Of a stretch of DNA of 64,000 bases, positions 1-64,000 are shown piece after piece. A model generated the notes under the pieces. That model was given only the letters and a program-made list of their open reading frames with translations, ran no database searches and was not told where the DNA came from. How positions within the stretch are numbered: position 1 is the stretch's first letter; each line of letters starts with the position of its first letter. Position numbers and translations under genes: made by a program. Origin of the DNA: Octopus sinensis. Taxonomy: Eukaryota. Where the stretch lies: positions 145,762,001-145,826,000 of the forward strand of contig NC_043000.1 in NCBI RefSeq assembly GCF_006345805.1. Reading direction: 5' to 3'.

Positions 1-272
1 TTCCTTCATTGTTTTATCCAGATGTCAACCTGCAGGTTGAGCATCAAATGCCACATCTGCAGATTTGGCTTCTTTTAAAGGTTATCAGTATTAACCTTCA
101 GCATAAATCGCAAAAATCAATAATTGTTTACCCAATTTTCTATGTTCCTAAGAATTTTTTTTTTTAATCAGGGTCATTTCCTTGTTAAGTCAAATATATA
201 TCCTACGTTGATTTAGGATTTAGTTTGGCATAGGCATTTTCCTATTCTCGGCAAGCAGATGGTTTTAATAAA

Positions 273-598
273 ATTATAGGCTTTCGGCAAAATGAAGAAA
301 TGCCGTGTCAGTAGGAATAGCCTACTGAAGGTCGCATTTGAGAATAATACACGCACGCACGCACAGACACACACACAGATATATATATAGCCTACTGACG
401 GTCGCATTTGACAATAACACACACACGCACGCACAGACACACACATACACACACACACACACAGATATATATATATGTGTGTGTGTGTGTGTGTATGTGT
501 GTGTATGTGCGTGCGTGTGTGTGTTATTGTCAAATGCGACCGTCAGTAGGCTGTTCCTACTGACACGGCATTTCTTCATTTTGCCGAAAGCCTATAAT
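273..598. repeat. Fold-back inverted repeat around a CA/TA/GT microsatellite, with an internal partial duplication
   Basis: ttataggctttcggcaaaatgaagaaatgccgtgtcagtagg... (274-360) is the reverse complement of 510-598; 388-470 repeats 318-385. Confidence 0.9.
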
Positions 599-613
599 AT
601 ATATATATGAAAG

Positions 614-652
<39 letters not shown>

Positions 653-680
653 TATATATATTATATATATATATATATAT

Positions 681-964
681 ATGAATTTTTTGCGTAACGA
701 GATAAAAAAAACCAAGGCTGTATGGATATTAGAGCATTTATAGTTAGACCTTCTATCTACAAATGCTCTAATATCCATACAACCTTGGTTTTTTATCTCA
801 TTACGCAAAAACTTCATATATACATACACTGATATAGAACCAACGTTGAACCCTTTATTTGCAATATTACCGAATCTGGAACTTAACTATGGTCTGTCTA
901 TAGCACTTATTCAGCATTACCTGACACATTTGGGTCTCAATGACACATTATCTCTCATTACCTC

Positions 965-968
<4 letters not shown>
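681..968 (+). mobile_element. Penelope/retrozyme-like 3' fragment with a 5' fold-back hairpin, between (TA)n tracts
   Basis: 681-747 pairs with 753-817; 746-968 aligns by eye with 9717-9935, which lies directly downstream of an HHR motif. Confidence 0.65.
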
Positions 969-1026
<58 letters not shown>

Positions 1027-3110
1027 TATATATAGGTAAAATTATGAGAGGTTACAAAATTGGCAGAGGGTACAGACATGCACCGCTTTTGCTAAAACTA
1101 AAAGTTAAAACAACTCAAAAGTCACAAAAGCACCCTCTTAATGACTGACAATATATATATTTGATCCGTACAATATATACATAAAAGGAATATAAAATAA
1201 TGCATACTTCGCTGAAATAACTTAAAATAAAAATTTCTTGTCGATTATACCTCAATTATTCTACTAGTTTATGTGCTTTATTTCCTTGCTTATATACCAC
1301 ACGTTTTAAAACATATCCGCGACGTATATATATATTTCCCGAAATTCGCATTTAGAGTTTGTTGAAGAAATTTAGGCAAATTAATGGGAAATAAATATTA
1401 ACTTTCAACAAATATCCGCTATCTAGCTTATATTCATAACATTTTCAGAGGCCACTTAGATTGAGAACATTGATATAGAGGGAAGAATGGATACATATTT
1501 GTAATGTTTCCAGAGAATGTCTTTCAAATATTTGTGTAGACGAACTAGGAAAATTAGGGCTGAATGAAAATTTCCATTACAAGCTTATCCTATCGCATTA
1601 AATTACTTTTTACGGAATCTTCCACATAGAATATATAACGTTAAAACTCCTATGAACTAAGAATATCTTACTTTCATATTTCATGCTTTTGGAAAATAGA
1701 ATTTAGTTTCTCAGCTTCCATAGTTAGATTGTAATATATATGGATGTCTGATATATTCAGAACTGATACTGGAATATCATTCAATTTTGCTGAAAACTAT
1801 GTCACTGTTATCTATATTTCCTACATGTACAGTGTAATATTTCTTTATACACTACATTAGTTTCATTTCAATGAAACTTAAAATAAAAAATTATCCATCA
1901 TATTTAATATGACATTGACTTAGACAATAAACATATAATCAAATTAAACTGGTTTTATCATAATTAATGAAGCAGGCCTCAAGCATCATACCTGAAATAT
2001 TTATGCAGGGATGAGAACACAGCGATAGCACAATGGCCATTATTAACACGGTCTTTTGCACAGCTATCTCAATCTGAACATGTTTTAAGAATTTAAAACA
2101 AAAAACGTTAACTTGCGGATTTTGTTGCTGAAAATGTAGGTATACACTAACATAATATACAGCAAGCAAAGATCTTTTGAAATTGTTAGTACTGGCAAAA
2201 TAACATTCATTCCTTTTGAATTAGATATGTACGATATTGGCGAGTGAAGCCTCATAAATACAGCATGTATCAGCATATTTGAAAAAATACATAAGAACTG
2301 CCTACTGAAAATAATATCTCAGCAAAATTTATTTTGTTGAATTCATTTTTTATTTCCCTAAATATAATGAAAATTTATTGCTAATTGAAAATAAGTGAGG
2401 AATATTCAGAGATTATTACGTCAGGTCAACACGTAAAATAAACCAGGAGTAGAAAACAATGTTTGGTTCAATAGTTCCTCCGAAGTGATTAATTGAAAAG
2501 ACATGTTAATTTCGATTAAATTAGAGCTTTGAATGAATCATTTATTTTACAAATCCGACTAAGTGTAATATCGTTAGAAACGGTTATATAAAGCTATTTA
2601 TCTACATAAATGTAATGTTTGCTCTAAATCCAAGAATTGTTTAAAATGCTGCACAATTCTAAAGTAACACAGAAAACGATTTTACATTGGTGAATAATTC
2701 TATTACAAGTAATTTTATACCTAATTATATATGATTATGGGTATCGAAAATAATAACATCTCCGGAAATTTTGATTTTGTCAACCGCAATATATTATAAA
2801 TAACTGTTTGACGGATTTGAGAGAGAAAACGAGAAAATGCAAAACAACATAAGCTACAAGAACCTGATCATTCCCCCGATAAAATCAGAGCTTCTGGGTA
2901 CCAATTGAACTAGCAATGCATAGAGAATATGCAGAAGTATCTGTGATGAACTTAATAAACGATAGTGGAGAGAATTTCTTTATTTGTGTATTAAGGCTAC
3001 CATTGCTTGCATGTTAAGAAAAATATTTTAATATCTTAACAATTTTACAAGCTGATCACACAGAGGAATAGTGTTCGTCTCTATTTTGTATATATATATA
3101 TATATATATA

Positions 3111-4003
3111 TACGATGTGGTATAAAATGTTCCAGGAATAGTTATATTTAATGAAAAATAATTTATTTACTTAGGTTTTAACATCATCTCCTTCGAAATA
3201 GTCACCCTGCGCAGCAATACACAGGTACCAGCGTCCCTGCCACCTTTAGAATCCGGTCTGGAAGACGTTTTCCGTAAGAGAGTCATGGACCTTCTGCAAT
3301 TCGCTCTACATCTCGACAACGGTGTTAAAACGGTGACCATCGGGCTGTATTTTCATCTTAGGGAAGAGATTGGAGTTCGCAGGTGCTACATCTGGTGAAG
3401 AGAGCGGACGCAGAAACGATATCATGTTGCTTATGTTGAGAAACTCACGTGTGAGGAGGGCTAGGTGAAGAATTCAAATCTTCGCGGTCTACAGATACGA
3501 TCCTTTTCACTGAATGTCCTCCCTCAAACGCTTGAAAACTTCACACTAGAACTCTCGATTGACGGTCAGTCAATGGAGGACGAATTCTCAATCCACAGTG
3601 CCACATATCTGGGAACGACGCTCGAAGCAGTTCTTCCAAATCGTTCATCGTCTTCCAGGGAAGTTCTTCTCTTTTTGAAACACCCAGGACCCTAGAAACA
3701 GTGCTTATGACAAGTGTCTTGTCACCTTAAGCTTCCCGAAACATTCTCAATAGCTCTGTAGCTCACTTCACAACTTTATCGCAAAATTCTACGTTGGCTT
3801 TCTGTTCCTGTCTACGAAAAAATTGCAGACAACAGGATACACGCAATCACAAAGATACAAATTTTACAGCTTGCGAAGTAAAGGCAGCGATGTCACGTGA
3901 CAAACTTATTCATGAATGTCACCGCACTGCGCACGCAATCATGTGGTGCTGTCTTTTGGCACGCTACAGGATTAGTCCGTGAACTATTTCATACCAACTC
4001 GTG
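3111..4003 (-). mobile_element. Decayed, internally deleted mariner-type DNA transposon
   Basis: Imperfect TIRs (tacgatgtggtataaaatgttccagg / ccgtgaactatttcataccaactcgtg); minus-strand translation near 3185-3235 gives the mariner C-terminus RWYLCIAAQGDYFEGD. Confidence 0.75.
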
Positions 4004-4084
4004 TATATATATATATATATATATATATATGCATATACACACACATACACACATATATATATATAATATATATATGTATGTATA

Positions 4085-4192
<108 letters not shown>

Positions 4193-4199
4193 ATATATG

Positions 4200-4232
<33 letters not shown>

Positions 4233-4835
4233 AGCCGCAACGTGTTAACGCGGGATCTCCTAACGACGATATAAACTTCATATAATCAATTCATGGTATC
4301 CCTTCGTTTGGATAATTTACTACTTGTGAGGTTCTGCTGGATATGAAACAGATGTGGCTTGGATTATATCTAATTTTAGGATGTTTGTTCGCATATAGTA
4401 AAACTCTTGTTGCTAACGTTTCACTATATAATTAATGTTTTTGAGATGTTCGTACTTTCATATGGAAAAAATTCACAACCTTCTGCGCCAACAATCCATT
4501 ATTGTTCTTGAAAATTGTTTTTTTATAAATTCTGTGGAATGCTTGAAGCTCACATTAAAATCCTACTCCTTCATCCTTGGAACTTATCCTTGTGTGTGTG
4601 TTTGTGTATGTGTGTATATATATATATATATAATATATATATATATATATTATATATATATATATATGTGTGTGTGTGATGAACTCTGCCGTCGCTGGAT
4701 GTCGTATGAAGGTTCGGCAGTTTCTTGCTAAATAACCACACAGATGCTTTGATTATTTGTGTGCACATTTGCTCACTCTCTCCTCCAAATCGTGAATACC
4801 TGTACAGGTGCAACGTGTGCCACATGTCAGATGAC

Positions 4836-4958
4836 GAACTGATAGCAGAGCAACGTAAAATGAAGTGCTTTGCTCAAGAACACAATGTAACGCCAGGTCC
4901 AGGAATCGAAGTACGATCTCGCAATCGTGAGTGCATCACCTTAACCACTAACCCATGC
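4836..4958 (-). mobile_element. Degenerate tRNA-derived SINE 5' part, related to the 40100-40853 family
   Basis: gagcaacgtaaaatgaagtgctttgctcaagaacacaa...ggtccaggaatcgaa matches the 40.1-40.9 kb SINE units. Confidence 0.7.
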
Positions 4959-7900
4959 TTTATCATGTGTGTGTGTGTGTGTAATCTTTTCTACTCTATG
5001 CACATGGTCCGTAGTTTTTGGTAGGGACCAGTCGATTTGATCGACCACAGTACACAACTGGTACTTAAATTGTGGTACTCAAATCATGCCCGGAAATATT
5101 AGCACACCGGCAGCGACTCCACCAGCAACAACAACTTCATTAGTCCCGGTGTAAACGAAAGATACATCAGCGTTGGTAGCGCATCCAATACACAGATTCG
5201 AAAATATGTCTTATTTTGGGATATCAGACAGGTGCAACATTACGTCGCTGTCTAACCACGTACGATGCTTAAAAGAGGTAGGAACCTCCTATATAATTAA
5301 ATAGCAGCTCATTGCATTACTGGGGGTAAGCTCTCCTTGGCAGAGTGGACAGGTATCTAAAATATACTTGCTTGAACGGGGACTTTTTCAATTCCAGGAA
5401 AGAAGTATTGAGTGAATGCCCACATCTAAAGCGTTTTCTACTACAAACTTGGAATTCCACAAGCAGGTTTCACTCTAAATGAAATTAATTCGAAGCGACC
5501 AACTCAGCATTGCCTCTATATTTCTTATCTTGATTATACAGGTAGTGTCTAACACAGAAGCCAGTAGCTGAGGGCTACGCATGGTTTGGTAGCATTATAT
5601 TTCTTCAGTAATCTGCAAAGATGATTGAGTAGACGTCTGTCATGAAGATACATGCCATACGTTGATTGAGGCATCCACAAATTATGGCTCACGAGATGTT
5701 TTGAATTCCACGTCTAACGAAAATTGATCTTCGATTTTTTGTTTTAGTAGGTCTTCCCTGGTGATAATCTATATATCTCCCGCTTCTCGAAAATGTTGCG
5801 CACATGCCTATGTTAATTAGTTCTAACAATAGCACACAGCTCAAGAAGCTTAGTGACTTCCTCTACCCTCAGTCGTATTTTGTCGAGACTGCGAAAGGCT
5901 TAATGTATCGCAACTGGCAATCTGACAGTACCTTCAAAATATCGCTCAGCAAAGTATTCCAAAGTCAACCATTGTGGCCTTCATCTTATACGAGGGGAGC
6001 ATTAAAAAAAAGAACTTAAATAGTTTCTTGAATTTAAACAGTTTCTTACATACACTAGGTAATCTCATGTGTGATATATGTTCAAAACGTTTTATTTTTA
6101 CGAAGATCAGAATTATAGATAACAAAGCAACGTGATGAAACACATCTTAGTGGCTCAGGTGAGTCAAATTCCAGTATATGTGGGTGAGTTTTGTATGTGT
6201 GAGTGTGGACATGAATATGCATCTGCGTAGAAAGTTATATAGATAGATACATTCATATATGTATACTACATACATACATACATACATACATACATACATA
6301 CATACATACATACTCACATACATACATACACAGTTCTGCTTCTTCGGCAACCTTTTGCTTTTAGTTATAGTTCAGCTGTATTAAGATTATAATTTGAGAA
6401 GTTGTTAAGCCTCATTAATCACTTTACTATTCAAAGAGCAATGTACGCGCGCGCAACTACACACACACATCTACATACACACACTCTTATGTATGCATAA
6501 AATCCATATTGTCCTTTATTTGTCTGTTTCGTTCTTTGGCATCTCGTAATGGGAATATATTTCAATGCATTAAACGTGGCGTTTTGTTTCCACGAAGGAG
6601 ATATAGACAGAACAAATTGTAGTGAAAAGACCAAAAAAATACCACCATTCTTTTTGAAGCAGACGTTCCATCTTTCAAGCACCAGCAAATTAATTCAAAG
6701 AGAAAATGAAAATCTCTAAAATAGCTGGAATTCACTGATTTTATGGTGTTTTTGAAAATAGTTTTAGATGTTTGCTGTGTTTTTTTATGCATATTTGTTT
6801 ATAACAAAACATCAAAAGGAATTTTAATGGCCCTTCTTTTTTCACAAAAATTATTATTTGTTGTCTGATTAAAAAGAATGCAATTGCGCATAACTTAACC
6901 TTCCGTTTTCGTAACATTTCTTTTTTTTTTCTTCTGCTGTTGTAATCTTTTCTTAATGTTTCATCACCTTCTTGTAAAACTGTAATTTTCATTATTTGTT
7001 TTATGCAGCAATTGTGAACTTTATGTGCCTGTTTTCAAGATGCAAATTGAAGCATATGTGTAGATATTATCGGCACGTTTTATTCATATGTTTTGAGTAT
7101 GACATAATATTTTTATCCCATTAATTATATAAAAGCAAACGTCAGTGACAAACGAAATTACATTACAACTTAAAGAATTACGAGCTCTTATTCATGTATG
7201 AGCTCTTATTGTTTCCTTTAAAGCAGACTTTTCGGTATATCTACTCAGCAACCACATCTCAAGAATGATCACCTGCCCAAGTTGTTTGTATCATTAGCAT
7301 TACCCCCTGAGAATACGGTTATCTGTATCTTTATAATTATCGTCAAAATACATCTACTTGTATCAAATATATGGGGAAATATTCCAACGGGGGGGGGGCA
7401 TGTACAAATTGCTATATTTGGCCACTATAGGATGAAATGATTTCATCATGACATTCGCGAAATAATTTGCTTTGTTTCTTCTATATTGCTTCTTTTTCAT
7501 ACCTAGATAACTCAGAGAATATACTTTCATTTACAAAATACTTGCTTGTTGATTTAGATATTTCTAAAAGAATATAACATGGTCGGAGATGACAATCTGC
7601 ATAGCGTGCTGTATAAACGAACAATTTCATCAGATCAACTAGTGTGTAAAGGCTTAAATTTCAATTAATTTACGAAATAGGAGTTCAAGTTTTTAAGATC
7701 ATATAAAAATATAAAGTCACTGCGCATTTTTAACTTCTTTACTTCCACACCTCAAACGTAAGATCTCTTATCTGAAGACAGAGTATCGTCTCATCCTCTG
7801 ATGTAATCAACGTACAAACATTATTTTGGGACACCGAGCCCCACAAAACAGCTGTTGGATTTGTGATACATTTCTTCAAACCCTTTGATCCTCTACTTCA

Positions 7901-8063
7901 TTTGTATTGTGTCAGTTGGACGTTTTTTTTTTATGTAAACATATATACCTTTCCTTTATGCATTTCTAGTATCTCATATATTAATAGAGTAAAACTTTCT
8001 ATACTGATCCGCTTAACTTACTTATCCCTATATGTCTCTGTCTGTCTGTCTCTCTCTCCCTCT

Positions 8064-8111
<48 letters not shown>

Positions 8112-9659
8112 ATATATAAGATTCAGTTGAATTAGGTACTAAAGTTGAGGCACCTCATTAAGTCGAATAATACACACTCACCAATATTATGTAAATATCA
8201 ACTTTGGCACAGGAGTACCGGCAGAACGATATTCCTGTAGAGCATGCAGATAGTTTGCAACAGGTGAGTATATAATCCGCTCTTGAGCTACTCAAACATG
8301 TACATTTTATTTAATATACAGTCCATAATATACAACGGACGTTTCTAACAACCCCTTTAATTGACTAATAGGTACATTATATCAATTATAAAGAAACCGT
8401 TTTCCTCGGATGACTATAAGAAATTTATAGTCAAGGACATTCTAAGTGATTTAACATATTTTAAATCTACCAAACAAAATATTTTCGCTGATTCTGCTAC
8501 TATTTTAGTTGACAAACCAAATTTACAACAATAATGTTCCTTTAATCAGATCAGAAAAATGTAGAGGTTTGTAGGTTTTCTACTTGCCGGAATGAATAGG
8601 CGGCCTCCAGTGACCCAATTACTCCCACTTCTAATAACAGAGATAGCAGTGGCACCGTTTATGTGGGATATATCTGGGATATATCTGTCAAAGAAAGAGT
8701 TGTTTATTGTCTACTTGAAAGTTGTAAGAGAATGATTAGTGGTCAGTTCAACCTACTGAATTATCAAGGTCATTTGTGATGGAACTCATTCACAAGCTTT
8801 ATCTCTACAACTAGACAATTAAGAGAGAAGTAATAGGATACCGGGAGAAAGGGGCGGAGAGGATAAAGGCAAAAAGGAAGTAAACCAACACAACCGTACC
8901 TAATTCTCGTAATTCAAAGGGAGAACAAACTTTGAATGATAATGGAATAAAGTTATGGGTGCAAAACCCTAAATCATGACTTTGAGAATCATTGAAAGGA
9001 AATAAAAATAAAACCTACTCGAAGATAGCAGAACCATCGTATTAAAATTTTACTAACCCTGCCCCCTCTATCTTTACCCTTCACGTAGGCTCTATCACTA
9101 CATACCTAACACTCCTTTATTATTTACACTCTCATCTTTTTACACTCTCATATCTTTCTCTCTTTATCACCCTCACCCCTATTCCTTCTAACTAACACTC
9201 CTTTACTCTTTACACTCTTATCTCTTTACACTCTCATATCTTTCTCTATCACCCTCACCTCCACATTCCTTCAATCAATTTATCGTGAATGACCACTAAC
9301 CAGTACACTTTCCCTCTCTTCATTTCTCTATTATCTCTCTCCTTGCCTTTCCTTTTTCTTTTTCCTTTTTCCTTTCTTTCTGTCTTTGATGTGACCTTAC
9401 AAACACATTTCAAACTTTTAAGTCACTTCAAAAATAAGAAAACACCTCGATTCAATAACACCTTTACAAACGCTATGCTTGGAATGACCAATTTTAAATA
9501 CAATTAGAACTTAATCGCAAGGTACAGGAATATTATATCTATACCATTCTGCCTAAATAATGGAACTGAATATACAATATCCATGCATATCCCACGTCTA
9601 TTTTCATTCCTCCAATTTATTCTTTATTTCATATCTTACCTAGAATAACTATTGCTTAA

Positions 9660-9934
9660 TCATCTTCTCACACTCTCCGATGAAGGGATATATAACATAT
9701 CCCTGAAATAGCTGTAAGACATTCTATTTCTAAATGTCCTGAAATTTTTCACAGCCTTGGATTTTTATCTCATTCTGATAATTTTTTTTATATATACACA
9801 TGCTAATATATTACCTACGCTGGACTCCTCATTCGCATTATGACCGAACCTGGAGCTTAACTATAGTCTGTCCATAGCACTTACTCAGCATAACCTGACG
9901 CCATTGGGTCTTATTGACACCATTACCTCTCATA

Positions 9935-9935
<1 letters not shown>
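9660..9935 (+). mobile_element. Penelope-like terminal repeat remnant containing an HHR, ending at (TA)n
   Basis: HHR motif plus downstream homology to 746-968; terminates in attacctctcataa(ta)n. Confidence 0.5.
9674..9719 (+). ncRNA. Minimal type I hammerhead ribozyme motif (U4C variant)
   Basis: tct-CCGATGA-agggata/tataaca/tatccct-GAAA-tagctg-TA-aga: 7-bp stem II, near-palindromic stem III, GUA site after 9716, 3-bp stem I. Confidence 0.65.
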
Positions 9936-9966
<31 letters not shown>

Positions 9967-10993
9967 GTGTGTGTATGTATATACACACAGTGTGACATTA
10001 TTTAGCTAGCTACCGACATCATAATTCCCAAAATATCGTTACGATATTGCTTTCGACATGGCAGCTTACGTACATGTGGGCACTCATACACACACACACA
10101 CTCCCATAGACAAATGCAGGAACACACACACATACAAACACATAATTGTGTATTGTGTGTAAGTGTGTGTACGTGATTGCTTGCAGGCATGTGTACGCGT
10201 GTGTAGATGAATCTGTGTGTTTGTGAGTGTGCGTTGCTGTATAAATGGCTGATGAACACAACTGAGTCTAAATGAGCCTCGCCTTTCCATAAGGAAGAAC
10301 CTGTTCCCATGGAGTCTCAAATTTATGTAGATTCGAAATGACAAAGAAATCTTTCACTCGTTGCTTTTTCACACATAGCGAGGTAACATTTATACTGTAT
10401 ACATTTGTATGGCTAGACAGCGGGATGTGGTCATGAACAGACAGATAAAATATAGTTGAAAAAGTAGATAGATAGAAATCTATATTATGTATATCAATAG
10501 TTGACTTGGACCTGGCGTAAATTTGAACTCAGAATATTATAATACGCATTATAATAAAAAAATATATATCAGTGCAATTGTGTACCACATTAATAAATAG
10601 GTTATCCGCCACCAAATTGCTAATAACTTTTGAAAAGATTGCAAGGCACTAGCAACAATAAATGAAAAAGCATATAAATGCCTAATAAAGGAACATGAAT
10701 ATACCTACTTTAAATGAAGACGAATTCCATGAACTTTGTATCGATTTACAATTACTAATTTGGTGCAATCCACAATTTTATTACTCACTATTAATGACCG
10801 CAAGAAATATTCATGTCCATTGTTGCATAAGAAGGAAAAATATAACTTTCTTTATGGATGAATATGGAAGTTACGATTTGGTGACTATACTCAACAATAA
10901 GTCAAAATCTTTTGTAATGTTCATAGAAATTGAATATTATAAATGTAGGACAATATGGAGTCATATATTATTTGTAAAATATTTATATCTTGC

Positions 10994-11034
<41 letters not shown>

Positions 11035-11436
11035 GTATCTATGTATGTATTATGGTTTTATGTATGTATATATACCAGCCGTGCGTTCGTACGCGCATAC
11101 ATAAGTATACAAATATGCACATATAAACATTCAAACTCACGAACTCACACACACATACATACATACATACACACATACACACACACAGCACACTATATAT
11201 GCTTATATACATACAAACACCGAAGTAGAAAGAAGTAGATATATAAGTGGAAGAGTGTTCTTACTGTTGGAGTGACATGTATCTGTGTCACCGTAGGTGT
11301 TTAATATATGCGTATATATGTACATGAATACATAGATTCATATATATATACGTGTGGGTATGTGGGTGTATGTGTGTGTGCTTTCGTGCGCACGCGTGTG
11401 TGCGTGTGGGTGTATGTGTATGAATATACATATGTT

Positions 11437-11475
<39 letters not shown>

Positions 11476-13759
11476 GTACGTATATATGTACATACATACA
11501 CATATATGCATATTCACATGCAAACATATTTGAACTCACATATGAACATCATGTTTTTTGGTATTCATTACTAATGATGTAGGTGGAATAATAATTGCTC
11601 AATTGAGCTATAGGCTAGAACATTTTACATGAGAACATCAAAGCGTAATGTAAATGGCTTGTATAAACTATAAACCTGGAGTCATGTCCCAGAATAAATG
11701 TGACTTGTTGCCATAGTTCTATCATGTATCGGCATATATTTTATTTACCAAATGAATTAGCTAAACGAAACTAGCATAAAGTAAATTATGCAAATAACAA
11801 ATGGAGGACAATAAATGGTGGTGCTGACATCAGGTAAATACGAGATAACATGGAAGAATACACAGTCGTAAATTATCAAACGTACGGTAGAATATTTATG
11901 ATTGCATTTTATGCTGACCAAGATACAATGTCAGTATAATCAGAATATGATCTTCCTTCGCGCATATCTATTTGTCACTGCTGGCAATTCCCATCTAGAA
12001 TTCAGGCAATCTTGTTGTCAATTTCATTTGTAGTACTAGCCCCCCGTACATTTGGAAATTGTGATAACACCATTGTAATATTTCTCGGATATGAGTCGTT
12101 TCTTTGGCATCAAACACGCAATATGTGCGTGTAGATGAATATATACGTGTTAACATATGGTAAGTTTCAACGCAAATGCGTAAAAGTCTATGATTATTTT
12201 CTTCTTTAAGCTACTTCACTTGAGATGCGGTTCACCACACCATGCCACGGAACTCTGTATCACTTTATGATTCGTAGGTTCAAAATTTAATTTTTGTGTT
12301 CCTTCCATGAACATTAATATAGTTGAGTTGTTTCCGTCCTGTATTTAGGTGTTGAAGTCTCCAAAATTTAAAATCACCTATAGCATGGTGTTTCACATCA
12401 TAACAGTGAGCATGAAAACCTGTCATTTGTTAAGTAAGAATAATAGAGATGGATTTAATGCGTTCACTAATGATCTCTTGCAAATTTGATGTCATAATTT
12501 TCATCATTCAGGTCACAGTCGTCTCTGGTTGAAATTGTTAGTATCATATTTTCCCCTGTTTCCGCTTATTTCTATAGTATGTATATGTTTATGAATAATC
12601 TCGCGCACACACCTAGCCATACACTAACTAGACATGTACTTCATGTATTTTGTGGTTATTCGGCAAATTATTAGTAAAATGCTTTATTTCCAGCTTGACT
12701 TATGTTTCCGTCAGTAAAATCACAGAATAAATTTCAATATCTTTTACGTTTTTATTCTCCATTTTTCCTGACGTTGAAAAAGATAATTCCAAAACATTAA
12801 AAAGTTCTCAAAATTTTTACTCGACAAATTATGGATTAACCCACTTTCATCTCAAGTCTCATCAATCCAATGCTGATTTTTTTGAAAGTTATTTCAGGGA
12901 ATACCTATCTGCAACTCCTCAATGTTGACTAAAATTTTGCGATAATATCTACGATGGCGACGAAGACAACAACAACGACGTCGATGAGGATGATGATAAG
13001 CACGGGGGTCGAGCATCATTATATATACAGTGGTTATAATGAGGTTGATTGGAAAGACGATGGTGATACATAGCTATTTGTATGTTTTATATTATCGTCT
13101 GCCTTCCTTTCAATTGCGGACTGTTGCTGATGAAAGACCTTGACGTTGTTAGACAGCAGAATCTGTGGATATCACGACAATATACTTCAATTCACGCCCA
13201 CTGAATCGATTTATCTTTCACGTTTAACTGATCAAATAGTAGGGGCACCAATTTGTTGTATTTTGCCAGATACAGCTATCATTATTGTTACACTTCCACA
13301 AATTGATTTCGCTGCTTTGGATTATGTATGGACTTTGTGTATTGACGGAAGCAATTTGTAAAAAAAATATTATGGAAATACTGATTGGTATACCTAAATA
13401 ACAAATACCAATTTATCGGGATCAGTAACTTTAATTATCTTGGGCAATAATTCGTTAAGCCTCACCAAGGAGAGATTCTGACATACACACGCTAGTATAC
13501 TTCAAATTATGAGAATAAAATTTGCAAACGTTCGTGAAAATTATCACCACGTGGTCCAGAATCAACGCATTAATTAAAATCTGTAGTGTTCGGCCTGAGA
13601 GACACGAATAAATTTTCAAACACCCACTCTCACATTCAGTGTCTCTCTTTCTCTCTTTCTTTTATCTATCAATCTATCTATATATTCTCCACTCTCACTC
13701 ACCCTCCTCTCTCTCTCTCTGTATATATACATATATATCTATATCTATCTATCTATCTA

Positions 13760-13834
<75 letters not shown>

Positions 13835-13903
13835 GTATATGTGTATGTATATGTATATATATGTATATAATATATATAAGCATATATTTAATATATGTAT
13901 ATA

Positions 13904-13948
<45 letters not shown>

Positions 13949-14054
13949 ATGTATATGTATATATATATGTTTGTGTGTGTTTGTATGTACATATGCGTAT
14001 GTTTACATGGGTTGATTTATAACTGTATTGGTTCGTAAATCCACACAAAGATTA

Positions 14055-14922
14055 TACCCATAAGAAACCGGAATTATCCAATATAATTTTATTCACTTAA
14101 TTTTTAAATGATTTCACTTTCATCGCCTACAAATGTTCTCCAATTGAAGCAATGCGTCACTCCTGAAACGTCTTCCATTATTCGAAGCAACACAGGAACT
14201 CTTGCAAAGTGATGCCTTTTAACGCCTCCGACATTTTTTCTTCACCTATTCCATATCTGCAATTTCTGTATCACCAGCTTTCGTCACCAGTGATGATCTT
14301 CGTACAGTTGGCCGGATCAACTGATCTTCCATATCAGTGCATGTGTTAAGTCGTGACTTGTTTTTTTTTTATTTTCCGTGAGCAAACGTGGTACACATCT
14401 TGCTGCAACTCTTTTCATTCGCAATTCCTCGCTGAAAATTCGTTGGTAGGAGTTCCACGACACACCAGTCATATCAGCAAGTTCGTCAATTATTCGGTGA
14501 CGGTCTTTCAAGTTTAGTTTATGAATTTTAAAGATTTTTTCATTCGATCGGGAGGTCTACGGTTATCCTGAACGAAATTGATCCTCAAGCGACTAGTGAC
14601 AATTCCGAAACCGTGGAAACCCTAGTTAACTTGTATTTTGCTCAAAGCAGCGTCCTTCTGAGCTGTTTGAAGCAGGACAACTGTTTCGGCCGCATTTTTC
14701 CCCAACAGAAAAGAGAATTTTACGGAAGCACGCTGATCTTTTTTTCCAGCCATCGCAAAATTCGACGAACAAGAGAGAAGCACCGCAAAACATAGACTCA
14801 CCACGTGGAAGTACGACCACAGTCGACGACGCCGATCTGCAGAATGATGCCTGAGGATCGCATCAAGTGGCTTCTAACGGCGGAAAAGAACACTTCCATT
14901 CATTTTTCGTCACCCCCTCATA
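14055..14922 (-). mobile_element. Decayed mariner transposon (transposase pseudogene)
   Basis: ORF pieces MAGKKDQRASVKFSFLLGKNAAETVVLLQTA (N-terminal HTH) and ELADMTGVSWNSYQRIFSEELRMKRVAARCVPRLLT (WVPR-like motif); TIR-like end cgtcaccccctcata. Left boundary approximate. Confidence 0.8.
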
Positions 14923-15709
14923 TATACACATAATTGTGTATGTGTGTGTTTGTATGCAAATATATTCATACAGCTAGATACTTTATTTTTACGGGTCTAC
15001 CAAGACATCTATAGTTACATTTTAAATTTATGATTTATATTTCAGAATGCCTTAATAAATAGATGATATATAGCATTCGACCTTTATCTTCCCTAAAGAT
15101 TCCACCAAGCTTCCAATGATACGCGTTAATTTTCCGCTGTCAAATAAGATTTAAAAACAATAGAATTATTTAAAGTTTCAGTGCCCTGTATGCTACTGTA
15201 TCACCTTCTAATTTCAATTTTGAGTGTGTTTTCATGCCAGTCATTCAGCGAGCAGTGACTCTCAAACCTACCATTATAAACACAACTTTGAGCTCTTTAT
15301 CATTTTGTCAGTTAACCCGTCATGTCGTGGATAGTTTTATTTTGATTGACAAATGAAAATCTTCTACGTTCAATAATTTTGACACGAGAATGAAGAAAGG
15401 TTGCATATGAATTAGAAACTTGAAATGTATATTTATTCAGGGCAATAACGATACAAAAGAATACACGCCTATGAAAATGTCAAGCATGTGACTAATGTTG
15501 ACTGCCTTCGAGCATGCATAGAATTTGTGATTAAATAAGTAGCCTAAAAACATATTTGGTTTTCGAGGAGAATGGGATGCAGTCCAAATAAATTTTGGCT
15601 CTCGCCGATAAAGATAAGCGGTACAAGCTGAATCGACAACGTATATGTCTAGAGAGACATGTACTGATATATCGGCATGGTAAAACTGTTCATAAATCGT
15701 TGAATACAT

Positions 15710-15960
15710 CATGATGAGGATGACGATGATGATGATGATGATAATGATGATGATGATACTGATGATGATGATGATGATAAGGATGATGACAGCAACGATG
15801 TTGATGGGTGTGATGGAGGTAGTGCTGGTGTTGGTGCTGGTAGTGTCGGCTGCGGCGACGAAATTGATGAAAACAACGACGACGGTCAAGGTAATGATGA
15901 TGATCATGATGACGAGGGCAAGGACGGTAGCGATTATGGTGACGGAGACGGTGATGGTAA
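15710..15960. repeat. (GAT)n/(GGT)n degenerate trinucleotide microsatellite
   Basis: Seen directly in sequence. Confidence 0.9.
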
Positions 15961-17230
15961 CGTGTAGGGGGAGGAGTTGAGGTTAATTGGGATTACAAAG
16001 TGTTATATTTATACTCTAATGCTTTATTTTGAATTTCAAATAATATTTTTGTATTCACCGTCTTCCATCTTGTCAACCTGCCAGCTCATCCCTATATTTT
16101 CTGAAAACACTACATTAAAATGCAACTAATTATATATCTATTGAAGAAAATCTAATATTAGAATCCATAAACTGAACCGAAATAATGTTTTATCATTTGA
16201 AAGTATTTTACCACCCGAATCCTACCATGACGTGTAGATAATAAAACCACCGTGATGGGCAAGAAGTGGGTGAGGAGAATGTGGAAATGAAGGATAGGAG
16301 GTAATAAAAAGAAAAATAGATGAATTTCACAGATTGGAGTAGTGGGAAGAGTGTTATAAATATTGAAAAAGGTGAAAGATTTTTAAAAATAGATTGAAAT
16401 AACAAATTCAGATAAGCTTAATCTAAAGAAAAGGGTAAGGGATCAAAGATTTTAAATTAAACGCATAAATGAGAGAAGAGAGCGATAAGAGAGTTTACTA
16501 TGAGAAATCAAGGTTTATTTTTACTTCTGTTGCTTTCAATACAATCAATAAGACGCTTCTAAAATATCTAGAATAAATGCATAGTAATGTGTAATTAATT
16601 TCCTATATCCGTAAATATTTTTCTAAAATTTTCACAGAAAGTAAAATAGAAATAAAAGATAACTATTATTATACGTTAAAACGAGGAAAATACCTTAAAT
16701 GCAATAAATGAGCAAGAATACGCCTGGTCATTTGGAAAAATGTAAATTATGTGATGGAGGTCACTTAGAATGTATGCAAATATATATATTTATCAATCTG
16801 TATACGTGTATGTCTTCATACCTCAAATTCAGGTTTATAAAGATCGGGATATTATATGTTAATCATCATGGGTTTCTATTTAAGGCAAGTACACTTAATC
16901 ACAGGCGTTACAACATGTGATATATTATAAAGCAATATTACATGCAAAGCAGAATGAAGAATTAAATTTAAAATGCTGTTATATTGATTGAAAGAACAAT
17001 GGAATTCCTAAATATCATGAGAAGGCTCAATATAGTATTCACATATGTTAAGTCATTGGAGATTCATTCTAAACTAAATGAGTGGATGCGCATCTCTAAA
17101 CCCATAAACGCCAACTTCGCAGAACAAGTTTATTTAAGGGAAGGACTTACATAGGCTCACACAAATATATGTGTGTGTATGTATATATGTTTATATACCT
17201 ATATGCAAGTATATATAATATATATGTCTA

Positions 17231-17290
<60 letters not shown>

Positions 17291-17292
17291 AT

Positions 17293-17400
17293 TGGCCTGC
17301 TCGCTTAGCCAGCGGGGTGGCGTCATTCGAAGGCTAAAACAATGCGAACGCATAGTGACCAGCGATGTGTAACAACATCTGATGGTCTGGTCGGTCACGT
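17293..17400 (+). mobile_element. Probable SINE/LINE 3' fragment inserted in (TA)n
   Basis: GC-rich 108-bp island between TA tracts that resembles octopus-type SINE tails as I recall them; no second copy in this window. Confidence 0.45.
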
Positions 17401-17572
17401 AAATATATATATATATATACATTAGAAAAAAGCACCTTTTATCCATTCAAAATGAAAAATTAATTTACACCATCTAGAAAATTACATATAATGGAAATAT
17501 TAAATATAAGATAAAAAATAATATACCGATGATTAAGTAATGTGCAAAATGATAAATAAAACGTATATATTT

Positions 17573-17644
<72 letters not shown>

Positions 17645-17650
17645 ATATAT

Positions 17651-18133
17651 AGTGGCTGCCCCCTCGTTATCGAGTACGGTCATTGCGCGAAGCTTAATCA
17701 ATGTTGTTATTGTGCAATGCCAGTGCAAGAAGATTTTTTTAAGTGAGGAAAGGCTGTGCACTGAGTCAATCCCACTCACTAAGCAACAGCAACCATAATC
17801 CGAAAAGAAGAACAAGTCACCATCATCGGTAACCACTGAGCCGCAGGTTTTATGTAGGAGTTATCCCAGTTACCTGAGTTACGTTCTCCTAGAAGGATGC
17901 CCTAACAAAGACTAGGATTCCTTCACTACCAATGGTTTAACCGTGCGATCGGGTATTCAGTCCGATTATTTCTATGTCCCTACGCATGATACAGCCATAA
18001 GACATTTATTGGATGGCCGTTGATTCTCAAGAGTTCCTCCGCCCTTTGACGGGTTTTGTTTTTCAAAAGTGCGGCATTCGAACTCACAACCTCGTGACTC
18101 TAACCTCGACGCTCTAACCAGTCAGCCATGCGT
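17651..18133 (-). mobile_element. tRNA-headed SINE with an RTE-like body
   Basis: Minus strand begins cgcatggctgactggttagagcg...gagttcgaatgcc (A and B boxes); body has gggcatccttctaggagaacgtaactc...ataaaacctgcgg, resembling RTE 5' UTR motifs. Confidence 0.65.
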
Positions 18134-18149
18134 CTTCTCTCTCTCTCTC

Positions 18150-18252
<103 letters not shown>

Positions 18253-18286
18253 CTATATATATATATATATATATACATATATATAT

Positions 18287-18620
18287 ACTAGCAGAGATAC
18301 CCGGCGTTTCCCGGTTACATTCAGTTGAAGAATTAGACTTTTCTGTTATATTTTTTGTAATGAACTGGAATATCTGTTTCGAATTTCATCAAAATTCAGA
18401 TGAGGGTTATTTCCCTCTTTACACACCCTAAAAAATTTATAATCGTGCCACATGTATCCCATACTACTAATTTTTATGCTCATATTCCAAAATTCCACTG
18501 TTATTGAACCTGTTAAAAAGATTTTGCTCCTAAAAATTTTAGAGCTCCATGACCTGAAGGTGGTAAGCAGTCAGTTACCCTACCATAGTTGTTACTTGAA
18601 GTACCTGTTCAAGAACTATG
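18287..18620 (-). mobile_element. Helitron-like 3' terminus
   Basis: Minus strand: GC hairpin ccgggaaacgccggg about 10 nt upstream of CTAG followed by T. Inner boundary uncertain. Confidence 0.5.
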
Positions 18621-18665
18621 TTATATATATATATACATATATGTGTGAGTGTGTGTGCGTATACG

Positions 18666-18708
<43 letters not shown>

Positions 18709-18794
18709 ACAAACACACACACACAAAGATAAATTTATAGAAACAACTGAGTGGGCAAACAAAAATATGAGACACTTCGAAGTGCTTTTTTATA

Positions 18795-19110
18795 TTTTGA
18801 TAAGCCTGGTACTTATTCTATCAGTTTCTTCTTGTGAAACCAGTAAGTTATGGGGATGTAAATAAACGAACTCCGGTTGTGAAGCAGTGGTGAGGAAGAA
18901 ACACGAAGACACACACACATAGACTTACATATATACATACATATACATAAAATTGATTTCTTTCAGTTTTTGTCTACAAAATCCATTGACCAGGCTTTGG
19001 TTGGTCTGAGGCTATAGCAGAAGACACATGCCAAGTTACCACACATTGGGACTGAACTGAGGACCATGTGTTTTGGAACCAAGTTTGTTACCACACAGCC
19101 ACACCTGCAC
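18795..19110 (-). mobile_element. Degenerate SINE, family A (with internal microsatellite)
   Basis: Diverged match to 43211-43622 and 52622-53025. Confidence 0.8.
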
Positions 19111-19347
19111 TTATGTATGTGTGTGTGTATGTGTGCATGGGTGTATATGTGTATGCATATATATGTGTATACATATGTGTACATGTTACCTGTACATCTA
19201 TATATATATAAGGACACAGGATAAAATGTGTCGAAGCTGTCAGGAGGCGTTCGATGCCTCCTAGGGCTATATATAACGGTGGTGTACCCCCTACTGTCAC
19301 GTTCTTGTTAGATTGACAGTATATCGCTCCACCACCGTACAGCTCTC

Positions 19348-21440
19348 TCAAAAATTTTTTTACTCAAAAATTTTCACCAAAAATTTTACCCAAAAATTTT
19401 CACCAAAAATTTTACGAAAATTTTCACCGAAAATTTTACACAAAAATTTTCACCAAAAATTTTTTGAAAATTTTCACCCAAAACTTTACCCAAAAATTTT
19501 CACCAAAAATTTTACACAAAGATTTTCATCAAAAATTTTTCGAAAATTTTCACCGAAAACTTTACCCAAAAATTTTCACCAAAAATTTTTGGAAAATTTT
19601 GACCGAAAACTTTACCCAAAAATTTTACGAAAATTTTCACCGAAAACTTTACCCAAAAGTTTTTCGAAAATTTCACCCAAATATATTTCGAAAATTTTCC
19701 CCAAGAATTTTTCGAAAATTTTCACCAACAACTTTTCGAAAGTTTTCACCCAAAACTTTACCCAAAAATTTTCACCAAAGATTTTACCAAAAAATTTTCA
19801 CCAAAATTTTTTGGAAAATTTTGACCGAAAACTTTACCCAAAAGTTATTCGAAACTTTTAACCAAAAATTTTTCGAAAACTTTACCCAAAAATTTTTCGA
19901 AAATTTTCACCAAAAATTTTACCCAAAAATTTTTCGAAAATTTTCACCAACAACTTTTCGAAAGTTTTCACCAAGACTTTACCCAAAAATTTTCACCAAA
20001 AACTTTACCCAAAAATTTTCCGAAAATTTTACTCAAAAATTTTCACCAAAAATTTTACCCAAAAATTTTCACCAAAAATTTTACGAAAATTTTCACCGAA
20101 AATTTTACCCAAAAATTTTCACCGAAAATTTTACCCAAAAATTTTCACCAAAAATTTTTTGAAAATTTTCACCGAAAACTTTACCCAAACACTTCCACCA
20201 AAAATTTTACACAAAAATTTTCACCTAAAATTTTTCGAAAATTTTCACCGAAAACTTTACCCAAAAATTTTCACCAAAAATTTTCCGAAAATTTTCACCA
20301 AAAATTTTTGGAAAATTTTCACCGAAAACTTTCCCCAAAAATTTTTCGAAAATTTTCCCCAAAAATTTTTCGAAAACTTTACCCAAAAAATTTTACGAAA
20401 ATTTTCACCGAAAACTTTACCCAAAAGTTTTTCGAAAATTTCACTCAAATTTTTCGAAAATTTTCCCCAACAATTTTTCGAAAATTTTCACCAACTTTTC
20501 GAAAGTTTTCACCCAAGACTTTACCCAAAAATTTTCCGAAAATTTTACTCAAAAATTTTCACCAAAAATTTTACCCAAAAATTTTCACCAAAAATTTTAC
20601 TGAAAAATTTTCGGAAAATTTTCACCGAAAATTTTACCAAAAAATTTTCACCAAAAATTTTTTGGAAAATTTTCACCGAAAATTTTTACCGAAAATTTTA
20701 CCAAAAAATTTTACGAAAATTTTCACCGAAAACTTTACCAAAAATTTTCCGAAAATTTTACTCAAAAATTTTCACCAAAAATTTTACCCAAAAATTTTCA
20801 CCAAAAATTTTACGAAAATTTTCACCGAAAACTTTACCCAAACACTTCCACCAAAAAATTTACACAAAAATTTTCACCAAAAATTTTTCGAAAATTTTCA
20901 CCGAAAACTTTACCAAAAAATTTTCACCAAAAATTTTGCGAAAATTTTCACCGAAAACTTTACCCAAAAGTTTTTCGAAAATTTTCCCCAAAAATTTTCC
21001 CCAAAAATTTTCACCAAAAATTTTCCCCAAAAATTTTCACCAAAAACTTTACTGAAAAATTTTCGGAAAATTTTCACCGAAAACTTTACCCAAAAATTTT
21101 CACAGAAAATTTTACCCAAAAATTTTTCGAAAATTTTTACCGAAAATTTTACCAAATATTTTTTGAAAATGTTCACTGAAAATTTTCAACAGAGACTTTA
21201 CCAAAAAATTTTCAGAAAATTTTACCCAAAAATCTTTTGAAAATTTTTCCGCAAAAATTTTTCAAAACTTTTCAACAAAAACGTTACCCAAATATTTTTG
21301 GAAAATTTTCACCGAAAATTTTCACCAAAAATTTTACCAAAAAATTTTCTGAAAATTTCACAGAAAATTTTACCCAAAAATTTTTCGAAAATTTTCCCCA
21401 AGAATTTTTTTAAAACTTTCACCGAAAACTTTACCGAAAA
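19348..21440. repeat. 2.1 kb satellite of ~11-13 bp variant units (CC/CG-AAAA(A)TTTT-CA/AC)
   Basis: Continuous aaaattttcacc / aaaactttaccc / aaaatttttcg variants. Confidence 0.95.
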
Positions 21441-21679
21441 GTAAAGTTAGGCTGGATTGTAGCCACACTTCTATACAAGAGTCAGGACAAGATACAATTG
21501 ATCGAAATTACAAGAGACGGGCTAGCAATTCCAGTCTGTTATATATTTTGAGTATTGCTATCACTAGCGAAATCAAGATATAACTTTGGATTTTGTATTT
21601 TATGTGTAAATGTATATATATAGATGTAGATGTAATATGTACACATATATATACACATATATACATGCACTATCACTAT

Positions 21680-21710
21680 GACCCGGCAAAGACGGGTCTT
21701 TAATGCTAGT
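21680..21710 (+). mobile_element. Isolated Helitron-like 3' terminus
   Basis: gacccg-gcaaaga-cgggtc hairpin followed after 7 nt by ctag-t. Confidence 0.45.
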
Positions 21711-21934
21711 ATATATATATATATAATAATAATAATACATCTAGACATACATGTATATACATACATGTACATCTATAGAAATACATTTATACATATACAG
21801 CTATACATATACATGTATACATATACAGCTATATATATATACATGTATATATATATATATGTATATATATATTTATTTATTTATATACATATATACATCC
21901 ATATACATATAATAGAGAGATGTTTTTGTTTCAC

Positions 21935-22140
21935 TTTTAACACGTAAGACTGAAATAGTGGAGAAGGTATGATATTGCTGTGGGCTCGCCCTAGGCAAGA
22001 AGTTAGAATTTTTTGCCCATGACAATACATGGACCCTAAGTAAAGCACGTGTAAAATTTGAATGAAATTTGCTGAGTAGTTCTCAAGTTTTAGGAAAACA
22101 CACAGACAGATAGGCAGACACATTCTCAGTTTTGTATATA
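21935..22140 (-). mobile_element. Non-autonomous Helitron-like 5' portion
   Basis: Ends ...acacacagacagataggcagacacattctcagttttgtatata; the same terminus occurs at 27775-27862. Confidence 0.5.
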
Positions 22141-22148
22141 TATATATA

Positions 22149-22313
22149 GGCGCAGGAGACGCTGTATGGTAAGTAGCTTGTTTACCAACCACATGGTTCC
22201 GAGTTCAGTCCAACTGCGTGGCACCTTGGGAAAGTGTCTTCTACTATAGCCTCGGGCCAACCAAAGCCTTGTGAGTGGATTTGGTAGACGGAAACTGAAA
22301 GAAGCCCGTCGTA

Positions 22314-22383
<70 letters not shown>

Positions 22384-22580
22384 TGTGTGTGTTTGTGTGT
22401 CTGTGTTTGTCCCCCTAACATTGCTTGACAACCGATGCCGGTGTATTTATGTCCTTGTTACTTAGCGGTTCGGCAAAAGAGACCGATAGAATAAGTCCCG
22501 GCGTCGATTTGCTCGATTAAAGGCGGTGCTCCAGCATGGCCGCAGTCAAATGACTGAAACAACTAAATGAGAAAGAGAAA
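22149..22580 (+). mobile_element. tRNA-derived SINE, family A
   Basis: ggcgcaggag...ggttccgagttcagtcc head, internal (TA)n/(GT)n, tail ctccagcatggccgcagtcaaatgactgaaac; six copies in the window. Confidence 0.92.
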
Positions 22581-22588
22581 GATATATA

Positions 22589-22629
<41 letters not shown>

Positions 22630-22914
22630 TGCATACACACACATACATATATATTTGGAATTTACAAAAGAAACGAACAAAAGACGAAGACGGGTGTGTA
22701 AACAGCAAACAGGTTTATTAAAAATAGATATAGGGGACACAAGAATTTATTTATTCGCCCCCATATAAAAATATTCCACGATATTAGCATCATACATTAA
22801 CCACCTCATAGATTCTAACATTGAGTATAATTAACGATGATTGATAATTACTGAATCAACACCATAGAACACATATACTAAATTGTATACTATACGCTAA
22901 TAATAGAAATAAAG

Positions 22915-24720
22915 ACGTTTTCTTTATTAGGCACTCAGGCCACTAACACAGACGGGACACTACAAGGATAGATACAACACCACAATGGGGACAAAAAACA
23001 CAAAATGAATGAGTATGAATATTATATACTAATGAAAGATGAATGACTGCATGGGCCCCACTCCTCATGCAGTACAATTTGAACACTTGTACACACAGTC
23101 ACAATCTATTGTTTTTTCTTTCTTTAATTATGTTTTTTTCCAAAACATTTTCCTTTCTTTTTTCCTTTTTTTTGACAAAAAAATACAATTAATTTTACTT
23201 TTATTCCTCTTTAACGCCTCATGCTGGTGGCAGCTCATTGAACTCCACCAGTGCTCCGGCTGGGTCAATTTTACTTCCGCACATGTCTCCCAGTTTATAA
23301 TAGGTTTTTCTATCGACCACGACGGCGTTCACACTCTCTAGATACACGTCGTTTGGTAACTTTACCCTTATAACGTGCTTAAACTTTACGATTTTTTTCT
23401 CCACCTCCTCGTTCTTGAAATAGGTCACGAAATTCCATTTGTAACTCCCTCCGCTCGGCTTTCTCTTTTCGTCCTTCACTACCCTTCCTATTATAGATTC
23501 CTCTATACTCTTCTCTGAGTCTAGGACCTTCTCTTTCTCCGTCTCTACTGTAACCAGTTTCTCCGTTTCGTCCTCTTGTAGTTGAATTCCTGAGTCTTCC
23601 GTCAATTTACCTATCATCTTCATATTTGTTTCCTCCTCCTCTGACTCTTTTTCACACATCTTCTCAATTATTTTTTCCCTTTCCTTTCCCGTCTCACTTT
23701 TATCATCTTTCTTTCTCGTTACCTCTTTCTTTTCCATCTCTTCTTTCTTCTTTTTCTGATTAGTCGGTGGTGGGCTTACCCTGCCGCTCCTCCTTCTTTT
23801 TCTTTCCACTAGTGTGAATTCTTCTACCGCTGTTGTCTCATTATTCTCACCTGTTCGACATTTTCTGTAGTCTCTCTCTGTTCTTTTCTTGGGCATTTCA
23901 CCTTCATGTGTCCTTTTTCGCCACATTCGTAACACACAGGTGGTTTTCCCACCACCTTCATTCTTAGTGCAAAACCGTCAGTTATCACTATATCCTCTGT
24001 TATTCTATTCAAGTCTTCCACTGTTGCCTGGATTGTTAGCTCCAACCCATTGCCCCAGTAGTCCAACATGTTCGATCTGGTGGCCTTCAGTATTCTGGCC
24101 TCGTCTTCCATGTTGTACATAATGGCTATCATTAGTCATGCTTCCTCAAACTCAGAGGGCACTTGGCCTACCCGAACTCTCACCACACGTTTGCCGCAAA
24201 TGGATGGCAGAGGAATCCACTCTTCTGAGTGGATTGCCTCCGTCGCATGCCTCACCGCTTCATCTTCCGATGTGAAACGCACATCTACAGTGGCATATTT
24301 TCTGCCTCTTGCTCGGAATGTTATTACGTTTTTCATATTTTCCAGCACGTTCTCAATCTCCTCCACAGTTGCTATCTCGATTCACCCTGTGGTAACCTTC
24401 ATGGTCTTGTAGGTCACCGCCTTCTTCTTAACGTTGTCCATTAGTTCCTCTGGTGGCGTCAATTTTATCTTTCCTTCTTACTTTTTCAGCAGCTTCTCAC
24501 AAGTCTTCATCTTCCTGGGCTCTACCTTTATTTCAAAGGTCTCTAATGATTCCTTCGCTGTTCCTCTTCCAGTTGCGACTGCATAGCTGTGGCCGCCCTC
24601 TGGCGCTTCTCCATTTTCCTCAACGAGAAAGTTTAACAACACAAAAGTTAACGGTATAATAAACGATATTAACAACGGTTTTAACAACAGCAGTAATCAG
24701 CAATAAATTCTACTCACAAA
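22915..24720 (-). mobile_element. L1/Tx1-like retroelement derivative with a disrupted ORF1 (gag-like zinc knuckle) and no ORF2
   Basis: ORF pieces 24136-24366 (RRM-like), 23824-24132 with CYECGEKGHMKVKC (CX2CX4HX4C) and a K/E-rich tail to 23219; in-frame stop at 24136-24138 and a frameshift near 23830-23935; AATAAA on the minus strand at 22923-22928. Confidence 0.75.
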
Positions 24721-25167
24721 TACAACTCAACTTCAATAACTCAACTTATTAAATAAAATTATAGACATTTTAGTATGTTGTAAGCATAAATATTTAGCGT
24801 CTTATAATTTTCTTAAAGTTTGAAATTTGATTTTTTAGAATATAAAATTTTATAGCTTTTTGAAAATACGATCCAATTAGATCATTAGATCCAATGAACA
24901 CTTATGCACAAACCTGTAATCAGTTTCTTTTTATAGTAGTATACAGAGTGGACTATTCCCATTGGCTATTATTTGCATGATTAACTAAAGTTAATCTTTC
25001 AATGATTTTCATTTCTTATTTAAACGTGGTAATCCTCTTGAAAAAACTTTAGGACCTCAAATAATGCTGTCACTTATTCATCGATACTCAAAAACTGAAC
25101 TTTCACCAACTGAATGCTCACCATGTAGTGCCTTACTGCTTTTTGGTGGATTTTACCTCGAGAAAGG

Positions 25168-25235
25168 AACCCTGAGGAAGGAGGGCTGAATTTCGATTAC
25201 TTCGTACAACCACTTTTCTGAAACGGCTGCAGGTT
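25168..25235 (+). ncRNA. Decayed hammerhead ribozyme motif
   Basis: aacc-CTGAGGA-aggaggg...ccacttttct-GAAA-cggctg-CA-ggtt: stem I aacc/ggtt intact; U16.1 is replaced by C, so probably inactive. Confidence 0.5.
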
Positions 25236-25316
25236 AGGAAAAGAATTTTAATTGCCTCTTTCAATTCAGGTTTTTATTTTTCATGTTTATATTCGTATTT
25301 CATTGTTATGTTTATA

Positions 25317-25882
25317 TTGGGTTGTCCGGAAAGGTCGTTCCGATTTTTAAAGGAAAGAAAATGGCCAATAAATACTTGCCATTACATTTTTGATGAACCA
25401 AATCTGAACCATTTCGTTGCACAATACGTCTCCATCTTTCCTTTGCCTTGTAAATACCCGCTTCCCAGAATTGAGGTGGTTTCAAGGCAAATAATTCATC
25501 AAGGTATCTTTTTACGTCATCTAAGGAATTGAAATTTTCATCATTAAGACTATTCTGAAGAGACCTGAATAAGTGGAAATCCGAAGGAGCAATATCTAGG
25601 AAATAGGGAGGGTGGAGTAACACATCCCAGCCGAGCTGCAGCAATTTTTGTCTGGTTCCCAAAGCATCAAGTGCCGAAAATGAACTTTCTCATATTTTAT
25701 TTTAAAGAGTTACAGAATTAACACAGGTTATAGGAACATAAACCTTCTTCCACGAAAAGATAGCTTAAACTGTGCTCTAAATGGAGGTGTAGTCAAATCC
25801 TACTTTATGGACTCAAACATGTTCTAAAATAAGTCGAAAGTTAAGCTACTATAAATCGGCACGAACTTTCCGGACAAACCAG
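25317..25882 (-). mobile_element. Internally deleted mariner element with TIRs and TA TSD
   Basis: TIRs ttgggttgtccggaaaggtcgttccgattt / aaatcggcacgaactttccggacaaaccag flanked by TA; ORF has LGWDVLLHPPYFLDIAPSDFHLFRSLQN. Confidence 0.9.
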
Positions 25883-26121
25883 TATTTCTATATTTTTATC
25901 ATAAAGTTCTTAATATAAATATGTGAATATTCGTATGGAATAATACCTCATGTGCTACATCTGAATTTTCTTGTCTGAATGTTTTAAGACAAATATCCGA
26001 AATTTTTATGGTATACCAAATTTTATTAATACTTAGCTCATATACGGAGACAGACATGTTGTACTATATACTGCAGGTTATCTCCATTAAAATTCTCGTA
26101 TTATATACATTATATATATAT

Positions 26122-26180
<59 letters not shown>

Positions 26181-26187
26181 ATATACA

Positions 26188-26743
26188 CACTGGCGAAAAT
26201 AAATTTAAGATCGATGATAAAAGTTCTATTTCTTACAAAATATTCTGTTACTAGTCCTTTGCCGATATTTATATTGATCGGTCTCCGAGTATAACTTCCA
26301 CGCTTGCACGCAAGCCGGTTCACTGCACTTTAGTTGCTTGCTGATGTTCGAAAAGGAAACTTTTTGCTGTAATATACGATTTTTGCTCTCGTGACTGGAC
26401 TAAGGCTACGTTGTTTTCCCATTATTAATAAATTGTATAATAACATTAAATTATAACTTTATATGGTGCATTTAGGCTCGTTATGTGACCATCCATTTTG
26501 GCCAAAACAATTGCATACATATTACATGGTCTTAAACTAACTTTGCCGTTAAATTTGAAACGTTTATATTTAGCATTAGAATTCTTCAAGTTGTATAAAA
26601 ATAGTTATTGTCTGCATCATTCGAATGAGAAATAAATTTTGCATAAGGTGTAAACGATAAAAATAATTTGTATGGTATAGTAACAAAATATTTTGTAAGA
26701 AATAGAACTTTTATCGTCGGTCTTAAATATATTTTCGCCAGTG
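26188..26743. mobile_element. MITE with ~65 bp TIRs starting CACTGGCG
   Basis: cactggcgaaaataaatttaagatcgatgataaaagttctatttcttacaaaatatt is the reverse complement of about 26687-26743; inserted next to (TA)n. Confidence 0.85.
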
Positions 26744-26749
26744 TATATA

Positions 26750-27775
26750 TCTCAGGTCATCCCATAAGTCCTGTCCAAATTTTGGATAAAGAATACAAGT
26801 GATCAAATGTTATATTTAATTCAAAGTTAATCATCAATGTACTTTCCCTGATTATCTATGACTTACTTCCATCTATTTACAAGCTTTTTAATTCCATCAA
26901 TCTAAAACTCTTTTGGATCCAAAGCGAAGAACTCTGAAATGTCAGGTTCAACCTTCTCCTGGCTTGCGAAAGTTATGTCCCCGTAATAATTCTGTAAACT
27001 ATGAAACAAATGGTATCCTGAAGGAGTAAGGTCGGGAGAATAAGTTGGATGAAAAACTTTTTCCAGGCCGACCTCTTCGATCTTCTGTGATGTGATCTTT
27101 GCAGTGTGGGGTTGCGCATTGTCCTGATGAAACATCACTCGTTTTCGACTCACTAAAGCGGCTCTTTTTTCCTTCAAAGCTTGGTTCAAACGCTCTAATT
27201 GCTGACAGTAGACTTGAGCATTGATTGTTGCATTAGGTGGTGACAATGTAAAGTGAATTACGCCTTTGCAATCGCACCAGATAGAGAGAAGAACTTTTTT
27301 CCCATAAAGTTCCCTTCTCGGTTGTGGTTGAGCATTTTCCCTTTTAACAAACCACTGTTTACGACGTTTAATATTTTGATAGAAAATCCATTTTTCGTCA
27401 CATGTCTATCGAAAAAGGATGAAATGAGTTTGCGAGAATGGAGGGAAGAGCAGATGTCAACTCGGGATTTGCGGTTGCTTTCGGACAATACATGAGGCAC
27501 CTATTTTCCAAGTTTAGGAATCTTTCCACGTTGTTGAAGATGACGATGAACTGTCGTATGGTTTGAAGTAAGCTTTAATGCCAATTCTTCAACTGATAAT
27601 GACGGATCTTCTTCAAGGAAGGCCTCAAGGAGCTTATCATCAAACTCAACTGGACGTCCTGTTCGATATTCATCTTCAATTTTGCAAACGATCTCCTGCA
27701 CGTTCTTTCACTCAAGCACTTTCCCATAAACTGAGTAATGTTTCGAGTCACTTCGGCTGCAGAGTTACCTTTATT
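26750..27775 (-). mobile_element. Decayed mariner transposon, 5' end interrupted
   Basis: Frameshifted ORFs with HQDNAQPH, HPTYSPDLTPSGYHLF, RTGRPVEFD and KGNSAAEVTRNI motifs. Confidence 0.9.
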
Positions 27776-27862
27776 AATGAAATTGGTTGTGTAGTTCCCA
27801 AGTTTTAGGGATTCACACAGACAGACAGACACACACACATTCTCAGTTTTATATAGATATAG
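27775..27862 (-). mobile_element. Helitron-like 5' terminus abutting the mariner
   Basis: Matches 22060-22140; the minus strand starts (c)tatatctatataaaactgaga. Confidence 0.5.
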
Positions 27863-28185
27863 GGATATATATATGAATAGCAATTTCTGTCTATCTGTCA
27901 ATTTTACCATCTTGCTGCTGAAACGAGGGAACCAATATTTTTCACCAAACTTTGTATACACGTTGAACTAACATCCATTTCAATTATAAGCTGATTGGAT
28001 TTCAATAAAAATCGATAATGGAACGACTACGGGGTTGCACTATTATATAATAAAATGATACCTGTGCAAAAGTGGTGGTTTCAGGGAAATGTGTCACAAT
28101 GAGGGTGCCTGATATCTGGGAAGGGGAGGAAATACGAACAGATACACACTGTGAATATGAGTGAATATGAGTGACAAGGACACTT

Positions 28186-28245
<60 letters not shown>

Positions 28246-28307
28246 CAGTTTGTGCGTGTGTGTTTGTGTGGGGGTAGTGTGGTTTGTGTGCGTATCTTCT
28301 TTTGCAT

Positions 28308-28405
28308 TCGAAAACTTTACCCAAAAATTTTCCGAAAATTTTCACCGAAAATTTTACCCAAAATTTTTCGAAAATTTTGACCTAAAACTTTACCCAAAAA
28401 TTTTC
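28308..28405. repeat. Short outlier of the AAAATTTT satellite
   Basis: Same units as 19348-21440. Confidence 0.9.
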
Positions 28406-29720
28406 CTTCCTTTTGCATTCGAAAACAGATTTGCCGATTCTGACGTATGGAGTATAGAATAAATTTTATTTTATTTTAGATATTTGCATTAAAAAAAAAT
28501 TAACACTACAATGTTTTCTATAAGCCAACTCTCGTAAGCATTTTATACCACGAATATATAACGACGACGACGACGTCACATTTTCTATATGAATGTGTAC
28601 CACAAAACACATCTACGTATCTTCCTTTTGCATTCGAAAACTGATTTGCCGATTTTGACGTATGGAGTATAGAATAAATTTTATTTTCTTTTAGATATTT
28701 GCATTAAAAGAAATTAACTCTATAATCTTTTCTATAAGCCAACTCTCGTAAGCATCTTATACCACGAATATATAACGATGACGATGACGTCACATTTTCT
28801 ATATGAATGTGTACCACAAAACACATCTATTTCTCTACTTCTTATGAGGAAATACAGTCACTTTCACACACACACACATGCACTCTCGCACGCACACATA
28901 TATACAAAAAGCATGTATTATATCTATTTATGTATATGTATATGAAATATGTGCGTGTGTGAGACAGAGAGACCGAATGAAGGCCACTTACACATATGTG
29001 ATAACACATGCATACACTCATTCACTGTATCTCTCCTCTCTCTCTATCTCTCTCTCTCTCGCTCACTATCTCTCTCTCTCTCTCTCTCTCTCTCACGCAC
29101 ATGCACACACACCCGTTTGATATACACTTACATACACCGTTCACTTTCACCTCCGTTTCACTTTCTGCTCTCTCCTCAAAGCAAATGTCACGTTTTCACT
29201 TTCTCTTCTCTTTCAATTTCTGCTTTCTGTAAAGCATATAGAAATTTTAAAAAATTACGGAAATGAACGAATACATTCGAAAATTGCGTTGCCGATTTTG
29301 ACGTATTAGGTATCAAAAGATTCAGTAATTTTTCGGCTAACAAATAAACGTTATTTTTCATTTAAACATTTGCATTACAAATATTTAACATTATAATCTT
29401 TCTATAATTCAACTATCCTAAATGACATTTTACAACACAACAACGACGACGTCTCATTTTCTACATGAGTGTTTACCTTAAAATGCATCCATTTCCCTAT
29501 CTCCATATGTTATGAGGAAATACAGACACTCACTTTCTCTCTCACATGCACACGCACACATACATACAAAAGTATGTATATATACATGTATTTATCTGCA
29601 TGTATGTGAAAGATAATGTGTGCGTGTGTGAGAGAGAGACAGAGAGATTGAATGCCACTTACACATACATGCAAAATATACACACATGACAACACACACC
29701 TTCACTCACTCACTCACTCA

Positions 29721-29759
<39 letters not shown>

Positions 29760-29880
29760 TCACATCTATTTCATATACACGTACATACAGCTTTCACTTT
29801 CTGCTCACACTTCAAAGCAAATGTCACCTTTTCACTTTCTCATCTCTTTCAATTTCTGCTTCCTTCAAAGCATAAAGAAG
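28406..29880. repeat. Nested tandem duplications (215 bp, little diverged; ~650 bp, older)
   Basis: 28406-28620 vs 28621-28830; anchors cattcgaaaa..ttgccgattttgacg (28631/29274), ttatgaggaaatacag (28841/29510) and caaagcaaatgtcac (29177/29813). Confidence 0.8.
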
Positions 29881-30169
29881 CAGAAATTAAGGAACAATCA
29901 AATGTGCCGCTGATTGACCATATGATCAAGTTGGCAACTTCCCTGCTTCAAACAAAAGAATGCATGAAATAACTTCCTTTGGCGCACACACACACACACA
30001 CAAACACGCACACAAACACACACATACAGACACAATAGGTAAAACGTCTGTATAAATTATATAATATTTTTTGCTATGTACATGCACAAATTTACAACTC
30101 AAATCCAATTGAAATCACCTTTTCTTTTCTGTTTGTGAAGAGTGTATTTAAAAAACTGATCTGCGATAT

Positions 30170-30900
30170 AAATTTAAAAGTTCTCCCAGAAATCCTGCCC
30201 TTTACCTGTTGTTCCTAGCCTGTCCAAGATAACATTTGCGCCCCCCCCCAACTTTATTCCTAAATTTCTTCCGGTTCCTATATTTTCAATGCTGGAGATT
30301 AGGATTTCGTCCCCAAAACATATTCTCAATATTTTAATTTTCTCCCTCCGCATCATAATTTTTTACTTTGTTCGAACTTTTTTCTTGGTAATCCACGGAG
30401 AAAAAAAAACTGAGCGTATGAATCTTCAACAGATTTAAGCGGGGTGGTTGAACACTGCCTTGCTTTTTCTTCTGTTGGGAACATCACCTACAAAGAGGCG
30501 AACTTCATTCCGCGTGTGATATATGTTATTTTTCCCACAATTGTTGAAGGCACTATATTCTTGTTTTTTTATACAGTAAAAAACACCGTGCTCCTCAGAG
30601 TGGTGTGCGTGACGTCTCCTGGTGGAATTACTTTCACATTGTTCCCCTGTCTCTGGAGGAGGCCATTGTACTTATGCAGTTCATTTTTTCCGATAGGCAC
30701 ATCTTTTGTTACTCTAGAAACTGCAGCAAAGTTTTAACTTTTGTTAATCCTTTTTGCTTCCTTGTTCGATTCTTAGTTTCCAGGGTTCATTCCTTTTTTT
30801 CAACAGGGCGTCAGTAGTTTCTTCTTCATCAGAAGAGCGTAAACTTTTTTAAAAAGTAGCCAGCTTTAAAGGGTTCCACTTTCAAGTAAGCGCAGCAGAA
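30170..30900 (-). pseudogene. Older, diverged ORF1 homolog of the 22.9-24.7 kb element
   Basis: Minus-strand translation ...GKITYITRGMKFASL*VMFPTEEKARQCSTTPLKS aligns by eye with NVITFRARGRKYATVDVRFTSEDEAVRHATEAIHS. Confidence 0.55.
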
Positions 30901-30930
30901 GAAAACCGAAAGATGTGTATATATATATAT

Positions 30931-31265
30931 ATCTATAAGACTGCCATATTAATGTATATTTGACACACAAACTGTGTCCATTATAACCTTCGAACAAGGG
31001 AGGTCAGCCGCTTCACACTGCCAGTCAGACAGCTACAGACGCGTTTCAGGGTATTTGCCCTTTGTCAATGTAGCGTAATCGACCCAGCAGGTGTCGCTAC
31101 TGATCGTCTCTGTTCGAAGGTTTTATTTACCTAATTTCGGTGGAATACATCCACTTGTTTTCAATAATAGAAATATTAAAATTACTAAATCTCTCTAAAA
31201 GAGATTACGGCAGCGTTACTGGAAATCAATTGTTATCGCCATATTAATATGGCAGTCTTATAGAT
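30931..31265 (-). mobile_element. 335 bp HHR-bearing element with inverted termini, within (TA)n
   Basis: Termini atctataagactgccatattaat / attaatatggcagtcttatagat; internal stem aaccttcgaaca/tgttcgaaggtt encloses the HHR. Confidence 0.75.
31032..31074 (-). ncRNA. Decayed minimal type I hammerhead ribozyme
   Basis: Minus strand: gctaca-TTGACAA-aggg caaata ccct-GAAA-cgcg-TC-tgtagc; 6-bp stem I, palindromic stem III, GUC site; core has two transitions from CTGACGA. Confidence 0.7.
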
Positions 31266-31603
31266 ATATATATGTATGTATGTATATATACTTTATAATT
31301 AGGGTTCAGCAAAAATTTGCTTTACCACATACCGAAGTTTAGAACTAGCAGCCCAAAAACCTTAGCTATTTCTTCTACTTTAAAAAGGGACTCCCAGAAA
31401 AAAACCAAAATACTTGAAACACACACACACACACATACACACACACATATATATATATATATATGCATGTATGTACATTTATTGTATCCTTTTGACATAT
31501 TGTGATAAATGTGTGAGCATATCTATATATATAATGAGGATGATGATGATGATGATGATACCGCGTACACCAAATGGGAATCTCTACATGTCACACCTTC
31601 TGT

Positions 31604-31692
31604 ATTCTTAAGTAACGAGGAAATGGATTTGCTATTAATCTTCGTACAAAATAAAGATTAATACAAAATCCATCTTCTCATTACTTAAGAAT
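31604..31692. repeat. ~89 bp imperfect palindrome
   Basis: attcttaagtaacgaggaaatggatttgctattaatctt / aagattaatacaaaatccatcttctcattacttaagaat. Confidence 0.85.
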
Positions 31693-32499
31693 TGTTAATT
31701 ACCATCCTAACACTGCGGAATTCCTGAAGTAGATCCAACGGAAATATACTCCGACTGTGGGGTAGCCCCAAAGTGTGCCGGTGCTATTCTCACTAATCTA
31801 CATTTACCCATTAGTCCAAATATATTAAAGAGATATATTTATGTGTATGTGTTTCCATGTATGTGTGTATGTATGTATGCATGCATAACGTAATGTTTAT
31901 AACAACATTAATGCCACATTCTAAGCTAAAGAATATATATTTATGATAATTATAAGTAGTTCTCTGAACTATTAGCAATATATGTCTTCTTTTAAAGCAG
32001 CAGATGGTAAGATACGAAGCGATTAGAGGAATGAATTTCACTTACTACGTGAATGATATTTAGTGTATGTTTATAATATTAACACAAAGGCGAAGTAGCA
32101 GATGGGTTTACGAATTATATATTCAATCCATTTGATAACACACAAAGTATTTATTTCTAGGTTTGGTGAAGTTTGCTATTAACATATCCAAGATATAGCA
32201 GCTGTCGTGATATTACTATTCCTTACCCCAGTAACAAATGTTTCAACACGTGTTGAAACATCTGAACACCGTGCATTTTTAATATGCGCTAGCTAAAAAT
32301 TGATTTAGTTTGAGAATAAAATTCCCTGCCTGATTGCATCACGTTGCTTTTACTCTTATCTTTTGGGAATACGATATACATATTTCTTGTGTAGATAATT
32401 TGCGCATGATTATTTTTAATAACTCAGTCTATTATAATATACACAACCGTTTCGGAAATTCTTTCATGTAAAAGAGATGGTATGCAAAAGAAAACAGAA

Positions 32500-32720
32500 T
32501 TTTTCAATGTTTTATTCCCTTTGTTCTACATGATTATACTTTTATCGCCTTCAAAGTATAATCCATCTGAAGCAACGCATCGGTCTAGACGCGTTTTCCA
32601 CTGTTGGAACTCTTACAAAGTGATACCTTTTAATGCCTTTGTTGGTATTTTTTCTTCTTCACAAACTCCACATCTACAATTCCGTAGCACCAGCTTTCGA
32701 CACAAGTGATGACCGTTCAA
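32500..32720 (-). mobile_element. Mariner transposase C-terminal fragment
   Basis: Minus-strand translation FQQWKTRLDRCVASDGLYFEGDK. Confidence 0.75.
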
Positions 32721-33360
32721 AAGAGATCCGCATCAACTTCTATGTATATAGTCACACAAATCCATATACATAGACACACTCAAACACGCACACTCAGTGT
32801 GACAGAGGTGCACACACGCACACACATACACACACGCACACACACATATATATATATATGTATGTATATATGTATGTATAACTGTAGATTTATTGTATCC
32901 TTTTGACATATTGTGATAAATGTGTCTGTATATGTATATATATATATATATATATAATGATGATGATGGTGATGCACACACACACATGAATATGCAGAAT
33001 ACATACATACATACAAACATACACACATGCATATATATATAAATACAAACATTTATATGTATATATATATATAAATACATGCATAAATACAAACATACAT
33101 ATTTATTTACATATGCAAGCTGACGCACACACACAGCGCACAAACAAGAAGATAAGGGACAGAGTCAACAACTATTGAAAAGGTTGCTAGAACCAACGAA
33201 AATTTAAGGGGAAATATAAATAAATAAAAAAGTAAATGACTGTATTTTGGGGGAAATCAACTATCTTCGACCAAATTTACTGTACGATCACTCCATTCCG
33301 TCCAACTGAGTCCTAAAGTAGGAATGGCTATTGCAGTCAATACAAGATGTCGTACTTGGA

Positions 33361-33950
33361 GTACCTTACCTTACCTTACTTCTTCCCAGGAGAATAGGTT
33401 CCTTTAACCTGTATTGCTAAAATAACGGAACACTGAGTAATTAATATCTGGCTAGTCGGATTTCGTTTCGAGATAATAAGGTTCCGATCTTTTGATTAAG
33501 TGACATTTCGTTCATGGCCACATTCTTACGAGTGGTCTGTGTCATCCGTATTTTTTGGATTGATATTGTTATTACTGTTATTTCGTCCATGGAGAACCAG
33601 CGTTCTATTTATTGTTATCAGACAGTGTCCTATAAGGCATTCCAGTTTCCATTTTCTCTTACTTCAGGGCAATTACACGCAGACCAAGGTTATTGTGCGT
33701 ATTAGAACAATGCTCTTCTCAAATCTCAGTTTCCTGGTGAAATTTCCTACCAGTCTCATGGCCAGCAAATCTATGTGGGTTATCATGAAATTAGCTTCTG
33801 CAGCTAACATGGGACAAAGCATCAATGCATTTTCAATAAGCTGGTTCTTCACATTCGAGCGTTACGTTTTGTTCTTTGCTTCCTTAATAATCTGGCTGAT
33901 TATTTCGTACACAGTATAACCAAAGAACTTTGGGTTTCCTCCTCTTAAGA
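33361..33950 (-). mobile_element. Possible old RTE-type LINE 3' remnant
   Basis: Minus strand ends ...cctattctcctgggaagaa(gtaag)3, like RTE short-repeat tails; protein similarity weak. Confidence 0.3.
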
Positions 33951-33991
33951 TGCTACTGAAGAGTAAATTTGCGGTTAATTCTTGGCTGTTG

Positions 33992-34185
33992 TAAGGCGTT
34001 GACCTGGCTGAATTGTTACTACACCGGTCAAAATACTTAACGGCATTTCGTCCGCTTTTACAGATGTCGACTGAGCCTCTTATCCTTCCACGCTCGATAA
34101 AGTAAGAACCAATTGCACAATTGGGCAATGGAATTGACTCACCCGCTCCTCGAACTTGATGGCCTTGTACTAAAATTTGAAATCA
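33992..34185 (+). mobile_element. Old SINE, family B (degenerate)
   Basis: aaggcgttgacctggc...aaatacttaacggcatttcgtcc...gataaagtaagaacc...aaaatttgaaatc; similar relics near 37655-37850, 51950-52165 and 61690-61930. Confidence 0.6.
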
Positions 34186-34526
34186 ATAGTTGGCAATTGT
34201 GGCCAGAATATATTATCGTCAGCATCTCTCCTAACTGGTTTAATTCTTGATGACCTATGTACATTGAGGACAAAAATCACTCCCCGCACATGATTCTCCC
34301 GCCAGTATTACTCATTATTTTTACAGAGTGTACGAAACTGTATCAGCAGCCACTTCTGTAACAGTGGGCAGGCTTTTGTAGTGAAGTAAATTTGTTACGT
34401 AGTAATTCCTGTCCAGACTTTTGCATTCACTGCCATTTTCCCCTCGCAAATTAAGTCTGCTATGTGGAAGGACGTGTGTAACATGAGCGTCACTAGTTGG
34501 AATGACAACCTCGCAATATAATACCT

Positions 34527-34688
34527 ATTTCTTTACTACCCACAAGGGGCTAAACACAGAGGGGACAAACAAGGACAGACAAAGGGATTAAGTCGATTAC
34601 ATCGACCCCAGTGCGTAACTGGTACTTAATTTATCGACCCCGAAAGGATGAAAGGCAAAGTCGACCTCGGCGGAATTTGAACTCAGAA
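34527..34688 (-). mobile_element. 5'-truncated SINE (family B-related) with a 13-bp TSD
   Basis: caatataatacct at 34514-34526 and 34689-34701 flanks gttctgagttcaaattccgccgaggtcgactttgcctttcatcc... (minus strand). Confidence 0.9.
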
Positions 34689-34825
34689 CAATATAATACC
34701 TGTATCGGGTAAGCATACACTGCTGCCTCTTTGCCTTCCTTAGAAAAAGTCACTTCTCTGTTTCTAGCTTTCCGTGGTTAGCAGTGTAACCGAAGGGAGT
34801 ATTAAAAAGATCCTCATATGCATAC

Positions 34826-34865
<40 letters not shown>

Positions 34866-35915
34866 CTCTCTCTCACCCTTATTATTTCTATCTCCCCCCT
34901 CTCTCTCTTTCTCTCACCTTCTCTGTTATAATTTCTAGATGTTTCTGGCTTGCCCGCAAAGCTACCGAAGATTTTTCCACACCTCTAATATCAGGTAAGT
35001 TAAGCACGTTTTACTTTCATCCCGTGATTTCCCTCCACTTTTCATCAATCGTAGTTCTTACTTTAGTTCTGTGATCTGGTGCCTTGCCTGGATCATGTGC
35101 CTTGCCGGGCATAAAACCTAATGTGGATTTATCGTCCTGGTTGTATCTCTGTTTTTATATTACCCAATATCACAACCAAATCCTCATCCATTTACGTCCA
35201 TTTTGATTAGCTGGAGGTGGCAAGTTCAAGCGTAATTTCCTCCCTAAATCCTTCTAAGTTTCAGGAAATTACTGAACATTCTAGTTTATTCCCTGGCCCC
35301 AGTTCCTCAGTATATAAAGGCCAATTATTTTTATCGTTACTAAAATATTCATAAAACGTTGCTTTCGCTGCGTATTTGTACGAGTAAATGCGTTTCCCAG
35401 GAAAGGTTTAATTTTACCAAATATACGCGATGTATTCTTTAAATTACACTTCACCACCTAAGCTTTTCAGACTAATACCACTTTGGAGTGTGCATGTATT
35501 ATTTATTTATTTATTTATACGATAGAATTTTATTTAATTTTGCTTGTTGGGTAGAGTTGCTAGACGTTAACTCATTTCATATTCAAAGGTTTTTATTTTG
35601 TTTTTACTCTCATACAATCCATTAAAGTTTAAAGCTACACCATCAATTTTCAGTTATTTTCATGCTTGAATGCATCAAATATTTCAAAGGCTAGGAAGCA
35701 ATAACAATACCTGTGAGATTCTTTTTTTTTTTTTTGTTATATATATATAATATTCTATTTCGATTCTTTCATGGTCGCTTTCATACGTTTTTCTTTTAAC
35801 TTTTTATTCTACACTGTTGTCATTTCATTGTTTTTTTTTTTTTCAGATTTTCCTTCTTGTCCGTTAAGTTTATAGAGTTTTGCTCTGCCTTAAACAATAT
35901 ATATAAAAACATACA

Positions 35916-35958
<43 letters not shown>

Positions 35959-35982
35959 TATATATAATTATATATATATATA

Positions 35983-36014
<32 letters not shown>

Positions 36015-36067
36015 ATGCATGTATGTATGTATGTACATATGAATATATATATATACATAAACACATG

Positions 36068-36125
<58 letters not shown>

Positions 36126-38429
36126 TATATACATACATATATATATGTGTGTGTACTAAGCTGTATATTATTACGTATATGTATAAAGGACACTAAAAAT
36201 GTATGTATGGCTGAATGCATGTAATTTGCCTCAAATTTCTCACAACATTAATATTTATTTATGCTCCAGAATTACTATCCTTGTGAGACCGAACAGGGGG
36301 ATACAAATATTTTTGTTTTGTTTTTAATGTAACCTTTTCCCTTTAAGTGTCTTTTTTAAATATCGTATTTCATGTTTTTAAACAGTTTAGTTATTCAGTT
36401 ATTCATATATTCAGATTTTTTTTAAGCAATGCTCGCTGGATTCTCTTTATTACGTTACGTTTAAGGGTTATATATTTACGCAAATAACAACCTATAATTT
36501 TCCTATTTTCATGGTCATCATTGGGAATATGATGCTGACAGTAACGACGACTCACAGCGGCGATAATGATGAAGATGATAAGGATAAAGATAAGGGCAAA
36601 GATGGTAAGGACGATGATTGTGGTGATAATAAGCTGCTTTTAGAAGCAAGTTCAGAAAGGATTGTGACTGGGTAGAAAGTGTGCTGGTATAGAATTGAAT
36701 TAGAATTGCGTTGATTGAATTTGAATTGTATTGCGCAAAATGTGTTTCCTGACTAGTATACATGCAAGATAGATTATTTGTGAAGTTTTTTACAGTATGT
36801 ATGTTTTAGTTTTTTTTTTTTTTGTTGTTTTAACGTTCAGTGTACCAAATGTTATCGGCTTCGTGTTTAGTCTCACCACATCAAATGCGGCCTCATTACA
36901 TTTGGAAGTTGTTTTACTTCATTAGTTTTCGTTATTTTGTTCGGAAGGTATCAGCACATTTATCAGAGCGCACATCTTTTCGATTTTCTATTTGACAACG
37001 ATATCTGTTGAGCTGACTTTAATGTGCTTGTCACTAGATCAGCATGTGTGATTTTGTCGTAACCATACAAATGTAACATGTCGCATTTGATGCAGGCTTA
37101 TACTGTTTATTGTCAGTTTTGATATGGAATTCGCAGCATATTGCACAATTTATAGTAATACTTACCACTTGATCTTTCTGAATATATTCAGACGAAATGA
37201 CGTTGTTGGCTGCTGAGTCGATGGTATAGTCTACTGAATTTGATGGAAACATTTTCCTTTATTAATTTAGCTTTCTATTTGTTTTTATGGATCGATTTTT
37301 ATCTTGTCTAAATAAAATCAAACGTTCTGTGCATGCATGCAATCTTTTATATTAGCTGGAATTTCCAATCTAACAGAACGGCATACTTACTATAGAGGAG
37401 AATATATCTCTTTTTCTCGAATTGCTTCTTCTAGTGTTTTGGAATTTGAACTATTTTATGTATGCATGTATCTTTTACATTTAATTCATAGTCTGTTATA
37501 AAAAAATATGCTCGAATTTATTTCCTGTTCTCCTTTTGTTGCGGTAATCTATATAGCATTTTCTTCCAATGTTCTACTGTTCAGATAATATATAGACTCA
37601 TATTAATTTACATTTTAATTAAAGTAAATTAATAAACACTATTATCTTACTAAAATTCAGTGAGCTGGCTGAAACATCACAACGTGGAGCAAATGCATAG
37701 CAACATTTCGGCTCTTTACTTTCTATGTACAAATTCCGCGGAAGTGAATTTTGCTCAAACATTCGGTGTCATTAAAATATGCACCAGTTATGTAATAGGC
37801 TATCTCCCGCTCATCGACATTGCATGCCTAATGCCAAAGTTTAGAATTATTTTCTAAATACTAATAGTAGTAATTATGACAGTCAAAGAATCGCCTAACA
37901 GTTCTGTCAATGCATTCCGGCTGCGTTGTAATTTCAAATGCTGTCAATTTCAACATGACCGTTCACAATTTGGGTCCAACATTAAAATATCACCCAGTAG
38001 TGAAGTCGATTTCTCAGTTTCTCTGTTTTGCATCTGTCTCCCTTTTTCAAGATTGAAATCAGAATCAAGTGTCCAGTAAGTTACGACAACGGCACTGCTT
38101 GTATGTGGATCACATTACTGCTAAACGTAATTTTCAGGAGCACGCCTTAATTTTACCAGGCAACGGTATACTGGCCTTAGAGAAAAAGAATAAAAAAATC
38201 GACATCAAAGAAGGGAGACTGGTGGAATTGCAACCATGATGGTCTGAATATATTACATTATTTGTTACATATTAGAGATTTTTTCTATTTCACTGCGACT
38301 TTTCAATTTCTTCAATTCCTGTTCAATTGATTTCATATTAGGTGTAATTATGTAACTTTGTATGGTAATCATTGATATGCAATTCATTTTCACCATATAT
38401 CAAATAAATATAAATTCAACAGCAGGAGT

Positions 38430-38853
38430 GGAGCAGGAGTGGCTGTGTGGTAAGTAGCTTGCTAACCAACCATATGGTTCCGAGCTCAGTCCCACTGCGT
38501 GGCATCTTGGGCAAGTGTCTTCTGCTATAGCCCCGGGCCGACCAATGCCTTGTGAGTGGATTTGGTAGACGGAAACTGAAAGAAGCCTGTCGTATATATG
38601 TATATATGTATATATATATATATGTATGTGTGAGTGTTTGTGTGTCTGTGTTTGTTCCCCTAGCATTGCTTGATAACCGATGCTGGTGTGTTTACGTTCC
38701 CGTCACTTAGCGGATCGGCAAAAAGAGACCGATAGAATAAGTACTGGGCTTACAAAAAAGAATAAGTCCCGGGGTCGAGTTGCTCGACTAAAGGCGGTGC
38801 TCCAGCATGGCCGCAGTCAAATGACTGAAACAAGTAAAGAGTAAAAGAGTAAA
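38430..38853 (+). mobile_element. tRNA-derived SINE, family A
   Basis: Full-length match to the other family A copies; (aaagagt)n tail. Confidence 0.92.
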
Positions 38854-39519
38854 GTTTTCAAATTTTGGGTAATTTTAGCTAATCGTAAGCCACAGACACA
38901 TTCATGCCTGTTTCCATGACAACAAGCACAGCTGTTACCAAACTGCTTACTTACGCTGTCGTTTTTCGCTTAAGTTCCGCACCATTTTTGAGGGTGTGTG
39001 AACAATCGCATGAATTACTGTACGTAGAATACAAATTTGCTAACAGTCTATGAAAATTCTAAAATAAAATAAAAGTTATGAGGGGTTATATAGCGTGAGT
39101 AAAATAGAATTTTGGCAACATTTCATTTGTCTACAGGTGACACAACGTGTTGTCACGTACGAAATGACAGCTTCCAAATCCTTTCAACCTGGGTAAAAAT
39201 GACCAAATTTAAACCACTGTACTTTTTTTTTCTTATTCTTAATTTTCTGGGAAAACTAAATATACCCCGAGATTCAACTTGGAAAATTACATCAATACAC
39301 CGAATTTTAAAATTTTCACTAAATTTTCTAATTGCAAAACTCTGATAATGATCCCATATTACATTATATTGTGACCTTTAGCTTGATTTTGGGGGTTTTC
39401 AAGTCATACAAAGATTAAATTTGCTTTTCATTCTTTCGGGTTTTACAACACAGTGTACCAAACATATATTAGTGTTGATGTGACAACGTCAGAAATCATT
39501 ACTATCATCGTAAGTGGCA

Positions 39520-39527
39520 ACAGCAGA

Positions 39528-39601
<74 letters not shown>

Positions 39602-39681
39602 TGGTAGTGGTAGTAGTGGTAGTGGTAGTGGTAGTAGTGGTAGTGGTAGTGGTAGTAGTGGTAGTGGTAGTAGTAGTAGTA

Positions 39682-39717
<36 letters not shown>

Positions 39718-39740
39718 TGGTAGTGGTAGTAGTAGTAGTG

Positions 39741-39783
<43 letters not shown>

Positions 39784-39786
39784 CAG
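39520..39786. repeat. (AGC)n/(AGT)n/(GGTAGT)n compound microsatellite
   Basis: Seen directly in sequence. Confidence 0.95.
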
Positions 39787-40099
39787 TGAATTTTTGGTGT
39801 AGCATAATTATAAATAATTTTCTCATGAGGAAATGCAGAGAATGGCTTCCTTACCGGTTCAAATATTTTCCATGCGTATTTGAACATATAACAAGTTTGT
39901 GTTTAACATCACTGCGTAACGCTTCTGCTCTGCATGTATAAATTAATAGCATACAAATGGCGTCTAAGGTAGCTACAGCTCTTTCGATACTGTTTACGAC
40001 TACACTGAACAGCTATTAGTAATTTGGACGCCATTTTGTGTTACTATACTTACATACGGGCATACATACCTACAAATATACATACATAAAATAAATGAT

Positions 40100-40853
40100 A
40101 AATGCACCCTTTTAAAGTCTAGCCAGGCTCATGAGCCCGGTTTCCCAGGTTTCAATGGCGTATGTGTTCCCCAGCTGGACGGGACGGCAGTCCATCGCAG
40201 CGTTACTCATTTTTGTCAGCTGAGTGAACTGGAGCAACGTCAAATGAAGTGTTTTGCTGAAGAGCACAACGCGTCGCCCGGTCCAGGAATCGAAACCACA
40301 ATCTTACGGTCATGAAGCTGACACCCTCACCACTAAGCCACGCGCCTCCACTAAATGTTCCCTTTTAAAGCCTAGCCAGGCTCATGGACCCGGTTTCCCG
40401 GTTTTAATGGCGTATGTGTTCCCCAGCCGGTCGGGACGCCAGTCCATCGCAGCGTTACTCATTTTTGCCAGCTGAGTGGACTGGAGCAACGTGAAATTAA
40501 GTGTTTTGCTCAAGAATACAATGCGTCGCCCGGTCCAGGAATCGAAACCACAATCTTACGATCATGAAGCTGACACACTAACCACTAAGACACGCGCCTC
40601 CACTAAATGTGCCCTTTTAAAGCCTAGCAAGACTCATGGACCCGGTTTCCCGGTTTTAATGGCGTATGTGTTCCTTGGCTGGACGGGACGCCAGTCCATC
40701 GCAGCGTTACTCGTTTTTGTCAGCTGAGTGGACTGGAGCAACGTGAAATGAAGTGTTTTGCTCAAGAATACAACGCGTCGCCCAGTCCAGGAATCGAAAC
40801 CACAATCTTACGATCACGATACTGACACACTAACCACTAAGCCACGCGCCTCC
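40100..40853 (-). mobile_element. Head-to-tail trimer of a ~250 bp tRNA-derived SINE
   Basis: Units at 40100, 40353 and 40605, each starting (minus strand) ggaggcgcgtggcttagtgg...ggtttcgattcc (A and B boxes). Confidence 0.92.
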
Positions 40854-40914
40854 GCACATACAAACATACATGCATATCTATTAGCTGCTTTCTTGTATAA
40901 GAGAAAAGCCATTG

Positions 40915-41312
40915 CTAGAAAGAATCATTGAAATGAATCAATGTTGATGTGAGCCCCGTGTATGAGCCCCTTGTATGACTCTTGAACCCGACGAAAGCTT
41001 TGCCCATTCTATTATATAAAGCACAGCCGTGCTGGCTGGCAGAAGAAACAAGTGCTACAGTATGAACTCTTTTGACATGCCTTTTCATTCCTCCAACTGA
41101 GAGGCACACCTTTCTACATGTTGCACATATTCTGTTGTGAACAATAGCCATGTCACTACTTACCATGAGTCGATTTCTGTGAGTTCTTTGGTGGCTGACC
41201 AGTCCCGCACGACTCAAGCACCTGCTCGCACAAACCACACACACAAAAAGCAACACTCCCTCATTCTCGACAGGTTCACTCTTTCTACGCTTTCTCCTAA
41301 TATTCTCCTGCT
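40915..41312 (-). mobile_element. Probable RTE-clade LINE C-terminal fragment with C2H2-like motifs
   Basis: KRRK...FVCVVCASRCLSRAGLVSHQRTH resembles the CxxC...SRIGLxSH end of RTE ORFs; two further decayed fingers follow. Confidence 0.6.
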
Positions 41313-41397
41313 TCATACATACATACATACATACATACATACATACATACATACATACATACATACATACATAAATACATACATACGCACATACATG

Positions 41398-41608
41398 TAC
41401 GAGGGGGTGCTGAAAAGTTTTAGCTTTGGATAAAAGAAAATACAGGATGATCAGTTAATTATTATTTTACTCAACATATTCCCCTCCCATATTCACATAC
41501 TTCAGTAAATTCTTCGGGTTTTCTAAATTCTGTAAAATATCTCGGAAGGCTGCGTCATCAACCGGACCTTTCGCGATACCCCTGAGGTACTTTTCAGCAG
41601 CCTCCGTA
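41398..41608. mobile_element. Mariner-derived MITE
   Basis: TIRs tacgagggggtgctgaaaagt / acttttcagcagcctccgta with TA ends. Confidence 0.8.
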
Positions 41609-43210
41609 TGTATATCTGTAACGTTTACTTGTGAGAAATAAACAGTTTCGACCCAGTCATCTACGAGACTGATATATCCTAATCTGTCGAAGATAGCGTG
41701 ACGATTTCAAGCTCTAGAAATATATTGTTATATAGGAAAACGAATAATATTTTGTCCTATATAATTTCCTAAATCACTTATAATTTAGTTCAGGCCAGAA
41801 TCCTAAACTACTACACGTACATTAGTACACACATACAAACAAACACCAATTCATATTTATAGACACTCACACACACACACACAAACGCACACACACACAC
41901 ACGCATATACATATATATATGCACAGGTTTTAAGATAAATGCATATTAACTCACATATTTTTGCGTGTATGTTTGTGTGCGTGTGTGTGTGTATGTGTGT
42001 GTGTGTGCGCGTGTAGTCAACTAAGTTAAAGGCTTCGCTAAATGCAAGATAAATAAACTTTAAAATATCATCAAAGTGACTTAAACGCCCTCAGCTAGTC
42101 TCTGCCTGGACGAAGGCCATACCGTTTTAATTTAAGAGGCTGTTATCTTCAAGGAAGCCAGTAAGTCTTCATCTCAACATCCTAAGACACGTTTCTTAAT
42201 AGTTAGCGATAATCAATCAACTAGTTCTAGAACATCAACGTCTCAAAAGACCAATTTAAGTTTCATGTTTTGAGTCGTAGTCACAACAGGTAACCATACT
42301 GAAGGAGTTTTAGCTTTGTTATTCGCGGGTCATTCTTTCATTAAATATATGGATTGATACTGTAATAGGTTAACTCTTAAAATTCTACCAACAAATCAAG
42401 TATAATATATCTTCATGGATCTTCAAACCATACCATAATCTGTATCTCGTTCGATTATTTATGTTACTGGTATACGATGAGATTTAAAGAATATGGAAAA
42501 TCGCTATTACCATGGTAACATTAAAATAAGGTACCTGAAATTTATATTGAACGTCAGTTACATGTTTCTAACATTGTGATGAACTGAAAGTAAGACTTTA
42601 CATGTTTATGAAACTCAGAACTGAAGGTAAATCCGAAAACAAAGTGCTTCTGTGCGTATTTTCTTAAATACCGTAGTATTTCTTTATTTGGTTGCACATA
42701 CAGTTCTATATAAATGTTACACTGTAAGCGGCAAAACACTCATCTATACAGATAGTCGATCTGATCGTACATAGTTATACCTACGGCTGTGCATGATGCC
42801 TTGAAAAATACATACATAATTTAACATCATGGATATTAGATACGAGTCTTAAATAATTTCGTTTATGATTCTCAGATAGGAATATATATCAGATAAATCG
42901 ATTCTGTACTTTTATCTATATGTGTTAAACATCTGTTGAATTTCGTTGGTGTATAATCGCGTTAAGTTAAAACCTGTTCCCGTCTGCCCATTTTATTCCT
43001 TTTCACTGTAAATACAGAGTATTTCAACATTGTATCTACGACGTGAGTCGTACCTTTTATCTAAACATTATTCTTTTCGATTAACATCTGTATTTGCAGT
43101 TTTGGTCATGAAATGTTTTTCCATGTTACCATTTACTGACATCACATGCGTACTACAAAATCTGCTTGAAAATAATTCATGTGAGAATTACAGTTTTAAC
43201 AAATGTTAAC

Positions 43211-43622
43211 TTTTACTCTTTTACTCTTTTACTTGTTTCAGTCATTTGACTGCGGCCATGCTGGAGCACCGCCTTTAATCGACCAACTCGACCCCGGGAC
43301 GTATTCTTTTTGTAAGCCCAGTACTTATTCAATCGGTCTCTTTTGCCGAACCGCTAAGTAACGGGGACATAAACACACCAGCATCGGTTGTCAAGCAATG
43401 CTAGGGGAACAAACACAGACACACAAACACACACATGTATATATATATATACATATATACGATAGGCTTCTTTCAGTTTCCGTCTACGAAATCCACTCAC
43501 AAGGCTTTAGTCGGCCCGAGGCTATAGTAGAAGACACTTGCTCAAGGTGCCACGTAGTGGGACTGAACCCGGAACCATGTGGTTGGTAAACAAGCTACTT
43601 ACCACACAGCCACTCCTGCGCC
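43211..43622 (-). mobile_element. tRNA-derived SINE, family A
   Basis: Reverse complement of the family A sequence. Confidence 0.92.
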
Positions 43623-46600
43623 TATTATAACTGTTGGTATTTTGCAACTCCGTATCTGAAAACCACCATCGCAATTTGTCAAAATGTATTATGAAGCCTG
43701 CACGATGTTTTGTCATACGATCTGAAAACGATGGAATATTATATTGTTGTTGTCGAGATTACCGTTGGATATTATCAAGCTTCATTAGAGTGCAGTGGTA
43801 ATGAAATGAAACGTAACGCTATTGAAAACTATATATTTTTTACATCATGACCATTATAAAAAAGATATCTATGGATAGTAAATGAACATGTGCAGAATAT
43901 ACATGTCGATGGATTCCCATTAGAGTCTATATTTTAACGTTGATCTTACTAACTGCGATAGGAAAACATAAATGTCTGTCAGCGAAGAAGGGCAATAAAA
44001 ATTGTGAATCGTTTCCTCAATTACTATACCCTTCATCGAATGTTTACAGTCTGTAGAATTTGATTAGCTTTATGAATCATTCAAACGTTGACCTTTTCAG
44101 AGCGACGGAGCTTGAGAACTGGTCACCGAAATTGAAAGATTGTGCAGTTTTATTTCAGTTGCCCTGCATGCAATATTAAAATGTAAGTAAATGCCATTGC
44201 TTTACCACAGAATGCTATTATTAAGCATATCAAATTAATATATAAGACTTTTCCTTGTGTTAGCAGCATATTTTGATCATTCTTAGAAAACATTGTATCT
44301 ACAAGCATGTTTGGAGACCAAATTTCTTAAAATATTTTGCATGATTCCGTTTTTCTAAGAAAACTGTGTTTCAAACAAGAAATCTCCTTATATCAGCTTG
44401 ATCAGGAGCCATATTTCCATAATATTCTTTAGTATAGTAGGACATACAAAACATGTATGGTCATGAATCAGATAAATATTATTTAGTTTCTTCCGTTATA
44501 TCTGCTTTTTTGATATTGCATTAATATTCCATCTTCGTTTCGTTTCCATTTGTTTATTATACTTATGAAATAATCATTCAGTATGTATAAATGACAAACA
44601 AATATACAAATATAGAATACAAAGAACAAAAACAACCGAATGTTGATGTTGGAAATTGGTTTGAGTTGGATATAAATATTGAGAAAAAGAACACCTTTAG
44701 GCATCGCACTAAAACATTTGATTTCAAGTGATGAAGAAGGGGGAGGATTTTGAAAAGCTGTTTCCATATTGATTCGTCTGGAAACTCCTACGAATAGATT
44801 GCCGTTGCTTTGGGGATTGAACGAAATATAATAATCAAACCAAAAAAAAAAAAGATAAATAAAATAAAATCATAAAATAAATATTCAAATACAACAACTG
44901 AACACATGTAAAACAAAATGATTTGTTCGTTATATTCAACGTAATTGTTATGCGTTGTTTGTAATCAAGTAATTTGTTCACAGAGACCAGACCTACAGAA
45001 ATAAACGCCTTCAGGGGAGATTTCTGCTAGAATCAAGTAAATTACTTGCTTCTGCTTTTAATTAAGCCTGGTCTATGAGACTATTCAATCAGTCATAACA
45101 TTCATAGGGATCAAACGTCTAGTTCAAATAATAAATTTGTATATTAGTTTCCGTTGAGGTTTTCACGTTTATGTTTGATGTTTGACATTATGTCTACGTT
45201 CTTTTGTTTTTATTTTTGTTTTGTATTCTTATATTTATTGTCCATTCATTTGGTGCGATCAATAATCAAATGCTTTGTTGCATAAAATTACATATACTCT
45301 CCCCATTTACCCCATCCTTTGCAGTACTCTCGCTTTCTCATCGTTACACATCATCCTCCAACACATTCACTTTTATACCGCAATTAATATATCACTCACT
45401 GTATCTAATTCTTGGTCTATTCTTTTTCATTTTCATTCTCCCAGTTTTTTCTTGATTATTAATATTCTCAATGTTTACTTCCATTGTGTCACTCCCCACC
45501 AAATCTTCCTTTCCCTAAATGAAGTTTATTTTATAAATGCTTTTGTTCCAATTTTATTAATTAAATTTTATTCATCAACGTGATGTACCAGCTTGTTTGT
45601 GTGCATATGTAGACGATATAAAACAACAGTGTTGGAGTAAAGTGTTCAAAACTTATCACAGATATTACAGTGCATAAGGCATTAGTGTTAATATTTATGT
45701 CATTCTGGTTTACACTGTATTATTCTCCACTAATTCCTACTTGTTGTTCAAATTTTCAATTCTATACAGTTTATCTGAGAATATAAACCTCGTTAGGAAT
45801 ATAAGAACTTCAGAACACGGATTAAATCTAAGATCATGAACTGATACCTGCAATTAAGGGAGTAAAAATACAGAGCAGATTCGTTAAATCAGTATTCAGT
45901 AGATTACTGGCATTCAAGAAAAAAAAACGTGCTAATAACAACAGCAATAACCTCTAAGAAACACGACGGAATTGTGAAACTGAAGTCCTCTTGTTCCGTA
46001 TAACATGCTTCGAAGTGCAGTGAAACAACTGTGCTACAGACATACAGAAGACAGATTGTAGCACCAGTGATTGTCTAGAACATTCGGTCGAGTATAATAA
46101 AAAATGAGATATTCAGATACGTTGGGTTAAATCATATCAGAATTAGATTCCTTCAACTCGCCTACATGATTAAACATCTGGAGTAATTACAGATAAAGTA
46201 TATGTTCAGAACTAAAGGCAGAACTGTGCCAACTCTGCCAAGAGAGAATACTAACGCAAAAACAACTATATCAATGCCACCAGTAACGTGACATATTATT
46301 ATCAAATATTTTCAACAGCAACGACTGTATAACCTCGACATTAAAAAGGAAGCAAAAATTACAAGACTATGTAATTATAGTTTTAAAAATATATATTGAA
46401 TTAATCTGAACGTACAATAATAGTTTTATCATATTGACACAAATAATTCAGTGACTAATTAGTAATACTAAAACTCAAACACGGAAATGTATAGAATTCC
46501 ATATGTATGTGCGTTTATTCATATACATATATGTATATGGGTATATATGTGTGTGCGCGTGAGCGCGTGTGCGCGCGAGCGTGTTGCCTGAATGTACATA

Positions 46601-47017
46601 TATACGCACATACACGCATTCATATACATATGATATATATATATGTATATATGATATATATTTATAAATAAAGATAATATCGATATTATCAAGTGGCCAG
46701 TATGGTATGGTATGTACATATATACGCACATACACGCATTCATATACATATGATATATATATATATATATATATGATATATATATTATATATATATATAA
46801 TATATAATATATATATATATTATAATATGTATATGAATGCGTGTATGTGCGTTATATGTACATACCATACCATACTGGCCACTTGATAATATGGTGGAAA
46901 GGGGAGAACAGAGATTCTTCGCTTGCTTATTTTGAATTGTTGGCACTGTTAGTTGGGAGCAGATCTTCGAAAGGGTATGTTCTTATTTTCAGTGTTTCCA
47001 AATCCAAACCAAGGAAT

Positions 47018-47074
47018 TTCCGAGCCGATGATAGAAATGTTGTTTTGACTAATCTTGAAACGTACGTTCTCGAA
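47018..47074 (+). ncRNA. Hammerhead ribozyme motif, array 1 copy 1
   Basis: ttccgag-CCGATGA-taga...tctt-GAAA-cgtacg-TT-ctcgaa; palindromic stem III, GUU site after 47068; stem II weak. Confidence 0.65.
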
Positions 47075-47563
47075 TAACCTTAGCATTTGATTTTTCGATG
47101 TCCTTACCCCCAAACTTTTGTGAGTTGAATTATGCAAACACTATATATGAGAGAGATTTTCTTTAAGTATTAGAAATAGCCTTAAAAAAGTTTTTTAGCT
47201 GCTATTTCTAATGAGTTCAGTATGCGGCAAAGTAATTTATTTTACTAAGCCCTTTTATATAATGTAATAATTTGAATTCGCCTTGAATGGTCCCTTTGCA
47301 TACTGAACACTTGGTGAAATTGATTAATAATTAATTAATTTTGCCCTCAATTGTTGAAATTATAATTAATCTCCCTCTGATTAATACTTCGGATTTTACC
47401 GAAATAAGCATAGAGTTTGATGATTTTAACCCACGCTGGTGGAAAGGGGAGAACAGAGATTCTTCGCTTGCTTATTTTGAATTTGTTGGCACTGTTAGTT
47501 GGGAGCAGATCTTCGAAAGGGTATGTTCTTATTTTCAGTGTTTCCAAATCCAAACCAAGGAAT

Positions 47564-47620
47564 TTCCGAGCCGATGATAGAAAAGTGTTTTTGACTAATC
47601 TTGAAACGTACGTTCTCGAA
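47564..47620 (+). ncRNA. Hammerhead ribozyme motif, array 1 copy 2
   Basis: Same core and stems as copy 1. Confidence 0.65.
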
Positions 47621-48103
47621 TAACCTTAGCATTTGATTTTTCGATGTCCTTACCCCCAAACTTTTGTGAGTTGAATTATGCAAACACTATATATGAGAGA
47701 GATTTTCTTTAAGTATTAGAAATAGCCTTAAAAAAGTTTTTTAGCTGCTATTTCTAATGAGTTCAGTATGCGGCAAAGTAATTTATTTTACTAAGCCCTT
47801 TTATATATGTAATAATTTGAATTCGCCTTGAATGGTCCCTTGCATACTGAACACTTGGTGAAATTGATTAATAATTAATTAATTTGGCCCTCAATTGTTG
47901 AAATTAAATTAATCTCCCTCTGATTAATACTTCGGATTTTACCGAATAAGCATAGAGTTTGATGATTTTAACCCACGCTGGTGGAAAGGGGAGAACAGAG
48001 ATTCTTCGCTTGCTTATTTTGAATTTGTTGGCACTGTTAGTTGGGAGCAGATCTTCGAAAGGGATGTTCTTATTTTCAGTGTTCCAAATCCAAACCAAGG
48101 AAT

Positions 48104-48160
48104 TTCCGAGCCGATGATAGAAATGTTGTTTTGACTAATCTTGAAACGTACGTTCTCGAA
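48104..48160 (+). ncRNA. Hammerhead ribozyme motif, array 1 copy 3
   Basis: Same core and stems as copy 1. Confidence 0.65.
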
Positions 48161-48441
48161 TAACCTTAGCATTTGATTTTTCGATGTCCTTACCCCCAAA
48201 CTTTTGTGAGTTGAATTATGCAAACACTATATATGAGAGAGATTTTCTTTAAGTATTAGAAATAGCCTTAAAAAAGTTTTTTAGCTGCTATTTCTAATGA
48301 GTTCAGTATGCGGCAAAGTATTTATTTTACTAAGCCCTTTTATATAATGTAATAATTTGAATTCGCCTTGAATGGTCCCTTTGCATACTGAACACTTGGT
48401 GAAATTGATTAATAATTAATTAATTTTGCCCTCAATTGTTG

Positions 48442-48503
<62 letters not shown>

Positions 48504-48577
48504 AATAAGGATAATATCGATATTTAAATATTGATATTATCAAGTGCCACATGGTATGGTATATATGATATATATAT

Positions 48578-48619
<42 letters not shown>

Positions 48620-48623
<4 letters not shown>

Positions 48624-49009
48624 TGTGTGGTAAGTAGCTTGCTAACCAACCACATGGTTCTGGGTTCAGTCCCACTGCGTGGCACCTTGGGCAAGTGTCT
48701 TCTGCTATAGCCCCGGGCCGACCAATGCCTTGTGAGTGGATTTGGTAGACGGAAACTGAAAGAAGCCTGTCGTATATATGTATATATATATGTGTGTGTA
48801 TATGTTTGTGTGTGTGTGTTTGTCCCCCTAGCATTGCTTGACAACCGATGCTGGTGTGTTTACGTCCCCGTCACTTAGTGGTTCGGCAAAAGGGACCGAT
48901 AGAATAAGTACTGGGCTTACGAAGAATAAGTCCCGGGGTCGATTTGCTCGACTAAAGGCGGTGCTCCAGCATGGCCGCATTCAAATGACTGAAACAAGTA
49001 AAAGAGTAA
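48620..49009 (+). mobile_element. tRNA-derived SINE, family A
   Basis: Match to family A, missing the first ~10 nt. Confidence 0.92.
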
Positions 49010-49019
49010 TATATATATA

Positions 49020-50379
49020 TAGTCCCTTGCAGGTGCTAGACGCAATTTTACTTCATTCTCTCTCAGTTTTTTGGTTCGAATGCGCTTTATTGTTAATTTT
49101 TGTGCAGCTGATGTTTCACCAAGTGTTCCCCATAGGTTGTTCGATCGAATTTAGTTCGGGACGTTGCGCTGGCCATTCCATGTGAACAATATTCTGTGCC
49201 TCAAACTATTAACTAATATTCTTTGCTGCATGACATGGAGCGTTGTCCTGTTAAAAGATAACACTATTTTTCGACACTCCTGGATGCAATTTAGCAACTG
49301 TTGGCTCTAGAACACCCGATAACATAGAAATATAGGTAACTGAATTCACCCTTCCCTGACATAAAATCCTTCCTCCGGGCCCTGTGGCAGACATGCAGGC
49401 CCACACCATGATAGAACAACCCTCATGTTTTACGGTTGATACTAGACATCATGTCTTAAATACTTCCTCAGCTCTGCGACACACGAAAGTTGCACCAGAT
49501 GTACCGAAAACCTGAGTTAAAGCAAGAAAAATAATATAGCTTTATGCTCGATACTTTTTTTAATATATTTTGGGTAACAAACCAGTTACATTCAGTTTAT
49601 ATGTTGATCGAATACATGTTCTATCATACCTCATAGTTACTATTATCAAACCATATGGCTTTCGACCATTGCTCACTGGTACAATTTGGCCCATTGAAGA
49701 CGTTTTTCCATATTCGCTTCAGAAACCCATGACTTCTTCCTGGTTTTACAGCTTTTCATACCGTAATCTACAAGCCTTCTTCTAACAGTTTTGGTTGATA
49801 TTTGTGAAGTACTTGCCTCGTTGAAATCCGCACAGAGCTCCGACAATGTTTTTCTCCTGTTTCTGAGCGACCGACGGATGATGGACCTATCATCACCGAG
49901 GTGATGTAACCTTTTTTCTACATGTTTTCTGTATCGTCTTCACATCTTATGTCTCTCTGAATCGCTTGAGAGTAGTTTGAACCGCACATCGAGAGCAGTT
50001 CATCTTCTGAGCAATTTGCCATTGAGAAATTCCATCTTCACGATGAGCTACGATTGACCTCGCTAACACTCACTCAACTCCCTTGTTTTAGACATTTTAC
50101 TGTTTATTACCTGTATCTACAACGTATTTAAGCATAAAGCTCTGAAATAATCAAGGAAACAAAAGTTAATTTTGGACGTTGGTCTTACTCGTAATTTGTT
50201 GTATATGTAAAGTACAGTATAAAAGCGTTAATTGATGCGAAAGGAGGGTCAACCAGGTATTAAAACTAATGTACATTGTGAAATATACCATAATCTACCA
50301 TGTGCACGAATTTCATTCATATTGAGATAGAAGAACCCTAAAACATTGGGGTGGCCTTATACTTTTGGCCAAGAGTGTA
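49020..50379 (-). mobile_element. Decayed Tc1-like transposon
   Basis: Minus-strand translation QDNAPCHAAK and EWPAQRPELNSIE (WPAQSPDLNPIE-like); terminus tacactcttggccaaaagtataaggccacc. Confidence 0.8.
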
Positions 50380-50382
50380 TGG

Positions 50383-50427
<45 letters not shown>

Positions 50428-50474
50428 TGTGTGTGTGTGTATGTGTGTGTGCGTGCGTGCGTGTGTATTATATA

Positions 50475-51873
50475 CACAGTGTGTAAGATATTTGAGGACA
50501 GATTTGTTTATAATGAAAACACATATAATAACTGATAATAACGTTATTTATCAAAAACTACTATGGGGATAAAAATAACCCTTCTTTCCTATAATGTTAT
50601 TCAATAAAGCAATCTTCAGCTTCAATAATTGCTTCTATACGAGATCTAAATCATCTACATGCTCGAATCAAGTGGTCCTGGTTCATTTTCGACATTATTA
50701 TGACTGTGTCAGCTTTCAAGGAATCTTTGGTGTTATGGGCAAGTTCATTGACCTCTCTCTCTCTCTCAACAACACTCCACATGTAATAGCCCAATGGACT
50801 GAGATCTGGGCAATTAGGAGGCCAAATGTTAGGGGATATGTGATAATGAAAATTTTCATCATTCTATTCTTGTGTTACTAGTGCCCTGTGTGATAGTGCA
50901 GAGTCTTACTGAAACATATATGGCTTTCCATTGCATACACTGTCTATCCAGGGCTTAACAAATCTTTCCAGGAACTCAATGTAGGTGGCAGAGCTAACTC
51001 TGAGGCCTTGTAAAAGAAAGTAAGAAGGCATCACATGTCCTTCAATGCTAAAACCCCCTAAAACCATGACAGTTGCTTAACAAATCTTTCCAGGAACTCA
51101 ATGTAGGTGGCAGAGCTAACTCTGAGGCCTTGTAAAAGAAAGTAAGAAGGCATCACATGTCCTTCAATGCTAAAACCCCCTAAAACCATGACAGTTGCAG
51201 GAAATGTTGTATGCATAACATGTGGAACTTCAGAACAGTCTGCATATAACCACCTGTCATTTTTTTGTTAACTTTTCGATCTTCGTCGAAGTGTTTCTCG
51301 CTTGAGAAAAAACAAATCAAATCTTGTTCTGTTGGATTTTTCAGTTTGTTTAAGAGCTTTTTAGATCTGATTTTCTTTTCCTTTTTTTCTTTTGATTAAT
51401 GATTTTATTTTGTTTTTTTGTGACATAAATTGCTCATTACTCATCTTATAAGACTTATATCAGATGTCTTCGTGGACAACCTCTCTGACCCTTACTTTTG
51501 ACACATAGTAATTTTTTGCAGTTGACTTAAAGACTTCCAGTTGATTTGTAACCAATGGCCTGTTGAACTTATTAGATAAATTCAGGTGTTCTGAAGATTT
51601 CAGAGCGTTTTTAGGATGCTTTTTTATGCTTTGATAATGGTGATACATTTCCATCTTCAATCATTAACTCCTTACACACTTTGTAGACGAAAGATCTGGC
51701 AACTTTTAAAAATCAAGATATCTCTAAATCAGTATACTCAGCCTTTATAACCACAATAACAACATGCTTCTTCATTTCCTGAATAAGCTGTTATCATTTT
51801 CTGAAACAGAGATAATACAGAGTTAGCAAAACATGCTGCAATAACCAAAAAGAGGTATGTCATATGCACCCTG
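50475..51873 (-). mobile_element. Decayed maT/DD37D-like Tc1-mariner transposon
   Basis: Minus-strand translation VMHTTFPATVMVLG...EGHVMP and NIWPPNCPDLSPLGYYMWSVVE; TA-flanked cagggtg-like ends. Confidence 0.75.
50953..51198. repeat. Exact 122-bp tandem duplication inside the transposon
   Basis: gcttaacaaatctttccagg... at 50953 and 51075. Confidence 0.95.
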
Positions 51874-52565
51874 TATATATGTATGTATGTTTGTGTGTAT
51901 ATATGCATAATATATTTGCCTTTCGATATTATTAATCAAAATAAGATAGAGAGCGGACAGAAACGTTACTGCGTCATAAAAAAAACATGCTTAGCTGCTT
52001 TTCTTCTGTTCTCTACATTTTAAGTTCAAATGCCGGGGTTGTTGACTTTAGATTTCATTCTTTTAAGCTCGATAAATAAGTACTAGTTTCGCACTGGGGT
52101 CGATCTAATCAACTCGCATTTGCCGCACAATTTGCTGACCCATTGCCGAAATTGAAACCGATATTAGCTTGACAGTTGTACAGTTGATACAGCTGAAAAT
52201 GTAGAAGTTTGGATTCATCAAACAATAGAGGCTTCTTTATTTGCCCCTGGTTGTCAGTTTGTTATGAATGGAATTTTAATAATGCAAATCTTTGCATTAC
52301 TTGTCGACTCTGTGTGTGTATGTGAATATGGCTATATATGGTGTTTAATTGTGTTAATGATACAACAATTGATATTGTATACAATCAACAACTTGTATAT
52401 TGAATCAGTATATAACTGATAAACGTGCCTTATTGAAATACGCACTGGTGCCGATATATTCGAAAAATATCTCTTGAACATAGTAGCTTAGCATGACCAA
52501 ATTTTAATGTCTGAAACTCCAAAACTAGTTACATGCCTGATTATGTGCGTATCATCTGCAAAGAT

Positions 52566-52621
<56 letters not shown>

Positions 52622-52622
<1 letters not shown>

Positions 52623-53025
52623 TTTACTCTTTACTCTTTTACTTGTTTCAGTCATTTGACTGCGGCCATGCTGGAGCACCGCCTTTAATCGAGCAACTCG
52701 ACCCCGGGACTTATTCTCTGTAAGCCCAGTACTTATTCTATCGGTCTCTCTTTTGCCGAACCGCTAAGTGACGGGGACATAAACACACCAGCATCGGTTG
52801 TCAAGCAACGCTAGGGGGACAAACACAAACACACAAACACACACACATACACATACATATATACGACGGGCTTCTTTCAGTTTCCGTCTACCAAATCCAC
52901 TCACAAGGCTTTGGTCGGCCCGAGGCTATAGTAGAAGACACTTGCCCAAGGTGCCACGCAGTGGGACTGAACCCGGAACCATGGGGTTGGTAAACAAGCT
53001 ACTTACCACACAGCCACTCCTGCGC
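52622..53025 (-). mobile_element. tRNA-derived SINE, family A
   Basis: Reverse complement of the family A sequence. Confidence 0.92.
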
Positions 53026-53786
53026 TGTATGTTCTTACTTTTATATGAGAGCAGGCGTATGTGCGTATGCATCTATTTTACGTAGATATTTGCTGTTCAG
53101 TAGATTGTCAGTTAACGTCCCATTAAGAGCAATTTGCAGAGAAGTATTTTAAACATCTAGCCATTACCTTATTTCTTTACTAACAAGAAAAATTGTAAAA
53201 ACAATATCGGTTGACTAGTCAATAATCGAATAACATCTAATTGCATATCTTCGAAAAGATATTATCATAATGATGTATTCTGTACCTATTATTTTTTCTT
53301 TAATATTTTAAAGAAGAATGTATGTTAAAAAAAATGAAACATTCAACAAAAGCAATAAGATATATATACGTAAGTGCTGTTAAGAGAGGATTTCAGGAAT
53401 AGAGAGATTAGAGAGAAATGAATTTGTAAAGGATCAAAAATTAATGACGTGAAAATGAGGACACAGAAAGAAAACCGAAAAGTCATATAATCGAGGTAAT
53501 ATGAAGGCGAAAATACACCGGCTGTGGATACGGATCAGAACAAGGTTCGACAAGAGTCCAAAAGTATTTTCAATTGTAAGTCAGAGTGAATTACATGTAT
53601 ATATATATATATATATATTATATATTATATATTATATATATATATATATACATGCATATGTATATATATAAGTATACATATTTATATACATGCTCACATA
53701 AACCCACACACATATTCTTATGTGTATGTGCATGTATATCCATATATTTATATATATACATGTATATATGTATATGCATATGTATT

Positions 53787-53817
<31 letters not shown>

Positions 53818-55389
53818 ATGTATATTTCTATATATACATATCTAATATATATACCTATATAAATATATACATATATATAATATATATATTTGTATATATA
53901 TATATATATATAATATATATATATATATATACATATTTATTATACATACATATATACATATGTACATCATGTGAGAGAGAGAGAGATAGAAAGAGAGTGT
54001 TGGTGCGTACGGATTGGAGAGTGGGAGGCGAAGGAGCAGAGCAGAGTCATAGAGAGGTAATTATCACAATTGTGAGGAAGGCAAAAATTCGGGGAGAGTT
54101 TAAAAAATACTAAGGATCACAAAAGAAGGAAATGATAGGTTACGTGTTCAATGAAAAATTGTTTAAAGTAATACAGCAGATATATTAAAGTTTGACAGGG
54201 AGATATCGAAAAGTACATATTTAGAGTCATAGCAAAATTAGTAAATGCGGAGAGGCCTACCAATTACGATACAGATAATCAATAAATGAATCTATATATT
54301 TGTACTCTTCTTATTTGTTCCATTGTTTCTTTTGCCAATAATTTGTCACAAATTGTTAAGAGCCACTAATCAAGAATATGGAGCGCATTAACAGATATAA
54401 ACATACACAAACCAGTCGATATTGTGCAGTTAATTAAAATCCAAGCCAGTGATACGTTTACTGTTTCTCTTGTTACTAAAGTGGTAGTCATGTTGTTGAT
54501 CATCCTTCAACATGTCTTGTTATTTATTCATAATGTTGTCATGGGTGTAACACTTGCTGAAGCCGATATTGTGTTAATGAGGTTGCATCTATTGGCTGAG
54601 ATGTTGGTGGAAGAGGAGTTTTTCTTTATTTGTTTTATTATGCGTGTTGCATTGTTTCCCTTCTTTCATTAATCATCAGATATTTTCTGAGAAAAATGTA
54701 CGCAAATTTAAAGTGTCCAAACAACGACAATCATGGCAGACACCGACGCCTATTCTCTACGCTGTTACACTTTGATCTTTGATTAAAGCTACTATTGTGT
54801 AAGTGCGTATGTGTGTGAGAGAGGAAGTGAATGTATGTATGAAGTTATTTGTAAATATGTGTATATACATTTAATTGCATATAAATGCTCATATATACAT
54901 ATGTATATATATATATATAGAGAGAGAGAGAGAAAGAGATAGATAGATAGATAGATAGATATCATACATACACATGCACACATACACACAAACATGTATA
55001 CATACATACATATATATATAAATATAGATAGATAGATAGATACAGATATACATATATGTATACTTATATATATATGTATATATATAGAGAGATAGACATA
55101 TATAGATACAGATATACATATATGTATACTTATATATGTGTATATATATATATATATATAATATTAATTTATCTCCCTCAATTTTTAATATTTAAATAAA
55201 TACGTTCCCTAGTAGTAAGCTTTACCCGCAGTGAATTATTCACTGCAGCCCTTCGCTTCAGGAGTCTCTTAGCGCGCCGGAACCAAGACATTTGAAATTT
55301 TATTCCCGATGTAATCAGTAAGACTAAGCACGTGTCTGTCTTGACACAGAGAGCTGGGGTTAGTCTTTCAGTTTGCATCTCGAGGACCG

Positions 55390-55465
55390 AATGTACTGAA
55401 GAAGTCACGGACACTTGAATTATGCAAGTAATTCTTTTGTTAAGACCGAAACCGAGGTATGCATT
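55390..55465 (+). ncRNA. Hammerhead ribozyme motif, array 2 copy 1
   Basis: aatgta-CTGAAGA-agtc...gaattat GCAA gtaattc...gacc-GAAA-ccgagg-TA-tgcatt; 6-bp stem I, extended stem II capped by a GNRA loop, GUA site after 55459. Confidence 0.8.
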
Positions 55466-55928
55466 TAAGTCTGTTTTTATATTAATTTTTCATATGTCTG
55501 CCCGCCAAATTTGGTTCTGGTGTTCGCTGAATTCTTCCTCTAGAGAATTCCGTTGTAGTTGATCGTTGATGATCTATTCTAGCATTCTGGCCGGCTACCT
55601 AGCAGGCCAGCCCTGCCAATATACACATATTTGAATTTTCTCTGACTCCTCAGATTTTTGAATGCTGGACTACTGGTTTTAAATTGATATTAAAATTAAT
55701 ATTAATTTATCTCCCTCAATTTTTAAATATTTAAATAAATACGTTCCCTAGTAGTAGGCTTTACCCGCAGTGAATTATTCACTGCAGCCCTTCGCTTCAG
55801 GAGTCTCTTAGCGCGCCGGAACCAAGACATTTGAAATTTTATTCCCGATGTAATCAGTAAGACCAAGCACGTGTCTGTCTTGACACAGAGAGCTGGGGTT
55901 AGTCTTGCGGTTTGCATCTCGAGGACCG

Positions 55929-56004
55929 AATGTACTGAAGAAGTCACGGACAATTGAATTATGCAAGTAATTCTTTTGTTAAGACCGAAACCGAGGTATG
56001 CATT
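55929..56004 (+). ncRNA. Hammerhead ribozyme motif, array 2 copy 2
   Basis: Same core and stems as copy 1. Confidence 0.8.
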
Positions 56005-56444
56005 TAAGTCTGTCTTTTATTTAATTTTTCATATGTCCTGCCCGCCAAATTTGGTTCTGGTGTTCGCTGAATTTGATCGTTGATGATCTATTTCTAGCAT
56101 TCTGGCCGGCTACCTAGCAGGCCAGCCCTGCCAATATACACATATATTTGAATTTTCTCTGACTCCTCAGATTTTTTGAATGCTGGACTACTGGTTTTAA
56201 TTGATATTAAAATTAATATTAATTTATCTCCTCAATTTTTAAATATTTAAATAAATACGTTCCCTAGTAGTAAGCTTTACCCGCAGTGAATTATTCACTG
56301 CAGCCCTTCGCTTCAGGAGTCTCTTAGCGCGCCGGAACCAAGACATTTGAAATTTTATTCCCGATGTAATCAGTAAGACCAAGCACGTGTCTGTCTTGAC
56401 ACAGAGAGCTGGGGTTAGTCTTGCGGTTTGCATCTCGAGGACCG

Positions 56445-56520
56445 AATGTACTGAAGAAGTCACGGACAATTGAATTATGCAAGTAATTCTTTTGTTAAGA
56501 CCGAAACCGAGGTATGCATT
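56445..56520 (+). ncRNA. Hammerhead ribozyme motif, array 2 copy 3
   Basis: Same core and stems as copy 1. Confidence 0.8.
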
Positions 56521-56851
56521 TAAGTCTGTCTTTTATTTAATTTTTCATATGTCCTGCCGCCAAATTGGTTCTGGTGTTCGCTGAATTGATCGTTGATGAT
56601 CTATTTCTAGCATTCTGGCCGGCTACCTAGCAGGCCAGCCCTGCCAATATACACATATATTTGAATTTTCTCTGACTCCTCAGATTTTTTGAATGCTGGA
56701 CTACTGGTTTTAAATTGATATTAAAATTAATATTAATTTATCTCCCTCAATTTTTTTTTTATATATATATATATATATAATTATCTTCGTGTGCATATAT
56801 GTGTGTCGGTGTTTGTGTGTGTGTGAGTGTCTGTGTGTATGTGTGTGTGTA

Positions 56852-57120
56852 TTGTACCAAACTTTGGCACTGAGACGCCACTGCAGACTGCCAAGAATCC
56901 CTGTATCTCCATCAAAATACAGGATCAGATACTGCAACAGCTTGGGTTTCAAGCGCCTCCAGTTATTCAATATCCTTCCAAAATACCTGCGGGACCTGCA
57001 TGGTGTGGATCTAGGTGTCTTCAAATCAAAACTCGTTCTCTTCCTGTCAAGGATTCCAGATGAGCCTGCCTCATGGGAGAAAACCAGATGAGGGTGGCGG
57101 CATCTTTAATCATTTGTCTT
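56852..57120 (+). mobile_element. CR1-group LINE 3' end fragment
   Basis: NSLGFKRLQLFNILPKYLRDLHGVDLGVFKSKLVLFLSRIPDEP matches the LFNxLP...FKxxLDxFL..IPDEP C-terminus of CR1/L2-group ORF2. Confidence 0.75.
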
Positions 57121-57134
57121 CCTATGCCCATATA

Positions 57135-57943
57135 TATATGTATATATATATATATATATATCTACATATATATAAGTACAAGAACACCATTCTCAGAATA
57201 AAACAAATAATGCAAAATAATGCAAAGAAATTAACAACAAGAAAAGATAAAAACAATTACTCAAAAGACAAAACCAAGGGAGAAAGACATCCAAAAGACG
57301 CCAGTCAAGAGTAAAGTCCCTTGATTCATTGATTCATTGAATTCATTATTAATGCGAATTTACTAGAAATCCCGCAAACGAAGACAGAATGTTTTCTAAA
57401 AAATAGAGGCGAACATCTTTCTCCATATTATCAACTTGAAAAATGTTTGAGACACTAGAATATTTTCCTACTTTTCTCAACATGAAACTAATGGCCGCCT
57501 TAATTTACAGATACAGAAGTTATATATCCATTTACTTATATATATATATATATATTATATATATATATATCTACATATATATAAGTACAAGAACACCATT
57601 CTCAGAATAAAACAAATAATGCAAAATAATGCAAAGAAATTAACAACAAGAAAAGATAAAAACAATTACTCAAAAGACAAAACCAAGGGAGAAAGACATC
57701 CAAAAGACGCCAGTCAAGAGTAAAGTCCCTTGATTCATTGATTCATTGAATTCATTATTAATGCGAATTTACTAGAAATCCCGCAAACGAAGACAGAATG
57801 TTTTCTAAAAAATAGAGGCGAACATCTTTCTCCATATTATCAACTTGAAAAATGTTTGAGACACTAGAATATTTTCCTACTTTTCTCAACATGAAACTAA
57901 TGGCCGCCTTAATTTACAGATACAGAAGTTATATATCCATTTA

Positions 57944-57975
<32 letters not shown>
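57135..57975. repeat. Apparently identical 409-bp tandem duplication with (TA)n junctions
   Basis: agaacaccattctcag at 57181 and 57590; no differences noticed by eye. Confidence 0.92.
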
Positions 57976-57985
<10 letters not shown>

Positions 57986-58159
57986 TATATATATAATTTA
58001 GAGGAATGACCACTAATAGTGGAAAGCCTGTATGCTAGAAAAAGATGTCAAATTCGCCATTTGCCACGAAGAATGTGTTCTCAAGAAAAATTTCAGGAAA
58101 AACCAAAGTGTAAAAATAAGCAAGACAAATGAAAATATACGAAATAAAAAAACGATTAC

Positions 58160-58234
58160 CCATGTAATAATTAGTTTCACTTGTTAATATTTACGTATAT
58201 GGATACACAAACATCTGCAAGATCGTCAGCATAG
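58160..58234 (-). ncRNA. Hammerhead ribozyme motif, array 3
   Basis: Minus strand: ctatg-CTGACGA-tcttg...caagt-GAAA-ctaattat-TA-catgg; copy 2 has gtaattag-TA-catag, giving consensus palindrome CTAATTAG and a GUA site; long G-U-rich stem II. Confidence 0.75.
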
Positions 58235-58730
58235 TCTGTCGTTTAAGAAATAAAATTTCTAGAACTAGATACAGGGCGCTCGACCGAAATCCAGCATGTA
58301 TAAAGCTCCACAAATTATATTTATGTGTATCTTTCAAATGCCTTCACTTTAGCGCACTAAGATCGGAAATTACTCTGCAGTTAATAAACTACAGCAGTTA
58401 ATTTACCGGCTAGAGAACATTTTTTATTTAAAATTAAATAAGGGTAGAAATTGCTATTAATCAATTAAAACCAGTGGCCTAGCATATTTTAAAAAAATCT
58501 GAAGATTACAAATTTTTCTACATACAAAATTTAGAGAAATGACCACTAATAGTGGACAGCCTGTATGCTAGAAATAGATGGCAAATTCGCCATTTACCAC
58601 GAAGAATGTGTTCTCAAGAAAAAATTCAGCAAAAAGCCAAAGTGTAAAAATAAGCAAGAAAAATGAAAATATATGAAATAAAAAAACCATTACCTATGTA
58701 CTAATTACTTTCACTTGTTAATATTTACGT

Positions 58731-59110
58731 GGAGGCGCAATGGCCCAGTGGTTAGGGCAGCGGACTCGCGGTCGTAGGATCGCGGTTTCGATTCCCAGAC
58801 CGGGCGTTGTGAGTGTTTATTGAGCGAAAACACCTAAAGCTCCACGAGGCTCCGGCAGAGATGGTGGTGATTCCTGCTGTACTATTTCACCACAACTTTC
58901 CCTCACTCTTACTTCCTCTTTCTGTTGTACCTGTATTTCAAAGGGCCGGCCTTGTCACTCTCTGTGTCACGCTGAATATCCCCGAGAACTGCGTTAAGGG
59001 TACACGTGTCTGTGGAGTGCTCAGCCACTTACACGTTAATTTCACGAGCAGGCTGTTCCGTTGATCGGATCAACCAGAACCCTCGTCGTCGTAACCGACG
59101 GAGTGTTTCC
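58731..59110 (+). mobile_element. Full-length tRNA-derived SINE with an 11-bp TSD
   Basis: A box tggcccagtgg, B box ggtttcgattcc; TSD aatatttacgt at 58720-58730 and 59111-59121. Confidence 0.93.
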
Positions 59111-59304
59111 AATATTTACGTATATGGATACGTAAATATTGACGTCTATTTCTAGTATACAGGCTTTCCACTATTAGTGGTCATTCCTCTAAATTTTGTA
59201 TGTATAAAACTTTTTAATCTTCGGATTTTTTAAAATATGCTAGGCCACTGGTTTTAATTGACTAATATCAATTTCTGGCCTTATGTAATTTTATATATAT
59301 ATAT

Positions 59305-59342
<38 letters not shown>

Positions 59343-60398
59343 TGTATATATATTGTATATTATATATATATATTAAAAGGTTTGGATATGAAGTACAGAT
59401 AATATATATTAGAAAAAAATAGGGGATTCAGAAATCTGGATGGTTGTACATATACAAATATCTATTAACATGTCAGTTTGTTATATTTCGCCGCTTTGAT
59501 GCTGTATTTAACTCCCGAACCGCTGTCCCGATTCAAAGGAAAATATAATCCCGATAGGTATAAGCCTGTAAGCTGTAATCCTCCGGTAATATCTATGAAC
59601 AGTGTTTATATAAATCTGCTCACTGCAATAAATTATTCTTTCTAGGGCCCTAGCAAATGAGGTTAAAATGAATTGTTCTATAATTCTAAGATATACAATA
59701 AAATGTTGACGGATTCGGCACAGTTTTGCTACTGTGGTGTCCAAACCACCGTAATTATTTTCAGTATTGCTATGGAAAATATTATTGCTGCATATTCTGT
59801 GTCACTTGTGACTGAAGAGACTCATTCACAATGTCATACCAAATATGATTTTCAATTTAATTTTTTTCTGGCCACACATATCAAGGATTAAAAAAGAATT
59901 TTCTTTCTAATTTCGGTAAGCTTTTGTATACTTTCAGCGTAATTTAACTGCAAATTTTGACAAGTCAAAAGGCTATATAAAGTACGTGATGTCTCACTAT
60001 TTGGCACTAGTTGAACCAGAAAGAAGGAACATGTATTGGCTTAGTTCTACGTATCCAAAATCATAAGATATATCGCAATAACATTATTCTTAAATTTAAA
60101 CTCAGATTCTCACATGTTTCTCCGTATGTATCACCGCTGCTTTATATAGTTGGCAGTAGATATGAACGTCAGCTACACCGAGATAAACAGTATATTTCAA
60201 ACAATGCTTCCGGTTATTGCACTTAACATTTCAAACAACGGCCTGCTGCATCCGAAACAGCCTACGGTTAAAAGATCACCAACCAATAAAGACAATAGAC
60301 TACGCCAAGTAATGTTGTTACTATCATTATTTTCAATTCTATATTTAAGAGATGAGTAATTATGTACATTAATTTCATTATTTACAATGTTTGTTGTT

Positions 60399-60444
60399 AA
60401 CACAACGTTTCGGCTGATATACTCTGCAGCCTTCATCAGGTGTC
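60399..60444 (-). ncRNA. Minimal type I hammerhead ribozyme
   Basis: Minus strand: gacac-CTGATGA-a-ggctg cagagtatat cagcc-GAAA-cg-TT-gtgtt. Confidence 0.8.
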
Positions 60445-60523
60445 TTGGGGAAATTCCGAACCTGGGTTCTCATTCCTAAGGTATTTTTCGATGTTGTTGT
60501 TGTTGGTATTATTATTATTATTA

Positions 60524-60559
<36 letters not shown>

Positions 60560-60569
60560 GATAATGATG

Positions 60570-60659
<90 letters not shown>

Positions 60660-60727
60660 TTACCAACAACAATAACAACATCGAAAAATACCTTAGGAAT
60701 GAGAACTCAGGCTCGAAATTTCCCCAA

Positions 60728-60773
60728 GACACCTGATGAAGGCTGCAGGGTATATCAGCCGAAACGTTGTGTT
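60728..60773 (+). ncRNA. Minimal type I hammerhead ribozyme
   Basis: gacac-CTGATGA-a-ggctg cagggtatat cagcc-GAAA-cg-TT-gtgtt; stem III is the loopless palindrome AACGTT; GUU site after 60768. Confidence 0.8.
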
Positions 60774-62340
60774 AACAACAAGCAAGGCGAGGACAAATAC
60801 CCGTCAATTGTAAATAATGTAAATAATGTGTCTTTATTTTTGCAATAATTTGTGATGTCATATTTATCTCCGAAATTATATTATAACATTTCATGTTGTT
60901 CTTTATATTCTCAATTCAAGATTTCATACTAATCATCTTTGTCAATCTTCATATTTATCTTCATAATAGTTACAATTAATTTGATTAGTAATAAGATTAT
61001 TGACTGTGATGATCTTTATTGTACATCCTGTTGCCAACATTAACAAAAGCAGAAGCATCACAGTCGCATTCATGATCATGGCCACCACCACCAACACCCA
61101 AATCATCATCATAGCAGTCATGATTGTTGACAACATTCACCATCGACATATTAACGCTGTCGTTAAAGCTGAAAATGACAATGATATATTTATTTGCGAT
61201 CGGCGTTATAGTCGTGGACACTTGATTCAATATCATTAATATCGTCGTCTCTTTTTTCAACTTTCATAATTTCATTATATCTTCATCATCACCCTGTCAC
61301 GATATTCACCTGTGTTTGGTGTGTGCTCGCGCGCGTGTGTATGTGTGTGGGAGTGTATTTTGAAATAGAATAAAAGTTAATCATTTTCTAATGAGTATGT
61401 CACATAAATTGATTCGATACAAGATTAAATCGAGCAAACAACCAGAACCTGAATTTCTAAATTCTGATTTCTATTCCTGTTCCCAGTGTGATGGACTGGT
61501 AAAAAAATGCCCGTTTATAACTACCTTCTTTTATGCTGGTATTTAAAATTAGACCGAGGCAAATTGCATTTCGTCAATCCGAGGATCGATAATTTGAAGT
61601 AGTAATCTATTCTTGATGCCGATATAACCCGCCATGATCTAGAAAAAAAAAAATGCTATTGTTATTATTTTGGAGGAGAAAGAAAAGATTAAGGATCGGT
61701 AAGGAATCCATTGTGGTACTGGATCTGATTTTTACATTCTGACTTCAAATTCCACTGAGGTTCACATCAATCTTCATCTTTTTAACGGTTCGTCATAAGA
61801 GGACGATAGAATAATTACCAGTCTTAAAAAAATATATATACTGGGGTTGAGTTTTTCAACCAAAATATTTTCTCGATGTGGTGCTGCACCATGACCACAT
61901 TCTATTGACCGAAATAATTAGAAGATAAAAGATCATAAAATGGAGACACAAAAAAATTAGCGGCTGAAGTGTGTTGAGGGGCGGTTTAACCCCCAATTGA
62001 GGGGCGGTTTAACTAAACCCATCTTCTCAAAATATCTAAATTAAGCACATGTATATGAAAAGGGTGATAAATTAGTAAGATCCTTTGAGCATCGGAAATA
62101 ATATTTACTACCTTTGCTGTGACTCTTTACGAGTTGAGATCAAATTGCACGAAGTTTAGATTCCGTCTTCGTCTTCTCGGATCAAGAAAATAAAATAAAA
62201 AAGCAATTCAACTAATGGGCTCGCCGGAATCGATTATCTCCCTCCGCTCAAACTTTTTGTACTTCACCCTAAATCAGAGACAATTATTGAACTATTACTA
62301 TATTGAATTATTACTATCAATAATATTAGTAAATGGCTTC

Positions 62341-62700
62341 AAAGGCGATGATTTCGCGGAATCGATAACACGTCGGGCAAAATACTTAACAGCTTTTCGT
62401 CGGTCTTTACGTTCTGAGTTCAAATAACGCTGATGTCGATTTTGCCTTTCATCTTTTCGGATTCTGTAAAATAAGTATCAGTTGATCATTGGCGTCGATG
62501 TAAAGGGCTTACTCCCTACTTTGAAGTTGCTGGCCTGTGCCAAAGTTCGAAAGCAAAGGCGGCGAACCGGCAAAATCGCTACTTATTGCACAAAAAGGTT
62601 TGTTGTATGTCTTAAAGCTCTTTGCATTCTGAGTTCAAATCCTACCGTGACCAAATTACCTTTTGTCATTCTCTTGACAATAAAATGCAGTCAAGTAGTC
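62341..62700 (+). mobile_element. Two adjacent degenerate family B SINEs
   Basis: aaaggcg...ttctgagttcaaat... occurs twice (from 62341 and from 62555). Confidence 0.65.
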
Positions 62701-63018
62701 TAACCCATTTAACTGATGGAAATGTGCCTAAAGCAGAAACACTTTTTTTTACTAGTGTTTATGTAGGTGTTTATCGCTGCTGTTTCATTTTCTGATCTAC
62801 TGCTATTTCATTTTCTGATCTACTGAAAACCTACTATCCGTTTGCTTTGAGTTAAAATGTATGGTATTGAAACACACAATATTACCTGTGTATCGTAAGA
62901 TAGAAGAGTTAACTCAAGAAATATTTTGAAAGATTTATCTCTCTTTGATATGGTGGCTAAGCGGTTACGTCCACACACCACACACACTGACAGACACATG
63001 CAAAGACACACGCACATA

Positions 63019-63077
<59 letters not shown>

Positions 63078-64000
63078 GTATATATATATACATATAGGTA
63101 CGTATTTGTTTATGTATATGTGTGTGTATTATTCGTGTGTGTTATATATATACATATGTCTCTGTGTGTATGTGTGTATATAATTATATATATATATATA
63201 TGTTTGGATTCAACATTCAAAGAGAAATATATTTGTGGTCGTTATATACCCTAATACTATTATATACACCATCTTGTGATAAACTTGCGCTTTCACGCTT
63301 GTTGAATTTTGTTTATGTACCTAAGAGGTCATGTCATGCCTCTTCTCTCTCTCTCTTTCTCTCCCTCTCTCTTTCTCCCTCTTTCCCTCTTTCTGTCTCA
63401 CATACACATTCATGAACGTACATACATACAAGCACACAGAAGTACAAATGCTAGGCTTTGCTTTTAAGAAATAACAATGACTAAAACGTATGGGGCATCC
63501 GCTTCTACTACTTGACAACATTAAACAAAATCCTCTTTCTTCGTATCTTGTACTTCATTATGATGTAACGAAATTATATTCTAGGAATCTGATGAAACAA
63601 AAACACGAAATCAACATGAAACAGACGCTGCCAAAATTCGATTAGCATAAATGTGATTTGCATATTCCGACTGATAATTTCACCTGCATTTTAGGCGATT
63701 CAGACTTGAAAACAATGTCAACGAAGTGATATCGCTAATCTATCAATATGTATAACCTCTCAACGCTACCTAATCAACACGAAATTTATCCGTACTTCCT
63801 AGTGCACTGCTGACACTCATTCTCATTCCATAATGAATTCTCCAATTAACGTTGATAAATTTTAAATCCCTCTGCTAAGTTTTGCATTAAAATGACTAAT
63901 TTCAACAATGTTTCTATTCTGATTACTCTCAGCTGAATTTTGATTAATTAGTGACGCGGTTATCAAGTATGTTAGTGCTCGCTTGAATATAATATTGCAT

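What the first reader, a model, noticed from the sequence alone, without database searches (positions are those of the whole stretch)
46892..59292. A shared system: three HHR arrays with a common 3' motif and (TA)n targeting
Seen: three different ~515-545 bp HHR units within 12.5 kb share an AT-rich motif. Array 1 has aattgattaataattaattaattttgccctcaattg, array 2 has aattgatattaaaattaatattaatttatctccctcaattt, and array 3 has aattgattaatagcaatttctacccttattt. Arrays 2 and 3 also share atgctrgvcyactggttttaa just upstream. Sense 3' ends run into (TA)n shortly after a CCTC(T)AA-like word, as do 746-968 (acctcaac) and 9660-9935 (acctctcataa). Inference: one trans-acting PLE RT/GIY-YIG machine recognises this motif and primes at TA microsatellites, supporting several parasitic ribozyme RNA families. 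No autonomous partner is visible in this window.
Basis: partly seen in the sequence, partly recalled or inferred. Interest (0 to 1): 0.8.

Follow-up and report, generated by a model that had tools for sequence, protein, structure and literature searches.

The report
Ribozyme repeats share one RNA fold
The three repeats are protein-free jumping elements that carry a self-cutting RNA motif, land in TA microsatellites and, with about ten more families in this genome, share one predicted RNA fold on which their copies end at two fixed sites, likely the start sites of a borrowed Penelope-type copying enzyme that has not been identified.

Summary
Observation confirmed and extended; interpretation partly supported. 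The three arrays are copies of three dispersed, ORF-less families (units 533-546 bp) with type I hammerhead motifs. Their 3' ends fall at two fixed sites about 95-110 nt apart (99 of 107 ends); 91 of 107 run into (TA)n against a 6% background. Head-to-head insertions pair one short with one long end (25 of 33). That is the Penelope-like footprint. The AT-rich 'motif' is the terminal hairpin of a 140-175 nt predicted RNA module shared by at least 13 families, with compensatory changes in all five pairs of its basal helix. Not supported: 746-968 and 9660-9935 are another family without the module, and none of eight ORF-bearing Penelope-like families examined carries it; they target (TA)n too, so TA flanks do not single out one enzyme. 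Weak leads (a shared linker word, one direct junction) point to one Neptune-type subclade. Penelope mobilisation of animal retrozymes is proposed in print, and this scan reported the footprint before for other families of this genome and a conserved structure in another genome. The cross-family module was not found in seven literature searches. New variant of a known kind.

The parts
46892..48447 (+). Family F1: 2.87 tandem units of 542-546 bp, 5'-truncated, ending at its long 3' site in (TA)n
   Evidence: units 99.3% alike
47015..47079 (+). Type I hammerhead motif of F1 (U4C core variant, palindromic helix III, weak helix II); repeated at 47571 and 48111
   Evidence: descriptor scan; monomer fold not above shuffles, z 0.3
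47201..47353 (+). Shared RNA module, F1 copy (also 47747-47897, 48287-48438)
   Evidence: model R1 74-81 bits (F1 is in the training set); fold z -5.7
48446..48620 (.). (TA)n tract at the 3' end of array 1
55159..56760 (+). Family F2: three tandem units (538, 517, 514 bp) plus 44 bp, in (TA)n on both sides, ending at its long 3' site
55386..55470 (+). Type I hammerhead motif of F2 (7-bp helix I); repeated at 55935 and 56451
   Evidence: monomer fold z -0.2
55573..55722 (+). Shared RNA module, F2 copy (also 56087-56238, 56600-56753)
   Evidence: R1 85-107 bits; fold z -5.6
57986..58730 (-). Family F3, forward arm: 1.4 units of 533 bp ending at its short 3' site in (TA)n (57946-57995)
58157..58239 (-). 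Type I hammerhead motif of F3; this copy has a helix III mismatch, other copies (L062) do not
   Evidence: L062 fold z -2.4
58435..58578 (-). Shared RNA module, F3 copy
   Evidence: R1 89 bits; fold z -2.6
58731..59110 (+). Later SINE-like insertion into the helix II part of the second F3 unit, with an 11-bp target duplication; not part of the system
   Evidence: read; SINE label recalled; ARAGORN finds no tRNA
59139..59293 (+). F3 inverted arm (head-to-head), holding the module (59145-59287) and ending at the long 3' site in (TA)n

Best explanation
The three arrays are ORF-less hammerhead-bearing repeats that end at two fixed sites of a shared, predicted RNA fold and sit in (TA)n, and they are likely retrozymes copied in trans by a Penelope-like reverse transcriptase-endonuclease that starts at those two sites. 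Shown: dispersed young copies, no ORF, variable 5' ends, two fixed 3' ends, head-to-head arms pairing short with long, TA flanks, a covarying basal helix shared by at least 13 families. Inferred steps: (1) the array is transcribed, and the hammerheads may cut it to monomers or circles; (2) a PLE protein binds the module (basal helix P1 enclosing hairpin P2 and one or two more hairpins, a short linker, then terminal hairpin P5); (3) its GIY-YIG domain nicks (TA)n on both strands; (4) each nick primes cDNA inside the RNA, one about 10 nt after P2 (short end), one about 10 nt after P5 (long end); (5) the two cDNAs join head-to-head, or one arm alone is fixed; reading on round a circle or multimer gives tandem units. 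The most likely donor is the subclade of young two-ORF Neptune-type elements here called NepA/D/E/F/G (about even odds).
For: Dispersal: 1005, 1225, 2834 first-look candidates, best copies 96-98%, 91-99%, 88-94% alike on many contigs. Longest stop-free frame 76-97 codons. Ends at the two sites: 21 of 22, 38 of 40, 40 of 45; head-to-head pairs long+short 4 of 5, 13 of 15, 8 of 13, none long+long. The intact NepE element shows the same architecture with ends 36 nt apart. PMC11167929 (main text read) shows in vitro that a PLE protein cuts both strands of AT-rich DNA and starts at two internal RNA sites that match genomic ends. Module: RNAalifold on a sequence-only alignment of 15 rows finds P1 with two-sided changes in 5 of 5 pairs; 84.5% of cells paired, covariation 0.476 against 0.303 shuffled (0 of 500) and at most 0.268 when slid. 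F2 and F3 stay alike for about 90 nt past the long end, as expected if the protein binds RNA 3' of the start site. Donor leads: MAFFT aligns the module's linker word with a word 30-40 nt before the long end of NepA/D/E/F/G (columns 38-45) and not with NepB, NepC, PE or F4; in L160 a module family (F7) is joined at its long end, without TA, to the 5' end of an intact NepA.
Against: No ORF-bearing element examined carries the module; their tails are 36-47 nt, not about 100. A longest-common-word test of the last 30 nt singled out no family (47 to 820 of 1000 shuffles as good; NepE 111). The linker likeness was not scored for significance, and NepE and NepG are offset in the alignment. The direct junction is 1 of 30 NepA 5' ends and none was seen in 30 NepE loci. 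Families were collected by likeness to the motif, so sharing is partly by construction. On 14 further distinct matches fitted to the model, two of five measures did not exceed shuffles (232 and 500 of 500), and several of these rows belong to training families. F1 and F2 hammerheads do not fold as monomers above chance. In array 2, units 2 and 3 share a deletion that unit 1 lacks, which a single circular template does not explain.
Confidence: 0.72

Rival explanations
1. The families are PLE-mobilised, but the module is an inherited fold kept for another job (RNA or circle stability, hammerhead folding, transcription), and several PLE enzymes, or any, can copy the RNA.
For: No autonomous element has the module; at least five young intact TA-targeting PLE families coexist; junctions with different partners occur (F7-NepA in L160, F2 with an unrelated hammerhead element in L056, F7 with F14 in L203); units are related by descent in part (F1-F8 score 71, F2-F3 60).
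Against: Both end sites sit at the same place in the fold in every family with ends in view, about 10 nt after a hairpin, although hairpin lengths and sequences differ; sequence outside the module has diverged to chance level in several pairs (F1-F3, F1-F7, F3-F7, F3-F8).
Confidence: 0.2
2. The units are the terminal repeats of an autonomous PLE not yet found, and the arrays are its 5'-truncated copies.
For: PLE insertions are often partial tandems with inverted arms (PMC8557442, passages); the genome search scores only the best 40 candidates, so rare full-length masters may be missed.
Against: Arrays run for up to six or more whole units with no ORF between them; among 150 loci (L001-L120, L201-L230) tblastn found PLE coding sequence in three distinct places only (L056, L104, L201), none as the upstream body of an F1-F3 unit.
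Confidence: 0.05
3. Satellite DNA spread by recombination or a DNA rolling circle, with hammerheads as passengers.
For: Tandem organisation; local duplication is visible in array 2.
Against: Fixed 3' and ragged 5' ends, strand-specific TA junctions and short+long head-to-head arms are marks of target-primed reverse transcription.
Confidence: 0.03

Closest known systems
Metazoan non-LTR retrozymes (Cervera and de la Pena 2020, PMC7229834: passages and Discussion read; Li, Clavereau and Pollet 2026, bioRxiv 10.64898/2026.07.22.740005: parts 1-3 of 5 read, no supplements)
   Same: ORF-less tandem units with type I hammerheads, AT-rich, dispersed; both papers propose PLEs as movers or source.
   Different: Units are longer than the coral, mussel and axolotl ones (about 300-390 bp); in what I read neither paper maps insertion ends, reports TA targeting or a fold shared between families; no cephalopod is among the 35 species of the 2026 survey; here no autonomous terminal repeat is homologous to the units.
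Poseidon of Anolis, PAc (Frangieh et al. 2024, PMC11167929: parts 1-2 of 4 read)
   Same: Two internal start sites that give two genomic ends, AT-rich targets cut on both strands, hammerhead upstream of the sites.
   Different: PAc is autonomous, its tail is 30-40 nt and its sites lie in one AC-rich stem-loop; here the tail is 95-110 nt and the sites follow two hairpins of a multi-branched fold.
Neptune, Naiad and Chlamys PLEs and non-autonomous Chlamys such as MRC1 (Craig et al. 2021, PMC8557442: passages and four supplement look-ups)
   Same: Partial tandems, inverted 5'-truncated arms, tail at one end, microsatellite targets ((TA)n for octopus Naiads); non-autonomous multicopy head-to-tail relatives exist.
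   Different: Non-autonomous Chlamys share 3' sequence with their autonomous family; these do not. The published Naiad_Ovul 3' end shows no module by eye.
PLE minimal hammerheads (Cervera and de la Pena 2014, PMC4209133: passages)
   Same: Short palindromic helix III, thought to act as dimers.
   Different: Cleavage was not tested for these motifs; F1 has a U4C core and weak helix II.

Membership tests
Non-LTR retrozyme | Tandem non-coding units, each with a type I hammerhead motif | tested here: met
   the window's F3 copy has only one whole motif
Non-LTR retrozyme | No protein-coding capacity | tested here: met
   longest stop-free frame 76-97 codons; no tblastn hit
Non-LTR retrozyme | Dispersed, recently spread copies | tested here: met
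Non-LTR retrozyme | Self-cleavage of the RNA | not testable with these tools
   motif only; monomer folds of F1 and F2 are weak
Non-LTR retrozyme | Expression as linear and circular monomer RNA | not testable with these tools
   no RNA holder listed; no reads laid
Penelope-like insertion (non-autonomous) | Fixed 3' ends with a tail on one arm, ragged 5' ends, head-to-head inversions | tested here: met
   tail 95-110 nt, longer than the published 30-40 nt
Penelope-like insertion (non-autonomous) | Microsatellite or AT-rich target | tested here: met
   91 of 107 ends against 5.6-5.9% background
Penelope-like insertion (non-autonomous) | 3' sequence shared with an autonomous partner | tested here: inconclusive
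   no module in eight families; unscored linker likeness to five of them; other clades not examined
Autonomous Penelope-like element | RT plus GIY-YIG open frame | tested here: not met
   none in the units or the window; present elsewhere in the genome
Known Rfam RNA family | Match to a curated model | tested here: not met
   no listed match reaches its gathering score and none of the 150 shown lies on the module; 14 weaker rows not shown

The most novel reading that the evidence does not exclude
The module is a dedicated RNA element for recruiting and positioning a Penelope-type reverse transcriptase, evolved by the parasites and absent from the enzyme's own RNA: a four- to five-helix fold that mimics only a short linker word of Neptune-type terminal repeats, sets two priming sites about 100 nt apart, and lets a dozen or more retrozyme families share the enzymes of one Neptune subclade, sometimes within one insertion event.
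Probability: 0.4. Interest if true: 0.72.

Novelty: new variant of a known kind. Interest (0 to 1): 0.5.

Why it matters
How animal retrozymes are copied, and what RNA feature a Penelope-like enzyme recognises, are open questions. A fold kept by compensatory change across many diverged families, with two start sites mapped to within about 10 nt and several intact young candidate enzymes in the same genome, makes both questions directly testable in the existing in vitro assay. A portable 150-nt element that directs two-site priming would also be of use in RNA-templated insertion work. The class itself is known, so the gain is mechanism, not a new kind of element.

Tried and rejected
Rfam: only microsatellite-driven microRNA look-alikes. 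Including 746-968 and 9660-9935 (F4): rejected; a decayed endonuclease end read by eye at about 9400-9570 got no tblastn support. F7 as the terminal repeat of NepA: rejected, it is itself a 514-bp tandem family. F2 next to NepA in L255/L258 and F1 next to NepA, F6 or F15 in L004, L136, L008, L005: separated by TA runs, so independent insertions. A long end 100 nt into NepA ORF1: not seen; its second end is about 40 nt on. NepE as partner by its last word: not supported by the covariance model or the common-word test. Sequencing runs: no RNA holder listed. Craig et al. supplement: three motif terms gave 0 hits, but long cells are cut and FASTA lines wrap, so this is weak. Clustering of three arrays in 12.5 kb: module matches at E<0.1 occurred 5 times in 333 kb beside PLE loci, so such clusters need no special cause. 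A weight-matrix score of the linker and terminal words was not obtained, so their significance stays open. Not in print: seven paper searches; Repbase, Dfam and the bioRxiv supplements could not be seen and may list these families.
Full report
The observation. The three arrays are there. F1 (46892-48447) has 2.87 units of 542-546 bp, F2 (55159-56760) three units of 538, 517 and 514 bp, and F3 (57986-59293) 1.4 units of 533 bp on the minus strand, then a SINE-like insertion, then an inverted arm. A descriptor finds type I hammerhead motifs in every whole unit: short palindromic helix III, as described for PLE-associated motifs (PMC4209133, passages). Rfam shows none. Monomer folds of the F1 and F2 motifs are no better than shuffles, that of an intact F3 copy is (z -2.4); cleavage is untested. 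The host looks like an octopus (2.7 Gb, microsatellite-rich; a 57% relative of a PLE protein is named from Octopus; earlier notes say the same).

Each array is one copy of a dispersed family: 1005, 1225 and 2834 first-look candidates, of which 40 were scored and 30 loci taken per family, so the sample favours the best-preserved copies. Units have no frame longer than 97 codons. Ends were mapped in these loci. Each family has two fixed 3' ends: unit positions 371 and 462-473 (F1), 472 and 44 of the next unit (F2), 533 and 94 of the next unit (F3). They take 21 of 22, 38 of 40 and 40 of 45 distinct ends; the rest were counted as 'other' and kept in the totals. (TA)5 follows within 30 nt in 21 of 22, 39 of 40 and 31 of 45, against 5.6-5.9% of random windows. 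Head-to-head insertions pair a short with a long end in 25 of 33 cases, short with short once, long with long never. 5' ends are ragged. This is the footprint described for PLEs (PMC8557442, passages), and PMC11167929 explains it by two internal start sites of reverse transcription and cutting of both strands of AT-rich DNA.

The shared motif. F2 and F3 align over 125 nt at 69%, F1 and F2 over 46 nt; F1 and F3 do not align above chance. Profiles built from this region found further families in the flanks of fetched loci: F5-F16, most with their own hammerhead 200-290 nt upstream of the long end; for F12 and F15 no hammerhead was in view. Folding each showed one architecture: a basal helix P1 that encloses hairpin P2 and one or two further hairpins, a short conserved linker, and a terminal hairpin P5. 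The short end lies about 10 nt after P2, the long end about 10 nt after P5, each behind a short pyrimidine word. The window copies fold at z -5.7, -5.6 and -2.6. On a sequence-only MAFFT alignment of 15 rows (13 families and two subfamilies; rows chosen by me, the F16 row cut too short at its 5' side) RNAalifold predicts P1 alone, with two-sided changes in all five pairs. For my 11-pair structure 84.5% of 161 cells pair; covariation is 0.476 against 0.303 in shuffles (0 of 500) and at most 0.268 when slid; P5's three closing pairs show little covariation. On 14 further distinct matches fitted to the model the paired share (83.6%) and covariation (0.401) exceeded nearly all shuffles, two count measures did not, and several rows are F7, F8 or F11 copies, so this is a weak replication. 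P2-P5 rest on single-sequence folds. F2 and F3 remain alike about 90 nt past the long end, sequence that survives only in tandem or circular templates; PAc also needs RNA 3' of its start sites.

In the window the model matches only the eight module copies of F1-F3. The elements at 746-968 and 9660-9935 are a separate family with its own hammerhead, ends about 140 nt apart and no module.

The partner. The genome holds many intact RT-GIY-YIG frames. Seven families, NepA-G, are called Neptune-type here from the cysteine motif between RT and endonuclease (criterion from PMC8557442; no tree was built); an eighth, PE, is distant. NepA, B, E and F have copies 98-100% alike. All end in (TA)n; NepA, D, E, F, G have tails of about 36-47 nt. 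The covariance model found no module in their terminal repeats in 100 + 20 + 20 + 30 loci; its hits were separate retrozyme insertions. Naiad_Ovul from the Craig supplement shows none by eye. Two leads remain. First, NepA/D/E/F/G (55-67% alike in protein, against 40-48% to NepB/C) carry a word 30-40 nt before their long end that MAFFT aligns with the module's linker, whereas NepB, NepC, PE and F4 do not; this is unscored, and a common-word test of the last 30 nt singled out no family. Second, in L160 the long end of F7 is joined without TA to the 5' end of an intact NepA, with F7's inverted arm ending at its short site in a microsatellite and no NepA sequence beyond: the simplest reading is a template switch within one event, but it is 1 of 30 NepA 5' ends.

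Verdict. The elements work like, and meet the testable criteria of, non-LTR retrozymes moved by PLEs, a link proposed in PMC7229834 and bioRxiv 10.64898/2026.07.22.740005. This scan reported the two-end TA footprint for other families of this genome and a conserved structure at the ends of one family in another genome; these are unchecked notes, not support. What this report adds is a fold shared across at least 13 families that places both ends, the exclusion of the two upstream elements, and the negative result that the examined autonomous elements lack it. Seven paper searches did not find the module; repeat databases and preprint supplements were not seen. That one enzyme serves all families, and that the fold is its recognition site, are inferences. 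New variant of a known kind; interest 0.5.

Noticed in passing
window 46683-46892: The 5' end of array 1 is joined to a 210-bp near-perfect inverted repeat of neighbouring DNA with a TA core (94%); a 73% similar stretch lies 3' of the array. Possibly a fold-back copy of the target made during insertion.
   Followed up: partly
window 58731-59110; L022 near 3212: The same SINE-like element sits in hammerhead helix II of F3 (window) and ends an F1 arm at unit position 154, also helix II; an earlier finding reports a retrotransposon that inserts into such repeats.
   Followed up: no
L343 5893-5925; L352, L348, L342, L353: The hammerhead-like motifs of the autonomous NepA/D/E/F/G elements have U3 and A8 in place of the C3-G8 core pair: a two-sided change of a catalytic-core pair shared by the subclade.
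   Followed up: no
L343 5990-6025 and 1624-1690; L349, L342, L151: In NepA/E/F/G the long end lies inside a stem whose 3' arm directly precedes the ORF1 start codon (read by eye), like the start-site stem-loop of PAc. These elements have an upstream ORF1 of 437-499 codons without Pfam match.
   Followed up: partly
L203 1776-1850: F7 long end joined without TA to a 70-bp piece of another module family (F14) that ends at its short site: a likely template switch between two parasite RNAs.
   Followed up: partly
L171-L200: A very abundant PLE family with a C-terminal GIY-YIG and 25-33% identity to the Neptune-type ones (35,765 first-look candidates); ends in (TA)n at two sites about 60 nt apart.
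   Followed up: partly
window 57130-57993: 409-bp tandem duplication between TA tracts next to array 3.
   Followed up: no
window 19358-21440 and 28309-28406: 12-13 bp minisatellite of about 2 kb, with a short second copy.
   Followed up: no
window 25315-25689 and 26905-27405 (-): Frames that read like mariner/Tc1 transposase pieces (label recalled).
   Followed up: no
window 40099-40853: Three tandem 252-bp units, GC-richer, SINE-like; no hammerhead hit.
   Followed up: no

Follow-up and report, generated by a model that had tools for sequence, protein, structure and literature searches.

The 64,000-nucleotide stretch of Octopus sinensis DNA analysed here (the window) is microsatellite-rich animal DNA with ~33% G+C. 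It contains a tandem array, array A, whose units start at 46892, 47437 and 47979 and are 545, 542 and ~470 nt long, and unit identity ceases at 48449 (Table 1). In BLAST comparisons, the unit 47069-47614 is 98.2% identical to the next unit over 546 nt, 99.7% identical to the last part of the array over 296 nt, and 97.8% identical to the first part over 178 nt. The initial annotation described about 2.9 near-identical head-to-tail units, which agrees with the 2.86 units, 97.8-99.7% alike, that we measured. Most differences between the units are insertions or deletions of a single letter within runs and could be errors of assembly. The tandem layout itself is not an artefact of assembly, because head-to-tail joints are present in contigs of all four sequencing runs examined. 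The first two copies read A at 47386, where 96-100% of the pool depth reads G. Such rare letters common to the units show that they derive from one source monomer, and do not show how that monomer was multiplied.

Array A is non-coding by the frames tested, and its G+C content of 33% is below 50%. The array holds 13 stop-to-stop frames of at least 40 aa, the longest being 92 aa. No frame of at least 120 aa overlaps it, so there is no RT or GIY-YIG ORF at the array. A Pfam scan of four of the 13 short frames gave nothing at the cut-off; two weak matches in one minus-strand frame fell below it and were dropped.

The flanks of array A are rearranged. On the 5' side, 46826-46892 repeats 46683-46750 in inverted orientation (67 of 68 columns). 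The left flank at 46845-46884 is uncovered in all four runs, so this junction is seen in the assembly alone. The likeness between the right and left flanks is possibly a long, imperfect target duplication. A SINE-like repeat, presumably an octopus SINE, follows the TA run to the right of array A (48620-49005), and two more copies lie at 38440-38746 and 22159-22501.

Two further families of hammerhead-bearing repeats were found in the window. The hammerheads of family B are canonical, with the core CUGAAGA, a longer stem II and a stem-loop II of 45 nt, and the start of array B carries a 27-nt repeat of its own end. Family C was located through a module that it shares with array B. Its stem III is near-palindromic (10 nt), it contains an inserted repeat at ~58733-59110 flanked by an 11-nt duplication, and its inverted piece 59139-59290 (plus strand) ends in the module beside a TA run. 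We note that a 13-nt word is common to A and B; it lies inside loop II in B and ~60 nt past the cut site in A.

Table 1 Array A, its parts and flanks, and related or neighbouring repeats in the window
Feature	Position	Strand	Evidence or remark
Tandem, 214 bp	28406-28829
Older relative (71%) of the two-stem region of array A	31289-31386	-	ends near unit position 47255, within a TA-rich repeat
Tandem, 252 bp	40099-40853
Flanking DNA forming an imperfect palindrome around a central TA run	46683-46892	.	93.9% over 213 columns; abuts the array 5' end
Tandem array A, 2.86 units of ~545 nt	46892-48449	+	33% G+C; BLAST, unit alignment
Type I hammerhead motif, copy 1	47018-47074	+	sequence, pattern and folding
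Copy 1, stem I	47018-47024 pairing with 47069-47074	+	sequence
Copy 1, core C3 C4 G5 A6 U7 G8 A9	47025-47031	+	sequence
Core position 4	47026	+	C in all three copies of array A; T/C polymorphic across runs
Copy 1, stem II, opened by a U.U mismatch	47033-47035/47053-47055 plus 47039-47041/47047-47049	+	sequence
Copy 1, GAAA	47057-47060	+	predicted cut after 47068 (GUU)
Palindromic stem III, 8 nt	47060-47067	+	folding
Two stable stems downstream of the ribozyme	47169-47308 (47169-47180/47201-47212; 47215-47225/47298-47308)	+	predicted fold
3'-end module, copy 1, with AT-rich hairpin 47311-47327/47331-47347	47295-47369	+	61 of 82 columns alike with array B
Hammerhead motif, copy 2	47564-47620	+	predicted cut after 47614
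Hammerhead motif, copy 3	48104-48160	+	predicted cut after 48154
3'-end module, copy 3, at the array end	48380-48449	+	last four letters (TATA) overlap the TA run
(TA)n run, putative insertion target	48446-48498	.
Right flank, like left flank 46659-46724	48496-48574	+	direct orientation, 14-nt insertion
Tandem, 122 bp	50953-51198
Sister family B, 3 units of 516-539 nt plus ~27 nt	55160-56752	+	between TA runs; ends in the shared module
Tandem, 409 bp	57130-57993
Third family C, ~528-nt unit	57995-59290	-	CUGACGA hammerhead, predicted cut after 58165

Hammerhead motifs and core polymorphism

Each motif of array A consists of stem I, CCGAUGA, a stem-loop II of 25 nt, GAAA, an 8-nt palindrome and GUU, so that three stems and a GAAA/NUH core are present in type I topology. 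Copy 2 has three altered letters, in the outer part of stem II and in the loop. The canonical CUGANGA core is missing, as all three copies carry the change U4C, and stem II is without the usual G10.1-C11.1 pair. These motifs, with their CCGAUGA core and palindromic stem III, stand in all three copies as the initial annotation had written them; the cuts that it predicted after 47068, 47614 and 48154 hold by position, with spacings of 546 and 540 nt, and both hairpins that it named occur in the predicted fold as the two stems of Table 1. Among 20000 dinucleotide-shuffled units, 11 fit the descriptor with a palindromic stem III and 93 fit it without the palindrome. Across the window, a second descriptor found nine motifs in four families, against a mean of 0.05 (maximum 1) in 100 shuffled windows. 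The hammerhead-like motif of array A is therefore far beyond chance, by descriptors that were both composed after the motifs had been seen. At the gathering score, Rfam returned no hammerhead in the whole window and likewise missed the canonical motifs at 55396, 58229 and 60733; with E up to 10, none of its 63 matches in 46800-61000 was a hammerhead. Since Rfam is blind to these nearby canonical motifs, its miss on array A is uninformative.

Folding calculations suggest that a single copy would rarely adopt the hammerhead structure. The monomer hammerhead fold has an energy of +0.6 kcal/mol, whereas pairing of GAAAC with loop II gives a misfold at -8.8 kcal/mol. The stem III palindrome is predicted at -9.8 kcal/mol as a duplex of two copies and at +2.4 kcal/mol as a hairpin in one copy. 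Across the full-array ensemble, stem III forms between adjacent copies with p of 0.32-0.42 and within one copy with p of at most 0.01, consistent with the earlier proposal that the palindromic stem III depends on a dimer. Stem I has p of 0.06-0.31 and stem II p of 0.00-0.23; the weakness of stem II had been noticed before, and other genomic copies strengthen it. Both strands of the unit fold more stably than shuffled sequence (z -3 to -5), so folding gives no mark of the RNA strand.

The literature leads us to expect slow cleavage. PLE-type hammerheads are reported to cut poorly, dimers included (PMC4209133; PMC6765202), and of the predicted Xenopus dimers eight of nine were uncleaved and one was cut (10.64898/2026.07.22.740005). 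U4C lowers hammerhead activity in vitro, where cutting is much slower; a natural U4C viroid variant stays infectious, and the U10.1.U11.1 mismatch is found in natural hammerhead motifs (PMC3088659). The initial annotation had stated that such motifs cleave efficiently as dimers, and this does not agree with these reports. For the hammerhead of array A, only a dimer form is plausible by modelling, and it would be slow.

It is worth noting that the word ATGCAAA, then TATATA, lies at 47130-47148, ~60-80 nt past the predicted cut site of array A; we assume that these resemble octamer and TATA promoter words.

Among the 24 runs listed, 16 carry at least half of the unit's words (8 studies, 7 organism labels), four carry next to none, and four with shares of 0.23-0.33 were left out of both groups. 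One run with the family, X1, may be the source sample. No run carrying the family is on record as RNA. Four runs were compared on 46845-47436, with 9758 contigs in X1, 2409 in X2, 1587 in X7 and 46 in X11. X2 is guessed to be DNA and X11 to be RNA, and X1 and X7, which have no recorded kind, are presumed to be DNA. Contig depth is flat per contig and is not a copy number, and no site stood out as the start or end of many molecules, which is normal for contigs. Array A is a member of a very abundant, dispersed multicopy family with subfamilies. Two X7 contigs belong to a divergent subfamily whose core is CUGACGA and whose stem II opens with an A-U pair. A related tandem unit, ~560 nt long, is further indicated by a 630-nt contig in X1 and X2; it has only 47191-47325 in common with array A.

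The core itself is polymorphic in this family. The canonical T at 47026 makes up 37%, 53% and 35% of the summed contig depth in X1, X2 and X7, carried by 35, 21 and 8 contigs, respectively, and by none in X11. The C4 form accounts for ~47-65% of the depth in the same three runs, which is an upper estimate, as contig placement favours the reference. U4 and U4C are both common as core alleles in this family. Either direction of change is compatible with the data: variation between C and T at 3 of 13 CpG sites is compatible with C to T at core position 4, and the presence of U4 in the divergent subfamily and in families B and C is compatible with U to C.

Other variation bears on the neighbouring stems. 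At 47041, T>C occurs at 22, 28, 14 and 27% of the depth in X1, X2, X7 and X11; it turns a U.G into a C-G pair, and stem II is thereby strengthened in those copies. By inspection, two loop changes in the family would break the misfold of GAAAC with loop II. Among the places listed, motif variation lies at 47021, at 47026 and in stem-loop II, with no two-sided stem change; for X1 this holds for 30 of 36 places, and C>T, A>G or T>C core changes could lie among the other 6. G>A was found at 8, 7 and 7 places in X1, X2 and X7, none of them within the hammerhead motif at the 5% level. Together with the strengthened stem II, this is a tentative sign that the hammerhead is under constraint in the family.

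X11 has 23 A>G and 27 T>C places, compared with 4 and 5-6 in the other three runs, and its C>T and G>A are unchanged. This excess weakly hints that double-stranded RNA from the two strands of the repeat undergoes A-to-I editing; the run has only 46 contigs and is guessed to be RNA, and divergent copies could contribute. If it is editing, it would hint, again weakly, at read-through transcription rather than unit-length RNA.

A 3'-end module shared between families

Array A ends 295 nt past its last predicted cut, just beyond a 17-bp AT-rich hairpin. Array B, which we take to be the array 2 of the initial annotation, ends in the same module, 236 nt past its own predicted cut. The two arrays had been described as having little shared sequence, and this needs correction: a ~75-nt 3'-end module, 74% alike, is common to both. 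Its local alignment score is 47, compared with 22.7 +/- 2.6 in shuffles, and none of 1000 shuffles reaches 47. Families B and C share ~140 nt, with a local score of 64 compared with 25.0 +/- 3.0 and again no shuffle of 1000 reaching it. No direct likeness was found between A and C, where the score of 24 was reached by 636 of 1000 shuffles. A whole-unit alignment of A and B with looser gap costs gave a weak score that 15 of 500 shuffles reached.

Five element ends were examined in the window. All five run into TA-rich repeats, and three lie within ~20 nt after a CCCT-type motif of the module. The two outside the module are that of the minus-strand array of family C and that of the old copy at 31.3 kb.

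The contigs of the wider family were also inspected at 47365, the equivalent of the end of array A. Contig depth falls there by 5.3, 2.1, 3.9 and 7.9-fold in X1, X2, X7 and X11, which is the largest drop in three of the four runs, and depth peaks in the preceding 160 nt. A peak followed by a fall at this point is expected of 5'-truncated copies with a fixed 3' end. The drop is confounded, as the listed variant places number 9.7 per 100 nt just after it compared with 3.8; smaller drops (1.7-2.8-fold) occur at 47085 as well. Among the 24 of 254 rows listed, no loose end lies at 47365. We regard these depth data as only a hint of a family-wide fixed 3' end. X11 has a loose end at 47253, near the point at which the older relative at 31289-31386 ends, and ~47253-47255 may be a second preferred 3' end.

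Proposed mechanism and rival explanations

We propose, with a probability of roughly 0.6, that array A is a non-autonomous, non-coding, non-LTR retrozyme-type element mobilised in trans by a Penelope-like element (PLE). As part of this model, the end of the insertion was probably set at the hairpin module and not at the ribozyme. The weakened core, the shared 3' module, the variable 5' end and the (TA)n target together give an anatomy that fits PLE-type insertion. PLEs are described as forming partial tandems, inverted 5' pieces and short terminal extensions, with some clades preferring (TA)n (PMC8557442). In the window, family C shows such an inverted piece and array B such an extension. A purified PLE protein nicks AT-rich DNA and initiates RT internally on its RNA template, at a stem-loop that follows the hammerhead; its start site is not homologous to the target and lies ~90 nt after the cut, and insertion is equally good with a dead ribozyme (PMC11167929). 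PLEs have been named as candidate mobilisers of retrozymes (PMC7229834), and a PLE origin of retrozymes has already been proposed, with the mechanism still to be worked out (10.64898/2026.07.22.740005). Naiads are reported as long inactive in cephalopods (PMC8557442), and a 2026 repeat annotation of Octopus vulgaris lists 31 recently active Penelope-like families (PMC13282606).

The proposed steps are as follows. Plus-strand RNA spanning several units would be made, for which the X11 pattern is one weak hint. By computation, adjacent hammerheads can form only together, as a dimer joined by the palindromic stem III. Given C4 and the weakness of stem II, cutting would be slow, so that much of the RNA would stay multimeric and some of it might form 545-nt circles. 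A PLE RT-endonuclease would then bind the AT-rich hairpin module of families A, B and C and nick (TA)n DNA. The cDNA would begin inside the RNA, 10-20 nt beyond the hairpin, at the TATA that matches the target and could prime there. RT would run back through ~2.9 units of a multimer or a circle, between which we consider the chances about even, and stop at a variable point. Finally, a template switch would join the flank and leave the 68-nt inverted flank copy seen at the 5' side. The ribozyme in this model is slow, dimer-dependent and probably dispensable. If cleavage does not set the insertion ends, this would explain the high copy number of the U4C lineage.

Array A could instead be a classical circular-RNA retrozyme, in which dimers cut efficiently despite C4, 546-nt monomers are circularised by tRNA ligase, and the circles are the obligatory template for rolling-circle RT. 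The pool-rare letters shared by the units (A at 47386) are as expected from one monomer template, although copying of a homogeneous source array would also give homogeneous units. The circular monomer folds well (z -5.1, 25 shuffles), and retrozymes of mussel, coral and axolotl yield abundant circles (PMC7229834). The viroid with U4C and the natural U10.1.U11.1 mismatch (PMC3088659) suggest that such a ribozyme could suffice. However, stems I and II form with low probability even when the full array is folded, U4C is less active in vitro (PMC3088659), and most Xenopus dimers tried stayed uncut (10.64898/2026.07.22.740005). We therefore consider this explanation unlikely.

A second alternative is that array A is a decayed relic: a PLE pseudo-LTR-like monomer inserted, lost its ribozyme through U4C and expanded into a tandem at the DNA level, so that C4 marks a dead satellite. 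The core is off consensus and the monomer misfolds, as this explanation expects; local duplications are present in the flanks, and the formation of tandems from a PLE end at the DNA level has been proposed (10.64898/2026.07.22.740005). However, C4 is not private to array A, as it makes up ~47-65% of the depth (an upper estimate) in three runs with three organism labels. An origin of the T at 47026 by random CpG decay in dead copies was rejected, since the partner G of the same CpG is unvarying at the 5% level. Tandem joints are common in the family, and the ends of three families beside (TA)n lie at homologous positions. These observations make a decayed relic very unlikely.

Terminal hairpins and TA-rich targets are not unique to PLEs, and no autonomous PLE with the module was found in the sequences covered here, so the AT-rich hairpin might be recognised by an enzyme of another kind, from a LINE (for example RTE) or a DNA-based rolling-circle system, with the hammerhead as a passenger. 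This is highly improbable, given that the unit has no poly(A) or simple-repeat tail and that partial tandems, 5' inversions and type I hammerheads whose stem III is palindromic are all as in PLEs (PMC8557442; PMC6765202; PMC4209133).

Known systems and other elements of the window

The initial annotation had called array A a second retrozyme-like family, and this is supported by its consecutive units with one type I motif each, its non-coding nature and its dispersal. Retrozymes are recognised by at least two consecutive units that each carry a type I motif, and array A has three motifs in 2.86 units, with a U4C core. Like the metazoan non-LTR retrozymes, it is non-coding, arranged head to tail with one type I hammerhead per unit, low in G+C and well folded, with few units per array (PMC7229834; 10.64898/2026.07.22.740005). 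Its 545 nt fall within the 51-972 bp range of retrozymes (10.64898/2026.07.22.740005) and exceed the 170-400 nt RNAs of the retrozymes described in 2020 (PMC7229834). Unlike them, array A is known from sequence alone and has a U4C core, as does about half or more of its family. A fixed 3' end at a hairpin common to several families is not among the retrozyme features given in the relevant passages of these two sources (PMC7229834; 10.64898/2026.07.22.740005). On sequence grounds, we favour placing array A within the known class of retrozymes, as a variant that departs from the canonical core, over treating it as a new class.

Array A also resembles the PLE pseudo-LTRs (PMC4209133; PMC8557442; PAc of Anolis, PMC11167929) in its short palindromic stem III that needs a dimer, its insertion end, which lies at an internal stem-loop past the ribozyme, its AT-rich or (TA)n target and its partial tandem, and family C adds an inverted 5' piece. 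It differs from them in having no RT or GIY-YIG frame, a distance from cut to end of 295 nt compared with ~90 nt in PAc (PMC11167929), a 4-nt target match at the end, and no G10.1-C11.1 pair in stem II. The viroid U4C hammerhead cited in PMC3088659 has the same core change and is described as sufficient in vivo though much slower in vitro; array A, unlike the viroid, belongs to an animal genomic repeat that is present in high copy number and has canonical sister copies, and its activity is a prediction. Non-autonomous Chlamys PLEs such as MRC1 are likewise non-coding and multicopy in head-to-tail arrangement, with microsatellite targets and 3'-end likeness to their partners, but they are green-algal and most are described as having no canonical hammerheads (PMC8557442).

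The literature titles and abstract openings listed describe no cephalopod retrozyme, genomic CCGAUGA family or shared RT-start module; repeat libraries lie outside this scope, and a prior description is possible. The main text of the Octopus vulgaris repeat annotation has no occurrence of 'ribozyme' or 'retrozyme' (PMC13282606). Pattern scans of metagenome and viral contig collections gave no matches.

Tentatively, we suggest a wider reading, which the balance of the evidence does not yet favour. A set of retrozyme families with units of ~520-560 nt, divergent almost throughout including their ribozymes, might keep the AT-rich hairpin module as a cis signal for PLE RT into (TA)n, and one U4C family of this set might have been amplified across several species. 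If true, the spread of retrozymes would hinge on the RT-start element rather than on circles or efficient cleavage; the U4 and C4 sister subfamilies would be a direct in-genome test of the purpose of the hammerhead. The locus offers a candidate recognition or start element, conserved between families and located at insertion ends, and its abundant family supplies two natural core alleles. Both bear on which enzyme moves animal retrozymes, what is recognised, and whether the ribozyme is needed.

Several other repeats lie in the window. An inverted pair of minimal PLE-type hammerheads, with the core CUGAUGA and a 4-nt palindromic stem III, is located at 60404-60447 (minus strand) and 60725-60775 (plus strand), around a (TAT)n/(ATA)n run, and looks like two PLE ends back to back. 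The four other tandems in Table 1 were tried as relatives and set aside; they contain no hammerhead by the descriptor and have no real likeness to A, B or C. The 409-bp tandem adjoins family C across a TA run. A minisatellite of 12-13 nt at 19358-21440 and 28309-28406 has plus-strand open frames of up to 471 aa, which are probably a by-product of the repeat. Minus-strand frames were found at 25312-25689, 26902-27405 and 27575-27967, which look like mariner-type transposase pieces, and a charged minus-strand frame of 252 aa at 23219-23977 resembles a LINE ORF1 piece.

Follow-up and report, generated by a model that had tools for sequence, protein, structure and literature searches.

A candidate non-LTR retrozyme family of Octopus sinensis bears the insertion signature of Penelope-like elements and haplotypes that point to a unit-length template

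Animal non-LTR retrozymes are tandem non-coding units of 150-450 bp with type I hammerhead ribozymes; they give rise to circles of 170-400 nt, and Penelope-like elements (PLEs) are their likely mobilisers, according to the portions available to us of Cervera and de la Pena 2020 (PMC7229834). The excerpts of a 2026 preprint give a wider unit range of 51-972 bp and link Xenopus families to pLTRs, 24 of 57 having a homologous element (Li, Clavereau and Pollet 2026, 10.64898/2026.07.22.740005). For PLEs themselves, dimer-acting hammerheads have been described and a circular template has been proposed (Cervera and de la Pena 2014, PMC4209133, in excerpt). PLE insertions carry a 5'-truncated inverted copy together with a tail of 30-40 nt at one of their ends (excerpts of PMC8557442 and PMC3846280), and the purified protein of an Anolis PLE cuts and extends both target strands, with starts at two internal sites of the RNA between which the tail lies (PMC11167929, in excerpt). 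As far as these excerpts go, prior support for the insertion of retrozymes from circles by PLE enzymes consists of co-occurrence and pLTR homology.

Here we compare with these systems an array in the window, i.e. the whole 64,000-nt stretch of contig NC_043000.1 that was analysed. We consider it likely that this array is an insertion of an ORF-less 546-nt non-LTR retrozyme, likely moved in trans by a PLE protein and probably from a unit-length circular RNA, with a third unit that probably is a local duplication. In the young family to which it belongs the PLE insertion signature is seen directly, together with haplotypes that point to a unit-length template.

The array comprises 3.05 tandem units between TA-rich tracts (Table 1). 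This agrees with the first-pass annotation, which had described three head-to-tail units of about 520 nt within (TA)n: the units measure 538, 517 and 514 nt, and a fourth start at 56729 reaches 27 nt before it gives way to (T)n(TA)n. The annotation had also seen no credible ORF, and the sole stop-to-stop frame of at least 100 aa in the array, a 103-aa frame on the minus strand that is its longest coding candidate, has no Pfam match. ARAGORN finds no tRNA in the window.

Table 1. Positions of the array, its units and neighbouring features in the window
Feature	Position	Strand
TA-rich microsatellite, left flank (insertion target)	54890..55159	
Unit 1, 538 nt, of the family type and lacking the 28-nt deletion	55160..55697	+
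Type I hammerhead of unit 1, predicted cut after 55459	55389..55466	+
Unit 2, 517 nt, with the locus-private deletion and three substitutions in common with unit 3	55698..56214	+
Hammerhead of unit 2, predicted cut after 55998	55928..56005	+
Unit 3, 514 nt, probably duplicated locally from unit 2	56215..56728	+
Hammerhead of unit 3, predicted cut after 56514	56444..56521	+
Site B, the other fixed 3' end in the family; the array continues past it	56639..56655; also 55611, 56126	+
"Tail" of ~100 nt between sites B and A, the latter being the end of the insertion	56650..56755	+
(T)n(TA)n right flank	56756..56781	
Separate, much older superfamily member, 53-62% identity	57982..59290	

The family unit is 546 nt long, lacks an ORF and has a GC content of 38.8%. 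A genome-wide BLASTN search had been suggested at the first pass, and the unit proves to be dispersed and not confined to a single locus. An exact 20-mer from the hammerhead occurs 297 times in the 2.72-Gb genome (reversed control: 0), with the first 100 listed matches falling into 61 loci, and a BLAST search with unit 2, in which 40 of 1225 candidates were scored, yielded 159 matches in those 40. The locus set comprises 78 distinct loci: the top BLAST hits contributed 40, and the match lists for hammerhead and tail another 38. The loci were picked by similarity and not by end type and are free of overlapping fetches and of two duplicated loci (L043, L123). Monomers to multimers are dispersed in the genome, and the longest arm measures 2587 nt. 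The mean divergence from the column majority is 1.7% (146 long segments), and the family is therefore young. Loose ends in public contigs led to older relatives, for which exact matching counts 555 occurrences of one tail 20-mer and 1303 of a shared tail 19-mer. Full older units, all ~550 nt long and non-coding, form groups of 68-87% mutual identity with outliers at 50-62%, and one locus carries 8 units in tandem. One of the outliers is the older member in the window, which has a minus arm ending at site B (57982), a plus arm ending near site A, and an interruption by another repeat at ~58733-59112. As a side observation, contigs from three runs guessed to be RNA and from one of unknown kind bridge the unit junction and the cut site; tandem DNA looks alike.

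Each unit of the array harbours a putative type I hammerhead, in which a 7-bp stem I closes the core CUGANGA...GAAA...UH (here CUGAAGA and GAAA), with a short palindromic stem III, a GUA site and a long stem II (~45 nt) capped by a GCAA loop. The motif scan thus recovers the core and the GCAA-capped stem II reported at the first pass for each unit, and the cut positions predicted there agree with the motif register. The proposed comparison with Rfam gave a different result: no hammerhead and no other ribozyme was detected on either strand of the array at E <= 1 or E <= 10, and an older copy reached only 14.7 bits (E 4.4). The hammerhead assignment therefore rests on the core sequence and on covariation. 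Positions 10.1 and 11.1 are an A facing a C instead of the usual G-C in every intact young-family copy listed, and this A10.1.C11.1 combination may slow cleavage. Older subfamilies mostly have G10.1-C11.1, a CCGG stem III and a stem II loop that is mostly GUAA, while one subfamily has A.C; among the pattern hits at older-subfamily loci 25 of 41 are G-C at these positions and 7 are A.C, the rest being mixed and partly unrelated elements. When two copies are co-folded they are predicted to pair via their stem III strands, as in double hammerheads. Dimer-cleaving variants of PLE hammerheads were reportedly described by Lunse et al. in 2017. A strand-symmetric core scan finds the ribozyme in the unit sense only, and not in both polarities as in a viroid-like ambisense replicon. 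One hammerhead-like string on the minus strand near 55635-55655 was discarded; it lacks a stem II, and the older subfamilies have not retained it. For Xenopus retrozymes, the excerpts of the 2026 preprint (10.64898/2026.07.22.740005) report no cleavage for 8 of 9 dimers and cleavage for 1 of 9.

We then characterized the predicted fold of the RNA. A natural 546-nt copy folded as a circle has a minimum free energy of -139.9 kcal/mol, compared to -116.7 +/- 5.2 kcal/mol for 40 shuffles (z -4.4), and adopts a branched circle in which the hammerhead is not formed. Four of the five pairings listed at the first pass are present in this circular fold with probabilities of 0.88-0.99, while the fifth (aggagtc/gactcct) is absent from it and is not kept in older subfamilies. 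Covariation, a further check suggested there, was analysed in an alignment (A1) of 23 natural copies, for which RNAalifold predicts 70 pairs, 20 of them with changes on both sides. Using a 129-pair structure derived from a young copy, 88.4% of cells pair across the 23 copies. Changes on both sides are found for 31 of the 129 pairs, compared to 14.9 +/- 2.5 in 500 shuffles and 10-22 when the structure is slid, with a control that ignores relatedness and a structure that derives from one of the aligned sequences. In hammerhead stem I 5 of the 7 pairs change on both sides. This is accompanied by retention of the hammerhead and the branched fold through compensatory changes in the older subfamilies (55-88% identity). 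The covariation supports selection on an RNA fold, which, owing to the nature of the control and of the tested structure, is not quantified.

Based on the insertion ends, the 133 arms in the 78 loci fall into two main classes. Site A (unit position ~20-40) terminates 63 arms and site B (~465-478) terminates 58, the two lying ~100 nt apart, and only 12 arms end elsewhere. The 3' ends nearly always run into (TA)n and the 5' ends are spread round the unit, so the permuted ends that had been anticipated are indeed present. The ~27 nt with which the array both starts and ends, regarded at the first pass as a feature in their own right, are not a terminal repeat: the 3' end is the fixed site A, and 5' ends in the family occur all round the unit. 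Among 50 head-to-head pairs 40 combine one A end with one B end (39 distinct, as L030 is a local duplicate); the remaining 10 include an untyped end, and neither A+A nor B+B is seen. All 39 distinct fully typed head-to-head insertions are thus A+B (p 4e-12 versus free choice). In the older subfamilies, many of whose loci were chosen via a motif near A, 34 pairs comprise 20 A+B, 2 A+A and 1 B+B; one end is untyped in the other 11, and inspection assigns 3 of these to A+B.

Head-to-head copies might alternatively form by fold-back self-priming, as proposed in the excerpted PMC3846280, with arrays growing only by post-insertion unequal crossing-over in a satellite-like manner. Near-palindromic centres (within 20 nt) are found in 5 of 39 pairs, compared to 2.9 expected, and arrays of the ABB and ABAB type show that local duplication occurs. 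However, in 13 of the 39 pairs each arm includes sequence that the other lacks, which is impossible for a fold-back copy, the centre phases look random, and most junctions overlap by 0-7 nt. Non-nested arms, centres at chance level and short overlaps argue for two independent cDNAs joined by microhomology. Moreover, adjacent units are as diverged as opposite arms (see below), which dates most multimers to the insertion itself. Fold-back combined with satellite growth is largely refuted by these observations and is extremely unlikely to account for the family.

The insertions show 5' truncation, an inverted 5' copy, a tail at one end and a microsatellite target. As fixed ends, inverted copies and a one-end tail match published PLE insertions, the family carries the PLE insertion signature, except that its tail is longer. 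The (TA)n on either side makes a target site duplication unreadable.

The genome itself is rich in GIY-YIG PLEs (147 matches among 150 candidates scored out of 5029), including several families with intact RT-GIY-YIG frames of 775-883 aa and the Neptune-clade cysteine motif. These Neptune-type PLEs also show (TA)n flanks, motifs resembling hammerheads and two 3' ends, and the tails observed among them measure ~40 nt. We considered whether the unit is a pseudo-LTR or the 3' part of an autonomous PLE outside our sample, its loci being truncated stumps. Such an origin would share the PLE-type insertion signature, and the PLE copies sampled are the 150 scored of 5029 GIY-YIG candidates. Against it, no PLE ORF adjoins a unit in 358 loci (235 with unit hits and 131 with PLE hits, many overlapping), and as many as 8 units follow one another head to tail without a seam or an intervening ORF. 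In addition, a third fixed junction, as expected at an ORF boundary, is seen in none of the 133 arms. The 3' regions of the sampled PLEs bear no resemblance to the unit, and the GIY-YIG family search, two endonuclease queries, 36 longer PLE stretches and 60 extra tail loci revealed no sequence common to PLEs and the unit. Apparent PLE neighbours in three loci (L091, L087, L224) are separate insertions behind microsatellites. The first-pass annotation had named constant attachment to a PLE RT ORF as evidence against its retrozyme reading; no such ORF is joined to the unit in the loci examined. With neither shared sequence nor an adjoining PLE frame in the loci sampled, the copies examined do not represent an ordinary pLTR, and an origin as stumps of a larger PLE is very unlikely.

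We next turn to the template of the non-autonomous element. More than half of the arms (68 of 133) exceed one unit and 111 of 133 cross the cleavage site, while 5' ends are not enriched at the cut site (3 seen, 2.7 expected). Long arms crossing this site with no pile-up of 5' ends indicate that the template was either a circle or an uncleaved multimer. Fifteen lineage markers were followed along the arms: in 112 of 118 cases every unit of the arm that covers the marker carries it, and the 6 exceptions all stem from one mixed locus (L032); a wider count including whole loci, rarer variants and nested insertions gives 141 of 172. Masking homopolymer-prone, end and hotspot positions, the divergence amounts to 0.94% between adjacent units (54 pairs) and 1.07% between opposite arms (61 pairs, p 0.85), compared to 2.45% between different loci. 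As adjacent units are no less diverged than opposite arms, most multimers go back to the insertion event and to a single haplotype. A multimeric linear source would be expected to hand a new mutation to one unit only, and a unit-length template read more than once is thus the simplest reading family-wide. The same haplotype pattern as from a circle would be produced by template jumping from the 5' to the 3' end of a linear monomer.

The competing scenario, in which the same non-autonomous PLE-type element is copied from uncleaved linear multimers, with a hammerhead that is weak or serves another step and with no circular template, would readily explain why most arms traverse the cut site with no accumulation of 5' ends. 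In the excerpts of PMC11167929 the Anolis PLE inserts uncleaved RNA in vitro and hammerhead mutants have no effect. The A10.1.C11.1 combination would fit slow cleavage, and the longest arm is long enough to act as a source. On the other hand, the consistency of markers within arms extends over at least 21 marker combinations, and 5' truncation would be expected to shrink arrays in each generation unless a monomer is re-read. The compensatory changes that keep the hammerhead across subfamilies also speak against this scenario. Overall, we regard copying from linear multimers as unlikely and favour re-reading of a unit-length template.

While the family haplotypes fit this reading, and thereby the idea of the first-pass annotation that a circular RNA is copied by rolling reverse transcription, the trimer itself does not fit three passes round one circle. 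Units 2 and 3 have in common a 28-29-nt deletion and the substitutions T167C, C256A and T317C, all of which are absent from unit 1, and the deletion junction occurs only twice genome-wide, both times at the array locus. Three passes over one circle would not yield such an array. The two units differ from each other by 1 substitution in 402 compared positions and by single-base indels. A simpler origin is an insertion of 2.05 units ending at A, followed by the deletion and a local duplication of unit 2, or by an assembly duplication; the third unit thus probably is a later local duplication. An assembly artefact, i.e. a trimer built from a true dimer, would concern the copy number at this locus and not the family. 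It would be in line with the near identity of units 2 and 3 and with a 409-nt duplication bounded by (TA)n that sits 400 nt from the array, but one substitution does separate the two units and a real local duplication is expected to leave the same pattern, so that we consider an artefact rather improbable. Together with the ABB array at this locus, the ABAB arrays of L048 and L099 look locally expanded. A heterodimer circle as template, at which these ABAB arrays and an ABA array (L097) hint, was considered as well; arrays of the ABB, AAB and AAA type also occur, and it was not adopted as local duplication accounts for all cases but L097.

Taken together, the data suggest the following route for the retrozyme. 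A tandem copy would be transcribed, and the hammerheads, which are recognized by motif and covariation, would cut the multimer into monomers. They would likely act as double hammerheads given the short, palindromic stem III. By analogy with other retrozymes, and in line with the haplotype pattern, the monomer would be ligated to a circle. A PLE RT-endonuclease may then cut both (TA)n strands and prime one cDNA at A and the other at B, a step suggested by the observed fixed ends and the A+B rule. The arms show that the cDNAs vary in length, frequently exceed one unit and traverse the cleavage site; the two cDNAs would finally be joined head to head at the 0-7-nt overlaps seen at the junctions. 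Loss of one arm would leave a plain tandem such as the array at 55160-56755. Several observations stand against this route: the lack of an autonomous partner among the PLEs sampled, the tail of ~100 nt, compared to 30-40 nt in published elements and ~40 nt in the local autonomous families, and the local growth of some arrays (ABB at the array locus, ABAB in L048 and L099). With respect to the ribozyme step, the young family has A10.1.C11.1, the hammerhead is missing from the circular minimum-energy fold, and failure of predicted hammerheads is frequent, as in the Xenopus dimers, while the Anolis PLE inserts RNA that is uncleaved.

More tentatively, with odds that we would place somewhat on the doubtful side, the family may represent long-lived, ORF-less, structured hammerhead circles with no sequence link to an autonomous element, on which a dimeric PLE enzyme primes the two cut target strands at A and B of one monomeric circle, each strand using one of the two sites, with each cDNA rolling independently. 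If true, such twin rolling-circle reading would be direct genomic evidence that retrozyme arrays arise by re-reading of a monomer, and twin priming would explain the PLE tail and the inverted repeats in one step. Independently of this, the A+B composition of 39 of 39 pairs, whose arms are truncated independently, speaks for paired priming and against fold-back, and it provides exact RT start sites. Tail formation, inverted-repeat formation and retrozyme insertion thereby become testable with one small RNA.

The literature listings and abstract openings that were searched contain no description of this family or of any cephalopod retrozyme. The family is thus new to the literature searched, whereas the retrozyme kind is already known; a prior catalogue entry is possible. 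The first-pass annotation had suggested a non-LTR retrozyme, and the non-coding, dispersed units with one predicted type I hammerhead each and PLE-type ends are consistent with this assignment. Its view that the unit is unusually long does not hold, as 546 nt exceeds the 150-450 bp given in the available parts of PMC7229834 and lies within the 51-972 bp of the excerpted preprint. As in animal non-LTR retrozymes, an LTR organisation is lacking, the GC content is low (under 45-50%), monomers to multimers coexist in the genome, and PLEs are present alongside. Cleavage and circles have been demonstrated for animal retrozymes in the excerpted sources, while for the 546-nt family both are predicted from sequence. 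In contrast to the Xenopus retrozymes of the preprint excerpts with their 24 of 57 families that have a homologous element, the sampled PLE loci contain no pLTR homologous to the 546-nt family.

The predicted hammerheads resemble the minimal dimer-acting PLE hammerheads in the accessible text of PMC4209133 with respect to the type I core, the long stem II, the short palindromic stem III and the purine after A9. They differ in that G10.1-C11.1 is highly conserved there, while the young family and one older subfamily have A.C, and in the ~45-nt stem II with a GNRA loop and a motif that the Rfam models miss. The similarity to non-autonomous, PLE-type Chlamys elements such as MRC1 lies in the multi-copy head-to-tail insertions. 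The 3' ends of the Chlamys elements, however, generally match an autonomous family, and the elements are devoid of canonical hammerheads (PMC8557442, in excerpt), which is the reverse of the situation in the octopus family. With PLE insertions as excerpted from PMC3846280, PMC8557442 and PMC11167929, the family has in common 5' truncation, partial tandems, an inverted truncated copy, an extension at one end, AT-rich or (TA)n targets and two internal RT start sites, and it departs from them by having no ORF and a tail of ~100 nt compared to 30-40 nt. Fixed 3' ends, head-to-head insertions and a haplotype test are absent from the retrozyme descriptions in the excerpts of PMC7229834 and the preprint. 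In vitro, the start sites do not differ between strands in the portions of PMC11167929 available, whereas the genomic copies of the octopus family follow a near-strict rule of one A and one B end. The value of this family thus lies in its unusually clean A+B rule and in the haplotype evidence for a unit-length template.

The double change G210T+G212A in the retrozyme unit (positions 210-212, corresponding to 55365-55368 of the window) recurs at many loci. It is present in 22 of the 126 pattern-matched retrozyme units, on haplotypes that differ from one another, and at a given locus it is usually confined to some of the units. The two replacements make perfect a hairpin that this site can form with the hammerhead core, 22 nt further downstream (-4.2 to -6.5 kcal/mol when folded as DNA), which argues that the double change is likely a template-switch (quasi-palindrome) mutation. 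If formed in RNA, this hairpin would sequester the hammerhead core.

In the single insertion at L032, a locus elsewhere in the genome, both arms mix two lineage haplotypes, possibly by a template switch between two RNAs.

The window also contains a much older member of the retrozyme superfamily and other repeats. One end of the older element lies at B and the other near A, the two fixed 3' ends of the retrozyme family. The duplication of the 409-nt unit may be local or may else come from the assembly; whole-insertion duplications resembling it are seen at L018 and L030.

Repeat features of the window
Feature	Window coordinates	Details
Minisatellite	19365-21440	13/25-nt, 2 kb
Tandem repeat	28406-28829	214 nt (x2)
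Tandem repeat	40099-40853	252 nt (x3)
409-nt unit	57130-57993	two copies, 98% identical, flanked by (TA)n
Older superfamily member	57982-59290	head to head, 53-62% identity
SINE-like repeat interrupting the older member	about 58733-59112	11-nt duplication flanking both sides

Autonomous Neptune-type Penelope-like elements (PLEs) of the same genome (L057, L058, L085, L278) carry a U3-A8 hammerhead core variant in their 3' regions, and a second reading frame of 280-480 aa lies upstream of the RT frame and overlaps with it. Another PLE family (L232-L245, L282, L289) has a short 3' region rich in CA/TG repeats, in which no hammerhead was found by eye. A short hammerhead family unrelated to the 546-nt retrozyme is located at L093:1600-1800 and in the flank of L023. 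Its stem II is GGC/GCC, and some 100-130 nt further downstream it terminates in (TA)n; as in the retrozyme, an A is opposite a C at core positions 10.1/11.1.

Follow-up and report, generated by a model that had tools for sequence, protein, structure and literature searches.

A hammerhead-bearing repeat insertion in Octopus sinensis with an inverted 5' arm and a junction palindrome suggestive of a short cDNA snap-back

According to Craig et al. (2021, PMC8557442), a truncated, inverted copy is a standard feature of the 5' end of Penelope-like elements, and how the tandem and inverted ends come about is unresolved. Inverted Penelope junctions with palindromes have already been published, and Arkhipova et al. 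(2013, PMC3846280) interpret them as self-priming. The PAc Poseidon protein, a predicted dimer, is reported to cleave and extend both target strands from the same internal reverse transcriptase (RT) start sites, with hammerhead cleavage unnecessary for insertion (Frangieh et al. 2024, PMC11167929); the accessible text of that paper does not treat inverted junctions. Animal retrozymes have been argued to be non-autonomous Penelope derivatives (Li et al., bioRxiv 10.64898/2026.07.22.740005). A palindromic stem III is described as the dimer-type design of metazoan hammerheads (PMC4209133), and a basal U-U in helix II is known from axolotl HHR_Amex2 (PMC7229834). The word 'inverted' is absent from the available text of PMC7229834, and in that of the bioRxiv preprint it occurs only within a reference title. 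A search of partly accessible literature, thin on subscription journals, found nothing that links an inversion junction to hammerhead stem II.

Our study examined a window of 64 000 nucleotides of the O. sinensis assembly GCF_006345805.1 (contig NC_043000.1, positions 145,762,001 to 145,826,000), in which 57996-59292 is occupied by 1.4 monomers of a non-coding, high-copy repeat of 533 bp, inserted in (TA)n (Table 1). The insertion is like those of EN+ Penelope-like elements in its partial tandem with an adjacent inverted, truncated pLTR copy (PMC3846280; PMC8557442), in its junction palindrome (18 bp and 38 bp in the Adineta examples of PMC3846280), in its (TA)n or AT-rich target, which hides target duplications, and in its putative fixed RT start site. 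It is unlike them in that no RT/GIY-YIG ORF is found at the octopus locus and in that the palindrome is traceable to hammerhead stem II, where G-U wobbles make self-templated letters countable. With the metazoan non-LTR retrozymes described by Cervera and de la Pena (2020, PMC7229834) and by Li et al. it shares tandem monomers that are non-coding, low in GC and equipped with a single type I hammerhead each, a weak palindromic helix III suited to dimer cleavage and the U-U at the base of helix II, whereas its monomer of 533 bp exceeds the typical length of about 300 bp, its stem II is long (4 + 13 bp) and the locus holds only one whole ribozyme. PAc Poseidon in vitro has the same fixed internal RT start sites, AT-rich targets and cleavage and extension of both strands, but is an autonomous element with a minimal hammerhead.

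Two other systems are similar in part. At the snap-back 5' junctions of R2/PRINT the cDNA 3' end self-primes before 5' joining, as may have happened here (PMC11371274, PMC11331408); those junctions, however, come from an engineered R2 protein in human cells and one target-primed cDNA, whereas the octopus insertion is natural and its second arm starts at the 3' terminus of the element. In L1 twin priming and dual priming both target strands act as primers, and the two resulting cDNAs meet in a head-to-head junction; in dual priming, synthesis on the second RNA begins at the normal 3' start, which would also be the case here (PMC2837659); unlike the poly(A) priming and internal twin-priming start of L1, the octopus start is a fixed non-poly(A) motif on (TA)n. 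The element is probably a Penelope-related non-LTR retrozyme and a further family of a known type, as judged from its structure. The inverted 5' segment, which the initial annotation had compared with Penelope insertions, is indeed a truncated inverted copy with a junction palindrome. The fold-back is real but extends over 8 nt only, and the locus as a whole is a well-preserved case of a structure that was already known.

Table 1. Features of the insertion and its immediate surroundings (window coordinates)
Feature	Position	Strand	Remarks
(TA)n target microsatellite, left	57940-57995	n/a	3' side of main arm
Monomer 1 of the 533-bp repeat	57996-58526	minus	
Type I hammerhead, copy 1	58160-58234	minus	Descriptor scan, core at 58229
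Copy 1 stem I, core and GAAA	58230-58234/58160-58164; 58223-58229; 58175-58178	minus	
Copy 1 stem II	58179-58222	minus	U-U at base, 4 bp + 13 bp; loop 58199-58202
Copy 1 stem III	58166-58175	minus	Predicted cut between 58165 and 58164
Preferred family 3' terminus	58425-58430	minus	Putative RT start; internal site here
Monomer 2, 3' part reaching the SINE	58527-58730	minus	Carries the ribozyme 3' half only
Left target-site duplication of SINE	58720-58730	plus	11 bp
tRNA-headed SINE	58731-59110	plus	380 bp; within stem II 3' strand
Right target-site duplication of SINE	59111-59121	plus	Also the start of the palindrome left arm
Perfect palindrome	59111-59140		Arms 59111-59123 and 59128-59140; 4-nt loop 59124-59127; apparently RNA-templated to 59132
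Snap-back (self-templated) insert	59133-59140	plus	8 nt, putative, from junction comparison; last 2 nt common with inverted arm
Inverted 5'-truncated arm	59139-59292	plus	= 58584-58429; ends at family terminus
(TA)n target microsatellite, right	59293-59373	n/a	Joined to inverted arm terminus

Copy 1 (57994-58196) and copy 2 (58527-58730) lie 533-534 nt apart and are identical in 189 of 203 columns. This unit-to-unit identity of 93% compares with 99% in the two other arrays of the window, array 1 (537/541) and array 2 (505/510), where the 1% difference consists mostly of homopolymer indels; the insertion is thus older than arrays 1 and 2. The initial annotation had read the greater divergence as older activity, and the greater age of the insertion stands, whereas the divergence does not show when the family was active. 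Base composition is low in GC (226 G+C in 737 nt). No stop-to-stop frame of at least 90 amino acids overlaps 57995-59292, and an RT + GIY-YIG ORF between pseudo-LTRs is absent there.

Family letters were taken from two public contig runs (X1 and X2) aligned to 57994-58730, a stretch that comprises monomer 1 and the part of monomer 2 before the SINE; the SINE and the palindrome junction lie beyond it and are read from the assembly. On these 737 nt 4124 (X1) and 3953 (X2) contigs align, figures that are not a copy number, and the 533-bp repeat is a large dispersed family. Variant letters refer to the best 40 of 191 variant places, among which the lowest best-run share is 67%. All arms of the insertion carry non-majority letters at 58539 and 58573, so they stem from one source lineage. 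Across 24 public runs the highest share of the words of the stretch in any single run was 0.57. Runs labelled or guessed as RNA reached at most 0.28, about the share of the SINE, which carries no information on expression, and two pattern scans of metagenomes gave no match. Raw runs X22 and X23 yielded only 34 and 1 partial reads, respectively, all of them on the A-rich patch and continuing unlike the stretch. These two runs share the species label of the best-matching run, yet have almost no reads of the family, owing to a wrong label or to filtering.

A descriptor of the hammerhead (CUGANGA...GAAA...UH with stems I-III) is satisfied by the minus-strand match at 58229. Rfam gave no hits at gathering score in the window, and a search of 55000-61000 that admitted E values up to 5 gave 30 matches, (TA)n and other chance hits below gathering score, with no hammerhead family among them. 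The latter search likewise missed the hammerhead motifs of array 2 and at 60439/60733; Rfam is blind to this ribozyme, so the assignment rests on the descriptor and on conservation in the family. Relative to the family majority, copy 1 has decayed at 58161, 58167, 58207 and 58225. The majority letter at 58225 restores the CUGAUGA core (103522 of 115892 depth, X1), that at 58167 restores the palindromic stem III CTAATTAG (18776/19967) and that at 58161 closes stem I. A consensus hammerhead with a CTAATTAG stem III, as first proposed, is accordingly what the family majority carries: a CUGAUGA core, an all-Watson-Crick stem I of 5 bp, a stem II of 17 bp with a basal U-U and a stem III of 3 bp. 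The majority stem III is a 10-nt palindrome with a self-pairing energy of -9.0 kcal/mol, whereas copy 1 reaches -2.0. In neither form is the hammerhead the fold of lowest predicted energy: it has -18.0 kcal/mol in the majority form, where the MFE is -21.3, and -6.7 in copy 1, where the MFE is -14.2. Li et al. take two consecutive whole hammerheads as the mark of an active element; here copy 2 is without the core and carries the SINE, and the locus is a relic. With one decayed ribozyme and one half ribozyme split by the SINE no cut monomer can be obtained from it, and the locus is likely to be without function.

A hammerhead-like motif is also seen in all three units of array 1 (46892-48449, plus strand; 47025, 47571 and 48111). 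Its core CCGAUGA replaces CUGANGA, for which reason the standard descriptor misses it, and it has an 8-nt palindromic stem III (self-pairing -9.8 kcal/mol); here too the hammerhead is not the predicted minimum fold.

Stem II of copy 1 (58175-58229) forms a 13-bp helix on the minus strand at -11.0 kcal/mol, a value equalled by 8 of 200 shuffles. On the plus strand only 4 bp are left at the apex (-4.8 kcal/mol; 91 of 200 shuffles as good) because four of the 13 pairs are G-U, in agreement with the original observation that the stem pairs through wobbles on the minus strand. Three of these four wobbles are family-level, whereas that at 58207 is a private decay of copy 1, the family majority there being a C-G pair (19691/21253). 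In copy 2, removal of the SINE and its duplication leaves the perfect palindrome that had been described, with 13 Watson-Crick pairs at the empty site, or 14 when the SINE is present. Its folding is exceptional on either strand (z = -4.5 and -4.9; none of 200 shuffles as good).

Comparison of the two copies at the junction revealed that copy 2 follows the RNA template to 59132 and then continues with 8 nt that are the exact complement of the left arm. Copy 2 has T at the equivalents of all three wobble sites (58208, 58212 and 58215), where copy 1 keeps C throughout. None of these sites is among the best 40 of 191 variant rows, in which no best-run share is below 67%. The family is therefore not fixed for the perfect stem; we infer that T is carried by less than about two thirds of the family at each of them. 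A-to-I editing as a source of wobbles private to copy 1 was considered and ruled out, as T is not the fixed family letter there. At the C-to-T rate of the locus (5 of 117 sites, from the best 40 of 191 variant rows), point mutation has a probability of about 2e-3 for two given sites and of 8e-5 for three. The third wobble site falls in the 2-nt overlap with the inverted arm, which leaves two sites that are fully independent. The cDNA can form a 5-bp DNA hairpin at the loop (-2.2 to -3.1 kcal/mol), and the perfected palindrome appears best explained by a short cDNA snap-back. This snap-back covers 8 nt and not the long inverted arm.

The inverted arm of about 150 bp had been noted beyond the palindrome, and 59139-59297 does match 58584-58425 at 90%, with 15 substitutions and one gap over 160 positions. 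Among the best 14 of 591 loose ends, the one supported by most contigs in both runs is the join of (TA)n before 58425 (31 in X1 and 45 in X2), and the inverted arm ends at this same family terminus and passes into (TA)n. Arrays 1 (46892-48449) and 2 (55159-56769), which otherwise are different families, end on (TA)n at a homologous motif of about 90 nt. Since the arm ends at the family terminus on (TA)n, it is a short copy begun at the normal 3' terminus, and most probably the other target strand primed it as a second cDNA. The initial annotation had the cDNA self-priming on stem II and then switching template; the self-priming is retained for the 8-nt snap-back, whereas the end of the arm of about 155 bp at the family terminus favours a second cDNA over the switch. 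The homologous terminal motif was also aligned in its own right (48350-48460, 56660-56775 and 59200-59305; 64% mean column identity, all on (TA)n) and is a candidate recognition and RT-start signal for a common Penelope-like partner.

The opposite end of the insertion is less regular. The outer end of the main arm, at 57996, lies about 100 nt inside the usual family terminus, which calls for either a second start site or a deletion after the insertion. At this end there are 6 nt of microhomology, one of them mismatched, by which a deletion becomes plausible. Penelope-like elements may carry an optional tail of 30-40 bp; the outer ends here differ by about 100 nt instead. Directly to the left, 57130-57993 is a (TA)n-bounded tandem duplication of 409 bp, 98% alike, which could be linked to the loss of the outer end of the main arm.

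On balance we hold it probable, by a modest degree, that the locus is a dead insertion formed by dual priming in (TA)n with an 8-nt snap-back of the first cDNA. In this account a high-copy, non-coding hammerhead tandem element (a non-LTR retrozyme or a solo pseudo-LTR array) would have been moved by a Penelope-like RT/GIY-YIG protein, both strands of the (TA)n target would have been nicked, and each would have primed reverse transcription. The first cDNA would have covered 1.4 monomers and halted just past the stem II loop, at 59132, where its 3' end would have folded on the 5-bp DNA hairpin and extended 8 nt on itself, turning three G-U-type mismatches into Watson-Crick pairs; either RT or a host end-joining polymerase may have made this extension. 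The second cDNA would have begun at the usual family start site and run for about 155 nt. The two cDNA 3' ends would then have been joined via a 2-nt (loosely 5-6 nt) microhomology into the head-to-head structure, and a tRNA-derived SINE would have inserted later at the TT/AA step at the palindrome base.

Dual priming with a snap-back is favoured by the restoration of the ribozyme in the family majority and by copy 1 of the same insertion, which retains the wobble form. It is favoured also by the inverted arm, which ends at the terminus marked by 31 and 45 contigs, as arrays 1 and 2 end homologously. Its steps have precedents: cleavage and extension of both strands by a Penelope-like protein in vitro (PMC11167929), cDNA snap-back in R2 (PMC11371274) and the dual priming proposed for L1 (PMC2837659). 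On the other side, it needs the second start site or deletion for the 57996 end, the arm shares the letter at 58024/58557 with copy 1, which also fits copying from the first monomer, and the junction is known only from the assembly. The same final anatomy would result from one cDNA which, after the 8-nt snap-back, jumped to an earlier part of itself and was copied back to the terminus and the (TA)n primer, after which the self-complementary (TA)n copy would anneal to the other target end and the left end would later lose about 100 bp. We regard this course, a more specific form of the self-priming and template switch of the initial annotation, as rather unlikely. In R2 the cDNA is documented to snap back onto internal positions of itself (PMC11371274), the self-priming of Arkhipova et al. 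(PMC3846280) is in keeping with it, and the deletion microhomology at the left end counts in its favour. It requires, however, a jump of about 670 nt plus the later deletion; a jump to the nearer site (58582) would leave the stop at the family terminus unexplained, and the ends of described Penelope copies often differ by a 'tail' bounded by two RT start sites, a sign that the two ends were initiated separately. The letters of the arm are divided, as it sides with copy 1 against copy 2 at 58024/58557, which suits the single cDNA, and differs from both at 58046/58579; such shared-letter patterns do not separate dual priming from a template jump.

A formation without any snap-back at integration, from a variant source monomer, from A-to-I editing differences or by later correction of a quasi-palindrome, with the breakpoint at the helix base, seems improbable. 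The palindrome does end exactly at the natural end of the 13-bp helix, where the SINE duplication starts, and the three differences are A/G on the RNA strand. A minority subfamily with a perfect stem could moreover sit outside the best 40 of 191 variant rows, which weighs against the snap-back itself, as this rests on two fully independent letters. The wobble form, however, is kept by copy 1 and, by inference, by roughly a third of the family depth as a minimum and probably by the larger part of it; point mutation would have the low probabilities given above, and a snap-back accounts for all 8 letters without mutation and creates the joining microhomology. An artefact of assembly, namely a fold-back chimeric long read, we judge very improbable. 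The homopolymer indels between the units of arrays 1 and 2 do suggest uncorrected long-read sequence, the best run has 0.57 of the words of the stretch, and the run alignment spanned 57994-58730. Nevertheless, the arms differ at 16 of 160 positions, whereas those of a read chimera would be near-identical. Of 9 informative sites, 5 have the majority letter of the family in the inverted arm but not in the sequence from which it would have been copied. The clean SINE duplication and the biological terminus at the end of the arm also speak against a chimera.

Strand switches in other copies bear on whether the stem II apex is a hotspot. Among 15 of the 24 joints found in the contigs, given without their orientation, six are strand switches (58141/58634, 58245/58531, 58250/58569, 58491/58635, 58544/58653 and 58633/58678). 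None of these six, with 12 ends, lies within 40 nt of the stem II apex; uniform placement expects 0.47 ends within 10 nt of it. The probability of none in six is 0.016 if half of all junctions fell at the apex, 0.12 at 30% and 0.53 at 10%. These values speak against the stem II apex as a dominant hotspot and are compatible with a minor one, and short snap-backs may escape detection. Breakpoints at hairpin apices, the prediction attached to the first description of the locus, hence do not emerge as a general rule among these joints. Snap-back stems within 12 nt of the joint ends, scored on the plus strand only, were likewise scarce: those of at least 5 bp occurred at 0 of 12 ends against a background of 17%, and those of 4 bp at 2 of 12 against 39%.

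All 12 ends lie 62-355 nt from the terminus. The ribozyme cut site is at 268, and 10 of the ends fall short of it (P = 0.02 under uniform placement), a distribution that fits two short cDNAs started at the terminus. Half of the ends (6/12) fall in a 46-nt A-rich tract, 58633-58678 (unit-equivalent 58100-58145), three of them within 58633-58635. The A-richness at joint ends has p = 0.024 against the whole unit and 0.12 against the range 60-360 nt from the terminus. This clustering may be due to RT drop-off on U-rich RNA or to an alignment effect, as the A-rich patch also draws spurious alignments. It is a tentative and rather doubtful generalization that Penelope-type inverted ends arise by dual priming at a fixed start site, with the two RNAs possibly held by a stem III dimer and with host end-joining and short snap-backs completing the junction. 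In that case the U-rich RNA tract (weak rU:dA) just short of the ribozyme-cut 5' end would have more influence than hairpin apices on where a cDNA ends.

The SINE lies within stem II and is flanked by an exact 11-bp duplication (58720-58730 = 59111-59121), as had been described. Its head has a Pol III A box (58741-58751) and B box (58785-58795); ARAGORN detected no intact tRNA in it, and elsewhere in the window it is matched at only 73-74% (40275-40853). We take it to resemble the tRNA-derived SINEs of octopus; a family name for it was not found in the literature searched. The duplication starts at the first base of the palindrome, at a TT/AA step, the kind of step cut by LINE endonucleases. 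If the junction formed at integration the SINE must be later, unless the source RNA already carried it, and insertion after the inversion is likely. An extra palindrome pair forms with the last base of the SINE, which would fit the reverse order with the SINE in place first and counts to that extent against the order proposed here; the same G is also supplied by the inverted arm. The claim of a later SINE hit is thus firm as to the element and its duplication and likely, rather than proven, as to the order. At 40099-40853 three tandem units of 252 bp each match the head of this SINE at 73-74%.

The locus bears two readable marks, namely the stem II G-U wobbles, which tell RNA-copied from cDNA-copied letters, and the fixed family terminus, which tells where an arm starts. 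Read across thousands of family copies, both marks could separate dual priming from jumping within one cDNA without biochemistry. Alone, the locus does not settle how Penelope inversions arise; it is useful mainly because it directs attention to a family whose copies allow the mechanism to be tested. If dual priming were true in general, the family would be a natural data set for settling the question that the Penelope literature itself admits (PMC8557442).

Other structures of the window are of related kinds. The 5' junction of array 1 adjoins an inverted duplication of flanking DNA around (TA)n (46683-46892), with related sequence recurring to the right of the array (48495-48570), and appears to be a fold-back on target DNA and not on the element. 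A second inverted structure of the Penelope type, at 60388-60784, is a head-to-head pair of a short hammerhead segment with 137-bp arms (93%), cores at 60439 (minus) and 60733 (plus) and a (TAT)n(ATA)n centre. Further inverted repeats occur at 389-552, 672-826, 31604-31692, 26181-26750 and 30919-31277, several of them on or beside microsatellites. A second dispersed repeat, of about 400 bp, has six copies that are 74-93% alike (18795-19114, 22141-22578, 38430-38853, 43211-43621, 48620-49009 and 52622-53025), of which that at 38430-38853 has only an indirect match to the neighbourhood of the 252-bp units at 40099-40853. Part of a 125-amino-acid frame at 56860-57090 (plus) may resemble the C-terminal end of a LINE ORF2. 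A degenerate 2-kb satellite with a unit of 12-13 nt occupies 19358-21440, and a short related patch is found at 28309-28406.
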